From IMG/VR virus record IMGVR_UViG_3300045988_155182: a stretch of 64,000 nt of DNA; one strand, given 5' to 3'. A program made the translations under genes and the position numbers. Below, piece after piece: positions 1-64,000 of the stretch. The notes beneath the pieces are model-generated. The model saw only the letters and a program-made list of their open reading frames with translations. It did no database searches and had not been told where the DNA came from. The stretch's first letter is position 1. Every line of letters begins with the position of its first letter. The stretch comes from a virus. Lineage: Duplodnaviria > Heunggongvirae > Uroviricota > Caudoviricetes.

Positions 1-83
1 TTAAACAACCTCTGTTCGCAATGCCCGGCAACACGCTGGGCATTTTCATATAGACACAATCCCTTCTGATTTACGCATACCCT

Positions 84-149
84 AAAACAATTTGTTTTCT
101 GCCTTTTGTTAATTGAGATAATAAGCCACATAAGAAAACAAATTGTTTC
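84..149 (+). promoter_or_regulatory. Two adjacent copies of the early operator palindrome (aaaacaatttgttttc at 84-99; agaaaacaaattgtttc at 133-149)
   Basis: Inverted repeat AAACAA-N-TTGTTT seen directly; the same motif recurs upstream of at least 10 genes in the window. Confidence 0.5.
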
Positions 150-161
150 GGAGTGGTTGAA

Positions 162-461
162 ATGTTGAACATTACCCAAGCCTACCAGGTGGCATTGATC
201 AGTTCATCTCATACATCAGAGGAAGATGCTCGTCGATTCATGATCGCAAGCAATGAGCTGGATTGGGTTTCGCAAATTGACGGCGGTTGTATTGTCCACG
301 CCGGGTTACAGGATGATGTCTGGAAAGACGACTTGCGTCGATATGGTATATCCGAAGGCGCGATTGCTAACATTCAGAAAGTACTTGATGTAGGCTTTGA
401 CTCTGTACATTTTGATTGTGGTGCGCCGGTCGTTGAAGGGCTTGAGTGCTGGAACTGGTAA
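162..461 (+). CDS. Hypothetical early protein (acidic, about 100 aa)
   Basis: ORF track 153..461; ATG at 162 has GGAG about 8 nt upstream; sits directly behind the operator palindrome. Confidence 0.5.
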   Translation: MLNITQAYQVALISSSHTSEEDARRFMIASNELDWVSQIDGGCIVHAGLQDDVWKDDLRRYGISEGAIANIQKVLDVGFDSVHFDCGAPVVEGLECWNW

Positions 462-506
462 CAGATATTAAAGCATTGGTAGTTTGTTTTTAGGATTATC
501 AAAGAA

Positions 507-1241
507 ATGAAAAAGTTGAAAAGTTTAGAAATCCCTGGGACTGGTTATAAATTCTTTATGGACAACGCGGAGTGTGCACCTAACGCGTTGGAAAAAATAC
601 AAAGTCTTATCAACAGCCTTACTGAAGAAGCGAAAGAACTGAAGAGCGAGGCGACAAAGGACAATACAGCTAAAATCCAATGCTTAAATCTCGTTTCTTA
701 TTGTTTATATCAAGTGTCCAAGACACTGATTAAAGGCAATATCTATTACGACGATGAAGACACCTCGACACCTGAAGAAAAAGATAGCGATGAAGAACTC
801 TATGAAGATATCTCTACTAGTGCGGGTCACGCTGCCTTCGATGCTATGGGTGAATCGTCAGGCATCAGATCATTTGTTGAACAGAACAATTCGACAATAA
901 TGATTGAGTACTGTGAACAAACAAGCTCCAAGGCCATACATGTTCTTCACGATGTTGCTGCAGGGGTTCGCTGTGAGGCTGAAGCGGTCAGAAAAGATGT
1001 ATTTGGTGCAGACAGTAATACCGTGAAAGCGTTCATCAACAGTGCTCTGCTAAATTCTTACTCAAACCTTATCGTCAATGCGGCACTATGCGCAAATTCT
1101 GGTGAAGAACACATTGTCATAACCGAAACCAAATATGAGCATCAACAGTCACCAACCATAGAAGAGGTAACTGCATTGGCTATCAAACAGGCGAGTGAAA
1201 TTAGTGATGAAATTCTCTCTCTGCTAAACAAAACTAAGTAA
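507..1241 (+). CDS. Hypothetical acidic protein (244 aa)
   Basis: ORF track; Asp/Glu-rich; no motif recognised. Confidence 0.5.
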   Translation: MKKLKSLEIPGTGYKFFMDNAECAPNALEKIQSLINSLTEEAKELKSEATKDNTAKIQCLNLVSYCLYQVSKTLIKGNIYYDDEDTSTPEEKDSDEELYEDISTSAGHAAFDAMGESSGIRSFVEQNNSTIMIEYCEQTSSKAIHVLHDVAAGVRCEAEAVRKDVFGADSNTVKAFINSALLNSYSNLIVNAALCANSGEEHIVITETKYEHQQSPTIEEVTALAIKQASEISDEILSLLNKTK

Positions 1242-1249
1242 AACATTGA

Positions 1250-2238
1250 TAATGGCGGTCACAATTTGATTCTTTTCTATAAGAATCCGTTGATCGCCAC
1301 TACTCCCCTTCCATACCCGCAATCACATCCTTAAATATCAATAAGTTATAGTTGTTTATACAATCAAGAAAACAACTGAATAACAGATCAACGAAACATC
1401 AACGCTTTCACCCGATTTGGTCTAAAAAATTGACGTTTTCACACATCACTGCTTATACCCGTAATTCTACGCAGCAGACAGCGCCACAGCGTCCAATTTT
1501 CACCACAGACGACCCAACACACTACCAACAAAAACACACGCTCAAAATCGCTCCCGTTGCGTTACACAACCATATAAACAACTTATTTTCAGGCATAACA
1601 AAACAACTAAATAACACACATGCCATTTCCAAAAACAACCAACCTCTTTATGGCAGGCTACCGAAAAGACCCACCTCTTCTCCCCAGGCTACCGGACAAC
1701 CAACCTAACTTTCACAGGCAATCCGAAAACATTCATACGCGCGATACCCACGACACGCCATTACCCAAACAGCGAAGAAACACCAGAATCACTGAACCCC
1801 CAACGAAGCCTGTAACCGCAAGGCTTCTCTCAATCCCAAAAGACACGAAACAGAACAATCACGGGAAACGCCATTACCCAACACACGAATAACTACAAAA
1901 GCCTTTCACACTCCAGACAAACAACTCAAACACAATAACGAAAGCAATCGCCCACCTGCCATTACTCCATACACGGAGAAGAACAATCACCAAAACGACG
2001 AGAACACCCCATAGAAGAACCACCGCAAAACGAACGAAACCACATACACCGACAGAGAGAACAACACACCCAATTCACCAACAGAATTAGTCGCCGTATA
2101 GAACGTTCTGGAAGGAGTGAGTATTAACGTCCATAGAGAGGTTGAGACAGATAAAACACGAATAAAACACAACATGTATAGCGAAGAAGCCAGGTATGTA
2201 TAAGTGGGGAGAGAAGGAGGGGTGTCGCCTCCTTTTTC
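1250..2238 (+). ncRNA. Candidate long non-coding transcript: strongly A+C-rich, G+T-poor tract ending at a rho-independent terminator
   Basis: Plus strand visibly dominated by A and C for about 0.8 kb; ORFs here give low-complexity T/P/Q/H/N peptides with no RBS; possible -35-like TTGATA near 1245 and an operator-like caagaaaacaa near 1365; hairpin plus T-run at 2215-2238. Confidence 0.3.
2215..2238 (+). terminator. Rho-independent terminator (aggagg-loop-cctcct + TTTTT)
   Basis: GC hairpin followed by T-run, seen directly. Confidence 0.55.
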
Positions 2239-2302
2239 GTATTTATTCAACTCCTGATTTTACCCCCCCCGTAACACCCCTACGGTCAGCCTTCGGTCCA
2301 TA

Positions 2303-2437
2303 CAGGGAAAAGGCTGCATCCCGCTACAGAAACGGCTGGGTTGCCTTCGGGGAACGGCTGGAGGTTTTCAGGGAAACGGTCGAGTTGCCTGTGTGGATTT
2401 CGGGAAAAGGCTCGATGCCGGTTCAGGAACGGTGGCG
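2303..2437. repeat. Iteron-like cluster 1: six direct repeats, consensus about cRGGRAAMGGYYG, starting near 2303, 2326, 2348, 2369, 2400, 2424
   Basis: Direct repeats at about 21-23 bp spacing (one 32 bp gap), i.e. roughly two helical turns; seen directly. Confidence 0.55.
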
Positions 2438-2745
2438 TACCGGTATAGCGAGAGGGAGAGTTGCGGCTACCCACCTGTAATGTGCGGGAAGAAGAGAGGC
2501 GCTCACGTGCAGGCGAACTTACTTACCGCTGGATTCCCTCTGAATGCCCAGCTACAGCGTAATTGTGCCAGACAGCCAACGGGTCACAATCGATTTCAGT
2601 AGGTTTTCGGGGAGATGATTATTCTGCCCACCAGCCACCTTCGGCCACTAAATCAGAATAATGTAAAAAGTGTACTCGGTACTGAACCTGAAAACTCACT
2701 GCCAAAACCACATTCACCGGAATAAAATCCTTTTTCGCCTGTGCG

Positions 2746-2786
2746 TTATTGCGATAATAACACCATCAAGAAAACAACATGTTTAA
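2746..2786 (+). promoter_or_regulatory. Conserved early promoter/operator cassette (gcgataat-aACACCatCAAGAAAACAAcaTGTTTA)
   Basis: Near-identical cassettes at about 4890-4923 and 5376-5409; GATAAT-like -10 followed by the operator palindrome. Confidence 0.5.
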
Positions 2787-2796
2787 GGATTGCTTT

Positions 2797-3126
2797 ATGT
2801 TTACAAATATCGACATCAACCAAATCAAGAAATTAACTCAAAAAGAGTTTGATCAGTTTTATGAGTTAGAAGGTTTGTCTTCCACTCTGATCAATTCAAG
2901 ATGGGTGCTGGAGCTGATGACTCGTGATGACGCACCTGCTTTGATGATTTGCGACATGGGTGAAGATGCTGACTTTATGGATATGAGCGAATTTTGTGTG
3001 GACACATACAACCGCAGCCAGAAGTACTACTTCACATGCGATAGCGAGAATGACGTTATTTCTAAGGTCTATCTTCACCTCGTCCAGCATTGGGACGTTC
3101 AGGAGTTTCTTGAAGTATTCGAGTAA
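2797..3126 (+). CDS. Hypothetical small acidic early protein
   Basis: ORF track 2779..3126; ATG at 2797 has AAGGA 7 nt upstream; Asp/Glu-rich. Confidence 0.5.
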   Translation: MFTNIDINQIKKLTQKEFDQFYELEGLSSTLINSRWVLELMTRDDAPALMICDMGEDADFMDMSEFCVDTYNRSQKYYFTCDSENDVISKVYLHLVQHWDVQEFLEVFE

Positions 3127-3251
3127 CCCCAACCAAAGCCAGCATTGCTGGCTTAATTTCTCTATAGCCGCAGGGAAGAACCTGCATATCGCTCATGCAC
3201 CTGATCAATATGCTTTGTAGCCGTTTTCTTACTGGTATTATTTACGCCATT

Positions 3252-3270
3252 GAGAAAACAAGTTGTTTAC
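3252..3270 (+). promoter_or_regulatory. Early operator palindrome (gagaaaacaagttgtttac)
   Basis: Motif family member immediately upstream of the 3280 gene. Confidence 0.45.
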
Positions 3271-3279
3271 GGAGTTGTG

Positions 3280-3591
3280 ATGAAAAAATCATTGGTTCTT
3301 GGTCTGGACAAAGACCAGAAGAGAAAAGAGAAGCCTGCGCTGGTTGCTCAATTAACTTTGCTGGACATCGTTGCCAATGGAACCTCTATTCGTCTGTTCC
3401 GTGAAACAGCGGTGTCTTTCGATAAAAACACCTTTACTCGTTATGTAATGAATGTTCGTCGCCAGCGTGGAAAAGGCTGGATGGCATTTCAAAGAATGTG
3501 GCCGGAACATCAGCTCGAACTGGCTTTGATGGAAGTTAACCGCGTGGCCCAGCAAGAAATTCAGAGAGCATCAGTGATGGCAATAGCCTGA
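3280..3591 (+). CDS. Hypothetical small basic early protein
   Basis: ORF track 3250..3591; internal ATG at 3280 preceded by GGAG. Confidence 0.5.
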   Translation: MKKSLVLGLDKDQKRKEKPALVAQLTLLDIVANGTSIRLFRETAVSFDKNTFTRYVMNVRRQRGKGWMAFQRMWPEHQLELALMEVNRVAQQEIQRASVMAIA

Positions 3592-3625
3592 TAATGTGCA
3601 AGTGGTAATTAGTCGACAGTACGAC

Positions 3626-3654
3626 AGCCCCGCCATCCTTACGGGGCTTTTTTG
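3626..3654 (+). terminator. Rho-independent terminator (agccccg-loop-cggggct + TTTTTT)
   Basis: Seen directly after the 3280..3591 gene. Confidence 0.6.
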
Positions 3655-3658
3655 TATT

Positions 3659-3674
3659 GTAAGTACATACTTAC
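3659..3674. repeat. GTAAGTA-N2-TACTTAC palindrome (first of at least 16 copies)
   Basis: gtaagtacatacttac; family recurs upstream of many genes across the window. Confidence 0.55.
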
Positions 3675-3717
3675 TATCATAGAATATAAAAATAACCAAA
3701 ACACTACGGAGAGTGAA

Positions 3718-4113
3718 ATGACCGTTAAACGCGAAAAACTGACAGTTGATGTTTACTATGCCTCTGAAACCGCCGAAGGTAAGAATGTGGCAAAAATCAC
3801 CGTTGTTACGTACAACACCGAAACTGGTGCCGAAGTCCAGGCCAGTACGATCGTGCGTAAAGGTGATGCCTCCGACGGCGAGTACGCGACTCAATACCAG
3901 TCTATTTTCGATGCAACTGACCCGCTGCTGCTGAAAATCGAGAACTACTTCCGCCAGGTTGATGAAGAGGTGTTTGAAACCATGATGAATATGGTTAACA
4001 CCGTATTCGCCTCCAACCTGAATACCAACACTGCCTGGATTGGTCAGTACGGCCTGCGCATTACCTCTGGCATTCCTGCCGACACCTTAATCCCTGAAAG
4101 CGTATTCGCTTAA
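3718..4113 (+). CDS. Hypothetical protein (132 aa)
   Basis: ORF track 3652..4113; ATG at 3718 preceded by GGAGAG; lies between a terminator and the next terminator. Confidence 0.5.
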   Translation: MTVKREKLTVDVYYASETAEGKNVAKITVVTYNTETGAEVQASTIVRKGDASDGEYATQYQSIFDATDPLLLKIENYFRQVDEEVFETMMNMVNTVFASNLNTNTAWIGQYGLRITSGIPADTLIPESVFA

Positions 4114-4121
4114 TCCTCTTT

Positions 4122-4150
4122 AAATGGCGCGTAAACCGCGCCATTTTATT
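4122..4150 (+). terminator. Rho-independent terminator (atggcgcg-taaac-cgcgccat + TTTT)
   Basis: Seen directly. Confidence 0.6.
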
Positions 4151-4157
4151 AAGCCCG

Positions 4158-4175
4158 ATAACAATTTGTTTTCTG
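4158..4175 (+). promoter_or_regulatory. Early operator palindrome (ataacaatttgttttctg)
   Basis: Motif family member upstream of the 4231 gene. Confidence 0.45.
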
Positions 4176-4230
4176 CCTTATCTGATTTGTGAAAATGATT
4201 TCACTGAAGCAACTTAATAAGGAAACCATC

Positions 4231-4605
4231 ATGGGACTTGATATCTATATCGAGACACAGCCTAAAAACGATCTGAATAACGAGGCATCCAGAAAGCAGG
4301 TTGCTTACTTCCGTAAGTTCAATGCGCTCGTTGGGTGGATGGAGCGCAACGTAGGTGAAGTCGAAAATTGTGAGCTTTTAGAATTAACGATGAATGACAT
4401 TTGTTTTCTGAAGGCTCATTTGATGCACATAAACGAAAGTAATTGCGAAGAGTACTTGCCTACCCGGGAAGGTTTTTTCTTCGGCAGTCAGGAGTACGAT
4501 GAAGGTTACTGGCATGATGTGGGGCAGTTGAAAGAGCTTGTGGAAGATCTGATTAAGAACCACGACTTTCACAATAACAGACTGACCTTCTGCGCCTGGT
4601 GGTAA
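4231..4605 (+). CDS. Hypothetical early protein
   Basis: ORF track 4189..4605; ATG at 4231 has AAGGA 7 nt upstream (the 4189 start is also possible). Confidence 0.45.
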   Translation: MGLDIYIETQPKNDLNNEASRKQVAYFRKFNALVGWMERNVGEVENCELLELTMNDICFLKAHLMHINESNCEEYLPTREGFFFGSQEYDEGYWHDVGQLKELVEDLIKNHDFHNNRLTFCAWW

Positions 4606-4607
4606 AT

Positions 4608-4751
4608 ATGGGCGATTTCAAGAAACGCCTGAAGGAAAGAGCCGAGATGGTCAGAAAGCAAAACGCCTCTTCTGTCATCAGATACGCAAGGCAGTTTAGT
4701 CGCAACAACAAATCAGTTGAGGAAAAGATCCTTAGCGTAATCGGGCGATAA
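4608..4751 (+). CDS. Small basic protein (47 aa), translationally coupled to the upstream gene
   Basis: ATG 3 nt after the upstream stop, open to TAA at 4749-4751; below the ORF-track size cutoff. Confidence 0.3.
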   Translation: MGDFKKRLKERAEMVRKQNASSVIRYARQFSRNNKSVEEKILSVIGR

Positions 4752-4756
4752 TTATT

Positions 4757-4780
4757 AAGGCCACCAGCATTGGTGGTCTT
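4757..4780 (+). terminator. Hairpin aaggccaccagcattggtggtctt (copy 1 of a repeated hairpin element)
   Basis: Near-identical hairpin at 5228-5251; no clear T-run, so it may be a processing or REP-like element rather than a terminator. Confidence 0.4.
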
Positions 4781-4889
4781 AAATGACTTTTAATAACCGA
4801 AGGTTAGTTTGAAACCTGGCTATCAACTTCCAGAACCTTTCTTGTGTATTCAGCCTGTATTAACTTCTTTTATGCCTTATCTACACTGC

Positions 4890-4923
4890 GATAATTACAC
4901 CAACAAGAAAACAACATGTTTAC
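4890..4923 (+). promoter_or_regulatory. Conserved early promoter/operator cassette (copy 2)
   Basis: cgataattacaccaacaagaaaacaacatgtttac. Confidence 0.5.
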
Positions 4924-4940
4924 GCAGTGAGGATATGCTC

Positions 4941-5222
4941 ATGACTGATTTCACCATTACCCCTAAAGCACAAAATGTATTCCTTGAATCATGGCTGGAC
5001 TTGCCGGAAACAGAACAGCAAGAAATGGATCATGTGGATTATGACGAGCAGGTAAGCACGCGATTCTTCCACTTTGAGGGATGCGTTTACGACATTGCCG
5101 ACTTCATGCGAGATGACCGCTTCCCTGAATGGCACGCAAGCTATCCACTAAACGCCTTTGCCATGCTGATGATCCGTGTGGATGATTCAGGGGATACCAT
5201 CGACATCGGTCTGCTCCACTAA
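4941..5222 (+). CDS. Hypothetical small acidic early protein (94 aa)
   Basis: ORF track 4809..5222; ATG at 4941 has GAGGA about 8 nt upstream; the upstream part of the track ORF overlaps the promoter cassette. Confidence 0.5.
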   Translation: MTDFTITPKAQNVFLESWLDLPETEQQEMDHVDYDEQVSTRFFHFEGCVYDIADFMRDDRFPEWHASYPLNAFAMLMIRVDDSGDTIDIGLLH

Positions 5223-5227
5223 AGATT

Positions 5228-5251
5228 AAGGCCACCAATGCTGGTGGCCTT
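5228..5251 (+). terminator. Hairpin aaggccaccaatgctggtggcctt (copy 2)
   Basis: Seen directly. Confidence 0.4.
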
Positions 5252-5375
5252 AAATGACCATCCTGTTTCCCGCAGGCTAAAAACACCAACCTCTTACCTC
5301 CAGGCAACCGACAAACCCACCTGTTCCCGTCCGGCTACCTCAACTTTCCACTTTGACGCCTTATTCATACAACGA

Positions 5376-5409
5376 TAATTAACACCAACAAGAAAACAAT
5401 TTGTTATTT
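5376..5409 (+). promoter_or_regulatory. Conserved early promoter/operator cassette (copy 3)
   Basis: cgataattaacaccaacaagaaaacaatttgttattt. Confidence 0.5.
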
Positions 5410-5426
5410 ACGATAAGGAATTAATC

Positions 5427-5909
5427 ATGAATTTTATCGCTACTGTAAACGCACCCGCACATGGCAATATCGCTGTAACGTTCTCTGACATTGAAAAACG
5501 AGTACTTGGTGCATGGCGCGACAATGAGACGGTAGAACTGTCAGCACAAGAAAAATGCATTATTGCACGCGACATCATTGGCAATCGTCGTTACTCGCGG
5601 GTATTTGAGAAAGCGTATGTGGTAAATTCTGGGTTCGGAACGTTCGTCTTTCCGGTGCGCTCAGGGCGATTCTGCCAGTCCAAGCTGATTGAGTTCGCTA
5701 CGCAGATTTCTGTCTGGATTAAAACTCAATCGTCGTTCAAATTTTCCGACGATGAAGCAGTATCGCAGGGGATGCGGATCGCCAACAATGCGATTAAATG
5801 CAAAAACATTACGTATACCGCTGGCGTTGATACATGGAAACTGTTTTGCGCTAACTTTATGCTGAATGTATACGCAAGCAACCGCATCCACATCCTTGAT
5901 GGCGTGTAA
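5427..5909 (+). CDS. Hypothetical protein (160 aa)
   Basis: ORF track; AAGGA upstream of the ATG. Confidence 0.55.
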   Translation: MNFIATVNAPAHGNIAVTFSDIEKRVLGAWRDNETVELSAQEKCIIARDIIGNRRYSRVFEKAYVVNSGFGTFVFPVRSGRFCQSKLIEFATQISVWIKTQSSFKFSDDEAVSQGMRIANNAIKCKNITYTAGVDTWKLFCANFMLNVYASNRIHILDGV

Positions 5910-5915
5910 CTGAGA

Positions 5916-5939
5916 AGAGGGCCAGAAACGGCCCTTTCT
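5916..5939 (+). terminator. Hairpin gagggcc-agaaac-ggccctttct
   Basis: Seen directly after the 5427..5909 gene. Confidence 0.5.
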
Positions 5940-5958
5940 CTATAGCCACCAGCTGCCG

Positions 5959-6039
5959 CAGGGAAATTTTCAGAAACGGCGAGGAACGCATTCATGAGCC
6001 GACGGGGAACGGCCAGGATTTTTTCGGGAAACGGCTGCA
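5959..6039. repeat. Iteron-like cluster 2 (cagggaaatttt, cagaaacggcgagg, cggggaacggccagg, tcgggaaacggctgc)
   Basis: Same repeat family as cluster 1; last two units about 22 bp apart. Confidence 0.5.
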
Positions 6040-6164
6040 TTCGCCTTTATATAGAAAAAACATCGGGAAGCTGGTGGAATCCAACCAGCGGTTGTCGGAC
6101 AGGTGAGCGGGGAAAATTATGATGACTTTCGTCGCCTGAGACATCCAGATTTCTTTCGTAGCGT

Positions 6165-6208
6165 AATCACATATGTGATTAAGTGGTGTGATTATGTGAA
6201 AAATCACG
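6165..6208. promoter_or_regulatory. Operator-like palindromes (aatcacatatgtgatt; tgtgattatgtgaaaaatcacg)
   Basis: Perfect 14 bp palindrome plus related half-sites in a large intergenic region; seen directly. Confidence 0.4.
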
Positions 6209-6494
6209 CGCACATAATACGCGAGCGGATACGGAACAAAACAAAATGCCGATCCGCGCCGACAATTAAACGCGGATCACATAGCAAGAATAAAAGCCAA
6301 TGATTAACCATACACCATAGCGCAATATAACGCGTTTTAAGCGCGTTAATGTGTTGAGTAATGGGTATGTACTGGTAAGGATATAAAAGCGCGTCTGTGG
6401 CGTTATTTTGGCGCTTATTTTATGTTGTTGGAGTGAGTCAAAGACAATAAAAAAGCGCCATCATTGGCGCGTTATGGTGGAAGTATTAGAAACG

Positions 6495-6529
6495 AAAAAA
6501 GCGCCCATAGTGGGCGCTCGATTTTATTT
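6495..6529. terminator. Bidirectional terminator (gcgcccatagtgggcgc flanked by A-run and T-run)
   Basis: Same 17 bp hairpin repeated at 6772-6788. Confidence 0.55.
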
Positions 6530-6754
6530 ATGTAAACTGATTTCAAATCCCATTTCTACAAACGCTTTTAACATTAAAAATATATCAGCGTCATTCACGT
6601 CTGCTTTTTTTCGCTCCTGGTCGCTCAATAAGTCAATTTTGCGCGTCGTTTCATCGATAAACTCGACTGCGCGCCCAGCGTAACCAGCGATCCCAGCGAT
6701 GCGATTAACAAAATATTCATTGCGCACGTTAACGCCAGCGATAAGAATAAACAT
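6524..6754 (-). CDS. Small hypothetical protein (76 aa) bracketed by two copies of one terminator hairpin
   Basis: ORF track; AAGGAG 7 nt upstream of the ATG on the minus strand. Confidence 0.35.
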   Translation of the reverse strand: MFILIAGVNVRNEYFVNRIAGIAGYAGRAVEFIDETTRKIDLLSDQERKKADVNDADIFLMLKAFVEMGFEISLHK

Positions 6755-6765
6755 GATTAAGCTCC

Positions 6766-6790
6766 TTAAAAGCGCCCATAGTGGGCGCCA
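6766..6790 (-). terminator. Terminator for the 6802..7452 gene (gcgcccatagtgggcgc + T-run on minus strand)
   Basis: Seen directly. Confidence 0.5.
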
Positions 6791-6801
6791 GATTCCATTA
6801 A

Positions 6802-7452
6802 TTACGCTTTGAAAGCATCAGCCAGATAGTTATAGAAATCATTTTTAATAAAGCGATATTGCTGCGTACCAGCTTTTGCGCTTCCCATTCCTTTGACTTT
6901 CTCAACAAGTCCAAGACGTTCGCAAAGATTGATAAGCTGGTTGGCTTGAGTGTATCCTGCGTCTAATTTTATTTCGTTGGCTTTTTTCGCTTCATTCATT
7001 AAATCGAAAACAGCGCCATTTGTGAACGTCTCGATCTCGTCGTTAATCATATCGATTAATGCGAATACACGAGATCCGGACATATCAGCGACGGAATAAA
7101 CACACTTTCCAGCTTTAATGGATTTAACCAGATAAACCAGTTTTTCCAGAGAATAACTGTTAGTCATTGCATCACGGAAAAAAACTTCTGGCGCTTGTTT
7201 GCTTGCTTTGATCGCATAGTAGAAAACAGAGCATAATTTTTCGTCTTCTACAGCGTTTACAACGTTGTTGATGAAGTAAGCAAGTTTAGTGGTCGCAGCT
7301 TGCATATTTGCTTTGTCTGCTTTAGTGTGCGTACCATTTTTATAATGTTCGTTATATGTTTGAGTTGCCAGATCTGCTTTTTCGCGCAGTTCATCGGATA
7401 CAATGGAAGCAGCTTCAATGATGGATTTTTTAGAAATGATAATGTTAGCCAT
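6802..7452 (-). CDS. Hypothetical protein (216 aa), AT-rich, own transcription unit
   Basis: ORF track; AT-rich upstream region 7453-7735 and terminators on both sides. Confidence 0.55.
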   Translation of the reverse strand: MANIIISKKSIIEAASIVSDELREKADLATQTYNEHYKNGTHTKADKANMQAATTKLAYFINNVVNAVEDEKLCSVFYYAIKASKQAPEVFFRDAMTNSYSLEKLVYLVKSIKAGKCVYSVADMSGSRVFALIDMINDEIETFTNGAVFDLMNEAKKANEIKLDAGYTQANQLINLCERLGLVEKVKGMGSAKAGTQQYRFIKNDFYNYLADAFKA

Positions 7453-7735
7453 GATAATTTTTCCTTATGTAAATTTAAAATTTATTGTCGTTAGCGTCTT
7501 CGCTTTCGACGAGTTCAATTATCGATATGCGAAAAAAGATTGCAAGTGTTTTTTTAAATTTTTTTGCAGGGATGAAAGTCCTAGAAATAAAAGCGAGATC
7601 GTCGAAGGTGTTCCCTAAATAAATAATCGATTCCGGCTTTAGACCTTATATATATTTAGGTTATTTGATTTATAGATATAAAGAAGTGATGTGAAAAATA
7701 ATAACCGGACTTAGCCGGTTATTAACCTTATAGAT

Positions 7736-8044
7736 TTATTGAACAGACTCTACAGCCTTACGATTGGTGTCAAATAGCGCATCAACGAACTGTGCCGATG
7801 ACTCGCTAGATTCGCAATCCAACATTGCCCGTTCTTCATTTGCCACTTTCTTACACAGTTCCACACTCTCACCTATCGCTTTTCCTGCTTTTACGGCTGC
7901 CGAAAATTGATACATGCAAACTGATACATTCTGAGACGTTGAGCACACGTCATTCATCAGCGACTGAATGACAGGCTTATAGTCCATTGCATTTGCCGCA
8001 ACTGAGCAAAGTAAAAATAATGGTGGTAACAATATCGATTTCAT
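7736..8044 (-). CDS. Secreted/periplasmic small protein with N-terminal signal peptide (MKSILLPPLFLLCSVAANA)
   Basis: ORF track; hydrophobic N-terminus with ANA cleavage-like site; several Cys residues. Confidence 0.5.
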   Translation of the reverse strand: MKSILLPPLFLLCSVAANAMDYKPVIQSLMNDVCSTSQNVSVCMYQFSAAVKAGKAIGESVELCKKVANEERAMLDCESSESSAQFVDALFDTNRKAVESVQ

Positions 8045-8047
8045 AAC

Positions 8048-8572
8048 TCAAAAAGGCAAAATTCGTTCAACCCAATCGAACAAAACAACTATTTTTCTAC
8101 CGTTCTCGACACGTAGTGTAACCTGACAAGCATCTGCGCCTGCTGACACCCCCTCAATTTCACGGCCATCCGCCATGTACACCCTTATAGATTTGTTTGC
8201 TTTGTAGGCTTGGTTGCAAATTGCAAAAAAATCGCGGCGTGATGGCCGATTATCGACATAATCAGGGTGAACTGTTAGTCGACCTTTGAAATCGTGAGCG
8301 ATACTGTCAAACACACCTGATTCAATGGTACTAATGCGTTCAAGTGGGAGCCTTATACGATTTTCTTTGTCAAAAGGGGCTGGGCAAAGGTCAACTTTGT
8401 TACGAGATGGCATGAGGCCATAAACGTACATGCAAAACGCCTGACCATCTTCGAGAGTGACCCTTACAGGAATTTGTTCTCTGCGCCAGAACATCAGTAG
8501 TTTTTCAACGTTAGTGTAATCTCGCGGCCAGAGTTCAGCTTGGATACCGTAGGTAATATCTTTGGTTGTCAT
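8048..8572 (-). CDS. Hypothetical protein
   Basis: ORF track 8048..8608; internal Met gives start/stop coupling with the upstream lipoprotein gene. Confidence 0.45.
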   Translation of the reverse strand: MTTKDITYGIQAELWPRDYTNVEKLLMFWRREQIPVRVTLEDGQAFCMYVYGLMPSRNKVDLCPAPFDKENRIRLPLERISTIESGVFDSIAHDFKGRLTVHPDYVDNRPSRRDFFAICNQAYKANKSIRVYMADGREIEGVSAGADACQVTLRVENGRKIVVLFDWVERILPF

Positions 8573-8576
8573 GTCA

Positions 8577-9041
8577 TCACAGAGTTGTTGGCAGAATGTC
8601 GATGTCACCAGAATTGCTGGTGAACACCCTGAATGCTTTTGTGTCTCTATTCTTCAGAGTCGTTTCTCGCTCTTGACGAGCGGGGTTTAGAGCACATAAA
8701 CCTGCACCTTCAAGAGATGCACCCACAATTAATTCTCCGGCATTTAAATGGAAAGTCGCTTTTTCGCCTGTAGCCAGTTTTGCGACAGTTTCGCCGTTGA
8801 TGAAAATGGAAGCATCACATCCAGCTCCTACAAAACCTGTGTCTCTCATTACCACCAACGTAGCTGGCGCTGCGCTTTGATACTTGAACACTTTGGCCTG
8901 CGGTGCTGGTTTGGCGTCATGGATTGATATTGGGCGTGATTGGCACGCGGTAAGCATCAACACTGGTAACGTTAGTAGAGGGAGAAGCGAGTATTTCATG
9001 ATAGTTTTAGAACAGAAAGTGAACAGTATGGGAGACTTCAT
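8577..9041 (-). CDS. Putative lipoprotein (lipobox LTAC); candidate superinfection-exclusion protein
   Basis: ORF track; hydrophobic segment followed by L-T-A-C; start ambiguous (9041 has GGGAGA RBS; Met at 8999 gives a shorter, more typical signal peptide). Confidence 0.5.
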   Translation of the reverse strand: MKSPILFTFCSKTIMKYSLLPLLTLPVLMLTACQSRPISIHDAKPAPQAKVFKYQSAAPATLVVMRDTGFVGAGCDASIFINGETVAKLATGEKATFHLNAGELIVGASLEGAGLCALNPARQERETTLKNRDTKAFRVFTSNSGDIDILPTTL

Positions 9042-9067
9042 CTTTGTCTCCCTAATTGATAGCGTGA

Positions 9068-9346
9068 TTATTTTAATCTGCTTAATAGCGTTTCGAGATC
9101 TTCCTTTGTCATATTAGAGTTCTCATAGATACGCATGATTTTCTCACGAGTCTTAGCGGAAGCCCCGACAGAAGATATAACCTTGTCAAAGTCGGCCATT
9201 GTCAATTGTTCCAGAATGGTATTTATGACTTCAGCCTTAGACATTTTGATATTTTTTTCTTTTAGTTTCACTTGAAACTTTCCAAGTTTGTCATTGGCCT
9301 TATCAGACAATGCTACCTGACAGTAAGTTGTTTTCTTTTCACTCAT
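9068..9346 (-). CDS. Hypothetical small protein (92 aa)
   Basis: ORF track; coupled to the upstream helicase gene. Confidence 0.45.
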   Translation of the reverse strand: MSEKKTTYCQVALSDKANDKLGKFQVKLKEKNIKMSKAEVINTILEQLTMADFDKVISSVGASAKTREKIMRIYENSNMTKEDLETLLSRLK

Positions 9347-9348
9347 AA

Positions 9349-10908
9349 CTAATCTCGTTTCAGAACTCCAAAATCGAATGCTCCATCAATAGGCAATACA
9401 CCTTCTGCAAAGCCAGGTGTGGTGTCGATGATGTGTTTTCGCTCATAAGAGTGAGACAACAGGTATTTGTTGCTAATGTCAATGAAATCAGTGATAAAAC
9501 ACACGTTTGCCTGATTTTTTTTGGCTCGTAAGCCACGACCGACACGCTGTCTCATTTCAACTTCTGCTTTCCCACCACCAGCAAGAATGACCGCACCAAC
9601 GCTTGGCACATCAACACCAACATCCAGAATAGTCGAGCCTATTAAAACATCTATTTCACCAGACGCTAAACTATTCAGCTTTGCTTGCCTTGTCGTCTGG
9701 TTAGATTCCCCATAGATGAAATCAACTTTAAGACCTGACTCCTTCATCATCTCCATCAGGATTTGCCCGTGGCGTTTAAGACGAACCAGAGTCATGCAGT
9801 TGAGTGAATGTTGCTTATAAAGCAATGCCTCGCGCACTATGGCCTCGTTACGTCCCAAATTATACACGATCCCCAACTGATAAGCCTTTTGGTAGGCGGT
9901 GCTCATACCAACTCTAAAATTAAGGTGTTTGTTGGCAAGTTCCGCCTTGATTCTGACCTCGTCTGGCTTGTAAGCAACTTTATGATAAAGGAAGTACGGT
10001 TTTGCCAGAATGCCTCGATCAATCAGGTACTTTTCTGTGACTTTAATTTCAATTCGACCGGCCACAGCCATCAGACGCATGTTGGCTTCTGTAGAATCCT
10101 TCATGAACGGCGTGGCCGTAAGCGCCAGACGATAGTCTGCGTTCACACATAATCTGGCAATGTCATAGAAATTAGAGCCTGAAGACTCATGCGCTTCTTC
10201 CAGAATAAGCAGAGACACACTTGAAAGGAAGCGTTTCACTAGCTCCCGACGTTTGAGGTGGTAGCTCTTTTTATCTGGTGTTGCATCGCGTGGTGGTTCT
10301 TCAAGGAAACTTGCCAGAGTTTGAACTGTAGCGACGTTGATATGTCGTGATACCTGGAACTCACCCGAGCCAATGACTCCAACCTTTTGGTCTTTTAACC
10401 ACGGTTCGCCATTTTCGGCGCGGTAGTCGATGGATCTCTGGAAGTTTTCGGCCATTTGAAACATCAGAACAGAGCGGGTTGTTAAAAATAATGTCATTCG
10501 ACCGATACGTGCAGCTGCTTTGCAGGCAACGTTAGATTTCCCGCCACCAGTAGCGATCTGCGCAATCATCATTCCCTCTCGAACCAGTGTTTCCACAGTC
10601 TGATCCTGATACGCATAATCAGGATTGTATGGGAATGGGTTAACCGCCGGATTTGGTTTACCAAGCGCCGGGGCTTTGTCTTTGCGGATATGAACACATT
10701 TGATGCCCGCCTTGTTCAAGTTCGCCGCTACAGGCTTGGCAAAGCCAGCAGGGAACGAGTTTTTACTCCAGTTGAACATCGTGCTTGTGCCCTTCCAGTC
10801 GCCAGTCTCGACTTCGTAGCTCAACATTTGCTGCACCAGTTGCTTTACCTTGTCATCTGCGCCAGAAATAAGCGCATTTACTGCGTTAGATACAATCCGA
10901 ACAGTCAT
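9349..10908 (-). CDS. Superfamily 2 DEAD/DEAH-type helicase (519 aa)
   Basis: Motif I ATGGGKS, motif II LILEEAHE, motif III LTATP, motif VI QRVGRGLR in the translation. Confidence 0.75.
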   Translation of the reverse strand: MTVRIVSNAVNALISGADDKVKQLVQQMLSYEVETGDWKGTSTMFNWSKNSFPAGFAKPVAANLNKAGIKCVHIRKDKAPALGKPNPAVNPFPYNPDYAYQDQTVETLVREGMMIAQIATGGGKSNVACKAAARIGRMTLFLTTRSVLMFQMAENFQRSIDYRAENGEPWLKDQKVGVIGSGEFQVSRHINVATVQTLASFLEEPPRDATPDKKSYHLKRRELVKRFLSSVSLLILEEAHESSGSNFYDIARLCVNADYRLALTATPFMKDSTEANMRLMAVAGRIEIKVTEKYLIDRGILAKPYFLYHKVAYKPDEVRIKAELANKHLNFRVGMSTAYQKAYQLGIVYNLGRNEAIVREALLYKQHSLNCMTLVRLKRHGQILMEMMKESGLKVDFIYGESNQTTRQAKLNSLASGEIDVLIGSTILDVGVDVPSVGAVILAGGGKAEVEMRQRVGRGLRAKKNQANVCFITDFIDISNKYLLSHSYERKHIIDTTPGFAEGVLPIDGAFDFGVLKRD

Positions 10909-10952
10909 AAACCTCTTTCCTTAGTGCCTTTTGTATGTTATTTGGCTATTAT

Positions 10953-10972
10953 AATAAGTAAGTGATTACTTA
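10953..10972. repeat. TAAGTA palindrome variant (ataagtaagtgattacttag) in divergent promoter region
   Basis: Seen directly. Confidence 0.45.
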
Positions 10973-11671
10973 GTGGATTGTAGCAATAAAATGGATGTAA
11001 AAATCACGATTTTGCAGGTTGATGTTGCCAACCTTCGCCCGAATACCTGGAACACCAATTCGGTTGGTGCGCAGAATTTTGAAAAACTGAAAGGTTCTAT
11101 CGAAAAATTGGGCTTTTTTAAGCCAATTTTGGCTCGTGAACTTGAAGATGGATTTTTTGAAATCCTCGGCGGCGAACATCGCTGGCGTGCTGCTATTGAG
11201 CAAGGAATTTCAACGGTTCCGGTGCTTTCTGTGGGCAAAATTAGCGATGTCGTAGCTAAACAGATGTCACTGGTGGACAACGAGCGATACGGTGAAGACG
11301 ATCAAATCGCATTGCAACGCTTCATTGAAGAAATTCAGTCAGAACTTGACTATCAACTGTCTGAAATCGCCCCGTATGACGACGAAATCTCGATGGTTTT
11401 AGCAAAAGAGGCGGCAATCGACCTTGAAGCACTGGAGGCATTGTCTCGTGGTAGTGATGAGCCTGTCGATACCGACAAACGAGAGAAAACCGAACGTGTG
11501 GGTGCGGAACATCAGACCATGCGCTTCAAAGTAACCTTCGATGCGTCAGATCGTGTTGCAGAAACCATAAAAAACATCATCAAAGAGCAGGCTATTAACA
11601 CCGGTAATGAAATGGAGAACGCTGGTGAGGCTCTGGTGTGGCTGGTCGACTACTACAAGGAGCGTATGTAA
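10973..11671 (+). CDS. ParB/Srx N-terminal-domain protein 1
   Basis: GGEHRWRAA matches the ParB GxxRxxA box. Confidence 0.7.
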   Translation: MDCSNKMDVKITILQVDVANLRPNTWNTNSVGAQNFEKLKGSIEKLGFFKPILARELEDGFFEILGGEHRWRAAIEQGISTVPVLSVGKISDVVAKQMSLVDNERYGEDDQIALQRFIEEIQSELDYQLSEIAPYDDEISMVLAKEAAIDLEALEALSRGSDEPVDTDKREKTERVGAEHQTMRFKVTFDASDRVAETIKNIIKEQAINTGNEMENAGEALVWLVDYYKERM

Positions 11672-12339
11672 TGACCAAAAAGTTTGAAATCGTATATCGC
11701 GACCCGGCAGATCTTATTCCCTATGAGATGAATGCCAAAAAGCATGATGAACAGCAGATCCGAGATCTGGCCGCAGCCATTAAAAAGCGCGGATTTGACC
11801 AGCCAATTACGGTCGATAAGAACGACGTAATTATTACTGGCCACGGCCGCCGTGAGGCTGCAATTTTTGCTGGACTTGAGCGCGTACCGGTTATTGTTCG
11901 CGATGATCTCAGTGATGACGAGGTTCGTGCGAAGCGCCTTGAAGATAACCGACTTGCCAGCATTGATTACGATGCAATTAAGCTACAGAAAGAGCTTGAG
12001 TCGCTTGTTCTGGACGATATCGAGGTTTTCGGCTTTGAAGAGCGGGAGTTGAATGTTCTCGTTGGCAGCATGACAGAAGAAATGGACACCGACTCGCTAG
12101 TTATCGATCTGGGCGAAGAAACTAAACGACAGAAGGATGAACACACCGAGATCAGTCGTGAAGTTGCAGCGGAAGAAGTACGTGTTGTCGACGTATTGGG
12201 CTTTAAAACGCTCCCTGCTGGCTCTGCCATTGTTGTTGGTGATTTGCTTGCCCATATGGAAGAAATGACGGGAGAAAGCGGGGTAGACGCATTTGTGGCA
12301 TATGCGGAGAAGATCTCTTCCGGGGAGATGGCTGCATGA
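11671..12339 (+). CDS. ParB/Srx N-terminal-domain protein 2
   Basis: TGHGRREAA box; ATG overlaps the upstream stop (TAATG); ORF track 11638..12339. Confidence 0.7.
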   Translation: MTKKFEIVYRDPADLIPYEMNAKKHDEQQIRDLAAAIKKRGFDQPITVDKNDVIITGHGRREAAIFAGLERVPVIVRDDLSDDEVRAKRLEDNRLASIDYDAIKLQKELESLVLDDIEVFGFEERELNVLVGSMTEEMDTDSLVIDLGEETKRQKDEHTEISREVAAEEVRVVDVLGFKTLPAGSAIVVGDLLAHMEEMTGESGVDAFVAYAEKISSGEMAA

Positions 12340-13001
12340 ACAAATACATCATCAACATATCGTTTCAGACACGCGTAAATAAAACCACGCGCACGTTGGA
12401 AATCGCTGAGTCGTTCGGGCTTGGCCTGGACGAAAAAGAGTGGACGCTTTACGACAATCTGGAGCTGGAAGTGAAGCAGGGCGATGTGGTGTACATCACC
12501 GGCCAATCCGGTTCCGGCAAATCCGTTGTGCTGCGCGAGTTGCAACGACAGATGAAGGATGAAGGGCTGTCTGTAGCCTCCATCGATGATTTTACCTTCG
12601 ATAATGAGGTTAACGTCATCGATCAGTTGGGCAAAACGACCAGTGATGCGCTTGGGTTGTTATCTATGGCTGGTCTGAACGATGCATATCTGTTTGTTCG
12701 CAAGCCTTCTGAAATGTCAGACGGCCAGAAATATCGTCTCAAGATTGCCAAACTGATTGAGTCAGGCGCTAAAGTGTGGGCTGCTGACGAGTTCGGCGCT
12801 GTTCTCGACCGTGTAACCGCTCAGGTTGTGGCGTCTAACCTCCAGCGTGCCGCGCGAAAGGTTGGTGCGACGGTAATGGTGGCGACGACTCACGAAGACC
12901 TGAAGAACGCGCTGCGCCCGGATATGCAGATCACCAAGCACTACAAAGAACGCGTGAAGGTGGAATATCACAATGGTAGTCATGATGAGGTCCCTTCATG
13001 A
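12336..13001 (+). CDS. P-loop ATPase, ABC-like (Walker A GQSGSGKS, signature-like SDGQKYR, Walker B VWAADEF)
   Basis: Motifs in the translation; ATGA overlap with the upstream gene. Confidence 0.6.
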   Translation: MNKYIINISFQTRVNKTTRTLEIAESFGLGLDEKEWTLYDNLELEVKQGDVVYITGQSGSGKSVVLRELQRQMKDEGLSVASIDDFTFDNEVNVIDQLGKTTSDALGLLSMAGLNDAYLFVRKPSEMSDGQKYRLKIAKLIESGAKVWAADEFGAVLDRVTAQVVASNLQRAARKVGATVMVATTHEDLKNALRPDMQITKHYKERVKVEYHNGSHDEVPS

Positions 13002-13888
13002 CGGACATCATCATTAAACGCTACCGCCCTGAAGAGTTTCCGCGTCATCTGGACTTTCTGGAGCGAATGACTGTTACAAAGGGAACTGTAGAGGACTGGC
13101 ACGCTCTTAAGTCGCTTCACTACAAAACAGACGGCAAACCTTTCGCGCCAACTTACTATCGCTGCGAACTTGATGACCGTCTGGTGGGCGTCGTGGTTAT
13201 GGCTTACCCGAAACTACTGTTGGCACCTCGCCACCGCATGTTTCCTAAGTTGAAACCAACCACTAATACCACCGTGGCTAACCAGTACTGGGGTCGGTAC
13301 GTGAATAACAACTTTGCGGTGATCAGTCGCTCAGTTGTGGATACTCAGTATCGTGGCGTAGGCGTCTCTTATCGAATGATTAACCTGGTTAGCAGGATGC
13401 ATGACCGGCCAATCATTGAGATCCAGTCCTCGATGAGCAAATACAATCCCTTCGCCATGAAAGCAGGGTTTAAGTTCATCCGCCCTGAGCGACCGAAGAG
13501 CTATGAAAGTGCACTGCGTGTATTCCAGCGCCATTTTCGTTCCGACCCGGGTGATAACGAGGCGATCGTTAAAGAGTTGTTCGCTATGAGCGAGTCTCGT
13601 CGTCGCCGTGCACTGCGTGATCTGGTGGCGGACTACCACAAGAACAGTTCCCTGGCAAAAGCTGGGCGGAATCGTGGCACGACGATTCAGGACATTGCCG
13701 ACAGTCTGGTGGACGAGGCCAGCATTGTGAAGCTGCTCAAGGACATTCACAACCTGAGCTTTACGTCTCCGTTGTATGGTGTGTATCGAAACCCTGACTT
13801 TGGTCGTCGACTGCCTGACACGCTGCCACTGCTGGCATTCGACAAACAACCTTTGGATAAACCGTTAGAAATTGCTTTACCGGCATAA
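12998..13888 (+). CDS. Hypothetical protein with possible GNAT-like acetyltransferase core (YRGVGVS)
   Basis: Weak motif resemblance only. Confidence 0.4.
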   Translation: MTDIIIKRYRPEEFPRHLDFLERMTVTKGTVEDWHALKSLHYKTDGKPFAPTYYRCELDDRLVGVVVMAYPKLLLAPRHRMFPKLKPTTNTTVANQYWGRYVNNNFAVISRSVVDTQYRGVGVSYRMINLVSRMHDRPIIEIQSSMSKYNPFAMKAGFKFIRPERPKSYESALRVFQRHFRSDPGDNEAIVKELFAMSESRRRRALRDLVADYHKNSSLAKAGRNRGTTIQDIADSLVDEASIVKLLKDIHNLSFTSPLYGVYRNPDFGRRLPDTLPLLAFDKQPLDKPLEIALPA

Positions 13889-13897
13889 GGATTTGCC

Positions 13898-14164
13898 ATG
13901 ACGTTAACCGACAAACAAAAGGACATCATCAAAACGCTCAATCTCGGTTATGAGCGAGGTCATCTACTTGACCTGGACGAATTGCTTGAAGTTTTGCCGT
14001 ACAAGACAACCAAGCAAAGTATCCAGTTCTCAATTCGCGCTCTGATAAAAAAGGGGCTGGTGGAGAAAGGGCATACGCGCCAACGCAGTGACAATCGCTA
14101 TCACCGCCGGACTCTTGGGTTAACCACTTTAGGTCGAGCCAAAGCGAAGTTACTGGTGATGTAA
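13898..14164 (+). CDS. Small basic protein, possible winged-helix DNA-binding protein
   Basis: ORF track; composition only. Confidence 0.35.
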   Translation: MTLTDKQKDIIKTLNLGYERGHLLDLDELLEVLPYKTTKQSIQFSIRALIKKGLVEKGHTRQRSDNRYHRRTLGLTTLGRAKAKLLVM

Positions 14165-14188
14165 TCGGTCTGGGAGCTTATTTAAAGA

Positions 14189-14245
14189 CCTGCATCTGTA
14201 TATATAAATAATAAGTAACTTATTAAATATATACGGAAGCAGGCT
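14189..14245. repeat. Long imperfect palindrome (cctgcatctgtatatat...ataagtaacttat...atatatacggaagcagg) centred on a TAAGTA motif
   Basis: Near-copy at 48427-48480; seen directly. Confidence 0.55.
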
Positions 14246-14278
14246 TCGTAAGACATGCCAGACCTAATTAAACACCCC

Positions 14279-14322
14279 AGAAAACAAGTTGGTTAGCAGA
14301 TGCAGTAAACAAGTTGTTTTAG
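14279..14322 (+). promoter_or_regulatory. Double early operator (agaaaacaagttggtt ... taaacaagttgttttag)
   Basis: Motif family member upstream of the terminase small subunit gene. Confidence 0.45.
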
Positions 14323-14359
14323 AGCGCATGGACGCGCTCTGTGTGTTTTAGAGGGATCT

Positions 14360-14992
14360 ATGACGGTCGAAAAAGACGAGGTAAAAACTCGCCTGACACC
14401 AGCGGAGTGGGCCGAAGCTGAAGCCAAATGGACGTCAGGCGAATATACACTCTCAAAGCTGGAGGAAGAGTACGGCATTCGTCGTGAAACACTCTCCAGA
14501 CATTTCAAAAAGCGAGGATTAGAGAAAGGCGCGGACTCTGTTGGGAAGATGGTTCGTGAGTCTCTTAAATCTGACGCAGAGCTTCGCGCTAAAGCCCGTG
14601 CGGAAAAGATAGAAGAACGTCGTACACGTTATGACGGCTGGGCGTATGCGTTGGGGCAGATGGTGATGGTCGAAGTCACTACGGCCAAACGTGAGGGTAA
14701 GCCTTTAGGGGCGATTGAGGATTCTCTCAAGAGCTTACAGAGAGCCAGTAATACCCTTGCAAAATGCTTTGAAGTTTCGTCCAAAGCATTGGGTATGGAT
14801 CATGCGGAAAATGACGAGGAAGAAATTCCGAATCTGGTATTTGGTGAGCTTACGCCTTCCCAGGTGGCGAAATTACGTCAGGAAGACGACGAGCCTGAAA
14901 TCATCGATGACGAATTGCTTGAGACGTTGGAAGAAGAAGCTCTAAGCGAATTTGATGCGACAGATGATGGAAGTGAAGGGGAGGACGAATAA
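14360..14992 (+). CDS. Terminase small subunit (N-terminal HTH, acidic C-terminus)
   Basis: Position directly upstream of terminase large; HTH-like YTLSKLEEEYGIRRETLSRHF. Confidence 0.6.
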   Translation: MTVEKDEVKTRLTPAEWAEAEAKWTSGEYTLSKLEEEYGIRRETLSRHFKKRGLEKGADSVGKMVRESLKSDAELRAKARAEKIEERRTRYDGWAYALGQMVMVEVTTAKREGKPLGAIEDSLKSLQRASNTLAKCFEVSSKALGMDHAENDEEEIPNLVFGELTPSQVAKLRQEDDEPEIIDDELLETLEEEALSEFDATDDGSEGEDE

Positions 14993-16248
14993 TGGCAATC
15001 CCGTCCTCGCTCAGTCTTGTGCAACTGCATTCTGGACAGATGAAAGTCTTCCAGTCTCCGCATCGATTTAAAGTTGTTTGTGCTGGTCGACGCTGGGGAA
15101 AATCCCGGTTGTCGATCTCCACTATTATTCGTGCGGCGGCAAAGGAAAAAAAGCAAAGAGTCTGGTATGTCGCTCCTACTTACCAGATGGCTCGCCAGAT
15201 TTTGTGGGACGATCTACAGGAAGTTCTGCCTCGTAAGTGGGTTAGGAAAAAGAACGACACCACGATGACAATCGTGTTGAAGAACGGTTCGGAGATCGCC
15301 CTCAAAGGTGCTGATAAGCCTGACACTCTGCGCGGCGTAGCGTTGCATTTTGTAGTGCTTGATGAATTTCAGGATATGAAGGCTGACACCTGGTACAAGG
15401 TGTTACGACCTACTCTTTCATCGACACGCGGCGGTGCACTGATCATTGGTACGCCAAAAGGCTTCTCGGAATTTCACAAACTGTGGACTATAGGCCAGAA
15501 CGTAGAGCTGCAAAGAAAGGGACAGTGGAAGAGCTGGCAGTTTGTAACTGCCGATTCTCCGTTTGTACCTACGGCGGAAATTGAAGCTGCTAAGAACGAT
15601 ATGGACCCGAAATCGTTCGCTCAGGAGTACCTGGCGAGCTTTGAGAACATGTCCGGGCGCGTTTACTACCCGTTCGATCGTAACGTGCATGTAAAACCGC
15701 TTCAGTTCAACCCTCGGTTGCCTATATGGGTAGGGCAGGACTTCAACATTGACCCGATGTCTTCAGTAATTTTGCAACCTCAGCCAAATGGTGAGCTATG
15801 GGCAATTGATGAATTGGTGCTCTTTTCCTCTAACACGGCAGAGGTTTGTGATGAGCTTGAGAGACGCTTCTGGCGCTGGAAATCACAGATAACGGTATTT
15901 CCAGATCCGGCAGGTGCTTATCGCCAACATGCTCGCGGGGAGTCTGACGTCGACATATTCAAAGAGAAGGGATTCTTACGTGTCGATTATTCGAAAAAGC
16001 ACCCGCCAATTGCGGATCGTGTTAATGCTGTTAACCGAATGCTGATGACCGCATCTGGAGATATCCGGCTGTATATCGATCCGAAGTGCAAGCATTTGAT
16101 TGATTCACTGGAAAAAGTCATCTACAAGCCTGGAACACGAGATATGGATAAGACAGGTGGCATTGAGCATAGTGCAGACGCATTGGGCTATCCAGTACAT
16201 CGTAGGTATCCAGTCAAAAACCGTGTTATTCTTGGTGGTTCTCGATAG
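14992..16248 (+). CDS. Terminase large subunit
   Basis: Walker A-like VVCAGRRWGKS, Walker B VVLDEF; gene order. Confidence 0.8.
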   Translation: MAIPSSLSLVQLHSGQMKVFQSPHRFKVVCAGRRWGKSRLSISTIIRAAAKEKKQRVWYVAPTYQMARQILWDDLQEVLPRKWVRKKNDTTMTIVLKNGSEIALKGADKPDTLRGVALHFVVLDEFQDMKADTWYKVLRPTLSSTRGGALIIGTPKGFSEFHKLWTIGQNVELQRKGQWKSWQFVTADSPFVPTAEIEAAKNDMDPKSFAQEYLASFENMSGRVYYPFDRNVHVKPLQFNPRLPIWVGQDFNIDPMSSVILQPQPNGELWAIDELVLFSSNTAEVCDELERRFWRWKSQITVFPDPAGAYRQHARGESDVDIFKEKGFLRVDYSKKHPPIADRVNAVNRMLMTASGDIRLYIDPKCKHLIDSLEKVIYKPGTRDMDKTGGIEHSADALGYPVHRRYPVKNRVILGGSR

Positions 16249-16267
16249 GTAAGTAATTATCTAAGGT
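16245..16267. repeat. TAAGTA palindrome variant (gataggtaagtaattatctaagg)
   Basis: Seen directly. Confidence 0.45.
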
Positions 16268-16274
16268 TATTCAA

Positions 16275-17849
16275 ATGGAATTGAACGACAAACAAATTAA
16301 GGATCTGGTGGCGCGACGCCACCCGGAATACGAAAAGAAAAAAGAACATTGGGACTTCCTCGCCAGCACTTACGCTGGCGGGCGTGGTTGGTTTACAGAC
16401 AATATCTTTCGTTACTTTAAAGAGGGAGATCAGGAGTTTAAGGAGCGAGTTGAACGTGCTTATCGCTTCAACCACACTCGTGAGGTGGTAAACCTCATCA
16501 ACAAATATCTCTTTAAAGAAGACATTCATAGAAATATCGAAGAGGCACCAGAGCAGATCCGCAATTTCTGGAAACGTGCGACTCGCCAGAATGCCTCTAT
16601 TGACTCATTTATGGCCGCTATTGATTTGCAGTCGTCTATTTACGGTCGCATATGGGTTGTTGTCGATAGCACGATGAGTGGTGATGTTGAGTCAGTAGCT
16701 GACGAGAAAAAGAAAGATGCTCGCGCCTACGCCTACTGGATTTCACCTCAGCAAATGCTGGATGTGGCATGGGACGACGACGGGAATATGTTGTGGGCGT
16801 TAATTGTGGAAGTCGCTCGTGATGACGCAGATCCTTTTACTTCTACAGGTCAGGAATACCAACGTTATCGTCTGTGGACACAAAACGAGTGGTATCTGTT
16901 CCGTGAGGAAGTGAAGAAGGGCGCTGGTGGAGCAGGTCGCCGTCAGGCAAAAGTTATTTTAGAGGATAGCGGTGAGCATAATCTCGGCGTAGTTCCTGTG
17001 TTTCCTGTTGATTGTATTGGAGAAAGTGAATCACCGTATTTCAGCCCATCGTTGATCGATGATATCGCTTATCTTGATCGTGCGGTTGCAAACTATCTGT
17101 CAAACCTTGATGCCATTATTCAGGATCAGACATTTAGCCAGTTGGCTATACCGGTACAGTCGCTTTTACCTGGTGATGAAAACCACACTAAAGTGCTTGA
17201 AATGGGCACAAAGCGAGTCTTCACCTACGATTCTGAAGGTGGAAACCAGCCGTTTTATCTGTCACCAGACCCGAAACAAGCTCAGATGATCATCACTACG
17301 ATTAAGACGGTGATTAACGAAATCTACCATTCAGTTGGTGTAGCTGGTGAGCGAACGAAGCAGGACAACGCACAGGGAATCGATAATTCATCTGGTGCCG
17401 CAAAAATGTATGACTTCCAGCGTGTAAATAGCTTGCTTGTCACAAAAGCAGAGCGTCTGGAAAGGGCTGAACGCCAAATCATGCTACTGGTTGCGAAATG
17501 GATGGGGGTAGATCTGGACGAAGACCACTCTTTAATTGCATATCCAGAAAGTTTCGATATTCGTGGCCTTACTGATGAATTTTCTGTTGCCGAGAAACTG
17601 TCATTACTTCAGGCACCGGACTCTGTACGTCGTCACCAGATGGAAATGCTTATTGAGAAGATTTTCCCGAACATTACTGAGGCGATGAAAAAGGAATTTG
17701 ATAAAGATCTCTTGAATTTTCCTCCAAAAAATGATCTAAATACCCTTGAAAATAAGTCAGTACTTACTTATGATCGTGGTGCAGCCCAAGAAAGCGGGCA
17801 AGATCAACCCCGAGGGAATGGGGACTCATCTACTCAAGAGAACGAGTGA
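16275..17849 (+). CDS. Portal protein (524 aa)
   Basis: Size and position directly after terminase large. Confidence 0.7.
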   Translation: MELNDKQIKDLVARRHPEYEKKKEHWDFLASTYAGGRGWFTDNIFRYFKEGDQEFKERVERAYRFNHTREVVNLINKYLFKEDIHRNIEEAPEQIRNFWKRATRQNASIDSFMAAIDLQSSIYGRIWVVVDSTMSGDVESVADEKKKDARAYAYWISPQQMLDVAWDDDGNMLWALIVEVARDDADPFTSTGQEYQRYRLWTQNEWYLFREEVKKGAGGAGRRQAKVILEDSGEHNLGVVPVFPVDCIGESESPYFSPSLIDDIAYLDRAVANYLSNLDAIIQDQTFSQLAIPVQSLLPGDENHTKVLEMGTKRVFTYDSEGGNQPFYLSPDPKQAQMIITTIKTVINEIYHSVGVAGERTKQDNAQGIDNSSGAAKMYDFQRVNSLLVTKAERLERAERQIMLLVAKWMGVDLDEDHSLIAYPESFDIRGLTDEFSVAEKLSLLQAPDSVRRHQMEMLIEKIFPNITEAMKKEFDKDLLNFPPKNDLNTLENKSVLTYDRGAAQESGQDQPRGNGDSSTQENE

Positions 17850-17870
17850 TAAGTAACAAAAGGAATTTTT

Positions 17871-18758
17871 ATGAATCTGTGGCAAATGCTTTTGGCCCGT
17901 CGTGGTCTGATGGATGTCGCTGAAGCGCATGAGCGTGGAGGCGCTGGCGGTGTAGCTGCTGATAATGAGCAGAGTACACAAGATCCTGACAAACAGGGTG
18001 AACAAAAAGAGCAGCCGAAGGGCGATGACGAATACGCTGGCATGACTCAGGAAGAGTTACTGGCCGAACTTCGTAAAACCAAGAAAGCTGGTGCTGAACT
18101 GCTGAAGGAGAACATGAAGCGCAAAGAGAAAGAGCGCACATTGGCCGATCAGCTTGCTCAGTACGGTGATATCGATCCGGCTCGTGCTCGCCAGCTTTTA
18201 GAAGCTGAACAGGCCGCAGAAAACGCACGTCGTGAGGCGGAGCAAGCTGAACTGGAGCGTCGTGGTGAGTTCGATGCTGTTAAAAAACAGATGATCGAAG
18301 CACACCAGGCAGAGCTGGCACAGCGTGACGAACGTTATGCAGCACTGGAAAGTGAAAACGCATCACTGAAATCTCAATTAGTCGAGATGACCGTGGGCGC
18401 TTCCTTCAGTAACTCTCTCTTCCTACGTGACAAAGTTCTGATGACCCCGGCAAAAGCCCGCGTGATCTACGGTTCTCATTTTGAAGTGGGTGAAGACGGT
18501 AGCGTAGTGGGTTATGACAAACCGGCAGGTCACAAAGAACGAGCTGTTCTGGTTGACGGTGAAGGTAAGCCGTTGCCGTTTGAATCCGCGATTGAACGCA
18601 TTGTGCGGGCAGATCCGGAAGCTGACGCATTGATGCGTAGCGAAGCCAAGCAGGGTGTAGGCTCACATTCCAAATCGACCTACACAATATCCCAACCGAA
18701 GAACAAGTCGACTATGGATAAGTTGGCCTCCGGTCTGGGGAAAATTGGACTTAAGTAA
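17871..18758 (+). CDS. Head scaffolding protein (charged, coiled-coil-like)
   Basis: Position between portal and capsid; E/K/A/R-rich helical composition. Confidence 0.55.
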   Translation: MNLWQMLLARRGLMDVAEAHERGGAGGVAADNEQSTQDPDKQGEQKEQPKGDDEYAGMTQEELLAELRKTKKAGAELLKENMKRKEKERTLADQLAQYGDIDPARARQLLEAEQAAENARREAEQAELERRGEFDAVKKQMIEAHQAELAQRDERYAALESENASLKSQLVEMTVGASFSNSLFLRDKVLMTPAKARVIYGSHFEVGEDGSVVGYDKPAGHKERAVLVDGEGKPLPFESAIERIVRADPEADALMRSEAKQGVGSHSKSTYTISQPKNKSTMDKLASGLGKIGLK

Positions 18759-18783
18759 CATCTAAATCAAAGGGAATTGATAG

Positions 18784-19659
18784 ATGCCATTACTGCGTGA
18801 AGAAGCTGAAAAGCTGTCTAACAACGAACTTGAACAGGGTGTGATCGAAACTATCATCGATCGCGATGACCTGTTTGCCATCCTGCCTTTTATGAAAATT
18901 AATTCAAAGGCATATCTGTACAACCGTGAAAAAACGCTGAGTGAAGCTACCTTCATCGACGTTAACGACACCATCCCTGAAGGTGCAGCAACCTTCGAAG
19001 AATGCGTTGCGAAACTGCGTATTCTGGCTGGTGACGTAGACGTTGATAAATTCCTGGCGACCACTATGGCCGACACCAACAACCAGTTGGCTATTCAGGT
19101 TCGTCAGAAAGTTAAAGGTCTGGCTCGTGCGTTCCGTCGCAACCTGATTTTGGGTGACTCCAGCTCCAACAACAAGGCGTTTGACGGCATTCCACGCCTG
19201 ATGCACGCAGATCAGAAGATCGATATCGCCGGTGCATCTATGACTTTCTCTATGTTCGACGAACTGGTCGATGCGGTGAAAGATCTTGGTGCTGACTGCA
19301 TCATGATGCGTTCAGAGCACCTGCGTGCTTACCGTGCGCTGCTGCGTACAGTAAACGTAGGTCCGTCTGAAATCATGATGGAGAACTTCGGTCGTCCGAT
19401 GCTGTGTCATAACGGCGTTCCGTTCATCATCAACGACTTCATCCCGACCGATTCTGGCAAAGCAAGCATCTACTGCCTGCATCTGTCAGAAGAGAACGGC
19501 GTTACTGGTCTGTATGGCGGCGACAACGCAGGTATCGTTGTTGAAAACATTGGTACTGTACAGAACAAAGACGCAGTACGTACCCGTGTGAAGTGGTACT
19601 GCTCTCTGGCGAATAAGCACGATAAGGCTATCGCTGCACTGACCAATGTAAAAATTTAA
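18784..19659 (+). CDS. Major capsid protein (291 aa)
   Basis: Position; followed by a strong terminator. Confidence 0.7.
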   Translation: MPLLREEAEKLSNNELEQGVIETIIDRDDLFAILPFMKINSKAYLYNREKTLSEATFIDVNDTIPEGAATFEECVAKLRILAGDVDVDKFLATTMADTNNQLAIQVRQKVKGLARAFRRNLILGDSSSNNKAFDGIPRLMHADQKIDIAGASMTFSMFDELVDAVKDLGADCIMMRSEHLRAYRALLRTVNVGPSEIMMENFGRPMLCHNGVPFIINDFIPTDSGKASIYCLHLSEENGVTGLYGGDNAGIVVENIGTVQNKDAVRTRVKWYCSLANKHDKAIAALTNVKI

Positions 19660-19669
19660 TCAGTGAAGT

Positions 19670-19685
19670 AGATAAGTAATTATCT
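19670..19685. repeat. AGATAAGTAATTATCT palindrome
   Basis: Seen directly. Confidence 0.5.
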
Positions 19686-19693
19686 ATGTTAAA

Positions 19694-19720
19694 GGGTGGG
19701 CTATACGCCCACCCTTTTTG
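19694..19720 (+). terminator. Rho-independent terminator (gggtgggc-tatac-gcccaccc + TTTTT)
   Basis: Perfect 8 bp GC stem plus T-run after the capsid gene. Confidence 0.7.
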
Positions 19721-19732
19721 TAGGAGCGAGAA

Positions 19733-20653
19733 ATGCCAGAACAAAAGATGAAGATTACGGAAGAGGCATTTTCGGATTTTACGGGGCATATGTGCCGTGC
19801 CGGATTTACCAATTCTATCTCCGATGAACCTTTAACCGAGCGACAACAAAGTCAGCTATCTGCTTGTTTGCAGGCGGTTCCCTTCTCCCAATCCGTAAAC
19901 ATAACCCCGGCTTCACCGTCAGTTTTGGTTGGGAAAACTGTTCAACTTAGTGCAGGTATTACTATGGGTAAGAGTGCCAGTTCATTCACCTGGAAGTCAG
20001 CCAATGACCAAATTGCAACCGTTAACGGCACTGGATTAGTAACTGGCGTAGCACCAGGCAAAGTAAAAATTACTGCAACTGATCAGGAAACCCAGCTTTC
20101 CGCTTCAGTGGAAGTCACCGTAAATCCGGTAGCCGTTCAATCCGTAACGGTAACGCCAGAATCAACGTCTGTTGAGAAAGGGAAATCAGTCAGTCTGAAA
20201 GCGAATGTTCAGCCGTCAAATGCGACGAATAAGGCTGTTACCTGGTCTTCCAAAAATGAAGATAAGGCAACGGTAGACCAGAGCGGGAACGTTACTGGTG
20301 TAGAAGTTGGCACTGCGACGATTGAGATCGTTTCCCAAGATGGCAGCAAAAAGGGAACTGCAACGGTGGAAGTAACTGCGCCTGTTGTGGCTGTTACCGG
20401 CGTCGAAATCGACCCAAATAGCACAACCGTTGAGGCAAACAAAACTGTTCAGCTGACCGCAAATGTCGAGCCGGCAGGAGCAACAAATAAAACCGTTACT
20501 TGGGAATCCAAAAATACCGAGTTTGCAACGGTGGATAGCGAAACCGGTGTTGTAACTGGCGTTGCGGCTGGTACTGCCACAATCGAGGTTACTACCCAAG
20601 ATGGTAGCCACAAAGCGACAGCGACCGTAGAAGTCACTGCTGCACAGGAATAA
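19733..20653 (+). CDS. Ig-like (BIG2-type) repeat protein, probable head decoration/surface protein
   Basis: Three repeats of about 90 aa with the TVQL..A.V.P..AT.K.VTW.S.....ATVD..G.VTGV..GTATI pattern. Confidence 0.65.
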   Translation: MPEQKMKITEEAFSDFTGHMCRAGFTNSISDEPLTERQQSQLSACLQAVPFSQSVNITPASPSVLVGKTVQLSAGITMGKSASSFTWKSANDQIATVNGTGLVTGVAPGKVKITATDQETQLSASVEVTVNPVAVQSVTVTPESTSVEKGKSVSLKANVQPSNATNKAVTWSSKNEDKATVDQSGNVTGVEVGTATIEIVSQDGSKKGTATVEVTAPVVAVTGVEIDPNSTTVEANKTVQLTANVEPAGATNKTVTWESKNTEFATVDSETGVVTGVAAGTATIEVTTQDGSHKATATVEVTAAQE

Positions 20654-20697
20654 TCAATATTGGGCGGCGAAAGCCGCCCATGTAGAGAGAATGCGTT

Positions 20698-21132
20698 ATG
20701 AAACCAGCAAAAATTGTTTTATTAGAACCGCAATTTTCCGGTTATTCGGGAATGTTGTGCGGCGTTCAGTTCGAGAACGGGGTGTCCGTAGCGGAGTTGC
20801 CTTTTATCGATCAGCAAAGGATTTGTGCCTCAATGCGAGCATCAACAGTCGAGGGCAAAAATGTTTCTCCGTCTGCCGCATACAGTGATCGTGGCGAGCT
20901 GACCGCAGACCTGATTACCGAGCCAGCAGCACCTGACATTGTGCCAATGAAACGTGGGACACCAGATGAACCGGCCAAACAGATCCAGACTTTCACACGA
21001 GAAGAGTTGGAGTCAATTGCAGACAATGAAGGCATTGCCGGTCTACGTGTGATTGGTAATCAGGTTGGTGTCAAAGCGAAAGGAATTGTCGAGATGATTG
21101 AAGGCATCCTGAAAGCACAAGGCGGTGAGTAA
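20698..21132 (+). CDS. Hypothetical head-associated protein (144 aa)
   Basis: ORF track; position. Confidence 0.45.
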   Translation: MKPAKIVLLEPQFSGYSGMLCGVQFENGVSVAELPFIDQQRICASMRASTVEGKNVSPSAAYSDRGELTADLITEPAAPDIVPMKRGTPDEPAKQIQTFTREELESIADNEGIAGLRVIGNQVGVKAKGIVEMIEGILKAQGGE

Positions 21133-21965
21133 TGGCGCAGATCGACTCGTATCGTAGCGGTGAAGCTGTTTCCCTTTCATTTGCCTTCAACGTGCTGGAT
21201 ATCGAATCTGCTACCTACACAGTAAAGGACAGCACCGGGGCTATTCTCGTTGATGGCGAGCCGCTAGAAATTACCAGCGGTCAAATGTCGATTCCGGTTG
21301 TCGTGTCGGCTGAATATAACCAGCTCTCTGAGAAAGAACGCGATCTGCGGTACGTCATTGTGAAGGCTGTTGCATCGGGTCTGACGCATGAAGAGCGGCA
21401 AATGTATGTTCTGCTGAATAGTTTTGAACTGTCGATACCAGAACAGTCGTTTGCAACTGTCGCTGATGCTCAAATGCAGGCGATCGATATGCTGAATGGG
21501 GACACTTTGCTGTCGGATGGTGAAGGCTTAATGCGCAAGCGTCTCATTGAGGCTACCAGACGAATTAAAACTTTACCGTTCTCAATCCGCAAAATTCTAC
21601 GTATCGACTTTGACCGATACGATCGCCCTCAAAATATGCTGAATGTGTATGACATTCCGTGGGGAGCAGATGGAGCGTACCGGCATGATTTAGTCGATTG
21701 GGAAAAGATGACGCAGGAGAAGTTTGAAGAGTTCCCTGACTACTTCAAAGAAGCGTTGATGCTTGCCGTTGTCAACGAAGCGTGTGAGATCGCAAATGGC
21801 AATGATGTTGCCGCAGCACGAGAGGATGGCATTTTGTCAGAGTCAATCGGTGAAACAACCAACATGTACCGTACCGGTAAAGCTGCAAACGTTCATGTGG
21901 CTCGCAGTACCTGGCGCTTGCTGGTCAGTTACATCAACAACCGTATGATTGTTCGCCGTGCGTAA
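21132..21965 (+). CDS. Hypothetical structural protein (277 aa)
   Basis: ORF track; ATG overlaps the upstream stop. Confidence 0.45.
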   Translation: MAQIDSYRSGEAVSLSFAFNVLDIESATYTVKDSTGAILVDGEPLEITSGQMSIPVVVSAEYNQLSEKERDLRYVIVKAVASGLTHEERQMYVLLNSFELSIPEQSFATVADAQMQAIDMLNGDTLLSDGEGLMRKRLIEATRRIKTLPFSIRKILRIDFDRYDRPQNMLNVYDIPWGADGAYRHDLVDWEKMTQEKFEEFPDYFKEALMLAVVNEACEIANGNDVAAAREDGILSESIGETTNMYRTGKAANVHVARSTWRLLVSYINNRMIVRRA

Positions 21966-22044
21966 CGCCAGTCGCATTATTTACTTTTGGTCGAAAGGGT
22001 TTTTGGCCAGTAATGAGAGCGACCGACAACAACAGAGAGAGAGC

Positions 22045-22389
22045 ATGAATATTTCGTGGCAAACAGAAATTGCGATCTACCGCTTTGGCGCAAAGAACGT
22101 TTACGGCGAGGCGCAATTACAATTCGTCAGGAAGACGAATGTCGGCGTGGTTAAGTTCGAACAGAGTAATGAGAAATCGTCAGTTCGTGCTGATAGCTCT
22201 GGTAGTCGTGGTAAGGCGAGTCTGGAGCTGTTTGATGCTGTGTTAGTTGTCCCTTTAGAAGCGGCTGTACAACTTGATGATGTGCTGATCCTTGAAGGTC
22301 AAAAATTAAAGGTGTCCAGTGTTCATCGCCGCTGGGGGCTACGAGGAAGACCTGGGCATCTTGAAGTAGGGGCGAATATATGGGTCTGA
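22045..22389 (+). CDS. Hypothetical head-tail joining protein
   Basis: ORF track 21949..22389; internal ATG at 22045 avoids a long overlap with the upstream gene. Confidence 0.4.
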   Translation: MNISWQTEIAIYRFGAKNVYGEAQLQFVRKTNVGVVKFEQSNEKSSVRADSSGSRGKASLELFDAVLVVPLEAAVQLDDVLILEGQKLKVSSVHRRWGLRGRPGHLEVGANIWV

Positions 22390-22853
22390 AATACGATGCG
22401 CATCAGTTCAAACGTGCGGGGAATCGACTCAACAACAGCCAGAAAGCATTTAAGCGATATCTTATCCGGGACATGGAAAAGCTGGCGCGTTTGGTTGAGC
22501 GTCTCAGCCGTGCAATGGCCCCGCTGGAAACCGGATCTCTGGAGACAGCCATCTTTGCCAGAGTGATTAAAGAAGGTTATTCAGGGCTGCGTATTGAGCT
22601 TTCTGTGTCTGGAGCAAAACCACGTCAGGGGCATCCGGGCGTAGAAGTAGGTGACTATGCTAAGTACATGGAGCTGGGTAAATACCGACTCGGTTATCTT
22701 TCTCGAATGAAGAACGTGACAAACCCACCAATTGCCGGTGTTAAACCCCGTGTTGGGCCACACTTTCTGGAAAGAGCGGTGGAAATTAGCGAGAAGCAGT
22801 TCTCAGAAGCGATTCTTGAGGCTGCCAGAAAAGCCGGATTTACGAGAGGTTAA
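22380..22853 (+). CDS. Hypothetical tail completion-type protein (157 aa)
   Basis: ORF track; position. Confidence 0.45.
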   Translation: MGLKYDAHQFKRAGNRLNNSQKAFKRYLIRDMEKLARLVERLSRAMAPLETGSLETAIFARVIKEGYSGLRIELSVSGAKPRQGHPGVEVGDYAKYMELGKYRLGYLSRMKNVTNPPIAGVKPRVGPHFLERAVEISEKQFSEAILEAARKAGFTRG

Positions 22854-22854
22854 T

Positions 22855-23238
22855 GTGTTTATTGAAGCGTTTGCAAGTTTGATGCAGAAGGCAAAGATTG
22901 GCACGGTCGGGACTGACATTTTCTGTCACTACTTGCCTGCCAATGTGAAATCTGGCGTCCTGCTTATTAACCCAAATACCGGCATCAGCATCGATCATGA
23001 GCTACAGGGCTTTTATCACGAATCATTCACAATCATTGTGCGTGGTTCGTCAATTACTACAACGGTTGAGAAAGCCAATAAAATCATTGAGATGTTTCCA
23101 GTAGAGGAAACGGAATCTGGTGGTGTTTATTTTCGACTTGTACGACCGATGGCGATGCCAATCATTTATCCCAAAAATGATGGGGCATTAATAGAAGCAG
23201 GCATTCCTGTTGAATTTGCTGGCTATTTATTGAATTAA
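22855..23238 (+). CDS. Hypothetical structural protein (about 127 aa)
   Basis: ORF track 22732..23238; GTG at 22855 follows GAGAGG and the upstream stop. Confidence 0.4.
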   Translation: MFIEAFASLMQKAKIGTVGTDIFCHYLPANVKSGVLLINPNTGISIDHELQGFYHESFTIIVRGSSITTTVEKANKIIEMFPVEETESGGVYFRLVRPMAMPIIYPKNDGALIEAGIPVEFAGYLLN

Positions 23239-23245
23239 CTCAATT

Positions 23246-23262
23246 GGTAAGTATATACTTAC
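23246..23262. repeat. GTAAGTA-TA-TACTTAC perfect palindrome
   Basis: ggtaagtatatacttac. Confidence 0.55.
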
Positions 23263-23312
23263 TATTAGCGCAATGAATGCGTAGAATTAACGGAAAAAGG
23301 AGTTTTCCATCA

Positions 23313-24059
23313 ATGTCTAATACCCATGTAAAAAACATCAAACTTGGTGCCTGTAAGGTGTCGTTTGGTGGTGTGGATTTGGGTTACACCAAAGGTGGTG
23401 TTCAGGTTGAAGTAGCCACTGAAACGCTGAAAGTCACCGTCGATCAGTTGGGGCAGACCGTAATTTCCGAATTAGTTCAGGGGCGCAACATTACCATCAC
23501 CGCGCCTCTGGCTGAGTCTGTACTCCAAAACATGGTTGACCTGATGCCTGGTTCTACTCTGAGCGAAGATGACAACTCTGTCACGATCACATCTGCACAG
23601 GGCGTTAACCTGATTGATGTGGCGAAGGAGCTGGTTCTGACTCCGCAGGACACCACCGACTATGTGTTGACCATCCCGAAAGCGGCAACCGCGGGCAACT
23701 TCACTATGACCTACCAGTCTGATGATGTTCGTGTGTTCTCTGTTCAGTTCAGCGCATACCCGGATGATGAAGGCGTTCTGGGCAAAATGAGCGGTCCTAA
23801 ACCGGTAAAAACTGTGTCGATCTCACCGGAATCTCCAACCGTAAAAGCTGGAGAAACTGTGCAACTGACAGCCGAAATCACTCCAGCTGATGCCGCAGAC
23901 AAAACCGGTGTTTGGGAATCCGAAGACCAGGAAAAGGCCACGGTAGATCAAACGGGTCTGGTACGTGGTGTGGCGCAGGGTTCTACAAATATCTCCTTCA
24001 CCAGCAATAGCGGTGGTAAGAAGGCAACTAAGTCAGTAACGATTAACCCCGCAGATTAA
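23313..24059 (+). CDS. Major tail tube protein with C-terminal Ig-like domain (lambda gpV-like organisation)
   Basis: ORF track 23277..24059; ATG at 23313 behind AAAAAGGAG; C-terminal BIG2-like segment. Confidence 0.65.
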   Translation: MSNTHVKNIKLGACKVSFGGVDLGYTKGGVQVEVATETLKVTVDQLGQTVISELVQGRNITITAPLAESVLQNMVDLMPGSTLSEDDNSVTITSAQGVNLIDVAKELVLTPQDTTDYVLTIPKAATAGNFTMTYQSDDVRVFSVQFSAYPDDEGVLGKMSGPKPVKTVSISPESPTVKAGETVQLTAEITPADAADKTGVWESEDQEKATVDQTGLVRGVAQGSTNISFTSNSGGKKATKSVTINPAD

Positions 24060-24072
24060 TCAGTAATTAAGC

Positions 24073-24100
24073 AGAGGCTCAGGATGGGCCTCTCTTTTAA
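24073..24100 (+). terminator. Rho-independent terminator (agaggc-loop-gcctct + CTTTTAAAA)
   Basis: Seen directly. Confidence 0.55.
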
Positions 24101-24114
24101 AAGGATTTTAACCA

Positions 24115-24432
24115 ATGACCAAATTACTCGATCTCGATTCCATTCTGCCTCCGAAGAAAAGCATCAAATTTGGCGGTCAGGAATATCCCATCGTTGAAAT
24201 GACGGTAGGTCTGTTCGTTTCCATCAAGCAGATGGAAGGCAAAGATCTCATGAACATGTCTCCTGTTGAGCAAGTGACAGCTTATGCAGATCTGGTTCGT
24301 AAGGTTATCCCTTCAGTACCTGACGAAGTTCTTGAAAAACTGACTGTTCCGCAACTCCAGCAGATCTTCACCTTCGCTATGGAAGTGATTGATGAAGAAA
24401 ACGAAAAAGCGGCTGGCGAAGGGGCAAAGTAA
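24115..24432 (+). CDS. Tail assembly chaperone (gpG-like)
   Basis: Small acidic protein immediately upstream of the tape measure gene. Confidence 0.6.
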   Translation: MTKLLDLDSILPPKKSIKFGGQEYPIVEMTVGLFVSIKQMEGKDLMNMSPVEQVTAYADLVRKVIPSVPDEVLEKLTVPQLQQIFTFAMEVIDEENEKAAGEGAK

Positions 24433-24782
24433 TTTCCCGCGATGAATCCGGGACAAGGACCGTCTCAATAGATCTCGGATTCTATTTCAGTCGTGTAGTT
24501 GCTCACTACGCCGTGTCGCCATTAGAGCTACTGAACGTTCCTCTCACGATGTTCTGGATGCTCAGTCGCAATATAGACCGTCTGCGTGCGGAAGAGGATG
24601 TCCGCAACTTACAAGTCGCTCGTGCGTCCCAGGCGGATGGCGAGGCTGTGAAGGCGTTCATGGAGGGTTTGCAACTCAGGATTGGAAGACCAGTCGTAAC
24701 AGATAAAGTCTACGATCCAAGCCAGGATAAGGCAGACCCTGACGCCAAAGAGCAACTGATGCAAATATTTGGCAGAGGATGA
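24396..24782 (+). CDS. Probable -1 frameshift extension of the tail chaperone (gpGT-like)
   Basis: The -1 frame is open from 24396 to 24782 and overlaps the last 12 codons of the G-like ORF; A-run GAAAAAG at 24403-24409 is a candidate slip site. Confidence 0.4.
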   Translation, partial: RKRKSGWRRGKVISRDESGTRTVSIDLGFYFSRVVAHYAVSPLELLNVPLTMFWMLSRNIDRLRAEEDVRNLQVARASQADGEAVKAFMEGLQLRIGRPVVTDKVYDPSQDKADPDAKEQLMQIFGRG

Positions 24783-24789
24783 CAAGGGA

Positions 24790-27700
24790 ATGTCACAAAA
24801 CGTAGAGTTTATCCTGTCGCTGGAAGACAAACAGTTTACAGCGTCAATCGATCGTGCGGGGAAACTGCTTACTCGATTTGGTGAGCAGGTAACAAAGCCT
24901 GCTCAAAAAATCCAAACCTTTGAACGCTCTTTGGGTTCGGTCGCCCGTATCATTGGCGTTCTGGAAAGCAAGCTCGATTCTACGGCAGATAAACTACAGG
25001 ATGTAGCTGCCGGTTTTGAGCTTGCTTCAGATGCTACGCGTAAAATGCGTGGCAACATCACCAGCCTCAATTCTGGTCTTAAAGCCCTGATTGAGCGCGT
25101 CGATACGACAACTTCTTCAGTAGATAAACTCACCGCGTCATTACGTAAAGTGCAATCAGAGCTAAATGATTTCTCTGATTGGGCGACCTATGCAAGCAAA
25201 AGCGCAAGCCGCTTTGGTACGGAGGTCAAAGAAGCCTCTGCGTCCGTGAGTGGCATGAATACGCGCCTTAATACCACGACGAAGCGACTCAGTAATTGGG
25301 GTGTCACAACGAGTCAGGCTGCCGAGGGACTGAAAAAGGTTCGTGAGCAGATGGACGAAGTTATCGGACGTCAGCAACTGATTAGCAAGCCGGTACGCGT
25401 TCGTACATCTGGAAGTGGCGATGGTGGTAGCGGGCGGCGTAGCGGCGCTTCTGGCCATAGCGGTAAAAGTAACGAAGGAGGTATGTTCTCTGGCCTTCGT
25501 GGCAACATTTTCCTGCTTGGCGAGATCGGAGATGCAGCCAGAACGGTTACTGACATCATGTTTGGGTGGCAGAAGCCTATTGTTGAAGCTGCGGCCGAAA
25601 TGGAACGTATGCGGGTGATGCTTCGAGGGTTGAATAAGGAGAAGTCCAACCCGGGCCAGGCTGCCGCTGATGATATGAAGTACATCGTAGACATGGCGCA
25701 AAATGCGCCGTTCGCGATGCAGGCGTTAACAGATTCCTTCGTGAAGTTTCGTTCTGCTGGCTTAGATCCAACCGATGGTTCTCTGAAGGCGCTGGTGGAC
25801 TCCGTTGCTCGTTTTGGTGGTGATAGTGAGCTGTTGAAACGTGCGGCTGTGGCCGTTCAGCAGATGTCCGGTAAGGGCGTTGTGTCAATGGAAGAGCTAC
25901 GTCAGCAATTAGGTGAAGCCGTTCCTAACGCGATGCAGGCAATGGCAGACGCAGCAGGCATCACTATGGGGGAACTGACTAAAGCCGTTGCCAGCGGTAC
26001 GGTTGAGGCAAAACAGGCGTTGTCTCTGATGTTTGTTGGTCTGCGTGCGGAGAATGAGAACGCAGCGAAAGACATGATGCAAACCTACACAGGTGCGCTG
26101 GCGCAACTTCAGACGTCATTCACGTTATTTGCTGATCGGGTTGGTCAGGCCGGATATCTGGATTCTCTATCGAAGGGGATGAAAGAACTGGCTTCAATCA
26201 TGAATAGCGCCGAAGGGATTTCGTTTGCCAATTCTTTAGGCTCGGGGTTAACGACGGCAATCGATGGGTTGCGTCAGCTTGCTCAATGGTTAGCAAAGAA
26301 CCAAGAGCTGGTAATTAATCTCGGTAAGGTCGTGGCCGCGATGGTTGCGTTCAAACTGATGCGAGCAGGGATCATGGGGGTAGTTGGCGCAGGCAGCCAG
26401 ATGGTTAGCACCTTTGCCACGATGGCGACCGCCATACAGACTCCATTTAACCTCGGCGCTACAGCAGTAACCCGATTCAATCGTGCGGCACGTATGGGGC
26501 TGGCTCCGATCCCCTCTCTTATTTTCGCCATCCGTGGGGCGATTACGGGGCTTAAAGGCGCTTTTGCTGGATTAACGGCGTTCATTGCGGCAAACCCTAT
26601 AGGGGCAGCATTTACAGTCGCCACTGTAGCTGTTGCTGGCCTAATCACGTACATGACCATGCTCCGCAGCGAAACTTCAAAGGTCGTTGACGAGATTAGG
26701 AAAATACCAGAGGCGATGACGGCGGCCAAACGTGCACAAATGGCCGACCGCGCAGAAAAGCTCGAAAAGCAGATTCTTGCTGATCAACGAGCATTAAAAA
26801 CTGGTGAGGGTGTTAATTACGTATCTAACTCTGCCGGTGTTATTACTCACAAAGAGTCGAAGGCTGACATCGAAGCACGCCTGAAAAAAAATCAGGAAGA
26901 GTATCAAAAGATAACCGGCACGATAGCTCTTGGTGACGGCGCTGTAGCAAAGCGTTTGGCTAAAGAGGCTGCCGAATCTCAGATTGAGAAAATTCGAGCG
27001 GAAAACCAGATTTTCGCGGCAACATTCGTGAAAGCCCGGCAGGAGGCTCTGGATAAGATCCAGAAAATCAATGATGACGGTTCACTTTCAGATGACGAAA
27101 AGAACAAGCTATTGGCACCGTTACGTGAAACGGTAAACAAAAGCTATCTGGAGCCTGCGCAAAAACTGGTTGATTCACTTTCTTCTCGTAAGAATGCGAC
27201 CGAGAAGCAAATTGCGACTCTTAATGATCAGCTTGAAAAAGCCAAAAAGGATGGAAATACCGAGCAGATCCAGAAACTGCAAGGCAGTATTCGTGGTTAT
27301 CAGGAGCATTTGGAAGCCGTTGCTCAGGAGCTGACTCAGGCAGAGTTCGAGAGAGATAACGCGGCCAAAACTGGTAAGGGCGTAATGTCAAACCAGGGGA
27401 CTGTTCTTGGGTTAGGTACAACTGATAAAGCTGCTCAGAAGGCGCTGGCGCAATATATGCGAAACCAGATGGATTCTGCGACTTATCAGCGTACTTTGCC
27501 TGACGGCACTCCGATGATGGACTTCGAAGGTAAGCCGATTATTGGGCCTAAACAACTCAAGACGCAGCTTAATTTGCAGAAAGCATCCAGTGCCAGCTCT
27601 CTGGAGAAAATGAGCGATGAAGAGCGTGCCGCAGCCATTGCTGCACTGACTAAAGCTCGTGAACAGGATGCAGCAGCTGCCGAGAAAGCAGCCCAACGAT

Positions 27701-29361
27701 CAGCTAACGCCTCGCAGCGTGCGGCCAAGAAGGAACAGGCAGCGCAACAGAAACTGGCAGCCGGATACCAGAAGGCTCTGGACAAAGCCGATCAGCTTAT
27801 GGGGCAAATGGGTGAAAGCTCTAAGGCTACGGTATCGTTTGATCAGTCTCTTCGCGATACAACGAAATCGCTGACAGATTTGGCTAATGCGGTTCCTAAC
27901 GAGTTCATCACTCAAGAGATGATCGACAAGGCGAAAAAACGTCTTGAAGACCTCAAAAATGCGACACCTGAATATCGTGAGATGTTTAATCGCCGCAATG
28001 TTGAGCAGATGATCTCCACTTGGGCACCGGAGGCGGATTCCATTATTAGTGCTGGCTATACGCCGTCTCGCGAAGAGAAAGTTGCTGATTTCGAAGACAC
28101 CTACAACCGCAATCTCAAAGCGTTGATAGAACTTCGTGATAAGGCGTCTGATCCTAAAGTTGTGGCGCTTTATACAAAGAAAATCAATCAACTGATTGCT
28201 GCTGGCAATACCGCGCTTATTAAAGAGACGGGGACTGCGACGCAGAAGTTGGCACTGGAATACGAAAATCTGGCAGAGCAGATCGAAAGCACCTGGACTG
28301 ATTTGTTTAGTGGCTTAACTGATGTCCTGACTGATTTCGTTATTAACGGGAAGATGAGCTTCTCCAGCCTATCTCAGTCCATTTTGAAAGATATCACCAA
28401 TATGGTCGTGAAGTCGCAGATCACGCTGCCTCTAATGAACATGTTGGGGATGGGAACCACCGCAGCTGGTAGTTCACAGAGTGGTAATTTGCTCACCGGG
28501 GTTGCTTCCGCAGTTGCCAATCAAGGTGTGCGCATAAGCAACACTGTTAATGGCGACAAGTCGGTAGGAGAAGCCACGAAGGAGACGTCCAGTTCGGTAA
28601 CTGGATTGGGGCAAACGACACAGCAGACCACCAGCGCAATTGGCACAGCAACAAATGCGATTGGTAGCTGGGTATCAGGGCTATTTAATAGCACCGAAGC
28701 CAAAGATGCTGAGACAAAAGCAGTGAAGGACTCCATCTTCTCGATGCAGAACCTCAGCTCTGTTACCGGCGCTCTGTCTGCCGCGTTTGCAATGCTTGGA
28801 GCTAATGCTTCCGGCTCTGGTAATAAGTGGTTGAATTTCGGCGCGACAGTTGCATCTGGTTTGGTTTCAGTATGGGCTGGTGGTGGATTCGATGGATTGA
28901 TGTCCGGTTCTTCTGGCTCAACTTCCGGGTTCAACAATCTGACCAGTTCTGCTGCCGATGGCACGAATGGTATTCCTGCAATTCCGAAGTTTGCAAATGG
29001 TGGCATATTCGGAAAAGACGGCGTGATCCCGCTCCGGGCATACCAGAAAGGCGGTATCGCCAACTCACCTCAATTGGCGTTGTTTGGGGAAGGCGATATG
29101 AATGAGGCGTATGTTCCATTGCCTGATGGTCGAACAATCCCTGTAACGCTCAGTACCGATGGTATGAGTGGAGGAGGAAATGTTCTTTCTCCGGTATCAA
29201 TTGAGATCAACGTCCATAGTGACGGTAGCACAACTGAATCCGGCGATACAGAAAGCATATGGAACAATGCCGCTCAACGGATGAAAGCAATCGCGCTTGA
29301 GACTATCGCTCAAGAGAAACGCCCTGGCGGATCACTCAACCCAAACACTCAACGTAACTAA
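24790..29361 (+). CDS. Tail tape measure protein (about 1520 aa)
   Basis: Size, helical/Ala-rich composition, position; ORF track 24769..29361 begins at TTG, ATG at 24790 preferred. Confidence 0.85.
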   Translation: MSQNVEFILSLEDKQFTASIDRAGKLLTRFGEQVTKPAQKIQTFERSLGSVARIIGVLESKLDSTADKLQDVAAGFELASDATRKMRGNITSLNSGLKALIERVDTTTSSVDKLTASLRKVQSELNDFSDWATYASKSASRFGTEVKEASASVSGMNTRLNTTTKRLSNWGVTTSQAAEGLKKVREQMDEVIGRQQLISKPVRVRTSGSGDGGSGRRSGASGHSGKSNEGGMFSGLRGNIFLLGEIGDAARTVTDIMFGWQKPIVEAAAEMERMRVMLRGLNKEKSNPGQAAADDMKYIVDMAQNAPFAMQALTDSFVKFRSAGLDPTDGSLKALVDSVARFGGDSELLKRAAVAVQQMSGKGVVSMEELRQQLGEAVPNAMQAMADAAGITMGELTKAVASGTVEAKQALSLMFVGLRAENENAAKDMMQTYTGALAQLQTSFTLFADRVGQAGYLDSLSKGMKELASIMNSAEGISFANSLGSGLTTAIDGLRQLAQWLAKNQELVINLGKVVAAMVAFKLMRAGIMGVVGAGSQMVSTFATMATAIQTPFNLGATAVTRFNRAARMGLAPIPSLIFAIRGAITGLKGAFAGLTAFIAANPIGAAFTVATVAVAGLITYMTMLRSETSKVVDEIRKIPEAMTAAKRAQMADRAEKLEKQILADQRALKTGEGVNYVSNSAGVITHKESKADIEARLKKNQEEYQKITGTIALGDGAVAKRLAKEAAESQIEKIRAENQIFAATFVKARQEALDKIQKINDDGSLSDDEKNKLLAPLRETVNKSYLEPAQKLVDSLSSRKNATEKQIATLNDQLEKAKKDGNTEQIQKLQGSIRGYQEHLEAVAQELTQAEFERDNAAKTGKGVMSNQGTVLGLGTTDKAAQKALAQYMRNQMDSATYQRTLPDGTPMMDFEGKPIIGPKQLKTQLNLQKASSASSLEKMSDEERAAAIAALTKAREQDAAAAEKAAQRSANASQRAAKKEQAAQQKLAAGYQKALDKADQLMGQMGESSKATVSFDQSLRDTTKSLTDLANAVPNEFITQEMIDKAKKRLEDLKNATPEYREMFNRRNVEQMISTWAPEADSIISAGYTPSREEKVADFEDTYNRNLKALIELRDKASDPKVVALYTKKINQLIAAGNTALIKETGTATQKLALEYENLAEQIESTWTDLFSGLTDVLTDFVINGKMSFSSLSQSILKDITNMVVKSQITLPLMNMLGMGTTAAGSSQSGNLLTGVASAVANQGVRISNTVNGDKSVGEATKETSSSVTGLGQTTQQTTSAIGTATNAIGSWVSGLFNSTEAKDAETKAVKDSIFSMQNLSSVTGALSAAFAMLGANASGSGNKWLNFGATVASGLVSVWAGGGFDGLMSGSSGSTSGFNNLTSSAADGTNGIPAIPKFANGGIFGKDGVIPLRAYQKGGIANSPQLALFGEGDMNEAYVPLPDGRTIPVTLSTDGMSGGGNVLSPVSIEINVHSDGSTTESGDTESIWNNAAQRMKAIALETIAQEKRPGGSLNPNTQRN

Positions 29362-29403
29362 CTATCGACTGCCCCGACCGTGGCAGTCTCACAAGGATGT
29401 GAG

Positions 29404-29739
29404 ATGGAAAGACAAACGTTTAATTGGTATCCAGATTACGAATCTGAAAAAAGCGTAAAACCGAATGTAACGGTACTTAATTTTGGTGATGACTACGAGC
29501 AGCGACAGGCTCAAGGTCTTAATCGTATTAAAGAAGAATGGTCGTTAACCTTTACCAGATCATACAACGAAATTAATGCAATCGATGACTTCCTGACTGA
29601 GCGAGCAGGCGTTGAGTCGTTCTATTGGGTTAATCCAAGAGGAAAACGGATTGTAGTTGTATGTGACAGTCATACGGTCAAGCGATATCAGGGGTACTGT
29701 GTCTTAACTGCTACATTCAGACAAGTATTTGAGGCTTAA
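29404..29739 (+). CDS. Minor tail protein, lambda gpM-like
   Basis: ORF track 29380..29739; position after tape measure; size. Confidence 0.7.
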   Translation: MERQTFNWYPDYESEKSVKPNVTVLNFGDDYEQRQAQGLNRIKEEWSLTFTRSYNEINAIDDFLTERAGVESFYWVNPRGKRIVVVCDSHTVKRYQGYCVLTATFRQVFEA

Positions 29740-29744
29740 GTATC

Positions 29745-29770
29745 TGGATAAGTAAGTACTAATTTACTAT
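29745..29770. repeat. TAAGTA palindrome variant (ggataagtaagtactaatttactatc)
   Basis: Seen directly. Confidence 0.45.
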
Positions 29771-29821
29771 CATTGTGGCGCTGACAGGATGTTAGCGCCT
29801 ACTTATTTCAAGGATGAAACA

Positions 29822-30520
29822 ATGGGAATTAAAGCTGATATTCAGAGCTTATCTCCCTCTGCACTCATTGAGTTGTTCGTACTGGATATGTCGAACACAA
29901 CTTCAGGGGGGAAGTTATTCTTCCACGCCGGAACAAACGAACTGATGCAACCTGTCGTCTGGCAAGGAGTGACATACGAGCCGTGGCCAATCAAAGCATC
30001 AGGCTTTGACAAAACTGGCCAGGGAACGTTGCCACGTCCAAAAATTCAGGTATCGAACTTTGCCGGAACCGTCTCTGCGGAAGTTCAGGCGAACGACGAT
30101 CTTGTTGGCTGCCGCATTATTCGCAAGATGACGCTGGCTCGCTTCCTCGATGCCGTTAATTTTAAAGACGGCAACCCAACAGCAGATCCAAACCAACATT
30201 TCCCGGATGAAATGTGGTTTATCGAACAGAAAACTCTCGAAACTCATCAGGTTGTCGAGTTTGAATTGTCCAGTGTGTTCGATTTGATGGGGGTGCAACT
30301 GCCGTATCGTCAGATCATTAAAAACACCTGCCCGTGGAAATACCGAGGGCCAGAATGCGGCTATACCGGTCCATATTTCGACAAAAATAACCAGCAGACG
30401 TCTATGTCTGGTGCTGATTACTGCACAAAACGTTATGACGCCTGTAATGCGCGTCGGAATTATTTTGCCAACGGAGTGATCCATTTTGGCGGGTTTATTG
30501 GAGCTACGCGATATGGGTAA
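29822..30520 (+). CDS. Minor tail protein, lambda gpL-like
   Basis: TCPWKYRGPECGYTGP and RFLDAVNF match remembered lambda gpL segments. Confidence 0.8.
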   Translation: MGIKADIQSLSPSALIELFVLDMSNTTSGGKLFFHAGTNELMQPVVWQGVTYEPWPIKASGFDKTGQGTLPRPKIQVSNFAGTVSAEVQANDDLVGCRIIRKMTLARFLDAVNFKDGNPTADPNQHFPDEMWFIEQKTLETHQVVEFELSSVFDLMGVQLPYRQIIKNTCPWKYRGPECGYTGPYFDKNNQQTSMSGADYCTKRYDACNARRNYFANGVIHFGGFIGATRYG

Positions 30521-31310
30521 TAAAGCAATCCCTGAGCTTGGCTCTGATGTTATGCAGCAAATCTATCTCTGCGCCATAAATCGCTACCCTAATGAAGCGT
30601 GTGGCTTTCTGGTGAGAACTAATGGCGACAAATATCGCTTTATGGAAGCGCGAAATGTTTCGGAGAACCCGCAGAACACTTTTGTAATGCACGTTGACGA
30701 CATTATGGCGGCAGAGGATGCAGGTGACGTAATCGCAATCTGGCATTCACATACTGATGAATCAGCAGAAGCATCTGATGCCGATCGTGCAGGCTGTGAA
30801 GCGACGGAAGTTCCGTGGATGATTCTGGCTATTCGCAAGAATGTTGAGGGAGATGCCCCTTTCCATTTTAGCGAGATGAATGTGATCACACCTGATGGTT
30901 TCGAAATGCCATACCTGGGTAGACCGTATGTATTTGGCGTATTCGATTGCTGGATGTTGTGTCGGGACTATTTGAAGCGTGAGTTTAACGTCGAGCTTAA
31001 CCCGAACGCACACCTGCATATTCCATCGTGGTACACCGGCGATAACGACATTCTCGACCAGAACTACCGAAACGAGGGATTGGTACGGCTTGCACCTGGA
31101 ACAGAGCCTCAACGTGGGGACGTCTTCTTTATTCAATACGGGAAAATGCCAGATCACTGCGCGGTTTATATCGGCGATGGAATGATTCTTCATCACCAGA
31201 TCGACCGTCTTAGTTGTCGTGCTTATTACGGCGGAATGTATCAGAAACATACGACGCATCACTTGCGTCACAGAGACTTGCTCAAGGGAGATGAGACGTG
31301 TCTGAGTTAG
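30513..31310 (+). CDS. Tail tip assembly protein, lambda gpK-like (MPN/JAB + NlpC/P60)
   Basis: HSH..E JAB-like motif and NlpC/P60-like FDCWMLCRDY; ATG overlaps the L stop. Confidence 0.75.
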   Translation: MGNKAIPELGSDVMQQIYLCAINRYPNEACGFLVRTNGDKYRFMEARNVSENPQNTFVMHVDDIMAAEDAGDVIAIWHSHTDESAEASDADRAGCEATEVPWMILAIRKNVEGDAPFHFSEMNVITPDGFEMPYLGRPYVFGVFDCWMLCRDYLKREFNVELNPNAHLHIPSWYTGDNDILDQNYRNEGLVRLAPGTEPQRGDVFFIQYGKMPDHCAVYIGDGMILHHQIDRLSCRAYYGGMYQKHTTHHLRHRDLLKGDETCLS

Positions 31311-31891
31311 TTCATGTGCAGCTTGGCGGCCCTATGGCCAAACATTTTGGCCGCCACTGGCATCTAAAGGTGCGCAATACAAAACAGGCTCTGGATTTAA
31401 TTGAGGCCAACAAGCCTGGGTTTAAAGCATGGATGAAGCGCAATATCAAAACCTATGACCGTTACCACATCCAGATCACCAATAAACAGGGCCACAAGTG
31501 GTCTGTTGACGAAAGTGAATATCAGATGATGGGGCAGTCTGACAACATTGCCAAAATCCGCATTACACCTGTTCCGCGAGGAAGCGGTGGATCTGCTTTT
31601 GGGTGGTTTCAGACGGTAGTAGGGGCCGCTTTGTTGGTTGTATCGGCGGTAGTGATGCCTGCTTTAGCACCTCTCGGTTTGTCACTGATGATGGGCGGCA
31701 TATCACAAATCATATCGCCGCAAGCCACTAACGAAAGTGTGAGACAGGCAGATAACTCGAACTCTTATTATTTCGACGGCCCTCAAAATACAGAAAACCA
31801 GGGCAACCCAGTACAACTTATCTATGGCGAGGAAATTCTGGTTGGCTCACAGGTTGTGAGTTCTTCAATCACGATTGACCAGCTAATGTAA
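31298..31891 (+). CDS. Tail assembly protein, lambda gpI-like
   Basis: Position between K-like and J-like genes; size. Confidence 0.65.
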   Translation: MSELVHVQLGGPMAKHFGRHWHLKVRNTKQALDLIEANKPGFKAWMKRNIKTYDRYHIQITNKQGHKWSVDESEYQMMGQSDNIAKIRITPVPRGSGGSAFGWFQTVVGAALLVVSAVVMPALAPLGLSLMMGGISQIISPQATNESVRQADNSNSYYFDGPQNTENQGNPVQLIYGEEILVGSQVVSSSITIDQLM

Positions 31892-31902
31892 ACAAGGATT
31901 TT

Positions 31903-34900
31903 TTGAACATGGAACAGTTCAAGAAGAAAAAGCTACCGCTGTTTATTGCCGGTGCGGGTGGTAAAAAAAGCAGCAAAAGCTCCAGCCGTACACCTGTTGA
32001 AGCCGACGATACCGTAAATTCTCGTGCAATGGCCGCTATCCTCGATCTTCTTGGGGAAGGGGTAATTGGCGGCTTAGTAAATGGCGCAAGATCTATTTTT
32101 ATCGACGATCTGCCGATTGTAAATGAAGACGGTTCCTCCAACTTCAGCGGAATCACATGGGATTTTCGCGACGGTTCACAAGACCAGACTCCAATGTCTG
32201 GCTTTGATTTCGTTGAAACGCCTAAATCCGTCAATATCCAGTTAAAAAAAACACATTATGTAACGGTTTCAATCGATAACGATGAAGCTGATCGGGTTCG
32301 TGTCATCATGAAGTTTCCTTCTTTGCGAAGCATAGATAAAAAAACTGGTGACACGAACGGTACGACTGTTGAGTACAAGTTCCAGATAGCAAATGGCGAC
32401 TCAACATTTGTAGATGTGGTCGCTGAAGGTGAAAAAAGCGTTGGCATTAAGCTAACAGCAAAGAAGACCGGCGTTTATTACCGTAGCTATGAGCTGAAGC
32501 TGCCTAAGCCTGGACGAGCATACAAGGTTCGTGTGGTCCGTATTACCGATGATAACAGTAGCCAGTATCTCTATAACGATACATGGGTGGATTCAATCGG
32601 GGAAATTGTCGATACACCGATGAACTATCCAAACTCTGTTTTGGTTGGATTGAAGGTAAACTCTGAGCAATTCGGCAGCACCATGCCATCTCGCTCTTAT
32701 CTGGTGCGTGGCCTAAAAATTCGAGTACCTTCAAACTATAACGAGTCCAGTAACACTTACGCTGGGGTATGGGATGGCACTTTTAAGCTGTTGTCTTCTT
32801 CGAACCCCGCGTGGATTCTCTTTGATTTGCTGACCAATGCTCGATATGGCCTTGGTCAGTATGTGTCGGAATCTATGATTGACCTTGGCCAGTTGTACCA
32901 GATTGGTCGATATTGTGACGAAGAGGTCGATGATGGCTTTGGTGGCAAAGAGAAACGCTTTGCAATCAATACGCAGATCACCAGTCGACAGGACGCATAC
33001 CGGCTAATTCAGGATATTGCCGGAGCATTCCGCGGCATGGTGTTTTGGGCTGGTGGGATGGTTAACATCATGCAGGATAGCCCATCAGATCCGGTAATGA
33101 TGTTTACCAACTCTAACGTCAAAGATGGATTGTTTACCTATAAAGGTTCTGCGCGTAAAGATCGCCCATCCGTTGCGCTCGTAACCTACAACAACAAGGA
33201 GGACGGTTATAAGCAAAACATCGAGTACGTCGAAGATCAGGACGCAATGCGCCGTTATGGTGAGCGTAAAACAGAAGTCGTAGCATTTGGCTGTACAAGC
33301 CGAGGGCAGGCTCACCGAGTTGGTTTGTGGCTTTTATATACCGCCAGAATGGAGTCGGATGTAATTACATTTACTGCCGGCTTAGACGCGTCATTTCTGA
33401 TGCCTGGTGAAACCGTTCTGATTCAGAACAAATATCGCGCAGGCAAACGTAACTCAGGTCGAATTGTGGCGTTTACCAAAAACAGCGTCACACTCGATGC
33501 GCCTGTGTCGTTAGCCAAAGGCGGCTGCTTTATTCGAATACTGAATCAGGAAGGCAAAATCGTTGAACGCGATGTTCTTGAAACTGGCGAAAATATAACA
33601 AAAGTTACGTTTTCAAAAGCCCTGTCTTCGGCTGAAACGCCTGTTTTGAACGGCGTCTGGACTATTACAGAACCAGACCTCGAACCTATGCGCGTTCGCA
33701 TCGTTAACATCGCGCAGGGGGAAACGCCGGGTAGCTTTGACATCACCGCTGTTGAGAACAATCCGTCTAAATATGAGGCAATCGACAATGGTGCAACGCT
33801 GATCCCGCAGAATACGACGGTATTGGACCCAACTTACTCCAAGCCATCTAATCTGCAAATCACTGAAGGGACTTATCTCTCAAGCCCGGGCAACCTGTCA
33901 GTAAAACTGACTGCAACATGGGAAGGGAAATCTCCAGAGTATTGGATCAGTTGGCGACGTTCTGATGAAAACAATGTATCGAACTGGCAATCGGCGCGTG
34001 TAACCGAAGAGCAATACGAAATCGTTAATGTCGCGGAGAATGGACGCTACGACTTCCAGCTGTATGCGGTTTCATTCAACGGTAAAAAAACAGAGATTAT
34101 CAGTACCGTTTATCAGGTGTTGGGCACAATGACACCGCCGGATGCCCCAACGTCATTAACGGCCGTTGGAGACTATCGTAATGTGATACTGAATTGGGTT
34201 AATCCAGATTCGGTAGACCTTGATCACATTAATGTTTACGCATCCCAGACCAACAATCTGGATACGGCGAAACTGATCGCAGAGTCTGCAAGCACCACCT
34301 TTACACATGCTGGTCTTGGGGATAGCGAAACGTGGTATTACTGGGTTCGAGCATCGAACAAGCGAGGTATGTTAAGTCCTCCGAACTCAAACTTGGGTAC
34401 AGAGGCGACAACTCGCGATGTACTGTCGTTCCTGACTGGCAAAATTACATCTTCCGAGCTTGGTCAGGCTCTGCTTGAGGACATCAACAGCAAAGCCTCT
34501 CAAGAAGCAGTTGACGAGTTAAATGAGCATATCAACCAGAGCGTCGAATCTTTGGAGGGGGCGGTAAACGACGTTAAGGAAGATATAGCTGAATTAGATA
34601 AGCAGTTCAGCGATAACCTCGCGGATTTTGAAATAAAATTCAACGAGCGTAGCGATGCTTTGGAGAACGCACAAACCGAGCTTAAAGGTGAGGTTTCGGC
34701 AACGATCGACAAGGTCAATGAAGCGTTTGAAAAAATTGATGCTACTGATGCTGCAATTGTTGAAATCGAAAACACCGTATCTGAACACGATAAAGCTCTC
34801 GCTAATACAGTCGAGGCAATAAAGGCTGCAAGAGATGAAGCGGCGGCTCTTATTGCTAAGGAAAGCGAGGCTCGTGTTGAAGGCGATGCTGCAAACGCTA

Positions 34901-36636
34901 AACAACTGGAAGTGTTGCAGTCAACGGTAGAGGAAAGCTCCGCTGCCGTTGAAGAAATGAAAAAGACGGTTGCAGAGGTCGATCGTGCCAGTGCAGAACT
35001 GACTACGAACATTGAGGCGTTAGCCAAAACAAATATTGACCTGGCTCTTCGTCAAGATGAAGACCAGCACAAGCAGATGGTCAATAACGCGAAGATCGCA
35101 ACAACACAGAAAACCTTTGCTGATGATATGTCTGCAATGGCCACGAAGGTTGAGGAAATTCGCGTAGAAATTGGCGAAGACATTAAGGCCAGTATTCTGG
35201 AAGAGTCCACCGCTCGTGCCGATGGCGATGAAGCGTTGGCAAAGCGTGTCACTCAGCTGCAATCTAAGTTTGAAGGAGATATCAGCGCGGCGATTAGTAC
35301 AGAGCAGGAGGCTCGTACATCTGCCGATGAAGCTCTGACGACACAGATCACTCAGCTTGAGTCGAAAGTAAGCAACGATATCGTCGCAGCCATTAAGGAA
35401 GAGCAAGAAGCCCGAGCAACGGAAGATTCGGCTCTGGCAAGCCAGATCACCCAACTTCAGGCAAAGGTTGATGATGATATTTCTGCTGCAATACGTAGTG
35501 AGCAGGAGGCCCGAGCAAGCGGGGACTCTGCGTTAGCCAAACAAATAAACCAGCTTCAGTCAAAGGTTGACGGTGATATATCCGCTGCCATCACTCAGGA
35601 GCAGGAGGCCAGAGCAAGTGCTGACCAGGCGCTCTCACGAGAAATTAACAGCCTGCGAGCACAAACCGGAACTGATATTGCCGCAGCGGTTGCTGTAGAG
35701 ACAAAAGCAAGGACTGATGCCGATAGTGCATTGTCTACCCAGATTACGTCTCTTACAGCAAAAGCTAATGATCTCGAGGCGTCTCTTGCCAGAGAAACAA
35801 CGGCTCGTGCAGATGGTGATACCGCTTTAACAAAAGAGGTTTCAAATTTAAAAGCACAGACAGCGAAAGATATTAGTGCGGCCGTTGCAGTTGAAACGCA
35901 GGCTCGAACTGATGCTGACTCGGCGTTGTCGTCTCAGATCACCAAGCTGACCTCTCAATACAAAGAGGATATTAAAGCGGCTGTAGCAACCGAAACGAAA
36001 ACGCGTACAGAGCAAGATGCTGCATTGGCGACTCAAATCACAAACTTAGAGTCTCAAACGGCAGCCAACATTTCCGCGGCGGTAACAACTGAAACGACAG
36101 CGAGAACGCAGGCAGATAATGCTCTGAGTGGGCGAATCGATACTCTGAAAGCAGAGGTGGATGGAAATACCGCGACAATTCAACAGCAGGCAACAGCTAT
36201 TGCTGATACCAACAAAAAAGTATCAACCGCGTGGACGTTGAAAATGGAGACTTCAACGAGCGGAGGGCAGAAGTATGTTGCCGGTATTGCGCTTGGTATT
36301 GACACCACTGGGCTATCTCAGTTTTTGGTTCAGGCGGACAGGTTTGGTTTGGTCAACTCTGTTAACGGGAAGATCACAACGCCATTTGTTATCGAAAACA
36401 GTATCGCCTATATGAATGGAGCGTATATCAAGGATGGCACAATCACCAATGCAAAAGTAGGCGATCTGCAATCTACCAATTTTGTTAGCGGTAGATCTGG
36501 ATGGCGGTTCGGCAAAAATGGAACGCTTGAGATCAACGGTAATAGCGGCGGCAATGGGCGATTGGTTATAAATGGTCAGCGGATTGACGTTTATGACGAT
36601 AACAACGTCCTACGAGTAAGAATTGGCCGTCTGTGA
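31903..36636 (+). CDS. Central tail tip protein, lambda gpJ-like, with expanded coiled-coil repeat region
   Basis: N-terminal two-thirds match remembered lambda J segments (NSEQFGS, VPSNYN, IWDGTFK, FGCTSRGQAHR.GLWL, KYVAGI..G); at least nine tandem 33-aa repeats. Confidence 0.85.
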   Translation: MNMEQFKKKKLPLFIAGAGGKKSSKSSSRTPVEADDTVNSRAMAAILDLLGEGVIGGLVNGARSIFIDDLPIVNEDGSSNFSGITWDFRDGSQDQTPMSGFDFVETPKSVNIQLKKTHYVTVSIDNDEADRVRVIMKFPSLRSIDKKTGDTNGTTVEYKFQIANGDSTFVDVVAEGEKSVGIKLTAKKTGVYYRSYELKLPKPGRAYKVRVVRITDDNSSQYLYNDTWVDSIGEIVDTPMNYPNSVLVGLKVNSEQFGSTMPSRSYLVRGLKIRVPSNYNESSNTYAGVWDGTFKLLSSSNPAWILFDLLTNARYGLGQYVSESMIDLGQLYQIGRYCDEEVDDGFGGKEKRFAINTQITSRQDAYRLIQDIAGAFRGMVFWAGGMVNIMQDSPSDPVMMFTNSNVKDGLFTYKGSARKDRPSVALVTYNNKEDGYKQNIEYVEDQDAMRRYGERKTEVVAFGCTSRGQAHRVGLWLLYTARMESDVITFTAGLDASFLMPGETVLIQNKYRAGKRNSGRIVAFTKNSVTLDAPVSLAKGGCFIRILNQEGKIVERDVLETGENITKVTFSKALSSAETPVLNGVWTITEPDLEPMRVRIVNIAQGETPGSFDITAVENNPSKYEAIDNGATLIPQNTTVLDPTYSKPSNLQITEGTYLSSPGNLSVKLTATWEGKSPEYWISWRRSDENNVSNWQSARVTEEQYEIVNVAENGRYDFQLYAVSFNGKKTEIISTVYQVLGTMTPPDAPTSLTAVGDYRNVILNWVNPDSVDLDHINVYASQTNNLDTAKLIAESASTTFTHAGLGDSETWYYWVRASNKRGMLSPPNSNLGTEATTRDVLSFLTGKITSSELGQALLEDINSKASQEAVDELNEHINQSVESLEGAVNDVKEDIAELDKQFSDNLADFEIKFNERSDALENAQTELKGEVSATIDKVNEAFEKIDATDAAIVEIENTVSEHDKALANTVEAIKAARDEAAALIAKESEARVEGDAANAKQLEVLQSTVEESSAAVEEMKKTVAEVDRASAELTTNIEALAKTNIDLALRQDEDQHKQMVNNAKIATTQKTFADDMSAMATKVEEIRVEIGEDIKASILEESTARADGDEALAKRVTQLQSKFEGDISAAISTEQEARTSADEALTTQITQLESKVSNDIVAAIKEEQEARATEDSALASQITQLQAKVDDDISAAIRSEQEARASGDSALAKQINQLQSKVDGDISAAITQEQEARASADQALSREINSLRAQTGTDIAAAVAVETKARTDADSALSTQITSLTAKANDLEASLARETTARADGDTALTKEVSNLKAQTAKDISAAVAVETQARTDADSALSSQITKLTSQYKEDIKAAVATETKTRTEQDAALATQITNLESQTAANISAAVTTETTARTQADNALSGRIDTLKAEVDGNTATIQQQATAIADTNKKVSTAWTLKMETSTSGGQKYVAGIALGIDTTGLSQFLVQADRFGLVNSVNGKITTPFVIENSIAYMNGAYIKDGTITNAKVGDLQSTNFVSGRSGWRFGKNGTLEINGNSGGNGRLVINGQRIDVYDDNNVLRVRIGRL
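35170..36150 (+). repeat. Tandem 99 bp (33-aa) coiled-coil repeats inside the J-like gene
   Basis: Repeated DISAAI..EQEARASADSAL..QITQLQSKVDG units in the translation. Confidence 0.7.
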
Positions 36637-36669
36637 TGGTGGAAAAAAAATTTTATATCGGTAAAAATA

Positions 36670-36686
36670 GGTAAGTATTTACTTAA
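36670..36686. repeat. GGTAAGTA-TT-TACTTAA palindrome
   Basis: Seen directly. Confidence 0.5.
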
Positions 36687-36729
36687 TGGCGGGCAAGGAT
36701 AACCCGCCAAATCAAGGAGCATATTCAAC

Positions 36730-39700
36730 ATGTGGTACAGGGAAGGTACTATCACATTTACACAGGGTAGCAATACTCTGGTTGGGGCAGGGACAGCCTG
36801 GAACGTAACAGCTAATGGTGTGTTGCCGGGGATGATCGTCATTGGCCCCGACAATAAGCTGTATGAGATCAAGCGCGTAATAAGCGATACGAATATTGTT
36901 CTCTCAGAACCTTATACCGGCGAAACTCAGTCTGAGGTTCCGTGCCGAATCATTACGACCTATGAAGGCGACTTAACACAGTTTAGCGCGCGCTTTACTG
37001 CGCTAATGTCGCGTATGTCGGCTGATTCCAAGTCCATGCGCAGTTGGTTGACTGCGCTGGATGAGGTGACAATCGAGCGTGAAGACGGTACAGAAGTAAC
37101 CGTTAAGCCGCTAATGCAGATCGTCAACGAGCACAACGAAAACGTTGAGTGGTATAAAAATAACACTGACGCGATTGATGCTGCTGGCGACAAAGCTCGT
37201 GAGGCGGCGGCCAGTGCTGCCGCAGCAGCAGAAAGCGCCAATACCGCTGGAGAAAAAGCCTCTCAAGCGTCTCAAAGTGCATCCGCTGCGGCATCCTCAC
37301 AAAGTGCCGCAAGTGCGAGTGCAACTGCTGCGAAAAAATCTGAAACGAATGCCGCAGCGTCACAACAATCAGCAGCCACTTCTGCATCCACCGCGACCAC
37401 GAAAGCGTCAGAAGCTGCCACCTCAGCCCGGGATGCGGCGGCCTCAAAAGAGGCAGCGAAATCATCAGAAACGAACGCATCCTTGAGCGCCAGTAGCGCA
37501 GCTTCCTCGGCAACGGCGGCAGGAAATTCCGCGAAGGCGGCAAAAACGTCCGAGACGAACGCCAGGTCTTCTGAGACGGCAGCGGGACAGAGCGCCTCAG
37601 CTGCGGCAGGCTCAAAAACAGCGGCTGCGTCGTCTGCCAGTGCCGCGTCAACAAGTGCCGGGCAGGCCTCAGCCAGTGCCACCGCCGCCGGAAAATCGGC
37701 AGAAAGTGCCGCATCGTCTGCTTCAACAGCCACAACGAAGGCTGGCGAAGCCACTGAACAGGCCAGCGCAGCAGCGAGGTCTGCTTCCGCAGCGAAGACA
37801 TCCGAAACGAACGCGAAAGCGTCGGAAACCAGCGCAGAATCCTCAAAAACGGCTGCCGCATCGTCCGCCAGTTCGGCGGCGTCATCGGCATCATCTGCGT
37901 CTGCTTCAAAAGATGAGGCGACCAGACAGGCGTCAGCAGCGAAGGGCAGTGCCACGACGGCATCCACGAAAGCAACAGAGGCGGCAGGCAGTGCGACGGC
38001 AGCATCTCAGAGCAAAACTGCTGCTGAATCCGCTGCGACCCGTGCGGAAGCTGCTGCTGATCGTGCTGAAGAGATTGCCGGTGCAGTTGCGATGGAAGAC
38101 GCAAGCCTTACAACTAAAGGTGTTGTGAAACTTAGCAGTGCTGTTGATAGCACCAGTGAATCGCTGGCCGCAACGCCAAAAGCAGTTAAAGCAGCCAATG
38201 ACAATGCGAATAGCAGGGTGCCATCTAACCGAAAAGTTAACGGAAAAGCACTGACTGCGGATATAACATTAACGCCGAAAGATATTGGTACTTTAAATTC
38301 AGTAACGATGTCTTTCTCTGGCGGGGCTGGGTGGTTCAAACTGGCTACGGTTACCATGCCACAAGCGAGTTCCATCGTTTACATCGCATTGATTGGTGGC
38401 GCTGGTTACAACGTCGGTTCCCCACATCAGGCAGGCATTTCAGAACTGGTTCTACGAGCAGGCAATGGAAACCCCAAAGGAATTACCGGGGCTTTGTGGA
38501 AGCGTACAGCCGTCGGATTAACGAATTTCGCCTGGATCAACACATCCGGCGATACATATGATATTTACGTTGAGATTGGCAATTATGCGACTCGTGTAAA
38601 TATCCATTGGGATTGTACTGCAAATGCGACAGTTTCTATTTATACATCGCCAACATATTCAGCGAGTAAGCCTTCCAGCGTTACCGATGGTGTTGTTTAT
38701 ACGATGTATAGCTCACATCAGAAACCGACGCCGTTAGATATTGGAGCACTGCCAACAACCGGAGGAACAGTTTCAGGTCCGTTGTCTGTTACAGGTGGAT
38801 TAACTGGTTCATTGAATGGTAATGCAAGTACAGCCACGAAATTGCAGACGGCAAGATCTATCGGTGGAGTTGTTTTCGACGGTTCTGCAAATATTAACCT
38901 TCCAGGTGTAAACACTACGGGTAATCAGAACACCACTGGTAATGCTGCAACTGCTACAAAACTTCAGACGGCAAGAACTATCGGCGGCGTGAGCTTTGAT
39001 GGTACTGCGAATATTAATTTGCCAGGTGTTAATACGACTGGTAATCAGAACACAACGGGCAACGCGGCTACTGCTACGAAGTTGCAGACTGCGCGTACTA
39101 TCAATGGGGTGTCGTTTGACGGCTCGGCAAATATTGCCTTGTCGCCAGCAAATATAGGTTGCCCGGCATCTCCTACTGGTTGGCTTGTAACAGGTGATAA
39201 TGGAGCTTCAATAACAACAGAGCAATTAGTGACTCTGCTACGAGATAATGGTGCTTTTAGTGTAAAGGCATGGATAGCGCGTTGTGCCTGGGCGTATGCA
39301 AATAGTGCATCCATACCAGACAGCGAAACAGGATGCGGCATTATTCCACTGGCTGGCGCAGTTATTGAGGTATTTAATAAAGGCAGTAGCTCAAACAATT
39401 ATACGATTCGTATAACAACGGCAACAACGACAGGTGTCTCTGGCGCACTCACTAATGCGGAGTTTGTCTATGTGTTTAATGGGACGACCTATTCACCAGG
39501 ATGGCGCAGAGCGTATAACACTAAAAACAAGCCTACTGCGGCTGATGTCGGAGCTTTACCACTATCTGGAGGGGCGTTAACTGGCGGATTAACTGCTGCT
39601 GGCGAGATAATTTCCAAATCGGCGAATGGTCTGCGCATTGCCTACGGAAACTACGGATTCTTTATCCGAAATGATGGATTGGACACATATTTCATGCTAA

Positions 39701-41181
39701 CAGCATCAGGAGACACATTAGGTTCATGGAACGGTTTGCGACCTATTACAATTAATAATACCAGCGGTTCTGTGTCCATTCGTAATGGACTCAATGTTAC
39801 TGGCGGCATCAATGGTAGTTTGAACGGTAATGCTGCAACTGCAACAAAACTGCAAACAGCACGCACAATAGGCGGAGTGTCATTCGATGGCTCCGCCAAT
39901 ATCAACCTGCCGGGTGTAAACATTGCTGGTAACCAGAACACTACCGGTAATGCAGCGACAGCGACCAAGTTGCAGACAGCATGTACTATCAACGGCGTCT
40001 CGTTTGATGGTTCTAAAGATATTGAACTTAACCCACGGTCTATAGGCACGATCAACTCCACAACAATGTCATTCAGCGGTGGTGCTGGTTGGTTCAAATT
40101 AGCAACGGTAACCATGCCACAGGCGAGTTCTGTTGTTTCAATTACGTTGATTGGTGGCTCGGGATTTAACGTGGGGTCACCTCAACAGGCAGGTATATCT
40201 GAACTTGTTTTGCGTGCAGGTAATGGTAATCCGAAGGGGATTACTGGTGCTTTATGGCAGCGCACATCGACAGGGTTTACAAATTTTGCCTGGGTCAATA
40301 CATCTGGTGATACTTACGATATTTACGTTGCAATCGGAAATTATGCGTGGCGTGTAAATATTCAATGGGATTATACCAGTAATGCCAGCGTGACGATTCA
40401 TACGTCACCAGCATATTCTGCTAATAAGCCGGAAGGGTTAACGGACGGTACAGTTTATTCACTCTATACGCCATCAGAGCAGTTTTATCCGCCTGGCGCA
40501 CCAATCCCGTGGCCATCAGATACCGTTCCGTCTGGTTATGCCCTGATGCAGGGGCAGACTTTTGACAAATCTGCCTACCCGAAACTTGCAGCCGCTTATC
40601 CGTCAGGCGTGATCCCTGATATGCGTGGCTGGACGATTAAGGGCAAACCCGCCAGTGGTCGTGCCGTATTGTCTCAGGAACAGGACGGCATTAAATCGCA
40701 CACCCACAGCGCCAGCGCATCCAGTACGGATTTGGGGACGAAAACCACATCGTCGTTTGATTACGGAACCAAATCCACGAATAACACCGGGGCGCATACC
40801 CATAGTATTAGCGGGACTGCAAATAGTGCAGGTGGGCACCAACACCATAGTTCTGGACCATATGCGAATTCTAATGATGGTGATCTCTTTCCTAACGGTT
40901 ATACCCAGGTTTCAGCCACAAACAAACCAGTTGTACCACGGCAAGGTGGCCAAGGTATGGCCCGTTTATCAGGGAAAACATCATCAGATGGAGCACATAC
41001 CCACTCGTTATCCGGTAGTGCCGCAAGCGCAGGTGCTCACGCACACACTGTTGGTATTGGTGCTCATACGCACTCCGTTGCGATTGGTTCACATGGACAC
41101 ACCATCACCGTTAACGCTGCTGGTAACGCGGAAAACACCGTCAAAAACATCGCATTTAACTATATTGTGAGGCTTGCATGA
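36730..41181 (+). CDS. Side tail fibre protein (Stf-like) with Ala/Ser-rich KTSETNA-type repeats, internal duplications and His-rich C-terminal tip
   Basis: [13 protein letters not shown] repeats; repeated [52 protein letters not shown] units; GAHTHS motifs near the C-terminus. Confidence 0.85.
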
Positions 41182-41978
41182 TTACGCTCATTCTTTCTGC
41201 ACCAGTAACAGAAATGGCTGAAGCATTTAAGCGGGTATTTGCAAACGCAGATAATGTGAATATTGTCGGAAAGCCATTTGAAACAATCAGAGAATTTGAC
41301 TGCATGGTAAGTGCGGCAAATAGTTTCGGCCTGATGGATGGCGGCGTTGATGCCGCCATTACCGCATTCTTCGGTACTCAGTTACAGTCCCGCGTTCAGA
41401 ATCATATTCTTCGTGAATATCTAGGCGAGCAGCCTGTAGGTTCTGCATTTGTTATTGAAACGGGGCATAATCATCACCCCTGGCTGGTACATGCGCCAAC
41501 AATGCGTGTTCCGCTGACAATTGACGGAACAGACTCTGTATATAACGCAACCTGGGCCGCTTTACTTGCCATCTTTCAGCACAATAAAAACGCAACGACA
41601 GACAGGAAAATAAAGACGGTGGTATTCCCTGCAATGGGGGCCGGATGTGGTCAGGTTCCGTTTGAAAGCGTTGCCCGGCAGATGAAGCAGGCGTGGGATA
41701 ACTTTAATAAAAAAACAGAAGCAATTAACTGGGAATATGCACAATCTCGCCAGTCGGCAGTATTTAGCACATATGCATACTGTCCAGGTAATTCTGTTTG
41801 CCGTTATGCGGATACTAAATATATTGGCTGTGGCGATTCCCGGACGTATTGCTCACGTTCAGGGCAGATCTGTATTAACCCTGAACATCAGGCTGATGAT
41901 GTACTGATACAACATCAGGCTAATAACCGGTTTCGCCCTGGTTCGCATATACACCGGATTAATCCGGAAAATACCTGA
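41178..41978 (+). CDS. Macro-domain protein (ADP-ribose binding/hydrolase fold) with Cys-rich C-terminal tail
   Basis: [18 protein letters not shown] and [22 protein letters not shown] correspond to the two macro-domain signature segments (NAAN..L.GGGGV..AI and FP.ISTGIYG.P). Confidence 0.7.
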
Positions 41979-42082
41979 GGCAATATCGCCACTGGCGCAT
42001 ATAATCACGGAAGGGGCATCACTGTTGGTGCTCACACCCATACACTCAATAAACAACATACTGTCTTTGATATTAAGTAGAG

Positions 42083-42670
42083 GTGAACATGGACTTCACA
42101 ATGAGTGAACAACCACGGACCATAAAAATTTATAATCTGTTGGCCGGAACCAATGAATTTATTGGTGAAGGTGATGCATATATTCCACCTCATACGGGGC
42201 TGCCAGCTTATTCTACGGATATAGCGCCACCGGATGTACCTGCTGGCTTCGTGGCCGTATTCAACAGCGAAAATAAATCATGGAGTCTCGTTGAAGACCA
42301 CAGGGGTAAAACGGTCTATGACGTGGAATCAGGGGACGCGTTGTTTATTTCTGAACTTGGGCCATTACCGGAAAATGTCACCTGGTTATCACCGGATGGG
42401 GAATATCAGAAGTGGGACGGCACATCCTGGGAGAAGGATGAGGAAACAGAAAAATTGTTTCAGGTACGGGAAGCGGAAGAAACAAAAAAAAGTCTGATGC
42501 AGGTAGCCAGCGAGCACATTGCGCCACTTCAGGATGCTGTAGATTTGGAGATTGCAACGGAGGAAGAAGCATCGTTGCTGACTGCATGGAAGAAGTATAG
42601 AGTTTTATTGAACCGCATTGACACATCAACGGCACCGGATATTGACTGGCCAACAATACCAGCAGAGTAA
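42083..42670 (+). CDS. Tail fibre assembly protein (Tfa)
   Basis: Size and C-terminal W.KYR.LLNRID....DWP..P pattern typical of lambda-type Tfa. Confidence 0.75.
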
Positions 42671-42718
42671 GGGGCAGATTATATCTGCATTATTAACAAC
42701 GATTAGTTTGCAAGATAT

Positions 42719-42742
42719 ATAGTAGGTAAGTACATACCTACT
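42719..42742. repeat. TAGTAGGTAAGTACATACCTACTA palindrome
   Basis: Seen directly. Confidence 0.5.
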
Positions 42743-42791
42743 ACAAATGGTTAAAATATGATATAAACACGCCATCCCGATTTGACTTTTC

Positions 42792-43127
42792 ATGGAGGAA
42801 AACATGTCGAACGAGATGGCGGGAGTCACAACTGAACAGGTTGAGCGCATCGCCTCAATCGTTGCTCGGGAAGTCGTAGGCAAATTAGGTAAAGAAATAC
42901 GCGAGGAAATTGGCCAGGAGGTCAACGACCAGCTCAAAACCTACTTTGGCGATATGACGCCTTCGCAACACAGCATTCAGCACTCCAACCTGGACAAACT
43001 ACTTAATCGGCTAGACGCCATCTCCAGCGGGTTCTTTGGCGGCATTATCTCAAAGATAACGTCGTTCCTGATTACCGCGCTGCTGCTGGGTCTGGCCGCT
43101 TATGGCGTGAAGAATGGACTGCAATAA
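42792..43127 (+). CDS. Membrane protein with single C-terminal TM, possible holin
   Basis: First gene of the apparent lysis cassette; hydrophobic ITSFLITALLLGLAAYGV. Confidence 0.35.
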   Translation: MEENMSNEMAGVTTEQVERIASIVAREVVGKLGKEIREEIGQEVNDQLKTYFGDMTPSQHSIQHSNLDKLLNRLDAISSGFFGGIISKITSFLITALLLGLAAYGVKNGLQ

Positions 43128-43140
43128 CAGGAGATCAAGG

Positions 43141-43833
43141 ATGAAAACTCCGAGAGGCATTCGTAATAACAACCCTGGCAACCTCGACAAAGGTTCGCCG
43201 TGGCAGGGGCTAATCGACAACCCTGCCGAACCGCGCTTTTGCACGTTTAAAGACCCTGTTTGGGGGATTCGTGCGCTGGCGGTGACTCTAATTACCTACC
43301 ACGATAAACGTCGCGCAAAAGACGGCACAAGTATCGATACCATTCGTGAAGTTATTGAACGCTGGGCACCGCCGAATGAAAACAATACTGACGCCTACAT
43401 TAATGAGGTGTCTAAAGCCGTTGGTGTAACCGCAGACATGATCATCGATCTGCATGATTACGACATCCTTCGACCTTTGGTTGAGGCAATCATTCGCCAT
43501 GAGAATGGGCGAGGTCCGCTAAAAACGCTGAACACCTGGTATGCGGCAGAAGTTATTGAGGAAGGTCTGCGTCGAGCTGGCGTCGTTAAGCCGGTGAAAA
43601 CCGTGAAGGCTGTTCCTGTAACTAAAGAAACCGCAGGCGCAACTGTCACAGCAGGTATTGGTCTGGCGCAGCTGGCCGATGTTATGCCGCAGGTTTCCGC
43701 TGCTATGGATAAAGCACAAGGTCATATCTCTAGCGGGGATACAGTACGCATCATCTTCGGCATTGCCACTATTTTTGTGGCCGGATTCATTGCCTGGTCG
43801 CAGGTAAGAAGACACCAGAAAGGGATGGTCTAA
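43141..43833 (+). CDS. Putative endolysin/cell-wall hydrolase (family not recognised) with C-terminal TM segment
   Basis: ORF track 43114..43833; ATG at 43141 behind AGGAG; position directly upstream of the spanin pair. Confidence 0.4.
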   Translation: MKTPRGIRNNNPGNLDKGSPWQGLIDNPAEPRFCTFKDPVWGIRALAVTLITYHDKRRAKDGTSIDTIREVIERWAPPNENNTDAYINEVSKAVGVTADMIIDLHDYDILRPLVEAIIRHENGRGPLKTLNTWYAAEVIEEGLRRAGVVKPVKTVKAVPVTKETAGATVTAGIGLAQLADVMPQVSAAMDKAQGHISSGDTVRIIFGIATIFVAGFIAWSQVRRHQKGMV

Positions 43834-43834
43834 T

Positions 43835-44086
43835 ATGCTAGGCAGCCTGATGACAAAGCTAAAAGTTGCTTTGATTACGCTGGCTGCCGTTCTTTTCGTT
43901 CTGGTCGGCGCTTACACGATGGGCGGAAATGCGGCGCGACGAGCAATGGAAGAGAAGGCAAAACAGGAAGACAGGAAACGACTTCAAAACACAGTGAAAG
44001 TGGTGAATGAGACGAGCAGTAAAATACGTCAGAAAGATGCTTCTGCCGTTCATCGTGAGTTGTATGATAAGTGGGTGCGTCATTAA
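43835..44086 (+). CDS. i-spanin (Rz-like): N-terminal TM plus charged coiled-coil
   Basis: LKVALITLAAVLFVLVGAY TM followed by K/E/R-rich segment. Confidence 0.6.
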   Translation: MLGSLMTKLKVALITLAAVLFVLVGAYTMGGNAARRAMEEKAKQEDRKRLQNTVKVVNETSSKIRQKDASAVHRELYDKWVRH

Positions 44087-44222
44087 ACCACAAACCACCA
44101 GCGTGTTGTTCTGCGATGGGGCTGAGCCTATCTATATCAGCAATAATGATGTAATGACTGAAGAAACCGAACGCCAAATCCTTTTTCACAATACGATGGG
44201 AGAGAGGGTTTGTGGTTGGTGA
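44007..44222 (+). CDS. o-spanin (Rz1-like lipoprotein) overlapping the 3' end of the i-spanin gene in another frame
   Basis: Signal peptide with lipobox ISGC; classic overlapped Rz/Rz1 arrangement. Confidence 0.55.
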   Translation: MRRAVKYVRKMLLPFIVSCMISGCVIKPQTTSVLFCDGAEPIYISNNDVMTEETERQILFHNTMGERVCGW

Positions 44223-44254
44223 TGTCGAAGTTCCCCTCAAATGAGGGGAACACA

Positions 44255-44776
44255 TTATTCTTCGAACAATTTTTCGATAGATTTTGTAGGATAGAACAAA
44301 GAACGCTCGTTGTTACCAACCAGCTGGATAAAGCCTAAACTTTTATAAAACGCCTTGGCTTTGTCATTTAACGCCTCAACGAAAAGTCCATGAATGCCTA
44401 CAGCAAGAGATGCATTGTACACAACGCGCATTGCATGTGTTACAAGCATTGAGCCAAATCCTTGACCTTGAAGGGACTTGTCCAAAGCCAGCCTACCCAA
44501 AGTAACACTTGGAACATTCCGATAAGGAACCTTCTTTTGTTTGCTTCTTGAAGGTAAGGACTCCTTTTCAAAACAACTACCTGACAAAGTGTAATATCCT
44601 AACACTTTTGGCCTTTCTTCTTGAGTGCAAAGCACATAAGCACGAAGAATTTTTCCCTCATGCTGCCTTTTTAAGTGGTTGGCTAAAAAGGCGTTTAGTG
44701 ACTCTTCGCCGCAATCAAAACCGTTTAGATCATAATCTTTCTCTCCAGAGAAAATCTCTATCGTTGTATTGCTCAC
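44255..44776 (-). CDS. GNAT-family acetyltransferase toxin (TacT/AtaT/KacT-like)
   Basis: GNAT motif RLALDKSLQGQGFG; about 170 aa; paired with upstream RHH gene. Confidence 0.75.
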   Translation of the reverse strand: MSNTTIEIFSGEKDYDLNGFDCGEESLNAFLANHLKRQHEGKILRAYVLCTQEERPKVLGYYTLSGSCFEKESLPSRSKQKKVPYRNVPSVTLGRLALDKSLQGQGFGSMLVTHAMRVVYNASLAVGIHGLFVEALNDKAKAFYKSLGFIQLVGNNERSLFYPTKSIEKLFEE

Positions 44777-44783
44777 GAGTAAA

Positions 44784-45053
44784 CTACTCCATGCTTTTCA
44801 GACGATCAGCAGCTCGTTTCAGCTTGTCGTTCGGTGCCGGAGGATTGCTTATAGCGTCCATAACCAGATTCCAGGATTCTTCATTCAGAACTAGTCTACG
44901 GTGTTGCTCTATAACTTTCACGGCACGTTCAGATGCACTGCTAACCATAAACTGAGTAATGCTCTGGTTAGACATTGCGGCAGCTTCCTCGATGATGCTT
45001 TTATCGTCATCGGTTAATCTCAAATCGATGCGCTGCTTTTTTAGTGCTGACAT
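44784..45053 (-). CDS. RHH antitoxin (TacA/DUF1778-like) of the GNAT toxin
   Basis: ORF track 44784..45092; small protein immediately upstream of and co-directional with the GNAT gene. Confidence 0.7.
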   Translation of the reverse strand: MSALKKQRIDLRLTDDDKSIIEEAAAMSNQSITQFMVSSASERAVKVIEQHRRLVLNEESWNLVMDAISNPPAPNDKLKRAADRLKSME

Positions 45054-45319
45054 GTATTCCTCCTGATGGCCGTGATGTAGGAAGGCCATCAATCTCCTCT
45101 GTTCAAACTGAGTTTTCGACTCAAAAATTACTTTAAAAGGCTATAGCCCATTACGTGTGCATTATCAAATTGTGTACGGCATAACACCGTACTTGTAATA
45201 TAGAGGTCATTGTTACTTTTTTCAACAGACAAATACAAGCTATGATTGCCAATTGTTAATCACAACCTACCATTTAACCTTTACACCGCAGCCGTAGGCA
45301 TTTAGGCTATATCACATAT

Positions 45320-45337
45320 AAGAAAACAAGTTGTTTC
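45320..45337 (+). promoter_or_regulatory. Early operator palindrome (agaaaacaagttgtttc) upstream of parA
   Basis: Motif family member. Confidence 0.45.
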
Positions 45338-45371
45338 AGACGATAATTATATACGCAAAGGGAACTCTCCA

Positions 45372-46040
45372 ATGACCAAGATCTTTGTGGTTGGCGGCAC
45401 AAAGGGCGGGCCTGGCAAATCCACCGTTGCCCAGCAAATTGCCGTTTGCCTGAAAGTCAAAAAGAAGAAGAAGGTTTATATTACCGATATAGATATTCAG
45501 CGCACGACAACGAGCTGGTGTGAAGACCGTCGACAGAACGAAGACCTTGAGCTGATTCCTTTTGCATACGTTCAGGATGACATCATTAAGCACCTAAAAT
45601 CGCTTCAGGGTAGAGCTGAGTTTGTAGTGGTAGATGCTGGTGGCTTCGACTCCGAAATTCAGCGACAAGCGATGCTGATGGCCGACGTTATCATTATCCC
45701 GCTTCGTCCTAAGCGTCGTGATTTGAAATCTCTGCGTGATATCGATCCTATTATCGACAATGTTCGTAATGTAAACGATAAAGTGAAGGTCCGCGCGGTC
45801 ATGAACCAGTGTCCGGCTTTGCCATCACAAGTGTCTCGCATTCTGGCGGCTAAAGAGATTGTTGAGACGTTTGGCATCGAGTCTGCGCCAGTCAATCTAT
45901 ATAACCGCAACGTCTATGATGATGCGGAAGAGTCTGGTCGTTCTATCTTTGAAATGACCGGTAGCGAGCGCGACAAAAAGGCGGAAGCCGAGTTTGAAGA
46001 ATTTGTAGATTATCTGTTGAGTCTGGAGGAAAAAGAATAA
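45372..46040 (+). CDS. parA: ParA partition ATPase (deviant Walker A)
   Basis: VVGGTKGGPGKST deviant Walker A typical of ParA/MinD/Soj. Confidence 0.8.
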   Translation: MTKIFVVGGTKGGPGKSTVAQQIAVCLKVKKKKKVYITDIDIQRTTTSWCEDRRQNEDLELIPFAYVQDDIIKHLKSLQGRAEFVVVDAGGFDSEIQRQAMLMADVIIIPLRPKRRDLKSLRDIDPIIDNVRNVNDKVKVRAVMNQCPALPSQVSRILAAKEIVETFGIESAPVNLYNRNVYDDAEESGRSIFEMTGSERDKKAEAEFEEFVDYLLSLEEKE

Positions 46041-46399
46041 TGTCCATGAAAATGGGTGACCTAGCAAAGCGCAAAGAGCCTGATGCACCGGCTAAGAACA
46101 CAACTCCTTTGCGCCAACCAGTCAGACCACAGGGACGCCCGACTCGTGGCAAAGAGAAAATTAAAAGCCGCACAATGTCACTGGAGGACGAATACTTCGA
46201 ACTGCTGGAGATGATGAAGTTCATCCCTCGCTTCGAGAAGTTCACTCGTTCTGACGTGATTCGTGCTGCTATTTTCCATCTTGCGGAGAAGACACCGCAG
46301 GAAATCGAGGACATCGTGAAACTTAACGAGGCGATCACCGCTGCCGATGTCACGATGCGTACCGATGAAATCAAACGCGAGTTGATGAAGAAAGGTTAA
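46040..46399 (+). CDS. Small partition partner, ParG/RHH-type centromere-binding protein (putative)
   Basis: ATGA overlap with parA; basic N-terminus and RHH-like C-terminus. Confidence 0.5.
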   Translation: MSMKMGDLAKRKEPDAPAKNTTPLRQPVRPQGRPTRGKEKIKSRTMSLEDEYFELLEMMKFIPRFEKFTRSDVIRAAIFHLAEKTPQEIEDIVKLNEAITAADVTMRTDEIKRELMKKG

Positions 46400-46406
46400 T
46401 TTTATT

Positions 46407-46432
46407 GAGGTGCTGCTTGGCACCTCTTTCTA
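46407..46432 (+). terminator. Rho-independent terminator after the partition operon (gaggtgc-loop-gcacctc + TTTCT)
   Basis: Seen directly. Confidence 0.5.
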
Positions 46433-46443
46433 TAGGTTCCCTA

Positions 46444-47163
46444 ATGCTCTACAAATATATTGGAAGTGAAGATTCGCAAAAAGTGTTACGTAACCTCAAA
46501 CGGTTTGTAGAGGACGGCACTATCTCTGCTAGCGCACCTTCTTCATTCAACGACCCATCAGAGTTCAAAGTTTCGATAACGATGGGAGGTACAGAAGTGG
46601 AGCGCCGGAAACACTTTGAAGACAATGGATGTAAGGATTTTTCCTTTGAAGACTGGGATGCTGTAGCTCCTGAAGCTGCAAAATCGTTGGCTGTGGATTT
46701 GCGGAAAGAATCATTAGGGGCTTTTGGTGTGGTGTGCTTGTCACCAAACGAAGATAACATCTTGATGTGGTCACATTACTCAGTGTCGCATAAAGGTTTC
46801 TGCATAGGCTTTGATGATGATTTTGTTACCTCTATTGAGGGGTATCACAGCTTTGATAATGTGAAATATATACCTTCTGTTCCCGTGTTCGATGAAGTTA
46901 CAGATGAGTTTAAGGTACTTTTTGATAAGCTCTTTTTCTACAAGCACGAATGCTGGAAATATGAGGAAGAACAAAGGGTTATTACTAAAAAAATAGGCGC
47001 TCAGGCATTTGATAAGAAATATATTAGAGAGATCATTCTTGGACATAACGTTTCTCCTGAAGTAGAAGAATATGCCCGGACACAGCTAGACACGAGCATC
47101 GAGGTTTACAAAATGAGTACACCTGATGATGGTTATCTTCTTGTCAAAGAAAAGCTGAAGTAG
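46444..47163 (+). CDS. Hypothetical protein, DUF2971-like (uncertain), AT-rich
   Basis: ORF track 46405..47163; starts MLYKY, has MWSHYS and GFCIGF segments that I associate with DUF2971 from memory; follows a terminator. Confidence 0.45.
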   Translation: MLYKYIGSEDSQKVLRNLKRFVEDGTISASAPSSFNDPSEFKVSITMGGTEVERRKHFEDNGCKDFSFEDWDAVAPEAAKSLAVDLRKESLGAFGVVCLSPNEDNILMWSHYSVSHKGFCIGFDDDFVTSIEGYHSFDNVKYIPSVPVFDEVTDEFKVLFDKLFFYKHECWKYEEEQRVITKKIGAQAFDKKYIREIILGHNVSPEVEEYARTQLDTSIEVYKMSTPDDGYLLVKEKLK

Positions 47164-47229
47164 CTCCAGACTTTCCTCAAATGATTATGTTGGGCGCTTT
47201 TCTTATTGAACTGGTTAGTGAGGCTAATA

Positions 47230-48402
47230 ATGGATTTGTTCTCAACCAAAATAGCAAAAAACAAGCTGCACGAATCTTTTAAACAGATTTATCAAGATAA
47301 TACATATGCTCCAGTAAGAGAAGTGATACAGTCGTGGGGGCGTGGGTTACTGGAGCGTAGCGGTGAGCAGACTAAATTCGTTAAAGAGTTTCAGACAACC
47401 TTCAATTCCGCCTTATGGGAATTGTATCTGAACGAAATGTTTATTCGTCTCGATTATTCTGTCGACTACACAAAAGACAGTCCCGATTTCTGTGTTACTA
47501 CACCGTCAGGCTACCAGTTTAACGTCGAAGCTGTGATATCAGATCGGCCACATAATCCACCTGCAGGTGTTCTTTTTAGCGAATCAAAATTCAAACATCA
47601 ATCAACGCTAAAATTAATCGGAAAAATCAAAGACAAACATGATCTTTTTACAGGAGTTAATGGCAAAAAATTCCCGTACTCTACGATGTCTCATGTAGTT
47701 AATAAGCCGTTTGTTCTGGCGCTTGCACCCTTTGACTCCGATTTATCATTGTCTCAAAATAACACAATCATCAATCGAGTGTTGTTTGGCATTGAGGAAC
47801 CTACCACCAGAAATTTGGTGACTGGCAGCCAAACTAAAGTTACCTCAATCAAAAAGAATGAAGACGTTGAAATTCCATTAGGTATATTTACTAACGACTC
47901 ATATAAAGAAATAAGTGCGGTTATTTTCTCCACCACCGGCACTTTTGGAAAAGCCGTGGTTCAAAGCGGTATCGGTAGATATGTAAGGTCAACACGATAT
48001 CGAGCCATTGATGTGAATGATTTTATCGCCAATGAAGGGATGAAAAACGAGGGAAAGCACACACAAAGGATAGGACCTGATCATTTCATCACTACATATC
48101 GGCATTTTTTAAATAACGAAGTCACTGGTGCGGATATTGTAGTTTGTCATTCCACTGCTCATGAAGAGACGCACTTTGACGGCCTTCATATTTACTACAA
48201 TCCTTTTGCGACAGTGCCACTGGACAGAAATATTTTCTTCCCCCCAGAGATAACTCATAATTTTTACGATATGGAAAAAGAACAGTCTGTTCAGAATCAT
48301 CCTGATGGAGCGCTGGTATCTAGACAGGTTTTTGAACCAACTAGAGCACATTTTAGGTATATCATGAAACATTGGTTTCCAGGCTTTCTAAAAGATGTTT
48401 AA
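47230..48402 (+). CDS. Hypothetical protein (390 aa), AT-rich, no recognised motif
   Basis: ORF track 47206..48402; ATG at 47230 behind GAGG. Confidence 0.5.
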   Translation: MDLFSTKIAKNKLHESFKQIYQDNTYAPVREVIQSWGRGLLERSGEQTKFVKEFQTTFNSALWELYLNEMFIRLDYSVDYTKDSPDFCVTTPSGYQFNVEAVISDRPHNPPAGVLFSESKFKHQSTLKLIGKIKDKHDLFTGVNGKKFPYSTMSHVVNKPFVLALAPFDSDLSLSQNNTIINRVLFGIEEPTTRNLVTGSQTKVTSIKKNEDVEIPLGIFTNDSYKEISAVIFSTTGTFGKAVVQSGIGRYVRSTRYRAIDVNDFIANEGMKNEGKHTQRIGPDHFITTYRHFLNNEVTGADIVVCHSTAHEETHFDGLHIYYNPFATVPLDRNIFFPPEITHNFYDMEKEQSVQNHPDGALVSRQVFEPTRAHFRYIMKHWFPGFLKDV

Positions 48403-48426
48403 GCATCCTGCTGGTTGAATTTGGAA

Positions 48427-48480
48427 CCTGCTTCTGTATATAAATACTAAGTTACTTATTATTATTTATACGGAAGCAGG
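48427..48480. repeat. Long imperfect palindrome (copy of the 14189-14245 element) centred on TAAGTTACTTA
   Basis: Both copies share the ctgtatat(a)taaata / tatacggaagcagg flanks around a central TAAGT(A/T)ACTTA core. Confidence 0.55.
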
Positions 48481-48566
48481 TCTTTTTCTATGCCAACTTC
48501 CCAGACACATTCCCTTCCGTTTCCACTTCCAAAAACTGCCACCAGTCGCTATCATCCGCTCATTGC

Positions 48567-48588
48567 AATAAGTAAGTAACTACCTATC
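48567..48588. repeat. TAAGTA palindrome variant (aataagtaagtaactacctatc)
   Basis: Seen directly. Confidence 0.45.
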
Positions 48589-48599
48589 TGGTGAGCCAC

Positions 48600-49340
48600 A
48601 TGAGCCAAATCTTTTTTGATACCATTGACAACGACCAGTACGACTTCATGACAGAGTGGAATACCGCTGTTATGGACAAGTGGGTCGCTGAAAACATTGG
48701 TTTGTCGCGCTGCAAAGACGAGGCTGAACTCTTCGAGACGAAGTGGTTTGATTACCGCGATATGCATCCTCTCATGGCCACCTGTCTGTTTACGGAGGCG
48801 TACAAACGTCAGTACTCAAATATCATGCTGACGCACGGTCGCGAACACTTTGAAACAGCTCCGTTCACCACCGGGTTAAAACGCCTGCCTTATCAGGAGT
48901 TGTCGACTGCCAATAAAACGTCGCTATGGAAAGCACGCCAGTTTGCTGATCGCTATTGCTGTTCATACGACTACTTTATCTCCACGGTTCTTTCCGCAGC
49001 TGCACGGCGTCTGTGGGACAAGTTGCCGCGCCCACAGCATTTATGGCAGCCAGAACTGATTGAGATATTCGAAGAGAAATTATCCAGACGCGCAACAACC
49101 CGTCTGGATGACTCTCTGGTTAGCTTTAAGCATATGGGAGACATGCAGTTCAACCCGATTCAGGAAAGCTATTTTGAGTGGATTCTGGAGCGTTTGCGCA
49201 CCATCCCTCGCAGCAAGCGCATACGCGCAATTTTCTCCGCTATCTGGCTAATGGAAATCGTTCCAGAGCGCCTTATTTCCGCCCACTTTCCAGAAGAACT
49301 GGAAGAAGCACGGCGGTTTATTGATCCCCTATCTAATTAA
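48600..49340 (+). CDS. Hypothetical protein (about 246 aa) at the head of the replication module
   Basis: ORF track 48591..49340. Confidence 0.5.
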   Translation: MSQIFFDTIDNDQYDFMTEWNTAVMDKWVAENIGLSRCKDEAELFETKWFDYRDMHPLMATCLFTEAYKRQYSNIMLTHGREHFETAPFTTGLKRLPYQELSTANKTSLWKARQFADRYCCSYDYFISTVLSAAARRLWDKLPRPQHLWQPELIEIFEEKLSRRATTRLDDSLVSFKHMGDMQFNPIQESYFEWILERLRTIPRSKRIRAIFSAIWLMEIVPERLISAHFPEELEEARRFIDPLSN

Positions 49341-49348
49341 CTAATACT

Positions 49349-49365
49349 AGAAAACAATTTGTTTA
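49349..49365 (+). promoter_or_regulatory. Early operator palindrome (agaaaacaatttgttta)
   Basis: Motif family member upstream of the helicase gene. Confidence 0.45.
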
Positions 49366-49383
49366 AAAAACAAAGGAAAGCAC

Positions 49384-50724
49384 ATGACCGAACTTTGCCA
49401 TACAGGACGCGGGCTGTCCGAAGAGTTTGATGAAGATTTTCAGAACAGATTGACGGCCTATTTTTGTCGTGATCACGAGTTTCTTACTCGTGCTGGAGAT
49501 CTGGTTGTACCTAGCCAATTTGCCAATGCGGCCAATGCCATATTGGTTAATATGGTTTCGGGCTATTACCGTATGTACAAGAGCGCGCCCTCTTCATCTG
49601 CGATTCTGGATATGCTTAAGCGTGCGAAACGCGATAAGACTATCCGTGAGGAACTATTCGCCGATGTTGTTGCTGCGTTTAAGCGCATCCTTGCAGAAAA
49701 ATTGTCTGATACCTCGTACATGGTTGACCAGGTATCAACCTTCGCAAAAAGCGTAGCGTTTGATGATGCTCTGATTAAGGCTGCTGAACTGAAAGAGAAG
49801 GGCGACTTTCAGGGGGCGATGGCAATCATGGCCAAGGTTCAGCAGATTGGATCGAACGAAGCGACCGGAATCTATGACTACTACACCTCCGCAAGTGAGC
49901 GATTGAAAGCGCGTGAATATGAGGCTTCAGAGGAGTATGTGCCAAACAGCATTACAACTGGACTCCCTCTGCTCGATAGGTTGCTGTACCAAAAAGGCTG
50001 GGCGAAGCGTGAAATGGTGCTCTTCATGGGGTTCGCTAAATCCGGTAAATCGACCGCAATGGGTGAGTTTTCCATAAACGCAACGCTTGCTGGCTACAAT
50101 GTTCTGTATCTCTCGCTGGAGGTTCACACCAACATTTTGTCCGACCGCTTTGATGCAAGATTGTCGGAGACGGAAATGTCCAAGCTGGTGGAACGGCGCG
50201 ATGAAGTTCATCGTAAGTTGGCAGAGTTGGGAGCCACTAAGGGGATTGGTAGTTTGTGGGTTGTTGAGCGTCCGTCAGGAAGTATGTCACCTGCAGATCT
50301 GGACCGTATGCTTAACAGTATGAAAGCCAATGGCATGGTGCCTGACATGGTTGTTGTCGACTACGCAGATTTGATGCGTGCCAGTTATGACCTTCGTGAT
50401 GATCGCGCCAATATTCGTAGTATCTACACCGATTTACGTGCTCTTTATGACAAGCATAACGTTGCTGGGATCACGGCATCGCAGACAAACCGTGAAGGTG
50501 GCGCGTCAGAAGTTGCCACAATGATGCACGCCGCCGATAACATCGAAAAAGTACGTATTGCTGACCTGGTAATAACGATCAACAAAACCGAAGAAGAAGA
50601 AGCGAAAGGAGAGGCTCGTCTCTACTTTGCTGGTTCACGTAACCAGCAGGGTGGGATCAGCATTCGCGTTAAACAAAACCTCGAACAAATGCGTTTCATT
50701 GAGCGAATCTTAGACGTTACCTAA
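49384..50724 (+). CDS. DnaB-like replicative helicase
   Basis: Walker A GFAKSGKST, Walker B VVVDYADLM; RecA-like C-terminal domain. Confidence 0.7.
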   Translation: MTELCHTGRGLSEEFDEDFQNRLTAYFCRDHEFLTRAGDLVVPSQFANAANAILVNMVSGYYRMYKSAPSSSAILDMLKRAKRDKTIREELFADVVAAFKRILAEKLSDTSYMVDQVSTFAKSVAFDDALIKAAELKEKGDFQGAMAIMAKVQQIGSNEATGIYDYYTSASERLKAREYEASEEYVPNSITTGLPLLDRLLYQKGWAKREMVLFMGFAKSGKSTAMGEFSINATLAGYNVLYLSLEVHTNILSDRFDARLSETEMSKLVERRDEVHRKLAELGATKGIGSLWVVERPSGSMSPADLDRMLNSMKANGMVPDMVVVDYADLMRASYDLRDDRANIRSIYTDLRALYDKHNVAGITASQTNREGGASEVATMMHAADNIEKVRIADLVITINKTEEEEAKGEARLYFAGSRNQQGGISIRVKQNLEQMRFIERILDVT

Positions 50725-50805
50725 AAAATAAGCGTGGAGAACACCTCCACGCTTGATTCATTTGTGAAACAACTTTTCTTTTGCCAAACCACAAAAGAAA
50801 AACAC

Positions 50806-51984
50806 ATGAGCCTTTATGTTATATCAACATTTAGGTTGGTCACAATATTGCCTGTTAAAAGTGGAATTATCGTGAGCGAGCTGAAAGAGCTAATTGCCGA
50901 ATTAGATTTTGAACAATGGTTGGATACTGAAGGTATCGTTTATCGACGTGGAGGCGTGAGTGCTCGCGGTCGTGAAGTGAATATCAAGGAATGTCCGGTA
51001 TGCGGCAGCTCCAACTGGAAGGTATATTTCAATCTGACCAGTGGCGTCGGCAAATGCTTTGCTGGTGATCATCCCGAAGAGATTCAGTTCAATAAGCTGG
51101 TCTTCCTCAAGCACTACAGCGGCAAATCACGACGACAGTTCGAGGAATATGTGCAGAACGCCCTTCTTTCCCAGGGGTGGGCACCAAAGAAAGAAGAGAT
51201 AGTGCTTGCAAGCACAGTCGAGTTAGAGGGACCACTTGCACTCCCTCGTCATTACGAACTTCCTATAGATGGCCGTCTTCCAGACTATCTGGTTGAACGA
51301 AACATATCGCCTGAAATGGCAAAGTATTTTGACCTACGATACTGCGTCGAAGGTAAGCACGCTTATGTAGATCCGTATACAGATCAGGTTAAAGGACAGA
51401 TATTCGATATGCGAATACTGATACCGGTTTACGATCTGGATGGGGTAATGAAGACATTTCAGGGACGAGACATTACCGGTACAGCAGAACGCCGCTACCT
51501 CTTTCCTATGCAGCTTCCAGCTTCAGGTAAATTTCTCTACAACGGCCATAATGCAGTCGGCAAACAGACTGTAGTTGTCTGTGAGGGTGCGTTCGATGTT
51601 ATGGGGGTCAAACGAGCTATTTTCGACGAAGAAACATTACGTGATTACGTGGAGCCAATAGGAACGTTCGGGATGCATCTATCTGGCAACACCACTCAGG
51701 ATGCAGAAGATCAGTTGGGCGCGTTCCTGACGCTCAAAGCGCGTGGATTACGTAATGTGATCATGATGTGGGATAGTGAAAAGCAAGCTATACGTAATAC
51801 GATGGCCGCAGCCAGGCGACTGACCAGTATTGGTCTTAATGTCAAAGTGGCGTGTTTGGGCGAGGAAGGACTCGACCCGGGCGATGCAACGCCAGAGCAA
51901 ATCATCAAAGCCTATTATCGGGCAAAACCGTATACCAAGCAGTTGGAGTTACAAAGCAAGGTTTTGGGCATTAAGGCTCTATGA
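50806..51984 (+). CDS. DNA primase (zinc-binding plus TOPRIM)
   Basis: CPVCGSSNWKV...C zinc-finger-like segment and TOPRIM-like VVVCEGAFDVMGV; start uncertain (track start 50734 lies inside a hairpin; 50806 ATG and 50872 GTG are alternatives). Confidence 0.7.
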   Translation: MSLYVISTFRLVTILPVKSGIIVSELKELIAELDFEQWLDTEGIVYRRGGVSARGREVNIKECPVCGSSNWKVYFNLTSGVGKCFAGDHPEEIQFNKLVFLKHYSGKSRRQFEEYVQNALLSQGWAPKKEEIVLASTVELEGPLALPRHYELPIDGRLPDYLVERNISPEMAKYFDLRYCVEGKHAYVDPYTDQVKGQIFDMRILIPVYDLDGVMKTFQGRDITGTAERRYLFPMQLPASGKFLYNGHNAVGKQTVVVCEGAFDVMGVKRAIFDEETLRDYVEPIGTFGMHLSGNTTQDAEDQLGAFLTLKARGLRNVIMMWDSEKQAIRNTMAAARRLTSIGLNVKVACLGEEGLDPGDATPEQIIKAYYRAKPYTKQLELQSKVLGIKAL

Positions 51985-52000
51985 TAACAATCACCTTTAA

Positions 52001-52022
52001 AATAAGTAGATGATTACTTATC
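52001..52022. repeat. GATAAGTA-N6-TACTTATC palindrome
   Basis: aataagtagatgattacttatc. Confidence 0.5.
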
Positions 52023-52062
52023 TTTCTGTGAGAATACTTTCATCTGTTAGCTAGGAGTTGGT

Positions 52063-52839
52063 ATGAAAGACGAAATTCAGAAATTAGCCTGCGACATCAT
52101 TGATAAAACTGGTTTAGAAATCAGCGAGAGCAATCGGCTAGACATCATTGAAAAAGCCGTAAAAACAGCAATGGATCATATCGCCACTCGTTTGGTCGAG
52201 ATCCCGCTACCAGGGCTACCTTATCTGAAAGTTGAGTTACACGTATGGGGTGAACCTTCTTGTTCACGGCGTTCTGCATTAGTTGTTTTTATTAGCAAAG
52301 AAAACCCGCTCAGTCTTAAAGTGCAGGTTGGTGCATGGATGGATGGAAAAGTGATCTACACAAATACCGTTTTTTGTCTTTCAAACGACGAAACTATTGA
52401 AGCGGCCATTCAAGAAGCAGTTCTAGCAATGCGCAGCAGCGGTTTGATGAAGAATAACTACGAAGAGTACTTGCGTTCGATAAGTGGTGAAAAGACATTA
52501 TCTCTGAAAGCAGATTTCGTTACCCCGAAAAATCTGTTGGAAGTCTTGCTTAATAAAGGGGCTAATGATGCCGTAAATGTAATCAGAGAGAGTGAGTATG
52601 CGTCTCTTTGCGACATGTGCAAAAGCCAGTTGGATCTGGTGCATATCGTTATTGATGCTGGGAAGGCATGTGATGGCGTAATGGCGGAATTTGCTTGGAA
52701 GGTGGTCAGGATTGCTAACGAATTACCGATGATAGAGCAAGAGGCCAAATCATACGCCACCAATCATGTCACAGAGCTTCTTGTCCCCTATCGCTTAGAA
52801 AGCAATCAGCGCAAGATGGTTAGCTGGGGAAGTTGGTAA
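52063..52839 (+). CDS. Hypothetical protein (258 aa)
   Basis: ORF track. Confidence 0.5.
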   Translation: MKDEIQKLACDIIDKTGLEISESNRLDIIEKAVKTAMDHIATRLVEIPLPGLPYLKVELHVWGEPSCSRRSALVVFISKENPLSLKVQVGAWMDGKVIYTNTVFCLSNDETIEAAIQEAVLAMRSSGLMKNNYEEYLRSISGEKTLSLKADFVTPKNLLEVLLNKGANDAVNVIRESEYASLCDMCKSQLDLVHIVIDAGKACDGVMAEFAWKVVRIANELPMIEQEAKSYATNHVTELLVPYRLESNQRKMVSWGSW

Positions 52840-52871
52840 TCTCTCCGCGCGTCGTTTTTTACGCAAATAAC

Positions 52872-52895
52872 GATAGGTAAGTACAAGATTATTTA
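52872..52895. repeat. TAAGTA palindrome variant (gataggtaagtacaagattattta)
   Basis: Seen directly. Confidence 0.4.
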
Positions 52896-53377
52896 TGGCG
52901 GTAGTTGTGAAAGCTGATTTGTCAAAAATCCCTTCTATTTCAGGAAATAACGGTTATTCACTTCGTTGTGAGGAAGTAAAGATAAACGGTGAGTCGGCAT
53001 ATTGCAGCTACTCCGTATGCCAGCACACCATTCTTGCCTTCAAAGAAAACCGTCTTCCTCGAACGTCTTTCCAGTCGTGCGCAACCGCTATTAAAGCAGG
53101 CAAATGCAAGGCGTTAAAAATGATGGTTGAAGAGATTCGTAAAGGAGAATCTCTGTATTTCGAAGATATGACCGCACTCATTAAGGAGGTTGAAGAACGG
53201 AATAAACAAGCCAGAACTATAAAACGAAAACGTGACAGTGTAACGATTAATAGCATGGTTAAGAAGAGCGCCACATCACAAACAGCGATCACTGACGTGT
53301 ATGCGGCGTTGATTGAAGAAACAACAAAAGAAACACATGAGCAAATCGATCAACATATGGAGGCAAAACAACAATGA
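52895..53377 (+). CDS. Hypothetical Cys-containing protein (160 aa)
   Basis: ORF track. Confidence 0.5.
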   Translation: MAVVVKADLSKIPSISGNNGYSLRCEEVKINGESAYCSYSVCQHTILAFKENRLPRTSFQSCATAIKAGKCKALKMMVEEIRKGESLYFEDMTALIKEVEERNKQARTIKRKRDSVTINSMVKKSATSQTAITDVYAALIEETTKETHEQIDQHMEAKQQ

Positions 53378-54696
53378 AAAAGTTGATCGCACTTAAGCAT
53401 AAGCTGGACGAAATGAAAGCTATGGGAACCAATGCAAAAAAAGAGGCATTGGCCAACATGGATGACTTCGAGCAAAGCATGGTTTCATTGATGCTCAACC
53501 CTTTCATCCGTTTTGGGGTAAAGAAATACAAAGTGGCAGAGCCGCTTAGTGAGTCCGTCCCAAGTGACGAAAAAGCCATTGATATACTGAATAAGCTGGC
53601 CTCTCGCGAGCTGACGGGGAACGCAGCAATAGCTGCTGTTGAGTCTATCGTGGCGTCAATGTGCGCCGATGGGCAGGACGTGTTCCGTCGTTTCCTCTTA
53701 AAAGATCCGAAAGCTGGCGTTGGGATTAGCCTATGCAACAAGGTTTTTGAAAATCCCATTCCGAAATTTGAGGTGCAGCTGGCGTCACCGTATAAAGAAA
53801 AAGGCGACAAATACCCCTTCAAGCCAAATCCTAAAGCCAAATGGCCGATGATTGGCAGCCTTAAGCTCGATGGTTTGCGAGTAATTTGTGAGGTTATTGT
53901 TGACGAGGAAGAGGTGAACTTCCTTTCTCGTACTGGTAATCCAATCACGTCTCTCGATCACCTAAAGCCAGCCATGCTCGAATTAGGCAAACTTTCAGGC
54001 CACAAACACATCTTCTTCGATGGTGAAGGAACAGCCGGTTCATTTAACCAGTCCGTATCTGCATTGCGCAAAAAGAACGTGCAGGCAATTGGCGCTATTT
54101 ATCATGTTTTCGACTTCTTCCTACCGGAATGGCGGGCACAGGCTAAATCCAAAGAGTATGCAAAGACAGGTATAAAGCTGAAAGAGCGCCTGGCTATGCT
54201 CGTGGCGTTGTTCAAAAACGATCGCAGTGAAGGCTACGCACAAGACATTCACCTGCATCCGTTCTACATCATCCATAGCCACGAAGACTTCATCGAACGC
54301 TTCATGAAACGCCTGGACGATAACGAAGAAGGGGAGATGGGCAAAGATCCGAACTCTGTTTACGAGTTTAAACGTACCCGCAGCTGGTGGAAGTTAAAAG
54401 ACGAAGATTCAGAAGATGGTGAAATTATCGATTTTGAGCCTGGCGACCCGGACTCTGGTTTTGCCAACACGCTTGGAAAAATTGTTATTCGTCTTGAAAA
54501 CGGCGTCATCGTTCGTGCGAGTGGCATTAAGCATAAATATCTGGACGAGATCTGGAACAACAAAGAGAAGTACCGTGGTCGTATTGTCGAGGTTCATTGT
54601 CACGAGAAAACACCTGATGGCAGCTTACGCCACCCACGACTGAAATGGCCGCGTTGCTTACGCGATACCGAAGATCGAATCGGAGATAAAGAATGA
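53374..54696 (+). CDS. ATP-dependent DNA ligase (putative)
   Basis: Nucleotidyltransferase motif I KLDGLR, motif III-like FFDGEG, motif V-like WWKLK. Confidence 0.6.
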   Translation: MKKLIALKHKLDEMKAMGTNAKKEALANMDDFEQSMVSLMLNPFIRFGVKKYKVAEPLSESVPSDEKAIDILNKLASRELTGNAAIAAVESIVASMCADGQDVFRRFLLKDPKAGVGISLCNKVFENPIPKFEVQLASPYKEKGDKYPFKPNPKAKWPMIGSLKLDGLRVICEVIVDEEEVNFLSRTGNPITSLDHLKPAMLELGKLSGHKHIFFDGEGTAGSFNQSVSALRKKNVQAIGAIYHVFDFFLPEWRAQAKSKEYAKTGIKLKERLAMLVALFKNDRSEGYAQDIHLHPFYIIHSHEDFIERFMKRLDDNEEGEMGKDPNSVYEFKRTRSWWKLKDEDSEDGEIIDFEPGDPDSGFANTLGKIVIRLENGVIVRASGIKHKYLDEIWNNKEKYRGRIVEVHCHEKTPDGSLRHPRLKWPRCLRDTEDRIGDKE

Positions 54697-54908
54697 TCGT
54701 ATTAAGTAAAAGGGAGAAAGAAACGCTTCATGAAATCAGTAAGTGGCCGGAGTTCCCTGAGTACTGGAAGCCTAAAACGCGAGCTAAGTTAGAGCGTTTA
54801 GGGTTGGTTGCAAACGTTTCTGAAACGTGGTGCTCGGCCAACTACCAGTTAACTGATAAAGGGAAAGTATTGCTACAGCAATTAGTAGAATCAGGAGTGT
54901 TAAAATGA
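54693..54908 (+). CDS. Small hypothetical protein (71 aa)
   Basis: ORF track; ATGA overlaps at both ends. Confidence 0.4.
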   Translation: MIVLSKREKETLHEISKWPEFPEYWKPKTRAKLERLGLVANVSETWCSANYQLTDKGKVLLQQLVESGVLK

Positions 54909-55057
54909 TTCCATACATCTCATTAGCTTTTATGGGTGGCTTCCTTGTCGGCTTCGGCATCTGTCGTGATTTAATTAAGCAGGAACTTAAAACCAAAACA
55001 CTGTGCATCGGAAAGCGTGTGTATCGGGTAGTTCATGAAACAAAGGTTAGAAAATGA
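54905..55057 (+). CDS. Small membrane protein (50 aa; starts MIPYI)
   Basis: ATG overlaps the upstream stop; one hydrophobic segment; below the ORF-track cutoff. Confidence 0.35.
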   Translation: MIPYISLAFMGGFLVGFGICRDLIKQELKTKTLCIGKRVYRVVHETKVRK

Positions 55058-55344
55058 GCAATTTAACTTCTTGGGACTGGTGGTTGGCCACCTATTTCTT
55101 AGCGGCCGGAGTCGCATTCGCCTTTTACGTAGGTCAGTTAGTCGTAAAACTGCTGCTGATTAAATTTGCCAGTCATAAACGTATCGATGATGGTCTGTGG
55201 CGTCTTGGCACCCTGGTGGAAACTCGCTACGGGCAACTTAAGGAGAACGAAACCATTACTATCCAAGCGAAACGATTCACTGCCACCATCACAAGAACAC
55301 CTAGTCGTAGAGTGGCCTTGATCAAAAAAGTCACAACCGAATAA
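55054..55344 (+). CDS. Membrane protein (96 aa)
   Basis: ORF track; N-terminal hydrophobic helix. Confidence 0.45.
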   Translation: MSNLTSWDWWLATYFLAAGVAFAFYVGQLVVKLLLIKFASHKRIDDGLWRLGTLVETRYGQLKENETITIQAKRFTATITRTPSRRVALIKKVTTE

Positions 55345-55353
55345 AATTACAAT

Positions 55354-55375
55354 GATAAGTATTTACTTACTTATC
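55354..55375. repeat. GATAAGTA-TTTACT-TACTTATC palindrome
   Basis: Seen directly. Confidence 0.5.
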
Positions 55376-56122
55376 TTTTATGTATAAGATGACTTTGTTT
55401 TCGTTGAGACGCGACTGTTTGAACTTAAATACAAGTGCAAACGAAGAAGTCTATCTGGCAGTAGCCTAATAAGCCAAACACCAGCGAGGTCAGTTTCCAG
55501 CCTCGTTACCGAAATGGGATACACTGAGCGAGTGTGATTACAGAACGCAGGAGGGAACATGAATGTTCCCTCCGATGAAGTAACAGAATGGGCGGTTGGT
55601 ATATTTTCAACTCCATATGACTCCCGGATTCTTAGCCACTGACCGCCCATCCTGTTACGTCATTTTGTTCAATTATGTCGTTTATACTGGGTTAAAAAGC
55701 GGCGACGTAGCCCGGCTGGTATGGTTAGCCAGCACACAACGTTGAGGCCATTACATTTTTATCAATTCTAAGGTTCTATTCACAGAGATACCGGCGAGCG
55801 TTGATATGTAACATGTTGGGCAAACATTCAATCGGAGTAGTGGCCTCAACGTTGTGAAGACAGGATTGTTGTGTAGGTTTAACCACTGTTGCCATTGGTG
55901 CCTGTTTTCACAACAAATGATTCCATACATCACATTGTATAAATTACAAAGTAGGTGCTGTCCTCAGAAACATCATCTACTTAAAGAGTTTGCCTTCTAC
56001 TATTGAGCGAAGTCGAAAGCGTCTGGCACTAACGAAAAGTGCAAGTAGCGGTGCGTTTCCTGGCAGAAACTAAACCGTCGCGATTGGCACTGTTGAGTAA
56101 TGAATACAGGCAGTGCTGAATT

Positions 56123-56197
56123 GATGGTGTAGCTCAGCGGTAGAGCAGTTGGCTGTTAACCAACTGGTCGGTGGTTCGAATCCACCCACCATCGCCA
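56123..56197 (+). tRNA. tRNA-Asn (anticodon GTT)
   Basis: Acceptor stem gatggtg/caccatc, anticodon loop cTGTTAa, T-loop GGTTCGAATCC, encoded CCA. Confidence 0.8.
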
Positions 56198-56199
56198 AT

Positions 56200-56275
56200 G
56201 CCGGTTTAGCTCAGTTGGTAGAGCGCCTGCCTTGTAAGCAGGATGTCAGCGGTTCGAGTCCGTTAACCGGCACCA
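56200..56275 (+). tRNA. tRNA-Thr (anticodon TGT)
   Basis: Acceptor stem gccggtt/aaccggc, anticodon loop cTTGTAa, T-loop GGTTCGAGTCC, encoded CCA. Confidence 0.8.
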
Positions 56276-56498
56276 ATACAACGATAAGATCATTACGGTT
56301 AATCGTCGTTCATGTGCACAATGACTGGTCGAAAGGTAGTGATCTTACCGTTGTGGTGGATTCGCAGACTGATGCGATAGCTTTCTTGGATGTTAGGGAA
56401 ATGCGGCCGCAAATCTTCCCTTTCGCGAGCGGTGATCGTCCGTAGTCCTAATTGGCTGCACCGTATGCCGGAGATTCAGTACCGGCCACCACAACGGC

Positions 56499-56585
56499 CG
56501 GAGAGTAGGGAGCATGGTGCTCAAGCGGTCTTGAAAACCGTCCCATTGCGCAAGCGATGATGGTTCGATTCCATTACTCTCCGCC
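56499..56585 (+). tRNA. tRNA-Ser (anticodon TGA), type II with long variable arm
   Basis: Acceptor stem ggagagt/actctcc, anticodon loop cTTGAAa, long variable arm, T-loop GGTTCGATTCC, encoded CCA. Confidence 0.7.
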
Positions 56586-56586
56586 A

Positions 56587-56665
56587 GACACAGCGTTGAG
56601 CGGTTTGGCCTTTTAATCAACTCGATTAAGACTCCGCTAACATAAACCAGACCGCTCAACGCTGT
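56587..56665. repeat. Perfect 16 bp inverted repeat (cacagcgttgagcggt ... accgctcaacgctgtg) with about 46 nt loop, directly after tRNA-Ser
   Basis: Seen directly. Confidence 0.6.
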
Positions 56666-56740
56666 GATAGACAATTACGGCAGACGTTCTTAACCATAGC
56701 TTGCTAACATCCTAGCAACACTTTTTTAAGCGCAAAATCC

Positions 56741-56766
56741 AAAGGGGCTTCGGCCCCTTTTTTGTT
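56741..56766. terminator. Bidirectional terminator (aaaggggc-ttcg-gccccttttttt)
   Basis: Seen directly; sits between the tRNA cluster and the convergent minus-strand gene. Confidence 0.6.
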
Positions 56767-57673
56767 AATGATTGCCTAGATATGATTTTAGTTCTTCTTT
56801 AATGATTAGTGAGTATTCTAAAATATCACTTAGTAAAAATTTTGCTCTGTTAAAATACCCACCAAAAGAACCTAAAATTTCAGATGGTCTTTCTAAGAGC
56901 ATCACAATATCATCTTCTTGCACTTTAGTAATGTAACTTCTAACAGCTCTTTCTCCAATAACTCTTTTCTTACCGTTTATTTCAGATTCATCTAAAACCT
57001 TATTTATAAATTTTTCTGTATCATTGAATCGTCCACTATTGTGTACTATTGTATGTCTTAGTAGTTCAATTAGCTTGATGTTAAAGCGATAGTTTTTGCC
57101 AATCTTGTTGTTTGTTTCTATCTCTTTGAAGCCAGGTATTTTATTTCTGAAAATTTTAGTTATTTTTTTCGATGGGTTACTTTTTGCTTTTAATAATCTG
57201 TAATAAACTTCCCTTTTCCCAATTTCATCATCTTCAACCTTACCAAAATCACTTGAGGACCATAAATCATTTCGAACACATACAGTATAGACATATATTG
57301 CCTCAATATAGTCTTCCAGTAACTCATAGGCTTCAGTAATAACCCACTGATATTGTTTATTTTTCAAAGTATTACACAATCTTATCTTTTCTTCTAAATC
57401 AATGGCGCTGTTACCTATCTCTAATGTTGAACCTGTATATGGGTTTGAACATAAATGGCGAGCTAACGTTGTGCCACACTTAATCTTAATAGTTTCATTA
57501 ATATTAATAATAGTATCTGGATTCTGTGCATACTCCACTTCTTTAAGAAGACGTTTTATATTTTTCTTTGTTGTATCATTTATCTGATTTAAATAGTCAA
57601 AAAGTAAAGATATTTCTTCTCTAAATTCGTTGTATTTATTTTCAATCAAAGAATCAGACAACTTACCAATCAT
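56765..57673 (-). CDS. HEPN-like / Abi-family candidate protein (302 aa), AT-rich
   Basis: Rx4H motif (LLRHTIVHNSG) in the C-terminal half; only minus-strand gene in this block; markedly AT-rich, Lys/Asn/Ile-rich. Confidence 0.45.
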   Translation of the reverse strand: MIGKLSDSLIENKYNEFREEISLLFDYLNQINDTTKKNIKRLLKEVEYAQNPDTIININETIKIKCGTTLARHLCSNPYTGSTLEIGNSAIDLEEKIRLCNTLKNKQYQWVITEAYELLEDYIEAIYVYTVCVRNDLWSSSDFGKVEDDEIGKREVYYRLLKAKSNPSKKITKIFRNKIPGFKEIETNNKIGKNYRFNIKLIELLRHTIVHNSGRFNDTEKFINKVLDESEINGKKRVIGERAVRSYITKVQEDDIVMLLERPSEILGSFGGYFNRAKFLLSDILEYSLIIKEELKSYLGNH

Positions 57674-57758
57674 TAAAACCTCTATAAAATGTACATTTCA
57701 AGGCAATCCTTACTGTAATCTATTGTCGTAATCACTTCAATTGTTTACTAGTCAATCA

Positions 57759-57780
57759 ATAAGTTACTACATACTTATCA
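57759..57780. repeat. TAAGTA palindrome variant (aataagttactacatacttatc)
   Basis: Seen directly. Confidence 0.45.
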
Positions 57781-57846
57781 AAAAAATCTGTTTGTAGTAT
57801 AGTCTGATATGTTCGAATCAATATTTATAAAGGTATTTGTTAAGTT

Positions 57847-58092
57847 ATGACGATCACTATCTACGGACGAGATAACTGCTCATACTGCAAACGTGCGGTC
57901 GAGCTGGCGAAGCAACTAAAGGGACATGGCTACGGTGATTATGAGTACATCGACATCACCACTGCCGGTATCGACAAGGAAAAACTAAGTGAAATTGTTG
58001 GTAAACCGGTAGAGACTATCCCCCAGGTGCTGATCGATGGCCAGCCGATTGGCGGATACACAGAACTGGCTGCATACGTCAGCACCCTCTGA
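57847..58092 (+). CDS. Glutaredoxin / NrdH-like redoxin (81 aa)
   Basis: CSYC active-site motif near the N-terminus; size. Confidence 0.7.
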   Translation: MTITIYGRDNCSYCKRAVELAKQLKGHGYGDYEYIDITTAGIDKEKLSEIVGKPVETIPQVLIDGQPIGGYTELAAYVSTL

Positions 58093-58096
58093 TTTT

Positions 58097-58125
58097 AACG
58101 GCTCACAGGAGCCGTTTTTATTCCC
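58097..58125 (+). terminator. Rho-independent terminator (aacggctc-acag-gagccgtt + TTTTT)
   Basis: Seen directly. Confidence 0.6.
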
Positions 58126-58172
58126 ACCAAACTCACTCCCATTTCCCTTAAAATTCAAAAAACAACGTCAAA

Positions 58173-58205
58173 ATGATTCCATACCTACTATGTATGGAAT
58201 CATTG
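58173..58205. repeat. Perfect palindrome aatgattccatac-ctactat-gtatggaatcatt; the 13-mer also occurs near 54903 and 55920
   Basis: Seen directly; about 100 bp upstream of the integrase gene. Confidence 0.55.
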
Positions 58206-58302
58206 CTGAAAATGAGTTACTTTTACTCTTGATCCTATAAGAATCTATGCCTAATATACTGTTTACTTATACAGTGCATCGGCGTAACTCGGTGATTGTC
58301 AT

Positions 58303-59406
58303 ATGAAAAATAGCTTTGACAGAGCACGCGCTGCGGAGAACACCTCAAAAGAGGCGATAGAGTATCTCGAAAGAGCATCTCAAATGCAGGCCGTTATGAT
58401 CTCCCAGGTCAGCAATGACATGAGATTCTCGGACGCATTCATGTTATTCACTCGCTTATCTCTGCTGATAACCAGACGTCGGCCAGAGATCGCTGTTCAT
58501 TGTATTTTGATACATGTTTTGCCGCACATTGCCGATGTAAAAGTAAGTGACATTAATAGGTTCATGGTGAACCAACTGGTCAACCCACTAATACTGGATG
58601 GCAAAATTGTTATGGGCCGCCGCGTTTTCTCTCTGATGAAGCAGTTCCTTAGCTGGTGCGCCTTCCAGGGGATGATAGACGTGTCACCGTTGAACGATAT
58701 GTCACTTAACAAAGTTGCCGGTGGCGCAAAGCCCACACCTCGCGAGCGGAAGCTGACCGACGCAGAGGTATGGGTGTTCTGGAATATATGGGACTACTTC
58801 AATGTGTGTGCTGGTACAAAATGGGCGGCCAGGCTATGTCTTGTATCCGCAAGACGACCTGACGAAGTACTGCGGGCTAAAAAAAGTGAGTTCAATCTTA
58901 AGCGTGGGGTTTGGAATCAAGGCAAGAGGAACAAATCTGCCCGTGAGCATTCTCTGCCTTTAAGCTCATTAATGCGCACTTGTATTGAAGAGTTGTTCGA
59001 ATATGGTAAAGACAGCCAGTGGCTCGTGCCTTCGAATAAAAAAATCGGGAAAGACCTTCCTATGTCTAAAGTGGCAATAGCCCAGGCATTACGTCGTATT
59101 CTGGAACGACCAGAACTGATGGAGCTTGAGCCATTTACACCCCGAGATTTGCGCCGTACTGCGCGTAGTTACTTCCCAGCATTAGGCATAAGCCAGGAGG
59201 TATCACGTAAAATCATGAACCACAGTCTTGAGGGGATAGATCGGGTCTACGACCGGCACGATTATATGGACGAGATGCGAGACGCCTTAGAAAGTTTCTC
59301 GACGTACATCGCATCAATCGTAGAGCAACCGGATTTAGACGAAATTGACCACAAATTTAAGGGAGATCGTCTATCAACAGAGCTTATTCGTGTAAATTTT
59401 TCATAG
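58303..59406 (+). CDS. int: Tyrosine-type integrase/recombinase
   Basis: C-terminal catalytic pattern (RDLRRTARSYF ... HSLEGIDRVYDRHDY) consistent with the R..H..R..Y tyrosine recombinase signature. Confidence 0.8.
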   Translation: MKNSFDRARAAENTSKEAIEYLERASQMQAVMISQVSNDMRFSDAFMLFTRLSLLITRRRPEIAVHCILIHVLPHIADVKVSDINRFMVNQLVNPLILDGKIVMGRRVFSLMKQFLSWCAFQGMIDVSPLNDMSLNKVAGGAKPTPRERKLTDAEVWVFWNIWDYFNVCAGTKWAARLCLVSARRPDEVLRAKKSEFNLKRGVWNQGKRNKSAREHSLPLSSLMRTCIEELFEYGKDSQWLVPSNKKIGKDLPMSKVAIAQALRRILERPELMELEPFTPRDLRRTARSYFPALGISQEVSRKIMNHSLEGIDRVYDRHDYMDEMRDALESFSTYIASIVEQPDLDEIDHKFKGDRLSTELIRVNFS

Positions 59407-59787
59407 AGACTTTATGGCCTCAACAACCTTTTGTGATGCGCCTTTCTCTTTACCGAATCGCTCGTTATATGCAGCAAGAACCTGTTTTTCGTCCTCGTTA
59501 AGAGGAGCAGTGCCTTCTTTGTATAAAAATGCTGCGAGTTCGGGTTGGCGTTCTTCCAGCACCATCATCATAAGACGACTTGGCTCAATGCCCAGTGCCA
59601 GCGCCAGCGGACGAACCTTATCGATAGGCAAAGGAATTTTGCCGCTTTTAATTAAAGAAAGGTTGTTGGCGTTTTTATACCCAATTGTTTTGGCTATCTG
59701 GGCCTGGCTCATAGGTGAGGATTCAATCAACCCTGCGATAAAAGCAGCGTAGCGACTTTCTATAAATTCAATCTTGTTATCAGACAT
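59401..59787 (-). CDS. XRE-family HTH transcriptional regulator (cI/Cro-like)
   Basis: HTH-like QAQIAKTIGYKNANNLSLIKSG; convergent with and overlapping the integrase 3' end. Confidence 0.65.
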   Translation of the reverse strand: MSDNKIEFIESRYAAFIAGLIESSPMSQAQIAKTIGYKNANNLSLIKSGKIPLPIDKVRPLALALGIEPSRLMMMVLEERQPELAAFLYKEGTAPLNEDEKQVLAAYNERFGKEKGASQKVVEAIKSL

Positions 59788-60038
59788 GGTTACAACCTTT
59801 GCGCGTTCAATTCTCTCTGGTAAGTGCTTACCGATATTACATCAAAGGTTAGGGTTGTAAAGCTATTATCATTTTTTTCGATAGGCACTTAAAAGACCGG
59901 TTAAAGGCCATTGCACGGAGAAAAATTAGCCCAAAACAGGTAAGAAAATCAACTTGCATATGATATGAATGTATTCAGTATTGATACAAATTTTAGTAGT
60001 ATTCCTTACCATAGTATAAGTTAGAATGGATTGATTGA

Positions 60039-60251
60039 ATGAACACCACTATTTCCAGCCTAATCGCTCTTGAGATCGGACACGTACAGAAATTAGCTGA
60101 TGAGTGTGTAGCTGACATCCTCACCGATCTACCGAATGAGCAGATTCAGGTTGGTGTGAATGACACAACTGGATTTATATTCGAACTTAACAACAAACGC
60201 TTCACGCTTCTCAATACCGGCTCCGGGTCTTTAGCCGTCAGAATCTGTTAA
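60039..60251 (+). CDS. Small hypothetical protein (70 aa)
   Basis: ORF track; followed by a GC hairpin. Confidence 0.4.
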   Translation: MNTTISSLIALEIGHVQKLADECVADILTDLPNEQIQVGVNDTTGFIFELNNKRFTLLNTGSGSLAVRIC

Positions 60252-60317
60252 CCCCTCTTCTCCCTGCGCGAATGGCTTAGTTCCCTGTTCGCGCAGTGCT
60301 ACATTAAACACACTAGT

Positions 60318-60332
60318 AAATAATTTGTTTTC
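60318..60332 (+). promoter_or_regulatory. Operator half-site variant (aaataatttgttttc)
   Basis: Motif family member upstream of the vWA gene. Confidence 0.35.
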
Positions 60333-60349
60333 ATAACAAAGGATTAGCC

Positions 60350-62458
60350 ATGTCTAAAAAACGTTCCATCAAAGAGGTTCAGGACTTCCGTGACAGTGTA
60401 AAACGAGTAGTCGCTCTCCTTTCAGGTAAAAACATCCCTGTTGCAGAACGAGGGGACGACGCTTATGTACGCTATAACGATGATGGAGAGCCAATTCTCG
60501 TAAACATCCCATCAATCCCGGATAACGCAACACCGGCATTGATGAATGCTGTGCGCGGATTTCTCGATCATGAGGTTGCTCACATTTTGTTTACCGATAT
60601 TCGTGTGTCCAACAAAATGAGAGAAAAAGGACGCGTTCCTTCCTGGTCGCTATGGAATGCCTTAGAAGACGTGTTCATCGAGCGAAAAATGGGTCAGGTC
60701 TTTAACGGAACAAGACGTAATCTGATGGCAACTCAGCGCCTTATAATCGAAAAAGTCTTTAAACCAAAGGCTTCAGAGGCTATTGCTTATTGTGGCAAAG
60801 ATCAGCGCGCGCTTTTTCTAAACTTCTTTCTCTGTCCGGTTGTAAGAGCCTGGGATGGCCAAGCACCGTTCGTAGACTTCATGGATGAATATTGGCCTGT
60901 CATTGAGAAACCAATTTCATTATTAAAAGAACATGGTATCGATGTGGCCGTGCGTAACATGTCTTGCACCGAGGATTGTGTAAAGGTGGCTGCGACCATA
61001 GCTAAGATCCTCAAAGACACTGAAAGTGAAAGCAAAGGTAAGGAGTCAGCTCCGGGAAAAACTTCCGATCCTTCAGACGCTGACCAGACGGATGCCTCTG
61101 GAGAAAACAATGAAGACAACGAAGATCATGAGACACCCTCATCGTTAGATAATCACAAATCTATTAAATCAGAGTCACATAGTAAGTACAAACATGATAA
61201 TAACGACAGTGATGACTCAGATAATCCTGAATCATCAGAAACAATATTCGATGATACAGAAAATGATAAAGCGGTATCAGATTCTGATGCTTCTGATAAC
61301 GCGGCGTCAGAATCATTAACCGCTGACCACGAAAAAAGAAAAACGACAGAAGACGGCTCTTCAGACATTCCAACTCCGTCAAAAATGAGTCTGGAAGAGG
61401 CTTTAGAGGAGTTGGATAGCATGGAAGATGAAGTCGGAGGCATGACAGAAGATGCGCTATCCGAAACGATTAAAAGCGAGTTAACAGAAAGCTCGAAAAG
61501 CGAATACAGGCCATACAATCGCTCATACGACTTCATCGGCTCGATTGATCAGGCAGAAGCCCATATCAAACGGCTTATTAAAACATTCTCCGATATTGAT
61601 TTAGGTGGATATCCAATCAGCCGTTATCGCATCGTTCCTGAAGGCAACCAACTCTTCGACAAATATATTGAAAAGCACCTTTCGTCAGGTGTTTCGTCGA
61701 CGCTGGCAAAAGACCTGGAACGTGCAATAGCAAGCAGAAACAGAGTTCAGTTTATACCTGGCCAGCGTCGGGGGCGCATTCATGGTTCAAGTATCTACAG
61801 ATTAACAATGAATGATGATCGCGTGTTTCGTAAAAAAGAAGAATCTAAAGCCGTTAACGCCTGTGTTCAACAAGTGATTGATTTATCGGGTTCAATGAGT
61901 GGCGAAACGATAAAACTAGCTCTTGCAAGTGCATATACCATCGCCGATGCACTTGATCGAATAAATGTTCCCAACATTATCACCGGCTTCACTACATTTG
62001 GCAGTCATATGGCAGCAGGAGAACTTAAGGCTATCAAATATGAGTTCTCTCGCTTTGAATCTTTAATGCTACCTATCATCAAAAATTGGAATGAAAAAGC
62101 AAATTCTCGCGAAGTTCGCTCACGTATGGGGTGCGTAGGCTACACATTCCCACTTCTTAATAACGTGGATGGTGAAAGCATAGCCAGCCTTGCATCGTTA
62201 TTTTCCGGTCGCTTGGAGGACAGGAAGATCATGCTTGTTCTGAGCGATGGCGCGCCGTGGGCTGTTGGGAGAGGTTTTGACGCCCATTTGCGGTCGGTTA
62301 CGAAGCAAATTGAAACGCAGACTGACATTGATTTGATGGCAATTGGCATCATGACTGATGCACCGGAGAGATTTTACGCAAATCATGCCCTGGTAACTAG
62401 TGTTGATAGTCTTGGTTCATCTGTAGTTACTGAACTATCTCGTATCATTTTGAAATAA
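60350..62458 (+). CDS. CobT-like protein: N-terminal domain, long acidic Asp/Glu/Ser-rich linker, C-terminal vWA domain
   Basis: MIDAS-like DLSGSMSG in the C-terminal third; very acidic low-complexity middle; paired with downstream AAA+ ATPase. Confidence 0.6.
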   Translation: MSKKRSIKEVQDFRDSVKRVVALLSGKNIPVAERGDDAYVRYNDDGEPILVNIPSIPDNATPALMNAVRGFLDHEVAHILFTDIRVSNKMREKGRVPSWSLWNALEDVFIERKMGQVFNGTRRNLMATQRLIIEKVFKPKASEAIAYCGKDQRALFLNFFLCPVVRAWDGQAPFVDFMDEYWPVIEKPISLLKEHGIDVAVRNMSCTEDCVKVAATIAKILKDTESESKGKESAPGKTSDPSDADQTDASGENNEDNEDHETPSSLDNHKSIKSESHSKYKHDNNDSDDSDNPESSETIFDDTENDKAVSDSDASDNAASESLTADHEKRKTTEDGSSDIPTPSKMSLEEALEELDSMEDEVGGMTEDALSETIKSELTESSKSEYRPYNRSYDFIGSIDQAEAHIKRLIKTFSDIDLGGYPISRYRIVPEGNQLFDKYIEKHLSSGVSSTLAKDLERAIASRNRVQFIPGQRRGRIHGSSIYRLTMNDDRVFRKKEESKAVNACVQQVIDLSGSMSGETIKLALASAYTIADALDRINVPNIITGFTTFGSHMAAGELKAIKYEFSRFESLMLPIIKNWNEKANSREVRSRMGCVGYTFPLLNNVDGESIASLASLFSGRLEDRKIMLVLSDGAPWAVGRGFDAHLRSVTKQIETQTDIDLMAIGIMTDAPERFYANHALVTSVDSLGSSVVTELSRIILK

Positions 62459-62473
62459 TTAAAACAGCCTTAA

Positions 62474-62493
62474 TGATAAGTAACTACTTATCA
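62474..62493. repeat. TGATAAGTA-AC-TACTTATCA perfect palindrome
   Basis: Seen directly. Confidence 0.55.
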
Positions 62494-62553
62494 TAGTTAA
62501 TGGTATATTTATATAAGAACTTGAACGCTCATTAGAGAACAAAGGAAAAGCGC

Positions 62554-63789
62554 ATGACTACTACTGCACTGCAAAATGATAAAAATCCTTCTGATTACCT
62601 TGTTTGCAAGTGGTGCGGCAAATCATTTCACTATTTTAAGTCCCATGTAGCCAATGGTAATTGCGAGGGCATTCCTGAGTCAGTAAAAAATGCCGATCCT
62701 GACACCGTACTGAAAATGTACACAACGCAGTTTCCAGATGAACCAACGCTATCGAAAAAGGCACTTGATGCAATTCAAGCTAAACGTGCCGAGCAAAAAA
62801 GCGAAATGGCGAAATCTTCTGGCTTGACCAGTAGCCCAGGCTACACAGGCACAGTTGAGTACAAGACAGATCTGGTCGCAGCTCACGAACTGCTAAACGT
62901 AACGGTGGAAGAACTCGGAACAAAACGTGGGACGCCGCTCATGGTTAGCGTCAACGTCAATACGCCGTATCCAGAGTTCGTTCCAGAAGTGAAGAAGGGC
63001 TACGTATATGGCGACTTCGAACTGATCAAAGATATTTTCATGATGCTTGAACTTGGCATACCTGGCTATTTGTGGGGTCATGCAGGAACAGGCAAATCGT
63101 CATTGCCTACACAGCTATGTGCTTTGCTCAATCGTCCGTTGATCCGTGCCCAACATACAGCATCAATGGAAGAGGCACATGTTACGGGGCAAATTCTGGC
63201 GCGTGATGGCTCTACGTATTTCGAGCCTGGCTTGCTTGCGCTCGCAATGAAGCATGGCTGGGTTTACCTCGCGGATGAATACGACTTTGCGTTTCCACAA
63301 ATTCTTGGCGTGTATCAGCCAGTGCTGGAAGGTGAGGCGTTGGTCATCAAAGAGGCAACTCCAGAATGGCGTCGCATTACTCCGCATGAACGGTTTGCTT
63401 TCATTGGCACTGGCAACACAAACGGTTCTGGTGATGAAACCGGCTTGTACCAGGGTACAAACATCCAGAACGCCGCGAACTTTTCGCGTTTTGGCATCGT
63501 TTCGAATGTGAAATACATGAGCAAAGAGGCAGAGATCAACATGTTGATAAATGCCGGTATCGTGGATGAATACGCAGAAAAGATGGTTAAGTTTGCCGGT
63601 ATCGTTCGCGATGGATACGAAGAACACCTTATCAGTCAGCCAATTGGCCCTCGTGAACTTTTGTTGTCGGCCAAGATTGGAATGATGCGAGGCGACTTTG
63701 TGACAGGTATTGAGCGTTCTTTCATTAACAAACTCCCTTCAGCTTCTGCACAAGCGGCTCGTGAAGTTGTTCAAAAAATATTTGGTTAA
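62554..63789 (+). CDS. CobS/MoxR-like AAA+ ATPase
   Basis: Walker A GHAGTGKS, Walker B YLADEYD. Confidence 0.7.
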   Translation: MTTTALQNDKNPSDYLVCKWCGKSFHYFKSHVANGNCEGIPESVKNADPDTVLKMYTTQFPDEPTLSKKALDAIQAKRAEQKSEMAKSSGLTSSPGYTGTVEYKTDLVAAHELLNVTVEELGTKRGTPLMVSVNVNTPYPEFVPEVKKGYVYGDFELIKDIFMMLELGIPGYLWGHAGTGKSSLPTQLCALLNRPLIRAQHTASMEEAHVTGQILARDGSTYFEPGLLALAMKHGWVYLADEYDFAFPQILGVYQPVLEGEALVIKEATPEWRRITPHERFAFIGTGNTNGSGDETGLYQGTNIQNAANFSRFGIVSNVKYMSKEAEINMLINAGIVDEYAEKMVKFAGIVRDGYEEHLISQPIGPRELLLSAKIGMMRGDFVTGIERSFINKLPSASAQAAREVVQKIFG

Positions 63790-63791
63790 TC

Positions 63792-64000
63792 GTGCGTAAA
63801 GGATGTTTCGGCTCTCTTATCGCTGCTTCTGAAACTGGCAAGGCTTGTCTGGGGTGTCCAGACAAGCCCGATTGTCACCAATCAGCAAAAGAAGTTGCGA
63901 TTTCGATGTATGGGAAGTTCGTAGGCTTCCCCAATGACAAAATCAAAAAAACCAGAAAGGTAAAAACACATGAAGGCACTGATGGTTCGAACTGACTTCT
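63792..64000 (+). CDS. Partial ORF running off the window end, Cys-containing
   Basis: ORF track 63792..63995; truncated by the window. Confidence 0.25.

What the first reader, a model, noticed from the sequence alone, without database searches (positions are those of the whole stretch)
84..5409. Repeated promoter/operator cassette defines an early regulon of at least ten genes
The palindrome GAAAACAA-N-TTGTTT(T)C lies 15-40 bp upstream of genes at about 84-149, 2768-2785, 3252-3270, 4158-4175, 4905-4923 and 5390-5409, and also upstream of terminase small (14279-14322), parA (45320-45337), the DnaB-like helicase (49349-49365) and the vWA gene (60318-60332). Three copies share an extended 35-40 bp cassette including a GATAAT -10-like box. 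This implies one repressor or activator coordinating early, partition and replication genes. The genes it controls in the early region are small and uncharacterised.
Basis: seen in the sequence. Interest (0 to 1): 0.55.

Follow-up and report, generated by a model that had tools for sequence, protein, structure and literature searches.

The report
Repeated operator palindrome in phage-plasmid promoters

Summary
The window is 98% identical to Escherichia phage Cyrano (pLF82), an SSU5-type phage-plasmid. The core AAACAA-N-TTGTTT occurs 13 times with at most one mismatch. Twelve of these lie outside coding sequence (P = 4e-9), and all precede + strand genes. The sites sit at two fixed positions around an extended -10 box (TGnGATAAT): centred near +13, just before the ribosome-binding site, and centred near -38 in inverted orientation. 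The motif is unchanged in SSU5, pMT1 and a Klebsiella relative whose proteins are only 50-70% identical. It is absent as a family from Providencia and Acinetobacter relatives. Arm changes are never compensated, so it is a sequence-specific DNA site, not a hairpin. In published lysogen RNA-seq the downstream genes are at background, except the parA operon. The best reading is a repressor operator regulon, comparable to P1 C1 operators or the RK2 Kor regulon. The binder is unknown. The best candidate is the small ParG-position protein encoded after parA. The XRE repressor's own promoter carries a different palindrome, which belongs to a second dispersed family (TAAGTA-NN-TACTTA). I found no published description. 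Interest is moderate.

The parts
83..99 (+). Upstream (D-type) copy of the palindrome, TAAAACAATTTGTTTTC, centred about -38 of the promoter of the gene at 162-461
   Evidence: exactly 17 nt upstream of the -10 box, as in 12 other cassettes from four genomes
114..122 (+). Extended -10 box TGAGATAAT of the first cassette
134..150 (+). Promoter-proximal (P-type) palindrome GAAAACAAATTGTTTCG, 11 nt after the -10 box and 11 nt before the ATG at 162
1574..1590 (+). Weaker D-type copy ATAAACAACTTATTTTC. TAAATA follows 17 nt downstream, at the entry of an A/C-rich non-coding stretch. Membership uncertain
   Evidence: homologous sites in SSU5 (90746) and KP979 (87190)
2750..2786 (+). Cassette: TGCGATAAT (2750-2758), 11 nt, palindrome GAAAACAACATGTTTAA (2770-2786), then AAGGA and the ATG at 2797
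3233..3270 (+). Cassette: TGGTATTAT (3233-3241), 12 nt, palindrome GAAAACAAGTTGTTTAC (3254-3270), then GGAG and the ATG at 3280
4157..4196 (+). D-type palindrome GATAACAATTTGTTTTC (4157-4173), 17 nt (the last three, TGT, open the box), then GAAAAT (4191-4196), together TGTGAAAAT (4188-4196); gene ATG at 4231
4887..4923 (+). Cassette: TGCGATAAT (4887-4895), 11 nt, palindrome GAAAACAACATGTTTAC (4907-4923); gene ATG at 4935 or 4941
5374..5408 (+). Cassette: GATAAT (5374-5379), 12 nt, palindrome GAAAACAATTTGTTATT (5392-5408); gene ATG at 5427
14280..14321 (+). Two copies 25 bp apart (14280-14296 and 14305-14321), upstream of the small terminase gene (ATG 14360) and just inside the genome end used in the Cyrano and SSU5 records (window 14227)
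   Evidence: conserved in SSU5, pMT1 and KP979
45322..45338 (+). Palindrome GAAAACAAGTTGTTTCA in the parA promoter, 33 nt before the ATG at 45372
   Evidence: conserved upstream of parA in SSU5 and KP979
49350..49366 (+). Palindrome GAAAACAATTTGTTTAA, 17 nt before the DnaB-like helicase ATG at 49384
   Evidence: footprint alignment
60316..60332 (+). Palindrome GTAAATAATTTGTTTTC, 17 nt before the vWA/CobT-like gene ATG at 60350
45372..46399 (+). parA (45372-46040, small ParA ATPase) and the 119-aa protein in the ParG position (46040-46399). This is the best candidate trans factor (inferred, not shown)
   Evidence: lysogen expression
59401..59787 (-). Its own promoter region (59788-60038) lacks the palindrome
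8048..8608 (-). FljA-family (Pfam Flag1_repress) protein, a minor candidate factor (likely ATG near 8569)
3280..3591 (+). Conserved 103-aa gene behind a P-type site. Four-strand sheet plus helix; it occurs only in genomes that have the motif. A minor candidate feedback regulator

Best explanation
The palindrome is a double-stranded-DNA operator for a symmetric (dimeric or tetrameric) sequence-specific repressor. It is built into a repeated host-sigma-70 promoter cassette of the extended -10 type.

Full cassette: ..CC-T(T/A)AAACAAnTTGTTTTC (about -46 to -30), 17 nt whose last three bases are the TGn of TGnGA(T/A)AAT, the hexamer GA(T/A)AAT, 11-12 nt, GAAAACAAnTTGTTTA(A/C) (about +5 to +21), Shine-Dalgarno, ATG. 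Individual promoters keep one site or both. Both positions lie under RNA polymerase, so an occupied site should block initiation.

The regulon has about 11 transcription units in the window and about 15 in the whole 108-kb element. It covers small unknown genes at 162-5909, terS, parA, the helicase operon and the vWA/AAA/DNA polymerase operon. Outside the window it covers nrdB and others.

Shown: the sites, their geometry, their conservation and the silence of the downstream genes in lysogens. Inferred: the transcription start sites, negative control and the identity of the binder.

My ranking of binders:
- the ParG-position protein at 46040-46399, about 0.3
- another element-encoded DNA-binding protein (for example 3280-3591, or the winged-helix proteins at 13898-14164 and 54693-54908), about 0.25
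- a host factor of Enterobacteriaceae, about 0.1-0.15
- the XRE repressor, about 0.1
- the FljA-like protein, under 0.1
For: 1. Enrichment and placement. 13 core sites, 12 non-coding, P = 4e-9. In the complete Cyrano genome 18 sites lie 18-80 nt upstream of + strand genes and none precede - strand genes. The three that fall in annotated coding sequence lie in a dubious ORF or in over-extended gene starts.
2. Fixed register to the -10 box: 17 nt for upstream sites and 11-12 nt for proximal sites. Distance to the ATG varies from 9 to 38 nt. Four of the nine TGnGA(T/A/C)AAT boxes in the window sit in these cassettes.
3. Dyad symmetry with no compensation. At positions 1-6 of the arms, 0 compensated changes against 50 broken pairs and 9 possible G-U pairs. 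Predicted 5' leaders do not use the hairpin.
4. Conservation. The core is the same in SSU5 (about 22 sites), pFF979_1 (17 exact sites; its proteins are 50-70% identical) and pMT1. It is the top-ranked palindrome in blind palindrome counts of Cyrano and pFF979_1. It survives where flanks have diverged.
5. Silence in lysogens. In LF82 lysogen RNA-seq (PMC9928086, S1 Table) the first genes behind the sites have a median of 7.5 against a prophage median of 9.8. These promoters have near-consensus extended -10 boxes, which by established knowledge work without a -35 box.
6. For the ParG-position protein. It is expressed in the lysogen (89). Its own operon carries the site and is the motif-A unit most clearly expressed (parA 49.8; the helicase at 21 and CYRAN_111 at 25.5 are also above twice the median), which is an autoregulation signature. 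The segments RPQGRPTRGK..IKSRTMSxEDE and FTRSDVIRAAI are invariant although overall identity falls to 48%. There is a weak hit to the aCcr1 family, which I recall (not checked here) to be ribbon-helix-helix (E = 2e-4, below cut-off). ParA is of the small type.
Against: - No transcription start site, binding or regulation was measured. Start sites are inferred from the -10 boxes.
- Background-level RNA in lysogens would also fit promoters that need an activator.
- Expression of the motif genes does not differ significantly from the rest of the prophage, most of which is silent too (Mann-Whitney p = 0.25).
- The Providencia homologue keeps the IKSRTVSMEDE strand, yet its parA promoter has only a degenerate cassette without the palindrome.
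- pMT1 keeps six sites without this par system.
Confidence: 0.62

Rival explanations
1. The XRE-family repressor (59401-59787) binds the palindrome and is the master lysogeny repressor of this regulon.
For: It is expressed in the lysogen (95.8). Homologues next to the integrase are found in about 865 related plasmids with the same host distribution as the helicase. The recognition helix NANN(L/I)SLIKSG is conserved between Cyrano and pFF979_1, which share the motif. SSU5, isolated as a virion, lacks the gene and could be a deletion variant.
Against: There is no copy of the palindrome in its own divergent promoter region, which carries GGTAAGTGCTTACC instead. The XRE promoters of pFF979_1 and of the Acinetobacter relative carry half-sites of their second-family palindromes. 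The recognition helix is also kept in Providencia and Acinetobacter relatives that lack the motif family.
Confidence: 0.1
2. The palindrome is a positive element. An element-encoded activator or sigma-appropriating factor binds it and turns these promoters on after infection or induction. They are silent in lysogens because the activator is absent.
For: Upstream sites centred near -38 are close to class II activator positions. Lysogen silence fits as well. The cassettes have no recognisable -35 box.
Against: Most sites lie downstream of the -10 box (about +5 to +21), directly before the ribosome-binding site. This is a repressor position, not an activator position. The -10 boxes are of the TGn-extended type with 5 of 6 matches, which normally need no activator (established knowledge). 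The parA operon carries the site and is on in lysogens.
Confidence: 0.12
3. The proximal copies act in the mRNA. They are 5'-leader operators for the FljA-family protein (8048-8608, - strand), which would block translation and destabilise the transcripts, as FljA does with fliC mRNA.
For: The gene is a full-length Flag1_repress member (E = 3e-84) with two Sm/Hfq-like repeats. FljA acts after transcription on fliC mRNA (cited in PMC2652032). Proximal sites lie in the predicted leader next to the Shine-Dalgarno sequence. The gene occurs in the three motif-bearing genomes compared and in neither of the two that lack the motif. It is kept on a Klebsiella plasmid and on Yersinia pestis pMT1, hosts I take from general knowledge (not checked here) to make no flagella, so it likely has an internal target.
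Against: Upstream copies stand in fixed register to the -10 box and are not in the transcript of their own promoter. Perfect dyad symmetry has no use in single-stranded RNA. A hairpin is excluded by the 1-nt spacer and the lack of compensation. The protein is only 34% identical in pFF979_1 while the motif is unchanged. The E. coli fliC leader has no similar sequence.
Confidence: 0.07
4. A conserved host transcription factor of Enterobacteriaceae binds the palindrome, and the element has recruited it to many promoters.
For: The motif is invariant across elements of E. coli, Salmonella, Klebsiella and Yersinia whose proteins have diverged to 50-70% identity. It is missing from relatives in Providencia and Acinetobacter.
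Against: No E. coli factor known to me has this consensus; this is recall only and was not tested.
Confidence: 0.12
5. The similarity is only shared ancestry. A promoter plus terminator cassette was copied between gene modules, as with the PeSL cassettes of T4-type phages, and no dedicated binding protein exists.
For: The cassette is a conserved unit of about 60 bp that flanks small single-gene modules bounded by terminator hairpins. Gene content between cassettes differs among relatives.
Against: The 13-base core stays intact where flanks have diverged and across genomes with 50-70% protein identity. It also occurs without the rest of the cassette at terS, helicase, vWA and parA.
Confidence: 0.05

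Closest known systems
Dispersed C1 repressor operators of phage-plasmid P1 (immunity regulon)
   Same: A plasmid-prophage whose lytic and replication functions are split into many separate transcription units. Each carries a copy of one operator overlapping the promoter, instead of one or two early operons.
   Different: P1 operators are asymmetric 17-mers (ATTGCTCTAATAAATTT, from memory) bound by the 283-aa C1 protein. Here the site is a perfect dyad of different sequence. No C1 homologue was looked for, and the binder is unknown.
KorA/KorB global regulon of IncP plasmid RK2
   Same: A 13-base palindrome of 6-N-6 form is repeated at about a dozen promoters of replication, partition and other operons. 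Some copies are centred near -39. The binder, KorB, is the partition protein of the plasmid, so partition and global repression are coupled.
   Different: The sequence differs (TTTAGCSGCTAAA versus AAACAANTTGTTT). KorB is a ParB-family CTPase with a helix-turn-helix. The two ParB-like genes of this element have essentially no reads in lysogens and carry the other palindrome in their promoter.
Type Ib partition operons autoregulated by a small ribbon-helix-helix protein (ParF/ParG of TP228; delta/omega of pSM19035, where omega is a global regulator)
   Same: A small ParA (222 aa) is followed by a small basic protein, with an operator in the parA promoter. In pSM19035, omega represses copy-number, partition and toxin-antitoxin promoters through short repeats in direct or inverted order.
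   Different: The ribbon-helix-helix fold is not demonstrated here. There is a single 17-bp palindrome rather than arrays of 7-8-bp repeats. The regulon would extend to phage genes such as terS, which is not known for any ParG or omega.
PeSL (promoter-early stem-loop) cassettes of T4-type phages
   Same: Repeated early-promoter plus hairpin modules bracket small unknown genes in a variable region and may promote module shuffling.
   Different: PeSLs are not known to contain an operator. Here the conserved core is a palindrome that also occurs outside the variable region.
Lambdoid CI/Cro operators (XRE-family repressors)
   Same: 17-bp pseudo-palindromes overlapping promoters; the phage 434 half-site is ACAA/TTGT.
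   Different: Lambdoid operators cluster in the cI-cro divergent region, and their half-sites are separated by about 6 bp. Here the repressor's own region has no copy, and the half-sites are separated by 1 bp.

Membership tests
Transcriptional operator within a sigma-70 promoter (generic) | Non-coding location, upstream of genes, far above chance | tested here: met
Transcriptional operator within a sigma-70 promoter (generic) | Fixed register to core promoter elements | tested here: met
   17 nt and 11-12 nt from a TGn-extended -10 box. The promoters themselves are predicted, not mapped
Transcriptional operator within a sigma-70 promoter (generic) | A protein binds the site and changes transcription | not testable with these tools
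   Only indirect evidence: the downstream genes are at background in lysogen RNA-seq
P1 C1-type immunity regulon | Asymmetric 17-bp operator of the P1 consensus | tested here: not met
   The site is a dyad of unrelated sequence. The P1 consensus is from memory
P1 C1-type immunity regulon | C1-family repressor encoded | not tested
   No C1 sequence was available. No Pfam or PHROG hit named C1 among the proteins scanned
RK2 KorB-type regulon | ParB-family protein expressed in the plasmid state as binder | tested here: not met
   The ParB-like genes (CYRAN_119 and 120) read 5.0 and 9.5, at floor or background. Their promoter carries the other palindrome family
RK2 KorB-type regulon | 13-bp 6-N-6 palindrome at many promoters, some near -39 | tested here: met
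   Geometry only; the sequence differs
Type Ib par operon with ParG/omega-like autoregulator | Small Walker-type ParA without an N-terminal DNA-binding domain | tested here: met
   222 aa; NCBIfam ParA_partition E = 1.9e-33, below the curated cut-off
Type Ib par operon with ParG/omega-like autoregulator | Downstream small protein with a ribbon-helix-helix fold | tested here: inconclusive
   For: the sequence pattern, the invariant strand and helix, and a weak aCcr1 hit. No support
Type Ib par operon with ParG/omega-like autoregulator | Operator or centromere repeats in the parA promoter | tested here: met
   The palindrome is the only member of a dispersed repeat family upstream of parA; a few short local hairpins and palindromes are also present. 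It is a single palindrome, not an array
Lambdoid CI/Cro (XRE) switch | Operators clustered between the repressor gene and the divergent gene | tested here: not met
   There is no copy in 59788-60038
FljA-type post-transcriptional control | FljA-family protein present | tested here: met
   Pfam PF03614, E = 2.9e-84
FljA-type post-transcriptional control | Target element acts in the mRNA leader | tested here: inconclusive
   Proximal sites are in the predicted leaders. Upstream sites are not, and there is no RNA structure or compensation
Structured RNA or DNA hairpin element | Compensatory changes keep the pairing | tested here: not met
   0 compensated changes against 50 broken pairs at arm positions 1-6. 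No Rfam family at these sites

The most novel reading that the evidence does not exclude
The palindrome is the binding site of the small ParG-position partner of ParA (46040-46399). This protein would then work like omega of pSM19035 or KorB of RK2, but in a phage. It would autoregulate the partition operon and at the same time silence about 15 phage promoters (small early-type genes, terS, helicase, nrdB, the vWA/polymerase operon). The decision to stay a plasmid or run the lytic programme would be wired to the partition machinery. A second palindrome family (TAAGTA-NN-TACTTA) would form a separate regulon tied to the XRE repressor.
Probability: 0.25. Interest if true: 0.7.

Novelty: new member of a known kind. 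Interest (0 to 1): 0.45.

Why it matters
SSU5-type phage-plasmids (pHCM2, pLF82, pSLy3 and pKpn groups, and part of Yersinia pestis pMT1) are common in clinical Enterobacteriaceae: more than 900 plasmid records carry the helicase. How they choose between plasmid maintenance and lytic growth is not described in the papers I could search.

This cis element gives a concrete map of one regulon: which promoters, which positions and which bases. Together with the second palindrome family it turns the question into simple experiments such as EMSA with four or five named proteins, reporter fusions and 5' end mapping. It also corrects gene starts and one product name in the deposited annotation. The kind of system, a dispersed operator regulon on a plasmid-prophage, is already known from P1 and RK2, so the surprise for a specialist is moderate unless the partition-protein link holds.

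Tried and rejected
1. RNA or DNA hairpin reading. Rejected: no compensatory changes, and predicted leaders do not fold through the palindrome.
2. Link to the FljA target. The E. coli fliC leader was fetched and has no similar sequence. The primary FljA papers are not held.
3. Host-factor test. Uninformative.
6. pMT1 as a natural deletion test. It keeps most candidates and six sites, so it discriminates little.
7. The simple -35/-10 scan finds none of the cassette promoters, because they have no -35 box.
8. CYRAN_117-type protein (9068-9346, - strand; ribbon-helix-helix by pattern, expressed in the lysogen). Set aside because its putative DNA-reading strand differs in pFF979_1 while the motif does not.
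9. Rfam: no family at the sites.

Full report
**What the window is.** Bases 1-6000 are 98.3% identical to Escherichia phage Cyrano (OV696614.1, the pLF82 phage-plasmid of E. coli LF82) and more distantly related to Salmonella phage SSU5. Window base 1 is Cyrano 93030, and window 14227 is base 1 of the Cyrano and SSU5 records. The window is a mosaic relative of Cyrano, not Cyrano itself. Bases 7738-9093 are replaced by an SSU5-like segment, and there are further replacements near 39.9-42.7, 46.4-48.4 and 56.3-58.2 kb.

**Check of the observation.**
- GAAAACAANTTGTTT with up to two mismatches gives 24 strand-matches against 1.37 expected. None of 100 dinucleotide shuffles reaches 24.
- I built a coding mask by mapping the Cyrano proteins onto the window. 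The 13-base core AAACAANTTGTTT with up to one mismatch then has 13 sites, 12 with their centre in the 16.5% of the window that is non-coding (binomial P = 4.4e-9). Shuffled intergenic DNA gives 0.013 sites.
- The one 'coding' site (4909) lies in the first codons of an over-extended annotated start. An ATG with a proper Shine-Dalgarno sequence follows at 4935 or 4941.
- In the complete Cyrano genome 9 of 9 exact and 15 of 18 one-mismatch sites are intergenic. The other three lie in a dubious ORF or in over-extended starts. All 18 lie 18-80 nt upstream of + strand genes, and none precede a - strand gene.
- A blind count of all 6-N(0-6)-6 palindromes puts AAACAA-N-TTGTTT first in Cyrano and in a Klebsiella relative.

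**Anatomy.** There are two classes of site.
- Proximal sites read GAAAACAAnTTGTTTA(A/C). They lie 11-12 nt downstream of a -10 box that is usually of the extended type: TGAGATAAT, TGCGATAAT twice, TGGTATTAT, and GATAAT. They end 9-18 nt before the start codon, directly in front of the Shine-Dalgarno sequence. At terS, parA, helicase and vWA the -10-like hexamers are weaker (CCTAAT, TATATC, TCTAAT, TGCTACATT).
- Upstream sites read T(T/A)AAACAAnTTGTTTTC, which is the inverted orientation. They end exactly 17 nt before the -10 hexamer in 13 cassettes from four genomes.
- With a start site about 7 nt after the -10 box, the two classes are centred near +13 and -38, about 51 bp or five helical turns apart. 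The better-conserved arm (GAAAACAA) faces the -10 box in both. The start site is inferred, not mapped.
- The cassette consensus is CC-T.AAACAA.TTGTTTTC-TGCCTTTTCT.A..TG.GA.AAT-AA..CCAA..AGAAAACAA.
- Four of the nine TGnGA(T/A/C)AAT boxes in the window belong to these cassettes.
- The simple -35/-10 scan misses them because they have no -35 box. It does find terminator-like hairpins between the small genes, so the region 84-5909 is a row of single-gene modules, each with its own cassette.

**DNA site or RNA element.** I compared sites from three genomes. At arm positions 1-6, departures from the consensus are never compensated on the other arm: 0 compensated, 50 broken, 9 possible G-U pairs. 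Predicted leader structures do not use the palindrome. A 1-nt spacer cannot form a hairpin loop. Upstream sites are not part of the transcript of their own promoter. Distance to the -10 box is fixed while distance to the ATG varies. Together this points to recognition of double-stranded DNA by a symmetric protein. No Rfam family matches the sites.

**Conservation.**
- SSU5 has about 22 sites in the same kinds of position.
- Klebsiella plasmid pFF979_1 has 17 exact cores and 27 within two mismatches. Its helicase is 70% identical and most of its proteins 40-80% identical.
- Yersinia pestis pMT1 keeps six sites in front of the genes it retains.
- In alignments of orthologous upstream regions the palindrome survives in diverged flanks for helicase and parA. 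The vWA gene of pFF979_1 has lost it, so membership of the regulon turns over.
- A Providencia relative (helicase 60%) and an Acinetobacter relative (38%) do not have the family. The Providencia parA promoter holds a degenerate copy of the cassette without the palindrome.

**Expression.** The LF82 study gives RNA-seq values for every Cyrano gene in a lysogen (PMC9928086, S1 Table).
- First genes behind the palindrome have a median of 7.5, against 9.8 for the whole prophage. The floor value is 5.
- The exceptions are parA (49.8), the helicase (21.1) and CYRAN_111 (25.5).
- The difference from the rest of the largely silent prophage is not significant (p = 0.25). This shows only that these promoters are off in the plasmid state.
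- Extended -10 promoters normally need no activator (established knowledge), so being off argues for repression. That step is inference.

**Who binds.** I could not settle this. The evidence for each candidate follows.
- *XRE protein (59401-59787).* It is expressed in lysogens, and homologues are present in about 865 related plasmids. Its own promoter region has no copy and instead carries GGTAAGTGCTTACC. The equivalent regions of pFF979_1 and of the Acinetobacter plasmid carry half-sites of a different dispersed palindrome. Its recognition helix is kept in relatives that lack the motif. SSU5 lacks the gene yet keeps the sites, which is weak evidence because SSU5 may be a deletion variant.
- *The 119-aa protein after parA (46040-46399).* It is annotated in Cyrano as a RelE/ParE toxin but sits where type Ib partition systems encode their centromere-binding autorepressor. 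It is expressed in lysogens (89). Its operon carries the palindrome and is the most clearly expressed unit of the regulon, as expected for autoregulation. The segments IKSRTMSxEDE and FTRSDVIRAAI are invariant down to 48% overall identity. Support for a ribbon-helix-helix fold is limited to the sequence pattern and a sub-threshold aCcr1 hit. All other tests were empty. The Providencia homologue keeps the strand without the palindrome.
- *A host factor.* This would explain the invariance of the motif but could not be tested.

**Comparison with known systems.** The arrangement works like the dispersed C1 operators of P1 and like the KorA/KorB regulon of RK2. If the ParG-position protein is the binder, it also works like omega of pSM19035. 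It is not a member of any of these by sequence. The ParB-like genes of the element are not expressed in lysogens, so a KorB-type mechanism is not met. The row of promoter-plus-terminator modules around small genes also recalls the PeSL cassettes of T4-type phages. I found no description of this motif or of any SSU5-type regulatory circuit in the searchable literature. Absence from that library is not proof of absence.

**Verdict.** The feature is real, conserved and functionally placed: an operator-like palindrome in a repeated promoter cassette that defines a regulon of an SSU5-type phage-plasmid. The kind of system is known. This member appears undescribed, and its binder is open. Interest is moderate (0.45). 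It would be higher if the partition-protein link is confirmed.

Noticed in passing
window 3660-3673, 10959-10972, 17753-17770, 23248-23261, 29749-29762, 36672-36685, 42727-42740, 48573-48586, 55356-55369, 62477-62490; variants at 14217, 48453, 52011, 57768 and 59819-59832: A second dispersed palindrome family, TAAGTA-NN-TACTTA (often GTAAGTAnnTACTTAC), gives 11 hits with up to one mismatch against 0.09 expected. It lies 20-60 nt upstream of structural and lysis genes, ssb, sbcD, thyX, the parB operon and the gene at 3718. It usually sits just before or over a -10-like TAnnnT. A related GGTAAGTGCTTACC sits in the XRE promoter. This may be the XRE operator or a late-promoter box of the P1 Lpa type.
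   Followed up: partly
L013-L015 (Acinetobacter baumannii plasmid p107.0Kbp, NZ_CP035046.1): This distant relative has its own dispersed palindrome, ATCAGTCAGTACTGACT, in about 28 intergenic copies. The copies directly abut a TATACT -10-like box, in front of early and late genes. Half-sites lie near its XRE gene. It looks analogous to the second family, not to the palindrome studied here.
   Followed up: partly
window 8048-8608, - strand: A full-length FljA-family gene (Pfam Flag1_repress, E = 3e-84) with two Sm/Hfq-like repeats is conserved in SSU5, pMT1 and, at 34% identity, on a Klebsiella plasmid. I take Klebsiella and Yersinia pestis to be non-flagellate from general knowledge (not checked here), so a role limited to repressing host fliC seems unlikely. 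The Acinetobacter relative encodes an Hfq-annotated protein next to its helicase.
   Followed up: partly
window about 1300-2100: An 800-nt stretch without credible ORFs has strong strand asymmetry (GC skew about -0.45, AT skew up to +0.59, that is A/C-rich and G/T-poor on the + strand). It is preceded by a weak upstream-type site plus TAAATA at 1574-1613 and followed by a terminator-like hairpin at 2211-2237. The Cyrano annotation places two ORFs here that have almost no reads. It is partly conserved in SSU5. Its function is unknown. A C-rich, G-poor transcript would be an ideal Rho substrate.
   Followed up: no
window 58303-59787 (integrase and XRE gene): Phage SSU5 lacks this module entirely. 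Homologues next to an integrase occur in about 865 plasmid records, with the same host distribution as the helicase. The type phage may therefore be a deletion variant of the plasmid-prophages.
   Followed up: partly
window 46040-46399: The Cyrano homologue (CYRAN_29) is annotated 'RelE/ParE putative toxin'. Its position directly after a small ParA and its conserved basic N-terminal region fit a partition adaptor instead. No toxin family matched it.
   Followed up: partly
window 2779 versus 2797, and 4809/4874-equivalent versus 4935/4941: The annotated or longest-ORF starts of two genes (CYRAN_105 and CYRAN_110 homologues) run through the palindrome. Downstream ATGs with proper Shine-Dalgarno sequences are more plausible.
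   Followed up: partly
window 42432-42630: A full-length match to Rfam family IS009 (189.6 bits, gathering score 117) lies just upstream of the holin and lysis genes.
   Followed up: no
window 7738-9093 and around 39.9-42.7, 46.4-48.4 and 56.3-58.2 kb: These segments do not align with Cyrano. 8050-12968 aligns better in arrangement with SSU5 (79% identity). Cyrano's most highly expressed lysogen gene, CYRAN_43, is absent from the window. A 302-aa ORF on the - strand (56765-57673) is present instead of CYRAN_41.
   Followed up: no
L016 (Providencia plasmid pPROV236-2), about 28330-28420, - strand: The parA promoter of this relative holds the only cassette-like sequence in that genome (TTTTATTTTCACCTTTTCTTTCAATTTATAAAT...AGAAAAAATT), with the palindrome degenerated. 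This hints that the cassette may have started at parA and spread in the Enterobacteriaceae lineage.
   Followed up: no
window 162-461: The first gene of the regulon matches DUF5983 (E = 7e-11). The other small genes at 2797-5909 match only PHROG families of unknown function.
   Followed up: partly

Follow-up and report, generated by a model that had tools for sequence, protein, structure and literature searches.

A noncoding tract of about 0.9 kb, rich in A and C on its plus strand, lies between the variable cargo genes and the iteron array and early genes of SSU5-like phage-plasmids, where it may act as a conserved, strand-specific transcription barrier that loads Rho and carries embedded regulatory repeats. 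We give this reading a probability of roughly 40%. The whole stretch of DNA analyzed here (the window, 64 kb) is an SSU5-like phage-plasmid, 97% identical to the E. coli phage Cyrano.

Distribution of the Tract

The tract was carried by 839 plasmids in PLSDB and by 243 of 5,426 complete E. coli genomes (4.5%), in the latter invariably on a plasmid, and in these carriers an annotation over it was almost never present. More relatives carried the tract than any of the genes flanking it. Judged by these sequences, SSU5-like phage-plasmids are a widespread family in which the tract is conserved. Distant relatives were sought via a flanking protein, a phage collection, IMG/VR, and species-representative genomes, the last two with the block at 1414 to 1461 as the search pattern; none was found outside the same few SSU5-like clades and, because all relatives fall into these clades, the power to detect covariation was low. 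Searches of a literature library returned no paper describing the region.

Composition, Coding Potential, and Conservation

The preliminary description of this DNA had reported a strand-asymmetric, A+C-rich tract of about 0.9 kb, and sliding-window analysis of composition and skew established it as the only such tract in the 64 kb. The maximal A+C segment comprised 790 nt (A 311, C 256, T 130, G 93; 72% A+C, 12% G, and 16% T), 7 SD above the window mean, and defines the core:

1297 to 2086, plus strand: A+C-rich, G+T-poor noncoding core, recognized by composition, lack of a conserved ORF, and very weak folding

In 200-nt windows over 1400 to 2100, GC skew ranged from -0.40 to -0.55 and AT skew from +0.20 to +0.59. 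A+C content in 700-nt windows peaked at 0.726 (window mean 0.504, SD 0.031), and no other region of the 64 kb rose above 0.62 or fell below 0.38 at this scale. The GC content of the tract was 44 to 47%, with a sharp switch from C-rich to G-rich sequence at ~2100. As had been anticipated, the plus-strand RNA was largely unstructured, folding at only -7 to -16 kcal/mol per 150 nt versus -30 to -45 elsewhere; a structured RNA was ruled out by this weak folding, for which z was only -0.9 to -1.8.

The tract is noncoding. Two ORFs lie within it (1352 to 1708 and 1620 to 1892), neither of them conserved, and the earlier observation that they lack ribosome binding sites was borne out by the absence of an upstream Shine-Dalgarno sequence. 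At least five stops occurred in each frame of each relative, only 2 to 4 of 8 to 13 indels were divisible by three, and PGAP called no CDS in the tract; with stops in all frames and indels mostly not multiples of three, protein coding on either strand was ruled out. G/T-rich ORFs on the minus strand would give hydrophobic peptides, none of them conserved. A pseudogene of a neighboring early gene was rejected, as neither tblastn nor blastn detected similarity.

Between clades, the tract was 0.66 to 0.83 identical, compared with 0.57 to 0.72 for the genes at 3301 to 4100 and ~35% for the four-fold degenerate sites of a neighboring gene, both comparisons being weakened by mosaicism. From these alignments, the conservation of the tract appears about equal to that of the neighboring genes. 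Around half of it consists of blocks that are 90 to 100% conserved across clades, alternating with diverged spacers that keep the base bias; in clade-variable columns A+C still amounted to 60 to 71%, and A<->C was the commonest class of substitution.

Boundaries and Embedded Repeats

Inspection of conserved blocks, together with a repeat scan, gave the following features:

1244 to 1299, plus strand: left boundary block, where conservation across all clades begins, 3 nt past the stop codon of the upstream gene
1366 to 1375, plus strand: AAGAAAACAA, a match to the left half of the early-promoter operator, invariant across clades
1387 to 1404, plus strand: two conserved ATCAACG direct repeats at a distance of 11 bp, reverse-complementary to the boundary-block motif CGTTGAY
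1414 to 1461, plus strand: most conserved block, with an A-tract, TTGACG (1430 to 1435), a variable 18-nt spacer, and TATACC (1454 to 1459)
1575 to 1590, plus strand: operator-like palindrome TAAACAACTTATTTTC, intact as AAACAAGTTGTTTT in other clades
1632 to 1728, plus strand: three tandem C-rich units of ~31 nt (CAGGCTACC-GAAAAG-ACCCACCTCTTCTCC), from the repeat scan
1757 to 1986, plus strand: dispersed direct repeats GCCATTACyyCAwAyrCGGAGAAGAAC (GCCATTAC-type), starting at 1757, 1870, and 1958, from the repeat scan
2198 to 2238, plus strand: right end, with conserved GTATAAGT followed by a polypurine G-run (2206 to 2222) serving as the 5' arm in a hairpin
5251 to 5340, plus strand: second C-rich repeat block, three units of ~30 nt, from the repeat scan

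The boundary hairpin (1253 to 1299) is two-tiered, with outer arms at 1253 to 1261 and 1291 to 1299 and an inner stem formed by 1268 to 1274 and 1281 to 1287. Its outer 9-bp stem is nearly invariant, while the inner stem varies between clades yet is still paired. The hairpin folds at -17 to -19 kcal/mol (z -3.5 to -5.4), is flanked by two CGTTGAY motifs, and is followed by CACTACTCCCC, with no U-run. The promoter-like sequence after which the tract was said to begin does exist at 1225 to 1253 (TAAACA-17-GATAAT), as a weak match (9/12) confined to the window's own clade. The "clean terminator" described at the far end also held only in part: a terminator scan recovered the hairpin at 2211 to 2238, and in the window's clade alone it is followed by a T-run, resembling an intrinsic terminator; the equivalent position in other clades holds a weaker purine/pyrimidine hairpin with two compensatory pairs and no U-tail. 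No ORF directly follows the tract, and the next gene, 560 nt past the terminator, has its own promoter.

The degenerate repeats reported within the tract were all real, at 1632 to 1728 and at 1757, 1870, and 1958, as was the shorter related block placed near 5260 to 5340, which comprises the three related units at 5251 to 5340. The ~31-nt units of 1632 to 1728, of which one relative (L014) has four, are paralogous to this second block, itself located directly after a U-less hairpin (5226 to 5253) and upstream of an early promoter. Relatives carry three to six copies of the GCCATTAC-type repeats, always in the same orientation. The block at 1414 to 1461 is promoter-like, although only clade L009 (TATACT) has the T at position -7 of its -10 element. 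Putative regulatory sites embedded in the tract are the GCCATTAC repeats and the blocks resembling operators or promoters; candidate protein sites by motif are AAACAAnnTTGTTT, CGTTGAY, GCCATTAC, and GRAAMGGY.

Further explanations were tried and rejected. The small HTH-like protein SSU5_116 was ruled out as a binding partner, its gene being missing from the window. The 31-nt repeats had suggested a type III toxin-antitoxin RNA array; the gene after the second copy has no Pfam or PADLOC match, and a promoter intervenes between the repeats at 5251 to 5340 and that gene. Inverted repeats had suggested that the C-rich repeats pair over a long range with the G-rich 3' end; such pairing was no better than in shuffles.

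RNA Signal across the Tract in Cyrano Lysogens

Expression was taken from the published Cyrano RNA-seq (PMC9928086, S1 Table; 10 samples), which covers lysogens, not induced cells, and reports gene-level counts with strands possibly pooled rather than mapped 3' ends. The same study gives a 39-fold induction of Cyrano by ciprofloxacin. The annotated Cyrano ORF CYRAN_103, corresponding to 1352 to 1708 of the window, recorded 0 FPKM in each of the two LB replicates and never exceeded ~14 FPKM across the 10 samples. CYRAN_102, which ends 110 nt upstream of CYRAN_103, reached ~590 FPKM in a non-LB condition and, across these adjacent features, the signal in the same sample collapsed to ~2 FPKM. At 1 h and 6 h after macrophage infection, neighboring early genes were up 4- to 30-fold, reaching ~180 FPKM, and the weak tract signal was up 2- to 4-fold alongside them. 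The tract had looked like a transcribed noncoding RNA; an abundant transcript from it was not supported, given 0 to 14 FPKM in ten lysogen samples of a 97%-identical phage.

Likeness to Rho-Dependent Terminators

C>G bubbles were called using the 78-nt sliding-window definition of Nadiras et al. 2018 (PMC6144790). The tract forms one unbroken plus-strand bubble of 868 positions, spanning 1196 to 2140 with an area of 16,031 %xbp; neither strand of the 64-kb window has a larger one. Every template tested by those authors that had a bubble >78 bp or an area >700 showed Rho-dependent termination in vitro (PMC6144790), and the discriminating trinucleotides that they reported, AAC, ACA, and CAC, rank among the commonest of the tract. 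The other hallmarks of a rut site were also present. Its bubble exceeds the ~78 to 80 nt on the non-template strand that a rut site calls for; YC dimers, of which at least four spaced 9 to 13 nt apart are expected, form chains of up to seven and total 119 in 1241 to 2100; and the RNA is untranslated, with no conserved ORF, and weakly structured. For Rho-dependent transcripts, a stable stem-loop without uridines has been described at the mature 3' end, with a rut site immediately downstream (Dar and Sorek 2018, PMC6061677), an arrangement found in the boundary hairpin at 1253 to 1299 and the tract that follows it. The expected drop in transcript across the element in vivo was seen in the gene-level counts (~590 to ~2 FPKM).

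The genomic setting points the same way. Of 29 distinct upstream contexts, 26 have a plus-strand ORF whose end falls ~10 to 230 nt before the boundary block; the longest of these ORFs come in at least 11 lengths. A gene end, a U-less hairpin, and the same C-rich repeats also occur together at the second-largest plus-strand C>G bubble (5181 to 5527).

We infer both the agent, Rho, and the selected function, insulation. Transcripts from whichever gene lies upstream would meet the stable, U-tail-less hairpin at 1253 to 1299; Rho would then load on the tract RNA, catch the polymerase, and release the transcript, which exonucleases would trim back to the hairpin. The ~31-nt C-rich repeats, at 1632 to 1728 and, behind another U-less hairpin, at 5251 to 5340, may serve as strong Rho-binding modules, and the purine-rich hairpin/terminator at 2211 to 2238 would be the last stop ahead of the iterons.

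Lambda tR1 and trp t' are Rho-dependent terminators with rut sites. With such terminators of E. coli and its phages, the tract shares an untranslated, unstructured RNA in which C exceeds G and YC dimers are spaced, a stable stem-loop upstream that has no U-tract, and a collapse of steady-state RNA at the element. It differs in being ~5 to 10 times longer than described rut regions and conserved as sequence, not composition alone, in its three direct-repeat families and operator-like sites, and in the depletion of U besides G; its Rho dependence is predicted.

Some observations run counter to a barrier. Known rut regions are ~80 to 200 nt and the model requires no 850 nt; composition alone would suffice for Rho loading, yet about half of the tract is conserved as sequence; two Klebsiella contexts retain the tract without a plus-strand gene reading into it; and the promoter-like blocks inside it are unaccounted for by the model. 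The drop in RNA-seq signal could also reflect the hairpin alone or RNA decay. Literature searches found no Rho-dependence dataset for any SSU5-like element.

Alternative Functions

It is unlikely, if still worth weighing, that the tract instead encodes a noncoding RNA of the lytic phase. An internal promoter, repressed or activator-dependent (1414 to 1461 or the boundary block), would fire after induction and yield an unstructured A/C RNA of ~0.75 to 0.95 kb ending at 2238, a trans-acting decoy whose repeats would bind a host factor that recognizes single-stranded RNA (Rho, a nuclease, or a chaperone). The conserved module has the shape of a transcription unit, opening at a TTGACA-like hexamer and closing at a hairpin; the block at 1414 to 1461 pairs two conserved hexamers across a variable spacer, as promoters do, and operator-like sequences of the early-gene repressor sit within the tract. 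A variable A/C scaffold with same-orientation repeats in differing copy number (3 to 6 and 3 to 4) is sponge-RNA-like, and the weak signal climbed with the early genes after macrophage infection. However, all ten samples stayed at 0 to 14 FPKM, even where early genes reached ~180 FPKM, and the sigma-70 -10 elements are poor, with the -7 T missing from TATACC everywhere outside one clade and only 3/6 positions matched by GAGGAT/GATTCT. No evident transcription unit includes the second C-rich repeat block, which is bracketed by a hairpin and a promoter. Untranslated C-rich RNA is subject to Rho termination unless the polymerase is modified, and the proposed RNA would itself be terminated in this way. 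That an antitermination-modified or activator-dependent polymerase makes the ~0.9-kb A/C RNA after induction, as a decoy for the host Rho hexamer or another single-strand RNA-binding defense or decay factor, is very improbable; such an RNA would be the counterpart of Psu, the protein Rho inhibitor of phage P4, and would lift Rho silencing of lytic genes.

A sponge or decoy for an RNA-binding protein had been suggested from the outset, and two concrete models of it failed. For an Hfq distal-face (ARN)n sponge, there were 0 runs of at least four compared with 1.3 expected from shuffles. For a CsrA sponge, there were 5 GGA against 6.1 expected in the window, only one of five clades was enriched, and the sites were not positionally conserved. 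The GCCAUUAC...AUACACGGAG repeats resemble RUACARGGAUGU, the CsrA SELEX consensus. Like CsrB and CsrC (CsrA) and CrcZ (Hfq/Crc), the tract is long and noncoding, with repeated short motifs, a variable accessible scaffold, and copy-number differences; unlike these sponge RNAs, it has no enrichment of GGA or (ARN)n, no transcript seen in lysogens, and no Rfam match, and one of its repeat families also occurs in apparently untranscribed promoter-upstream DNA. The covariance models of Rfam 15 gave nothing at gathering score and, below it, only two chance-level matches (E 0.6 to 0.95) that lie upstream and reach no further than the first bases of the tract. An antisense regulator of another part of the window was ruled out, no complementary target being present. 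The TMV omega translational enhancer, a G-poor, CAA-rich leader, likewise has an A+C-rich, G-poor, unstructured sense strand; the tract differs in having no ORF directly after it.

The origin-element reading was kept because an array of 22-bp iterons lies immediately downstream of the tract:

2299 to 2445, plus strand: array of six 22-bp iterons with core GRAAMGGY, outside the tract and linked to it in most relatives
5925 to 6035, plus strand: the one further cluster of these iterons, from an iteron search

Here, the tract would assist, at the DNA level, a lytic replication origin or another kind of nucleoprotein hub, its repeats and palindromes being protein sites that work with the iterons, and transcription toward the G-rich end may activate or prime replication. 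We hold this to be doubtful. The iterons start 60 bp after the tract and showed no RNA covariation across relatives; they combine conserved cores with variable spacers and have gained or lost entire 22-bp units, which argues for protein sites rather than RNA. A whole 109-kb relative contains only the two clusters, 3.6 kb apart, and a C-rich repeat block precedes one by 571 bp and the other by 585 bp. The RepA iterons of the plasmid differ in sequence and lie 34 kb away, ruling out that the tract-adjacent iterons are RepA iterons, and the element encodes its own replisome. The sharp switch from C-rich to G-rich sequence at ~2100 also fits an origin accessory. Against it, the region has no DnaA boxes, which rules out a DnaA-dependent origin, and no conserved AT-rich unwinding element, an AT-rich patch at 1320 to 1360 being specific to one clade and the tract as a whole 44 to 47% GC. 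Whole-genome skew gave no origin signal, because coding-strand bias dominates. Relative L014 keeps the tract with different DNA in place of the iterons, and the two are therefore separable. To our knowledge, no origin is characterized by an amino/keto strand bias extending over 800 bp. The P4 ori/crr has two separated repeat clusters, and the R6K gamma ori has 22-bp iterons. The region resembles these in its adjacent 22-bp direct repeats with conserved cores, in the second cluster 3.6 kb away, and in iterons distinct from the plasmid's own RepA iterons; it departs from iteron origins in that the tract itself is not made of iterons and has no DnaA boxes, AT-rich unwinding region, or linked initiator protein.

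Least probable, along with the Psu-like decoy, is that the tract is a decaying relic of early-gene cassettes that lost their genes, leaving concatenated A/C-rich promoter and leader modules kept by linkage and recent spread, not function. Early promoter modules are themselves A/C-rich, 1340 to 1385 and 1555 to 1612 resemble their -10/operator modules, and 1632 to 1760 aligns upstream of the promoter at 5356 to 5385, with a degenerate GATACC replacing GATAAT. A relic is difficult to reconcile with a tract more widely carried among relatives than any flanking gene and conserved as genes are (a comparison that mosaicism weakens), with blocks of 90 to 100% conservation alternating with diverged spacers that are still base-biased, or with the stretch from 1760 to 2200, where no similarity to any early gene was detectable.

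Implications

SSU5-like phage-plasmids are common in clinical Enterobacteriaceae, and their cargo includes restriction systems and resistance genes. The tract places ~1 kb of conserved, unannotated DNA exactly at the seam between this swappable cargo and the lytic early genes. If it is a Rho-loading barrier, it could allow these elements to take up any cargo, even when actively transcribed, and keep transcription from leaking into lytic functions. It would then also be a Rho-loading module of unusual size and conserved sequence, ready for use as an insulator part that works in one orientation. If it is a lytic-phase decoy RNA or part of a lytic origin, it would offer a new handle on lifestyle switching in phage-plasmids. 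Cyrano and E. coli LF82 provide an existing system in which all three readings are directly testable.

Element identity and gene neighborhood

By megablast, positions 1200-2300 matched Escherichia phage Cyrano over their full length at 97.1% identity. Related phage-plasmids of E. coli also matched, as did Salmonella phage SSU5 over part of the query, and from these matches we take the window to be an SSU5-like phage-plasmid. Placed on Cyrano, the window starts just past the MetRS cargo gene. Two small genes (162-461 and 507-1241) lie 5' of the A+C-rich tract, and a series of small plus-strand early genes lies 3' of it, each with an extended -10 promoter (TGnGATAAT-like) and then an overlapping palindromic operator, AAAACAAnnTTGTTT. 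This promoter-operator module recurs (84-98, 135-148, 2769-2783, 3255-3268, 4160-4174, 4906-4920 and 5391-5407), so that numerous small genes without an assigned function are probably under a single repressor. At 6100-6520, the rightward early genes converge with leftward genes amid dense palindromes and repeated AAAAGCGCC...GGCGC hairpins. Elsewhere, the window carries a full-length Rfam match to the IS009 RNA family (42432-42630, plus strand; 189.6 bits vs. a gathering score of 117) and two adjacent tRNA genes (56123-56194 and 56200-56272, plus strand; Rfam tRNA, ~75 bits each). Shuffles predict 1.3 copies of the E. coli Chi octamer GCTGGTGG in the 64 kb, but there are 16, for example at 2628-2635(-), 4761-4768(-), 5240-5247(+), 5946-5953(-) and 6070-6077(+), with several copies inside terminator hairpins or adjoining iteron clusters; this excess suggests selection for protection from RecBCD.

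Composition and anatomy of the tract

The strong strand asymmetry noted in the preliminary description was borne out by a skew and composition scan of the whole window. Across 1400-2100, GC skew was -0.40 to -0.55 and AT skew +0.20 to +0.59; the maximal A+C segment (1297-2086) contained 311 A, 256 C, 130 T and 93 G; and A+C in 700-nt windows peaked at 0.726, 7 SD above the window mean, with no second tract in the rest of the 64 kb coming near it. All of the repeats listed in that description were recovered, and so were the block related to them (5251-5340) and the 2211-2238 hairpin. The clean terminator proposed for the tract's end stood in part: a terminator-like hairpin is present, but is terminator-like in the window's clade only.

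Features of the tract and its surroundings (window positions, plus strand)
1244-1299: two-tier hairpin, -17 to -19 kcal/mol, z -3.5 to -5.4, without a U-run after it
1366-1461: most conserved block, with a half operator, two ATCAACG repeats 11 bp apart, an A-tract and TTGACG-18-TATACC
1575-1590: operator-like palindrome, intact in other clades
1632-1728: three tandem C-rich units of ~31 nt
1757-1986: GCCATTAC...CGGAGAAGAAC repeats, 3-6 per relative, in a single orientation
2198-2238: right end, with conserved GTATAAGT, then a polypurine G-run forming the 5' arm of a hairpin
2299-2445: six 22-bp iterons, core GRAAMGGY
5251-5340: second copy of the C-rich repeats, the layout at 5226-5340 being as at the tract's left edge
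5925-6035: four 22-bp iterons, core GRAAMGGY

Homology across all clades starts 3 nt past the upstream stop codon, in the block forming the first hairpin, whose outer 9-bp stem is almost invariant and whose inner stem differs in sequence in three clades with pairing kept. TTGACG-18-TATACC resembles a promoter, with a variable spacer and a -10 lacking T at -7 in all clades except that of relative L009 (TATACT); the sole sigma-70-like site at a conserved position across clades is a weak one in the first block (TTGACA-16-GAGGAT/GATTCT). The 8-mer of the 1757-1986 repeats occurs 9 times in the window vs. 1.8 expected, and its extended motif only in the tract.

As first proposed, the tract is non-coding. 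No ORF is kept open in relatives, every relative has at least five stop codons in each of the six frames, the longest open frames are not the same among relatives 93-98% identical, indel lengths are divisible by three in just 2-4 of 8-13 cases, and NCBI PGAP calls no CDS in the region corresponding to 1241-2795; a protein-coding gene was ruled out on these grounds. Early proteins showed no translated similarity to the tract, no Rfam family matched it, most plasmid records bear no annotation over it, and no paper in the literature searched mentions the region.

Distribution and conservation

By blastn, 839 PLSDB plasmids carried homologs (hosts were Klebsiella, Escherichia, Enterobacter, Salmonella (including pHCM2), Citrobacter, Cronobacter and others), as did 12 phage records, each of them SSU5-like. 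Among 5,426 complete E. coli genomes, 243 carried the tract, none on the chromosome. The 38 distinct full-length copies formed eight clusters 50-88% identical to the window, all with A+C of 0.64-0.71, and three copies found later belonged to those clades and shared the bias. Two copies in species-representative assemblies assigned to unrelated phyla, a 'Bacillota bacterium' MAG (JAEWTL010000044.1) and Catenulispora yoronensis (604-nt contig), were enterobacterial tracts 91-98% identical to known clades, most likely through contamination or mis-binning. Three copies are structural variants: L014 (IMGVR_UViG_2606217110_000013) has a fourth 31-nt unit and carries unrelated DNA where the iterons would be, and L021 and L010, the latter a fragment in a 203-kb Klebsiella IncFIB/IncHI1B plasmid, lose homology near 1905-1960, apparently through insertions or rearrangements.

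The tract occurs at more loci than any one flanking gene, and its between-clade identity is 0.66-0.83 vs. 0.57-0.72 for the coding genes at 3301-4100. Four-fold degenerate sites of one neighboring gene are only ~35% identical, a comparison weakened by mosaicism (in L009 that gene is 100% identical and the tract 77%). Blocks conserved at 90-100% are interspersed with diverged spacers, and A+C remains at 60-71% in columns that differ among three clades; of the substitution classes, A<->C transversions are the most frequent (65-98 events) and G<->T the least (8-18). Conserved blocks together with composition kept in variable columns show two layers of constraint, on specific motifs and on one-strand base composition.

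Rho-dependent terminator features and expression in lysogens

Plus-strand RNA of the tract was predicted to fold weakly (-7 to -16 kcal/mol per 150 nt vs. -30 to -45 in neighboring regions), in keeping with the suggestion of a largely unstructured G/U-poor RNA; the minus-strand RNA folded normally. Under the published definition of a C>G bubble, in which %C >= %G must hold in every 78-nt window (PMC6144790), the tract forms a single one that covers 868 positions (span 1196-2140, area 16,031 %xbp) and contains seven spaced YC dimers in a chain. No other bubble in the window, on either strand, is as large; that ranking second on the plus strand (5181-5527, area 3,876) is the C-rich repeat block in its second copy. 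Rho-dependent termination was reported for every tested template with a bubble >78 bp or area >700, and discriminating descriptors included %C, %CA, %AAC, %ACA and %CAC (PMC6144790); ACA, AAC, CAA and CAC are all within the tract's five commonest trinucleotides. Rho-dependent transcripts end just past stable stem-loops lacking a U-run, with rut sites immediately 3' (Dar and Sorek, PMC6061677), which is exactly the layout of the tract's left edge. Of 29 distinct upstream contexts, 26 have a plus-strand ORF that ends just 5' of the hairpin, and these incoming ORFs come in at least 11 lengths and hence represent distinct cargo genes. The tract agrees with Rho-dependent terminators at all sequence-level criteria tested and would be expected to work like one; as a rut region it would be exceptionally long, sequence-conserved and repeat-bearing, and it lies where modules of a mobile element meet.

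Misson et al. 2023 (S1 Table, PMC9928086; values are log2(5+FPKM)) re-analyzed RNA-seq from ten LF82 samples by mapping to Cyrano. All were lysogens, not induced cells; we read the labels as overnight LB, bacteria alone and bacteria after macrophage infection, the last two each at 1 h and 6 h. The abundant transcript anticipated for the tract was not seen: CYRAN_103 (window 1352-1708) stood at 2.32, or 0 FPKM, in both LB replicates and reached at most 4.27 across the ten uninduced samples, thus the first third of the tract is essentially silent in lysogens. CYRAN_102, ending 110 nt upstream, reached 9.2 (~590 FPKM) where CYRAN_103 was at 2.85 (~2 FPKM), and gene-level FPKM in these uninduced samples thus puts an apparent abrupt end of upstream transcription at the left edge. 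After macrophage infection, neighboring early genes rose 4- to 30-fold and the tract stayed lowest. Operator-bearing early genes rose 4- to 10-fold, and CYRAN_98, a LexA-like S24 peptidase upstream of the window, from log2 7.4 to 12.3; despite these rises, no virions were produced in macrophages according to that study (PMC9928086).

Proposed function and alternatives

Our leading, still tentative reading (probability about 0.4) is that the tract is a strand-specific Rho-loading barrier, for which we infer both the part of Rho and the selective rationale. The hairpin at the start would protect 3' ends, tract RNA would load Rho, and the hairpin or terminator at the end would act as back-up, shielding the iterons and the early genes under repressor control against any cargo that is inserted upstream and expressed. 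The bias may be toward A+C, not plain C-richness, because depleting both G and U would take away every base-pairing partner of A and C. We hold the probability down because this reading leaves the 850-nt length, the conserved blocks and two contexts without an incoming gene unaccounted for.

It is unlikely that the tract is instead a DNA-level accessory of a lytic origin or nucleoprotein hub, although it adjoins iterons that are unrelated to the 21-bp RepA iterons and that, in a complete 109-kb relative, cluster at these two places only, 3.6 kb apart with small early genes between. Within the cluster from 2299, cores are conserved, spacers vary, units are gained or lost whole, and no RNA covariation was found. 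The C-rich repeats precede the clusters by similar intervals, 571 bp (1632-1728 to 2299) and 585 bp (5251-5340 to 5925); the first is non-coding A+C-rich DNA without detectable similarity to the 160-aa gene (phrog_1641) that, with a promoter, occupies the second. Against an origin or hub, DnaA boxes and a conserved AT-rich element are absent, and L014 has the tract without iterons. A lytic-phase decoy or sponge RNA would suit boundaries like those of a transcription unit and repeats of variable copy number, but is doubtful, as the ten uninduced samples lend it no expression support and both testable sponge versions failed. Decay of concatenated early promoter and leader modules, suggested by paralogy of tract parts with early promoter regions, is very improbable given the level and pattern of conservation.

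The tract is a real, widespread, unannotated and unusual object. Its likeliest mechanism would extend known biology, and the more exciting readings carry low probability.

What the first reader, a model, noticed from the sequence alone, without database searches (positions are those of the whole stretch)
2303..6039. Two iteron-like clusters bracket the early gene array
Cluster 1 (2303-2437) has six direct repeats of about cRGGRAAMGGYYG at roughly 22 bp spacing, and cluster 2 (5959-6039) has four related repeats. Regular two-turn spacing is typical of plasmid or phage origin iterons and of centromere sites. The window has a ParA/ParG-type cassette but no obvious Rep initiator, so which protein binds these is open.
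Basis: seen in the sequence. Interest (0 to 1): 0.5.

Follow-up and report, generated by a model that had tools for sequence, protein, structure and literature searches.

The report
Conserved phased protein-binding repeats, not origin
Two clusters of a short repeated DNA motif flanking a block of small early genes are real and conserved across a large family of phage-plasmids; they are not the plasmid's replication origin and most likely serve as docking sites for a DNA-binding protein, perhaps the plasmid's partition machinery.

Summary
The repeats are real. A GRAAMGG core (consensus tTTCrGGGAAACGGCTGG) occurs six times at 2303-2436, spaced 22/22/22/31/22 bp, and three to four times at 5959-6037. 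All copies are on the + strand, and the best site elsewhere in the 64 kb scores far lower. The window is an SSU5-type phage-plasmid, 98% identical to E. coli phage Cyrano/pLF82. Both clusters keep their position, orientation and core motif in every lineage examined, from E. coli, Salmonella and Klebsiella to Moellerella, Xenorhabdus and Morganella.

They are not Rep iterons. The family's RepA and a canonical oriR lie outside the window. That oriR has unrelated iterons, a DnaA box, GATC repeats and an AT-rich stretch. A lineage with a different Rep has different Rep iterons but unchanged GGGAAACGG arrays. I found no support for a coding region or a structured RNA, and neither array has an origin-style unwinding region beside it. 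Each array lies just downstream of a terminator-like hairpin.

Best reading (about 0.35): transcription-shielded DNA sites where a conserved backbone protein assembles. The likeliest role is a remote, split centromere for the otherwise centromere-less ParF-like ParA plus a predicted RHH partner. Rivals are a lytic-phase origin or enhancer, and a regulatory or insulator array. The binding protein remains unidentified.

The parts
2303..2436 (+). Array 1: six direct units of consensus c(A/G)GGGAAA(C/A)GGCTGG, spaced 22/22/22/31/22 bp
   Evidence: conserved unit by unit in relatives
5959..6037 (+). Array 2: one half-degenerate unit (5959-5969) and three strong units (core G at 5973, 6006, 6028), spaced 10/33/22 bp
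   Evidence: conserved in all relatives, including Y. pestis pMT1
2211..2237 (+). Intrinsic-terminator-like hairpin with a T run, about 65 bp upstream of array 1
   Evidence: conserved
2238..2302 (+). Conserved leader between the terminator and array 1 (ATTCAA..CCCCCGTAAC..CCCCTnCGGTCAGCCTTCGG), largely invariant across Enterobacteriaceae lineages
   Evidence: recognisable in Xenorhabdus and in IMG/VR locus L108
5919..5941 (+). GC hairpin GGGCC-AGAAAC-GGCCC followed by TTTCTCT, terminator-like, directly after the last array gene and upstream of array 2
   Evidence: read; conserved; not listed by the consensus scan
1390..2100 (+). About 700-bp non-coding tract that is extremely A+C-rich (A 39%, C 33%, G 13%, T 15%), always immediately upstream of the terminator and array 1. 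Possibly a Rho-loading (rut-like) shield; function unknown
   Evidence: present in Moellerella and Xenorhabdus relatives; no CDS called by PGAP
2797..5909 (+). Bracketed array of seven small genes of unknown function. Gene content varies between lineages
   Evidence: variable content
45372..46040 (+). ParF-like (type Ib) ParA ATPase with no repeat array next to its operon. Candidate partner system for the arrays
   Evidence: ParF 4dzz E 1e-10; NF041546 E 2e-33, below its cut-off; no adjacent repeats
46040..46399 (+). 119-aa predicted ribbon-helix-helix partner (ParG-like by position). The segment IKSRT(M/V)S(L/M/I)EDE is invariant among lineages that are 31-50% identical overall. Candidate binder
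   Evidence: sub-threshold match to aCcr1 family, which I recall to be RHH; no PDB sequence match
6802..7452 (-). 216-aa family-specific protein encoded next to array 2 in every lineage. Its C-terminal segment GYTQxNQxxKLxxxxG is invariant and looks HTH-like. Alternative candidate binder
   Evidence: no Pfam, PDB or NCBIfam match; single-sequence model unusable
10973..12339 (+). Two ParB_N-domain proteins (overlapping genes 10973-11671 and 11638-12339). Further candidate binders

Best explanation
The two arrays are DNA-level, cis-acting assembly sites. A conserved, backbone-encoded sequence-specific protein binds the GGGAAACGG units cooperatively, in one orientation and on one face of the helix, building a nucleoprotein complex at each end of the variable early-gene block. 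Each array is shielded from incoming transcription by a terminator-like hairpin; array 1 also has a long C-rich, G-poor untranslated tract upstream. The most likely role is a remote, split centromere for the element's ParF-like ParA and its predicted RHH partner. The protein-coated arrays would stimulate and follow ParA on the nucleoid so that the roughly five plasmid-prophage copies per cell (qPCR estimate for Cyrano in LF82) are distributed at division. Shown here: the arrays, their phasing, their deep conservation, their independence from Rep, and the absence of any centromere next to parA. Inferred: that a protein binds them, which protein it is, and the partition function.
For: (1) The arrays are real, strand-specific and phased at 10/22/31/33 bp, close to whole helical turns.
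(2) They show a phylogenetic footprint. Cores are kept, spacers vary, and indels are whole units or keep phase: a 22-bp loss in PhiR41_1 and 31 bp reduced to 22 bp in Klebsiella.
(3) Both arrays are present in all SSU5-type lineages examined, out to Moellerella, Xenorhabdus and Morganella and to a relative whose helicase is 51% identical. Cluster 1 matched 708 PLSDB plasmids. In IMG/VR the motif pair is essentially confined to this family.
(4) A scan of essentially the whole related 108-kb plasmid finds only two kinds of non-coding repeat array: the RepA iterons and these.
(5) The ParF-like ParA operon has no repeat array in its promoter or flanks in E. coli, SSU5, K. ozaenae, Morganella or Moellerella lineages, so its centromere must lie elsewhere.
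(6) The predicted DNA-reading strand of the RHH partner is invariant in lineages only 31-50% identical overall, matching the invariance of the DNA motif.
(7) The arrays stay the same when Rep and its iterons are swapped.
(8) Terminator-like hairpins lie directly upstream of both arrays, and the region is close to background expression in the LF82 lysogen. This fits a complex that has to be kept free of transcription.
Against: Type Ib centromeres are normally next to the par operon and double as its operator. Here the arrays are about 43 kb away, and no GGGAAACGG site lies at the parA promoter in any lineage. Units are not homogenised: orthologous units are 73% identical between E. coli and SSU5, against 52% for units within an array. 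That pattern suggests graded, position-specific sites, as in regulatory regions. Spacing departs from 22 bp in distant relatives (25, 34 and 44-48 bp). pMT1 has lost ParA, the RHH partner and array 1 but keeps array 2 intact; the loss may be too recent to be informative. The invariant association with the variable early-gene block and the A+C-rich tract has no obvious partition rationale. The RHH assignment is a sequence-pattern inference with no significant HMM or structure match. Other conserved candidates also have invariant putative DNA-reading segments.
Confidence: 0.35

Rival explanations
1. Phage-mode (lytic) replication origin plus a distant enhancer, organised like P4 ori/crr or SPP1 oriL/oriR. 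An early phage protein, for example the neighbouring 216-aa protein or the 249-aa protein upstream of the DnaB-like helicase, would bind both arrays, loop the 3.6 kb between them and recruit the phage helicase and primase.
For: The arrays consist of iteron-like direct repeats with two-turn spacing. There are two clusters about 3.1-3.8 kb apart in every lineage that keeps both. The element encodes its own DnaB-like helicase, primase, DnaE, ligase, RNase H and UvsW-like helicase, yet no lytic origin is known. A family-specific protein with an invariant HTH-like segment is always encoded beside array 2. In the Moellerella relative, array 2 is followed by an AT-rich stretch with four TTATTTAAGAAT repeats.
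Against: In the window and in most lineages there is no AT-rich unwinding element, DnaA box or GATC cluster near either array. The lowest GC in any 60 bp is 0.37, against 0.20 at the true oriR. The 249-aa protein models confidently as an all-helical fold with no PDB neighbour, so nothing marks it as an initiator. The AT-rich repeats seen in Moellerella are not conserved in other lineages.
Confidence: 0.15
2. Transcription-control arrays. A phage regulator coats the arrays to insulate, loop or silence the variable early-gene block, or to activate weak rightward promoters at the right edge of each array.
For: The arrays sit at the entry and exit of the early block in every lineage, always co-oriented with its transcription and just after terminator-like hairpins. 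Unit-specific sequence is conserved, suggesting graded affinities. Two ParB_N proteins lie 5 kb away; from general knowledge, some members of that family silence genes by spreading from a loading site. Conservation of both blocks stops at a TATAG/TATGTAG element, after which the sequence is lineage-specific.
Against: Array 2 lies in a convergent intergenic region with no annotated + strand gene downstream. The candidate -10 elements lack the conserved final T and vary between lineages (TATAGC, TACAGA, TTCAGA). The consensus scan finds no promoter there. Each gene of the block already has its own promoter-like repeat with a different, palindromic motif.
Confidence: 0.2
3. Extra binding sites for the plasmid initiator RepA, acting in copy-number control by handcuffing, like P1 incA.
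For: Direct repeats with about 22-bp spacing resemble Rep iterons in form.
Against: The RepA iterons of the same plasmid type are ATCCACTATAGAGAG-like at 21-bp spacing and unrelated in sequence. The K. ozaenae lineage has another Rep with TATGCTGTCAGCGGT iterons but identical GGGAAACGG arrays. The arrays are about 33 kb from repA.
Confidence: 0.02
4. RNA-level element: the repeats are motifs in a transcript that titrates an RNA-binding protein, in the manner of CsrB, or they form a structured non-coding RNA.
For: All units are on the transcribed-sense strand. An FljA-family protein is encoded 2 kb away, with a weak Hfq/Sm-like match at its C-terminus and what looks by eye like a second Sm-like half.
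Against: No Rfam match. No conserved structure: the consensus energy is -9 kcal/mol over 296 columns, with an unfavourable covariation term. The single-sequence fold is no better than shuffles, z = 0.26. Spacing in whole helical turns and unit-sized indels point to a DNA-level constraint. GGA is not the invariant part of the motif. Expression over array 1 in the lysogen is near background.
Confidence: 0.03
5. Coding sequence: the repeats lie within CYRAN_104, the ORF over 2198-2602 in the Cyrano annotation.
For: An ORF is annotated over array 1 in phage Cyrano, and the window has ORFs at 2196-2480 and 2393-2602.
Against: The ORF is broken in the window itself. NCBI's PGAP pipeline calls nothing between 1241 and 2797 in the related plasmid. 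Relatives differ by 22-bp and 9-bp indels and by unaligned insertions.
Confidence: 0.01

Closest known systems
Centromeres of type Ib/II plasmid partition systems bound by RHH proteins (TP228 parH-ParG, pB171 parC1/parC2, R1 parC with its 5+5 iterons); comparison from general knowledge
   Same: Arrays of short direct repeats, sometimes split into two clusters, that are coated cooperatively by a small dimeric DNA-binding protein. A small ParF-like Walker ATPase with a small downstream partner is present on the same replicon.
   Different: Known centromeres of this type lie in or beside the par operon and act as its operator. Here the arrays are about 43 kb away and the parA promoter has no copy. 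The unit is about 15 conserved bp per 22 bp, rather than contiguous 4-11-bp boxes. Units are individually conserved rather than homogenised.
Dispersed centromere sites of the linear phage-plasmid N15 (SopAB with four scattered sites); from general knowledge
   Same: It is a phage-plasmid whose partition sites are remote from the par operon and sit among phage genes.
   Different: The N15 sites are single inverted repeats bound by a ParB-type SopB, not phased direct-repeat arrays. The system is type Ia, not ParF-like.
Rep iterons of P1 oriR/incA and RepFIB
   Same: Direct repeats at about two-turn spacing in two clusters.
   Different: The family's real RepA iterons are elsewhere and unrelated in sequence. 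They co-vary with the Rep type, whereas these arrays do not. The arrays lack a DnaA box, GATC cluster and AT-rich stretch.
Satellite phage P4 ori and crr (two iteron clusters 4.5 kb apart, both bound by the alpha protein); from general knowledge
   Same: Two co-oriented clusters of the same short motif a few kb apart, with genes between them.
   Different: No primase-helicase with an iteron-binding domain was identified here, and no AT-rich segment lies adjacent.

Membership tests
Rep-type origin iterons (P1/RepFIB-like oriR) | Tandem direct repeats of about 17-22 bp, phased at about two helical turns | tested here: met
   Spacing 22/22/22/31/22 and 10/33/22 bp
Rep-type origin iterons (P1/RepFIB-like oriR) | Linked initiator gene whose iterons share the repeat sequence | tested here: not met
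   repA is about 33 kb away, outside the window. Its flanking iterons are ATCCACTATAGAGAG-like
Rep-type origin iterons (P1/RepFIB-like oriR) | Repeat sequence co-varies with the Rep type | tested here: not met
   The K. ozaenae plasmid has another Rep and TATGCTGTCAGCGGT iterons, but the same GGGAAACGG arrays
Rep-type origin iterons (P1/RepFIB-like oriR) | Adjacent AT-rich unwinding element, DnaA boxes and Dam sites | tested here: not met
   No DnaA box and no GATC; minimum GC in 60 bp is 0.37. oriR has 10 GATC, 1 DnaA box and a minimum GC of 0.20
Type Ib partition centromere (ParF/ParG-like) | Array(s) of short repeats able to bind many copies of the centromere-binding protein | tested here: met
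   Six plus four units in two clusters
Type Ib partition centromere (ParF/ParG-like) | Small deviant-Walker ParA with a small partner gene downstream on the same replicon | tested here: met
   ParF 4dzz E 1e-10; NF041546 E 2e-33, below its curated cut-off. The 119-aa partner is called RHH from its sequence pattern only
Type Ib partition centromere (ParF/ParG-like) | Centromere located in or beside the par operon and overlapping its promoter | tested here: not met
   No repeats and no motif copy in the parA upstream regions of five lineages. The arrays are about 43 kb away
Type Ib partition centromere (ParF/ParG-like) | Bound by the partner protein; stabilises a plasmid in cis; exerts incompatibility | not testable with these tools
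   Needs EMSA or ChIP, plus stability and incompatibility assays
ParB-parS (type Ia or chromosomal) | Palindromic parS of about 16 bp | tested here: not met
   The units are asymmetric and all in one orientation
Phage lytic origin with iterons (lambda, P4, SPP1 type) | Iterons inside or beside the initiator gene, with an adjacent AT-rich region | tested here: inconclusive
   A conserved 216-aa protein of unknown fold is encoded beside array 2. No AT-rich region is present except in the Moellerella relative
Structured or protein-sponge non-coding RNA (CsrB-like) | Conserved secondary structure, or GGA motifs presented in loops | tested here: not met

The most novel reading that the evidence does not exclude
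The arrays may be one component of a larger, ancient non-coding module: a roughly 700-bp A+C-rich untranslated tract, a terminator, a conserved leader, array 1, a variable early or anti-defence gene block, a second terminator and array 2. Together these could form a protein-bridged, transcription-insulated DNA loop. Such a loop might couple plasmid partition or lytic replication to control of the early-gene cassette. That would be a cis architecture not described for any phage-plasmid, and its binder could be a family-specific protein of unknown fold, such as the 216-aa neighbour.
Probability: 0.15. Interest if true: 0.7.

Novelty: new variant of a known kind. Interest (0 to 1): 0.45.

Why it matters
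SSU5-type phage-plasmids (pHCM2, pLF82/Cyrano, pKpn and pSLy3 types, and pMT1 of Y. pestis) are common in clinical Enterobacterales. Related DNA was found on a plasmid in 251 of 5,426 complete E. coli genomes, and the cluster 1 region matched 708 PLSDB plasmids. Papers in the library report that these elements can carry resistance genes. I found no paper describing their partition site or lytic origin. Apart from the Rep iterons, these arrays are the only conserved non-coding repeat arrays in the element. That makes them the obvious place to look for the centromere or the lytic origin. If they are the centromere, they would define the partition-incompatibility determinant of a whole supergroup. 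They would also be an unusual example of a type Ib centromere placed far from its operon.

Tried and rejected
- **Rfam scan of 1500-7000:** only sub-threshold noise.
- **RNA folding of array 1:** neither the consensus fold nor the single-sequence fold showed structure.
- **Literature:** searches for SSU5 or pHCM2 origin, iterons, centromere or partition found nothing on these repeats. One promising repA paper concerns a different phage-plasmid family regulated by CopA/CopT.
- **Array and flanking proteins:** Pfam, PHROGs and NCBIfam gave only unknown-function families.
- **The 249-aa protein upstream of DnaB:** the AF2 model is good (pLDDT 87), but there is no PDB fold match and no repeats in or beside its gene. 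It gives no link to the arrays.
- **The 216-aa neighbour:** the single-sequence model is unusable (pLDDT 52). An exhaustive HMMER search finds only 24 relatives. A profile search against PDB sequences and a Pfam scan gave nothing significant.
- **RHH profile against PDB sequences:** nothing significant.
- **Centromere beside parA:** none found in five lineages.
- **par module outside SSU5-type elements:** the only candidate was an IS-flanked remnant.
- **Sigma-70 promoters at the right edge of the arrays:** not predicted and not conserved.
- **G-quadruplex idea (by eye):** G-runs with short loops occur only in the Morganella and Xenorhabdus versions, not in the window.
- **IMG/VR pattern scan:** the non-SSU5 matches were coding repeats or microsatellites, so the arrays are specific to this family.
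- **F plasmid RepFIB sequence for comparison:** the record is not in the collection.

Full report
**1. The observation**

Reading the sequence confirms six + strand units at 2303-2436. They are CAGGGAAAAGGCTGC, TACAGAAACGGCTGG, TCGGGGAACGGCTGG, CAGGGAAACGGTCGA, TCGGGAAAAGGCTCG and TTCAGGAACGGTGGC, spaced 22, 22, 22, 31 and 22 bp. At 5959-6037 there is one half-degenerate unit (CAGGGAAATTT) and three strong units, with core G at 5973, 6006 and 6028, spaced 10, 33 and 22 bp.

The core GRAAMGGY is not enriched in the window overall, with 17 matches against 17.6 expected. Ten of the 17 lie in these two short stretches, all on the + strand. Six same-strand cores within 130 bp compares with a maximum of three in 300 simulated sequences. 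A weight matrix built from the nine strong sites scores them 18.9-26.8. Nothing elsewhere in the 64 kb exceeds 14.4. All spacings are close to whole numbers of helical turns.

**2. What the window is**

The region is 98% identical to Escherichia phage Cyrano (pLF82) and related to Salmonella phage SSU5 and to Klebsiella phage-plasmids. Related DNA sits on a plasmid in 251 of 5,426 complete E. coli genomes, one record per genome. The window corresponds to positions 77132 down to 13133 of plasmid NZ_CP061531.

**3. Conservation**

- Both arrays align at 71-78% identity with SSU5 and Klebsiella relatives.
- The GGGAAACGG cores are conserved while spacers diverge.
- SSU5 keeps the same 22/22/22/31/22 spacing pattern.
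- Indels are unit-sized or keep phase. PhiR41_1 lacks exactly 22 bp, and Klebsiella turns the 31-bp step into 22 bp.
- Cluster 1 finds 708 PLSDB plasmids of about 100-120 kb from Klebsiella, Escherichia, Enterobacter, Salmonella, Citrobacter, Cronobacter and Shigella.
- I located distant relatives through the neighbouring UvsW-like helicase. Both arrays, about 3.1-3.8 kb apart and in the same orientation relative to flanking genes, are present in a K. michiganensis/ozaenae-type lineage, in Moellerella and in Xenorhabdus.
- The Morganella locus covered only array 2, which is present there.
- A relative with a helicase only 51% identical carries GGGAAAGGCT units at 44-48 bp spacing.
Fifty-eight carry SSU5 marker genes, with the match always between the 160-aa and 216-aa genes. 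One more (L108) is an SSU5-type array 1 with four perfect GGGAAACGG at 22 bp. The rest are unrelated coding repeats or microsatellites.

The arrays are therefore an ancient signature specific to this family.

**4. What they are not**

- **Not the plasmid origin.** The related plasmid encodes a RepA at record positions 1-1056, outside the window. It is flanked by 21-bp iterons (ATCCACTATAGAGAG-like), a DnaA box, GATC-rich repeats and an AT-rich stretch. This looks like a P1/RepFIB-type oriR/incA layout (my comparison from general knowledge). pMT1 has the same arrangement of repA.
- **Not tied to Rep.** A K. ozaenae plasmid carries a different Rep at the same locus, with TATGCTGTCAGCGGT iterons. 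Its GGGAAACGG arrays are unchanged.
- **No origin features nearby.** The arrays have no GATC, no DnaA box and no AT-rich segment within 150 bp.
- **Not coding.** The ORF annotated in Cyrano (CYRAN_104) is broken in the window, is ignored by PGAP, and is disrupted by 22-bp and 9-bp indels in relatives.
- **Not a structured RNA.** There is no Rfam hit. The consensus fold is -9 kcal/mol with an unfavourable covariation term. The single-sequence fold has z = 0.26 against shuffles. Microarray or RNA-seq values for CYRAN_103 and CYRAN_104 in the LF82 lysogen are near background (PMC9928086 supplement).

**5. Anatomy of the locus**

- Array 1 follows an intrinsic-terminator-like hairpin (2211-2237) and a conserved 65-bp leader.
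- Upstream of that lies a roughly 700-bp non-coding tract of extreme A+C content: A 39%, C 33%, G 13%, T 15%. It peaks at 0.744 A+C, about 6.9 SD above the window mean.
- The tract's composition and position are conserved in all the Enterobacteriaceae lineages measured and in Moellerella and Xenorhabdus. In the most distant relative it is replaced by a purine-rich tract.
- Array 2 follows a GC hairpin with a T-rich run (5919-5941) directly after the last gene of the block. It lies in a convergent intergenic region: + strand genes end at 5909 and minus-strand genes end at 6524.
- Between the arrays are seven small genes of unknown function. Promoter-like repeats and terminator-like hairpins recur between them. 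Gene content varies between lineages; in distant relatives the equivalent block holds toxin-antitoxin genes, and nearby genes include Tad2-like and Acb2/Tad1-like ones.
- Orthologous units are more alike between E. coli and SSU5 (73%) than units within one array (52%). There has been no concerted evolution, and each unit keeps its own identity.

**6. Candidate binders**

A repeat scan of essentially the whole plasmid finds only two classes of non-coding array: the Rep iterons and these. The candidates are:

- **The ParA partner.** The element has one partition ATPase. It is a ParF-like type Ib ParA (PDB 4dzz, E 1e-10), followed by a 119-aa protein. I read this protein as ribbon-helix-helix from its pattern: a basic tail, a strand IKSRTMSLEDE, then two helices. 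It has a sub-threshold match to the aCcr1 family, which I recall to be RHH. There is no significant PDB sequence match. No repeats flank this operon in five lineages. The putative strand IKSRT(M/V)S(L/M/I)EDE is invariant among proteins only 31-50% identical, which parallels the invariant DNA motif.
- **The 216-aa protein.** It is always encoded beside array 2 and has an invariant HTH-like GYTQxNQxxKLxxxxG segment. It has no recognisable family or fold.
- **Two ParB_N proteins**, 5 kb away.
- **Not informative.** The 249-aa protein upstream of the DnaB-like helicase models confidently (pLDDT 87) but matches no solved fold.

**7. Mechanism**

I commit to DNA-level nucleoprotein assembly sites that are shielded from transcription. 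Their most likely role is a remote, split centromere for the ParF-like ParA and its partner (confidence about 0.35).

- *Shown:* the arrays, their phasing, conservation and independence from Rep; the absence of a centromere next to parA; the upstream terminator-like hairpins.
- *Inferred:* protein binding, the identity of the binder, and partition. I also infer that the C-rich, G-poor untranslated tract could act as a Rho-loading shield; this rests on the general knowledge that rut sites are C-rich, G-poor and unstructured.
- *Against:* the distance from the operon; no operator copy at the parA promoter; the non-homogenised units; variable spacing in distant relatives; retention of array 2 in pMT1, which has lost ParA, the RHH partner, array 1, the A+C tract and the phage helicase/primase block and uses P1-type ParAB.

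Rivals, with my confidence in each:

- lytic-phase origin or enhancer, P4 ori/crr-like: 0.15;
- regulatory or insulator arrays for the early block: 0.2;
- RepA handcuffing sites: 0.02;
- RNA-level element: 0.03;
- coding sequence: 0.01.

The remaining probability is for functions I could not frame, such as packaging, recombination or binding of a host factor.

**8. Comparison with known systems**

In form the arrays resemble Rep iterons, but they fail three of the four defining tests for that family. They resemble RHH-bound centromeres such as parH, parC and parC1/parC2 in being split arrays of direct repeats on a replicon with a ParF-like ATPase. They fail the location criterion for that family. 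N15 gives a precedent for remote, dispersed centromeres in a phage-plasmid, but those are single inverted repeats bound by a ParB-type protein. P4 ori/crr gives a precedent for two iteron clusters a few kb apart.

**9. Verdict**

This is a real, deeply conserved and apparently undescribed cis element of a clinically widespread phage-plasmid family. It is certainly not the plasmid origin. It is most likely a variant of a known kind, namely a protein-coated repeat array or centromere. Interest is moderate at 0.45. Its function is testable with simple experiments, and it would fill a gap in SSU5-type biology, but nothing yet shows a new principle.

Noticed in passing
window 1390-2100 (+): A roughly 700-bp non-coding tract of extreme A+C content (A 39%, C 33%, G 13%, T 15%; up to 0.744 A+C, about 6.9 SD above the window mean). 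It contains internal degenerate repeats (GCCATTACCCAA..., CCATAGA...). Its position upstream of array 1 and its composition are conserved out to Moellerella and Xenorhabdus. PGAP calls no CDS there, and expression in the LF82 lysogen is near background. It might be a giant Rho-loading site or an unstructured RNA made in lytic growth; its function is unknown.
   Followed up: partly
window 83-150, 2770-2784, 3254-3270, 4157-4173, 4907-4923, 5392-5408, 14280-14321, 45322-45338, 49350-49366, 60316-60332: A near-palindromic motif GAAAACAAnnTGTTT gives 26 matches against 4 expected, often on both strands of one site. It lies next to a CGATAAT-type -10 in front of each early-block gene, and also in front of the terminase small-subunit, parA and DnaB-like helicase genes. 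It is probably a family-specific operator or promoter element scattered around the genome. It is absent from the parA promoter of the Morganella and Moellerella relatives.
   Followed up: partly
window 8048-8608 (-): The protein annotated 'transcriptional regulator' belongs to the FljA family (PF03614, E 4e-84). FljA is the Salmonella phase-1 flagellin repressor, which I recall binds fliC mRNA. Its C-terminal part gives a weak Hfq match (E 8e-4), and by eye the protein looks like two Sm-like halves. It is therefore probably an RNA-binding protein. It is conserved beside the arrays in all lineages, including pMT1.
   Followed up: partly
outside the window: NZ_CP061531 record 107,600-108,197 and 1-1,540 (L009 18460-19198, L023 1-1600); CP027615 42654-44448 (L031): The plasmid-mode replicon: repA with two upstream iteron sets, a DnaA box, GATC-rich repeats and an AT-rich stretch, plus a downstream iteron set. 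In the K. ozaenae-type lineage the same locus holds a different Rep with different iterons, which looks like a replicon swap at a fixed position.
   Followed up: yes
window 48591-49340 (+): A 249-aa protein (phrog_2500) immediately upstream of the DnaB-like helicase. With a 27-sequence alignment the AF2 model is confident (pLDDT 87, pTM 0.85) and all-helical, but it has no PDB fold neighbour (best E 0.9). It may be a new fold, perhaps a helicase loader or initiator.
   Followed up: partly
window 1633-1694 and 5252-5310 (+): A 31-nt A+C-rich repeat (AAACAACCAACCTC...CAGGCTACCG) occurs twice in the A+C-rich tract and twice more just upstream of the promoter of the last early-block gene. GC skew dips there as well.
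   Followed up: no
window 6165-6225 (+): A perfect 16-bp palindrome AATCACATATGTGATT is followed by further TGTGATTA / CACATAAT repeats in the convergent intergenic region downstream of array 2. This stretch is lineage-specific. Moellerella has four TTATTTAAGAAT repeats at the equivalent place, and Morganella and Xenorhabdus each have their own repeats.
   Followed up: no
L027, L028, L034, L035 (distant relatives): In distant relatives, the block bracketed by the arrays carries toxin-antitoxin genes (HigB, MqsA/RelE in L026, L027). Anti-defence-type genes (Tad2-like, Acb2/Tad1-like) lie elsewhere near the helicase. This suggests the helicase neighbourhood is a hotspot for accessory and counter-defence cargo.
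   Followed up: no
window 2196-2602 (+): The ORF annotated as CYRAN_104 in phage Cyrano, and the similar calls in PhiR41_1 and SSU5 (SSU5_109), overlie array 1. They are very likely spurious gene calls.
   Followed up: yes
whole element (E. coli genome collection): DNA related to the window's first 12 kb was found in 251 records from 251 of 5,426 complete E. coli genomes. All 279 matching places are on plasmids, and no genome has two matching records. My rough expectation from the 4.6% prevalence, assuming independence, is about 11 double carriers. The absence is compatible with immunity, exclusion or incompatibility.
   Followed up: no
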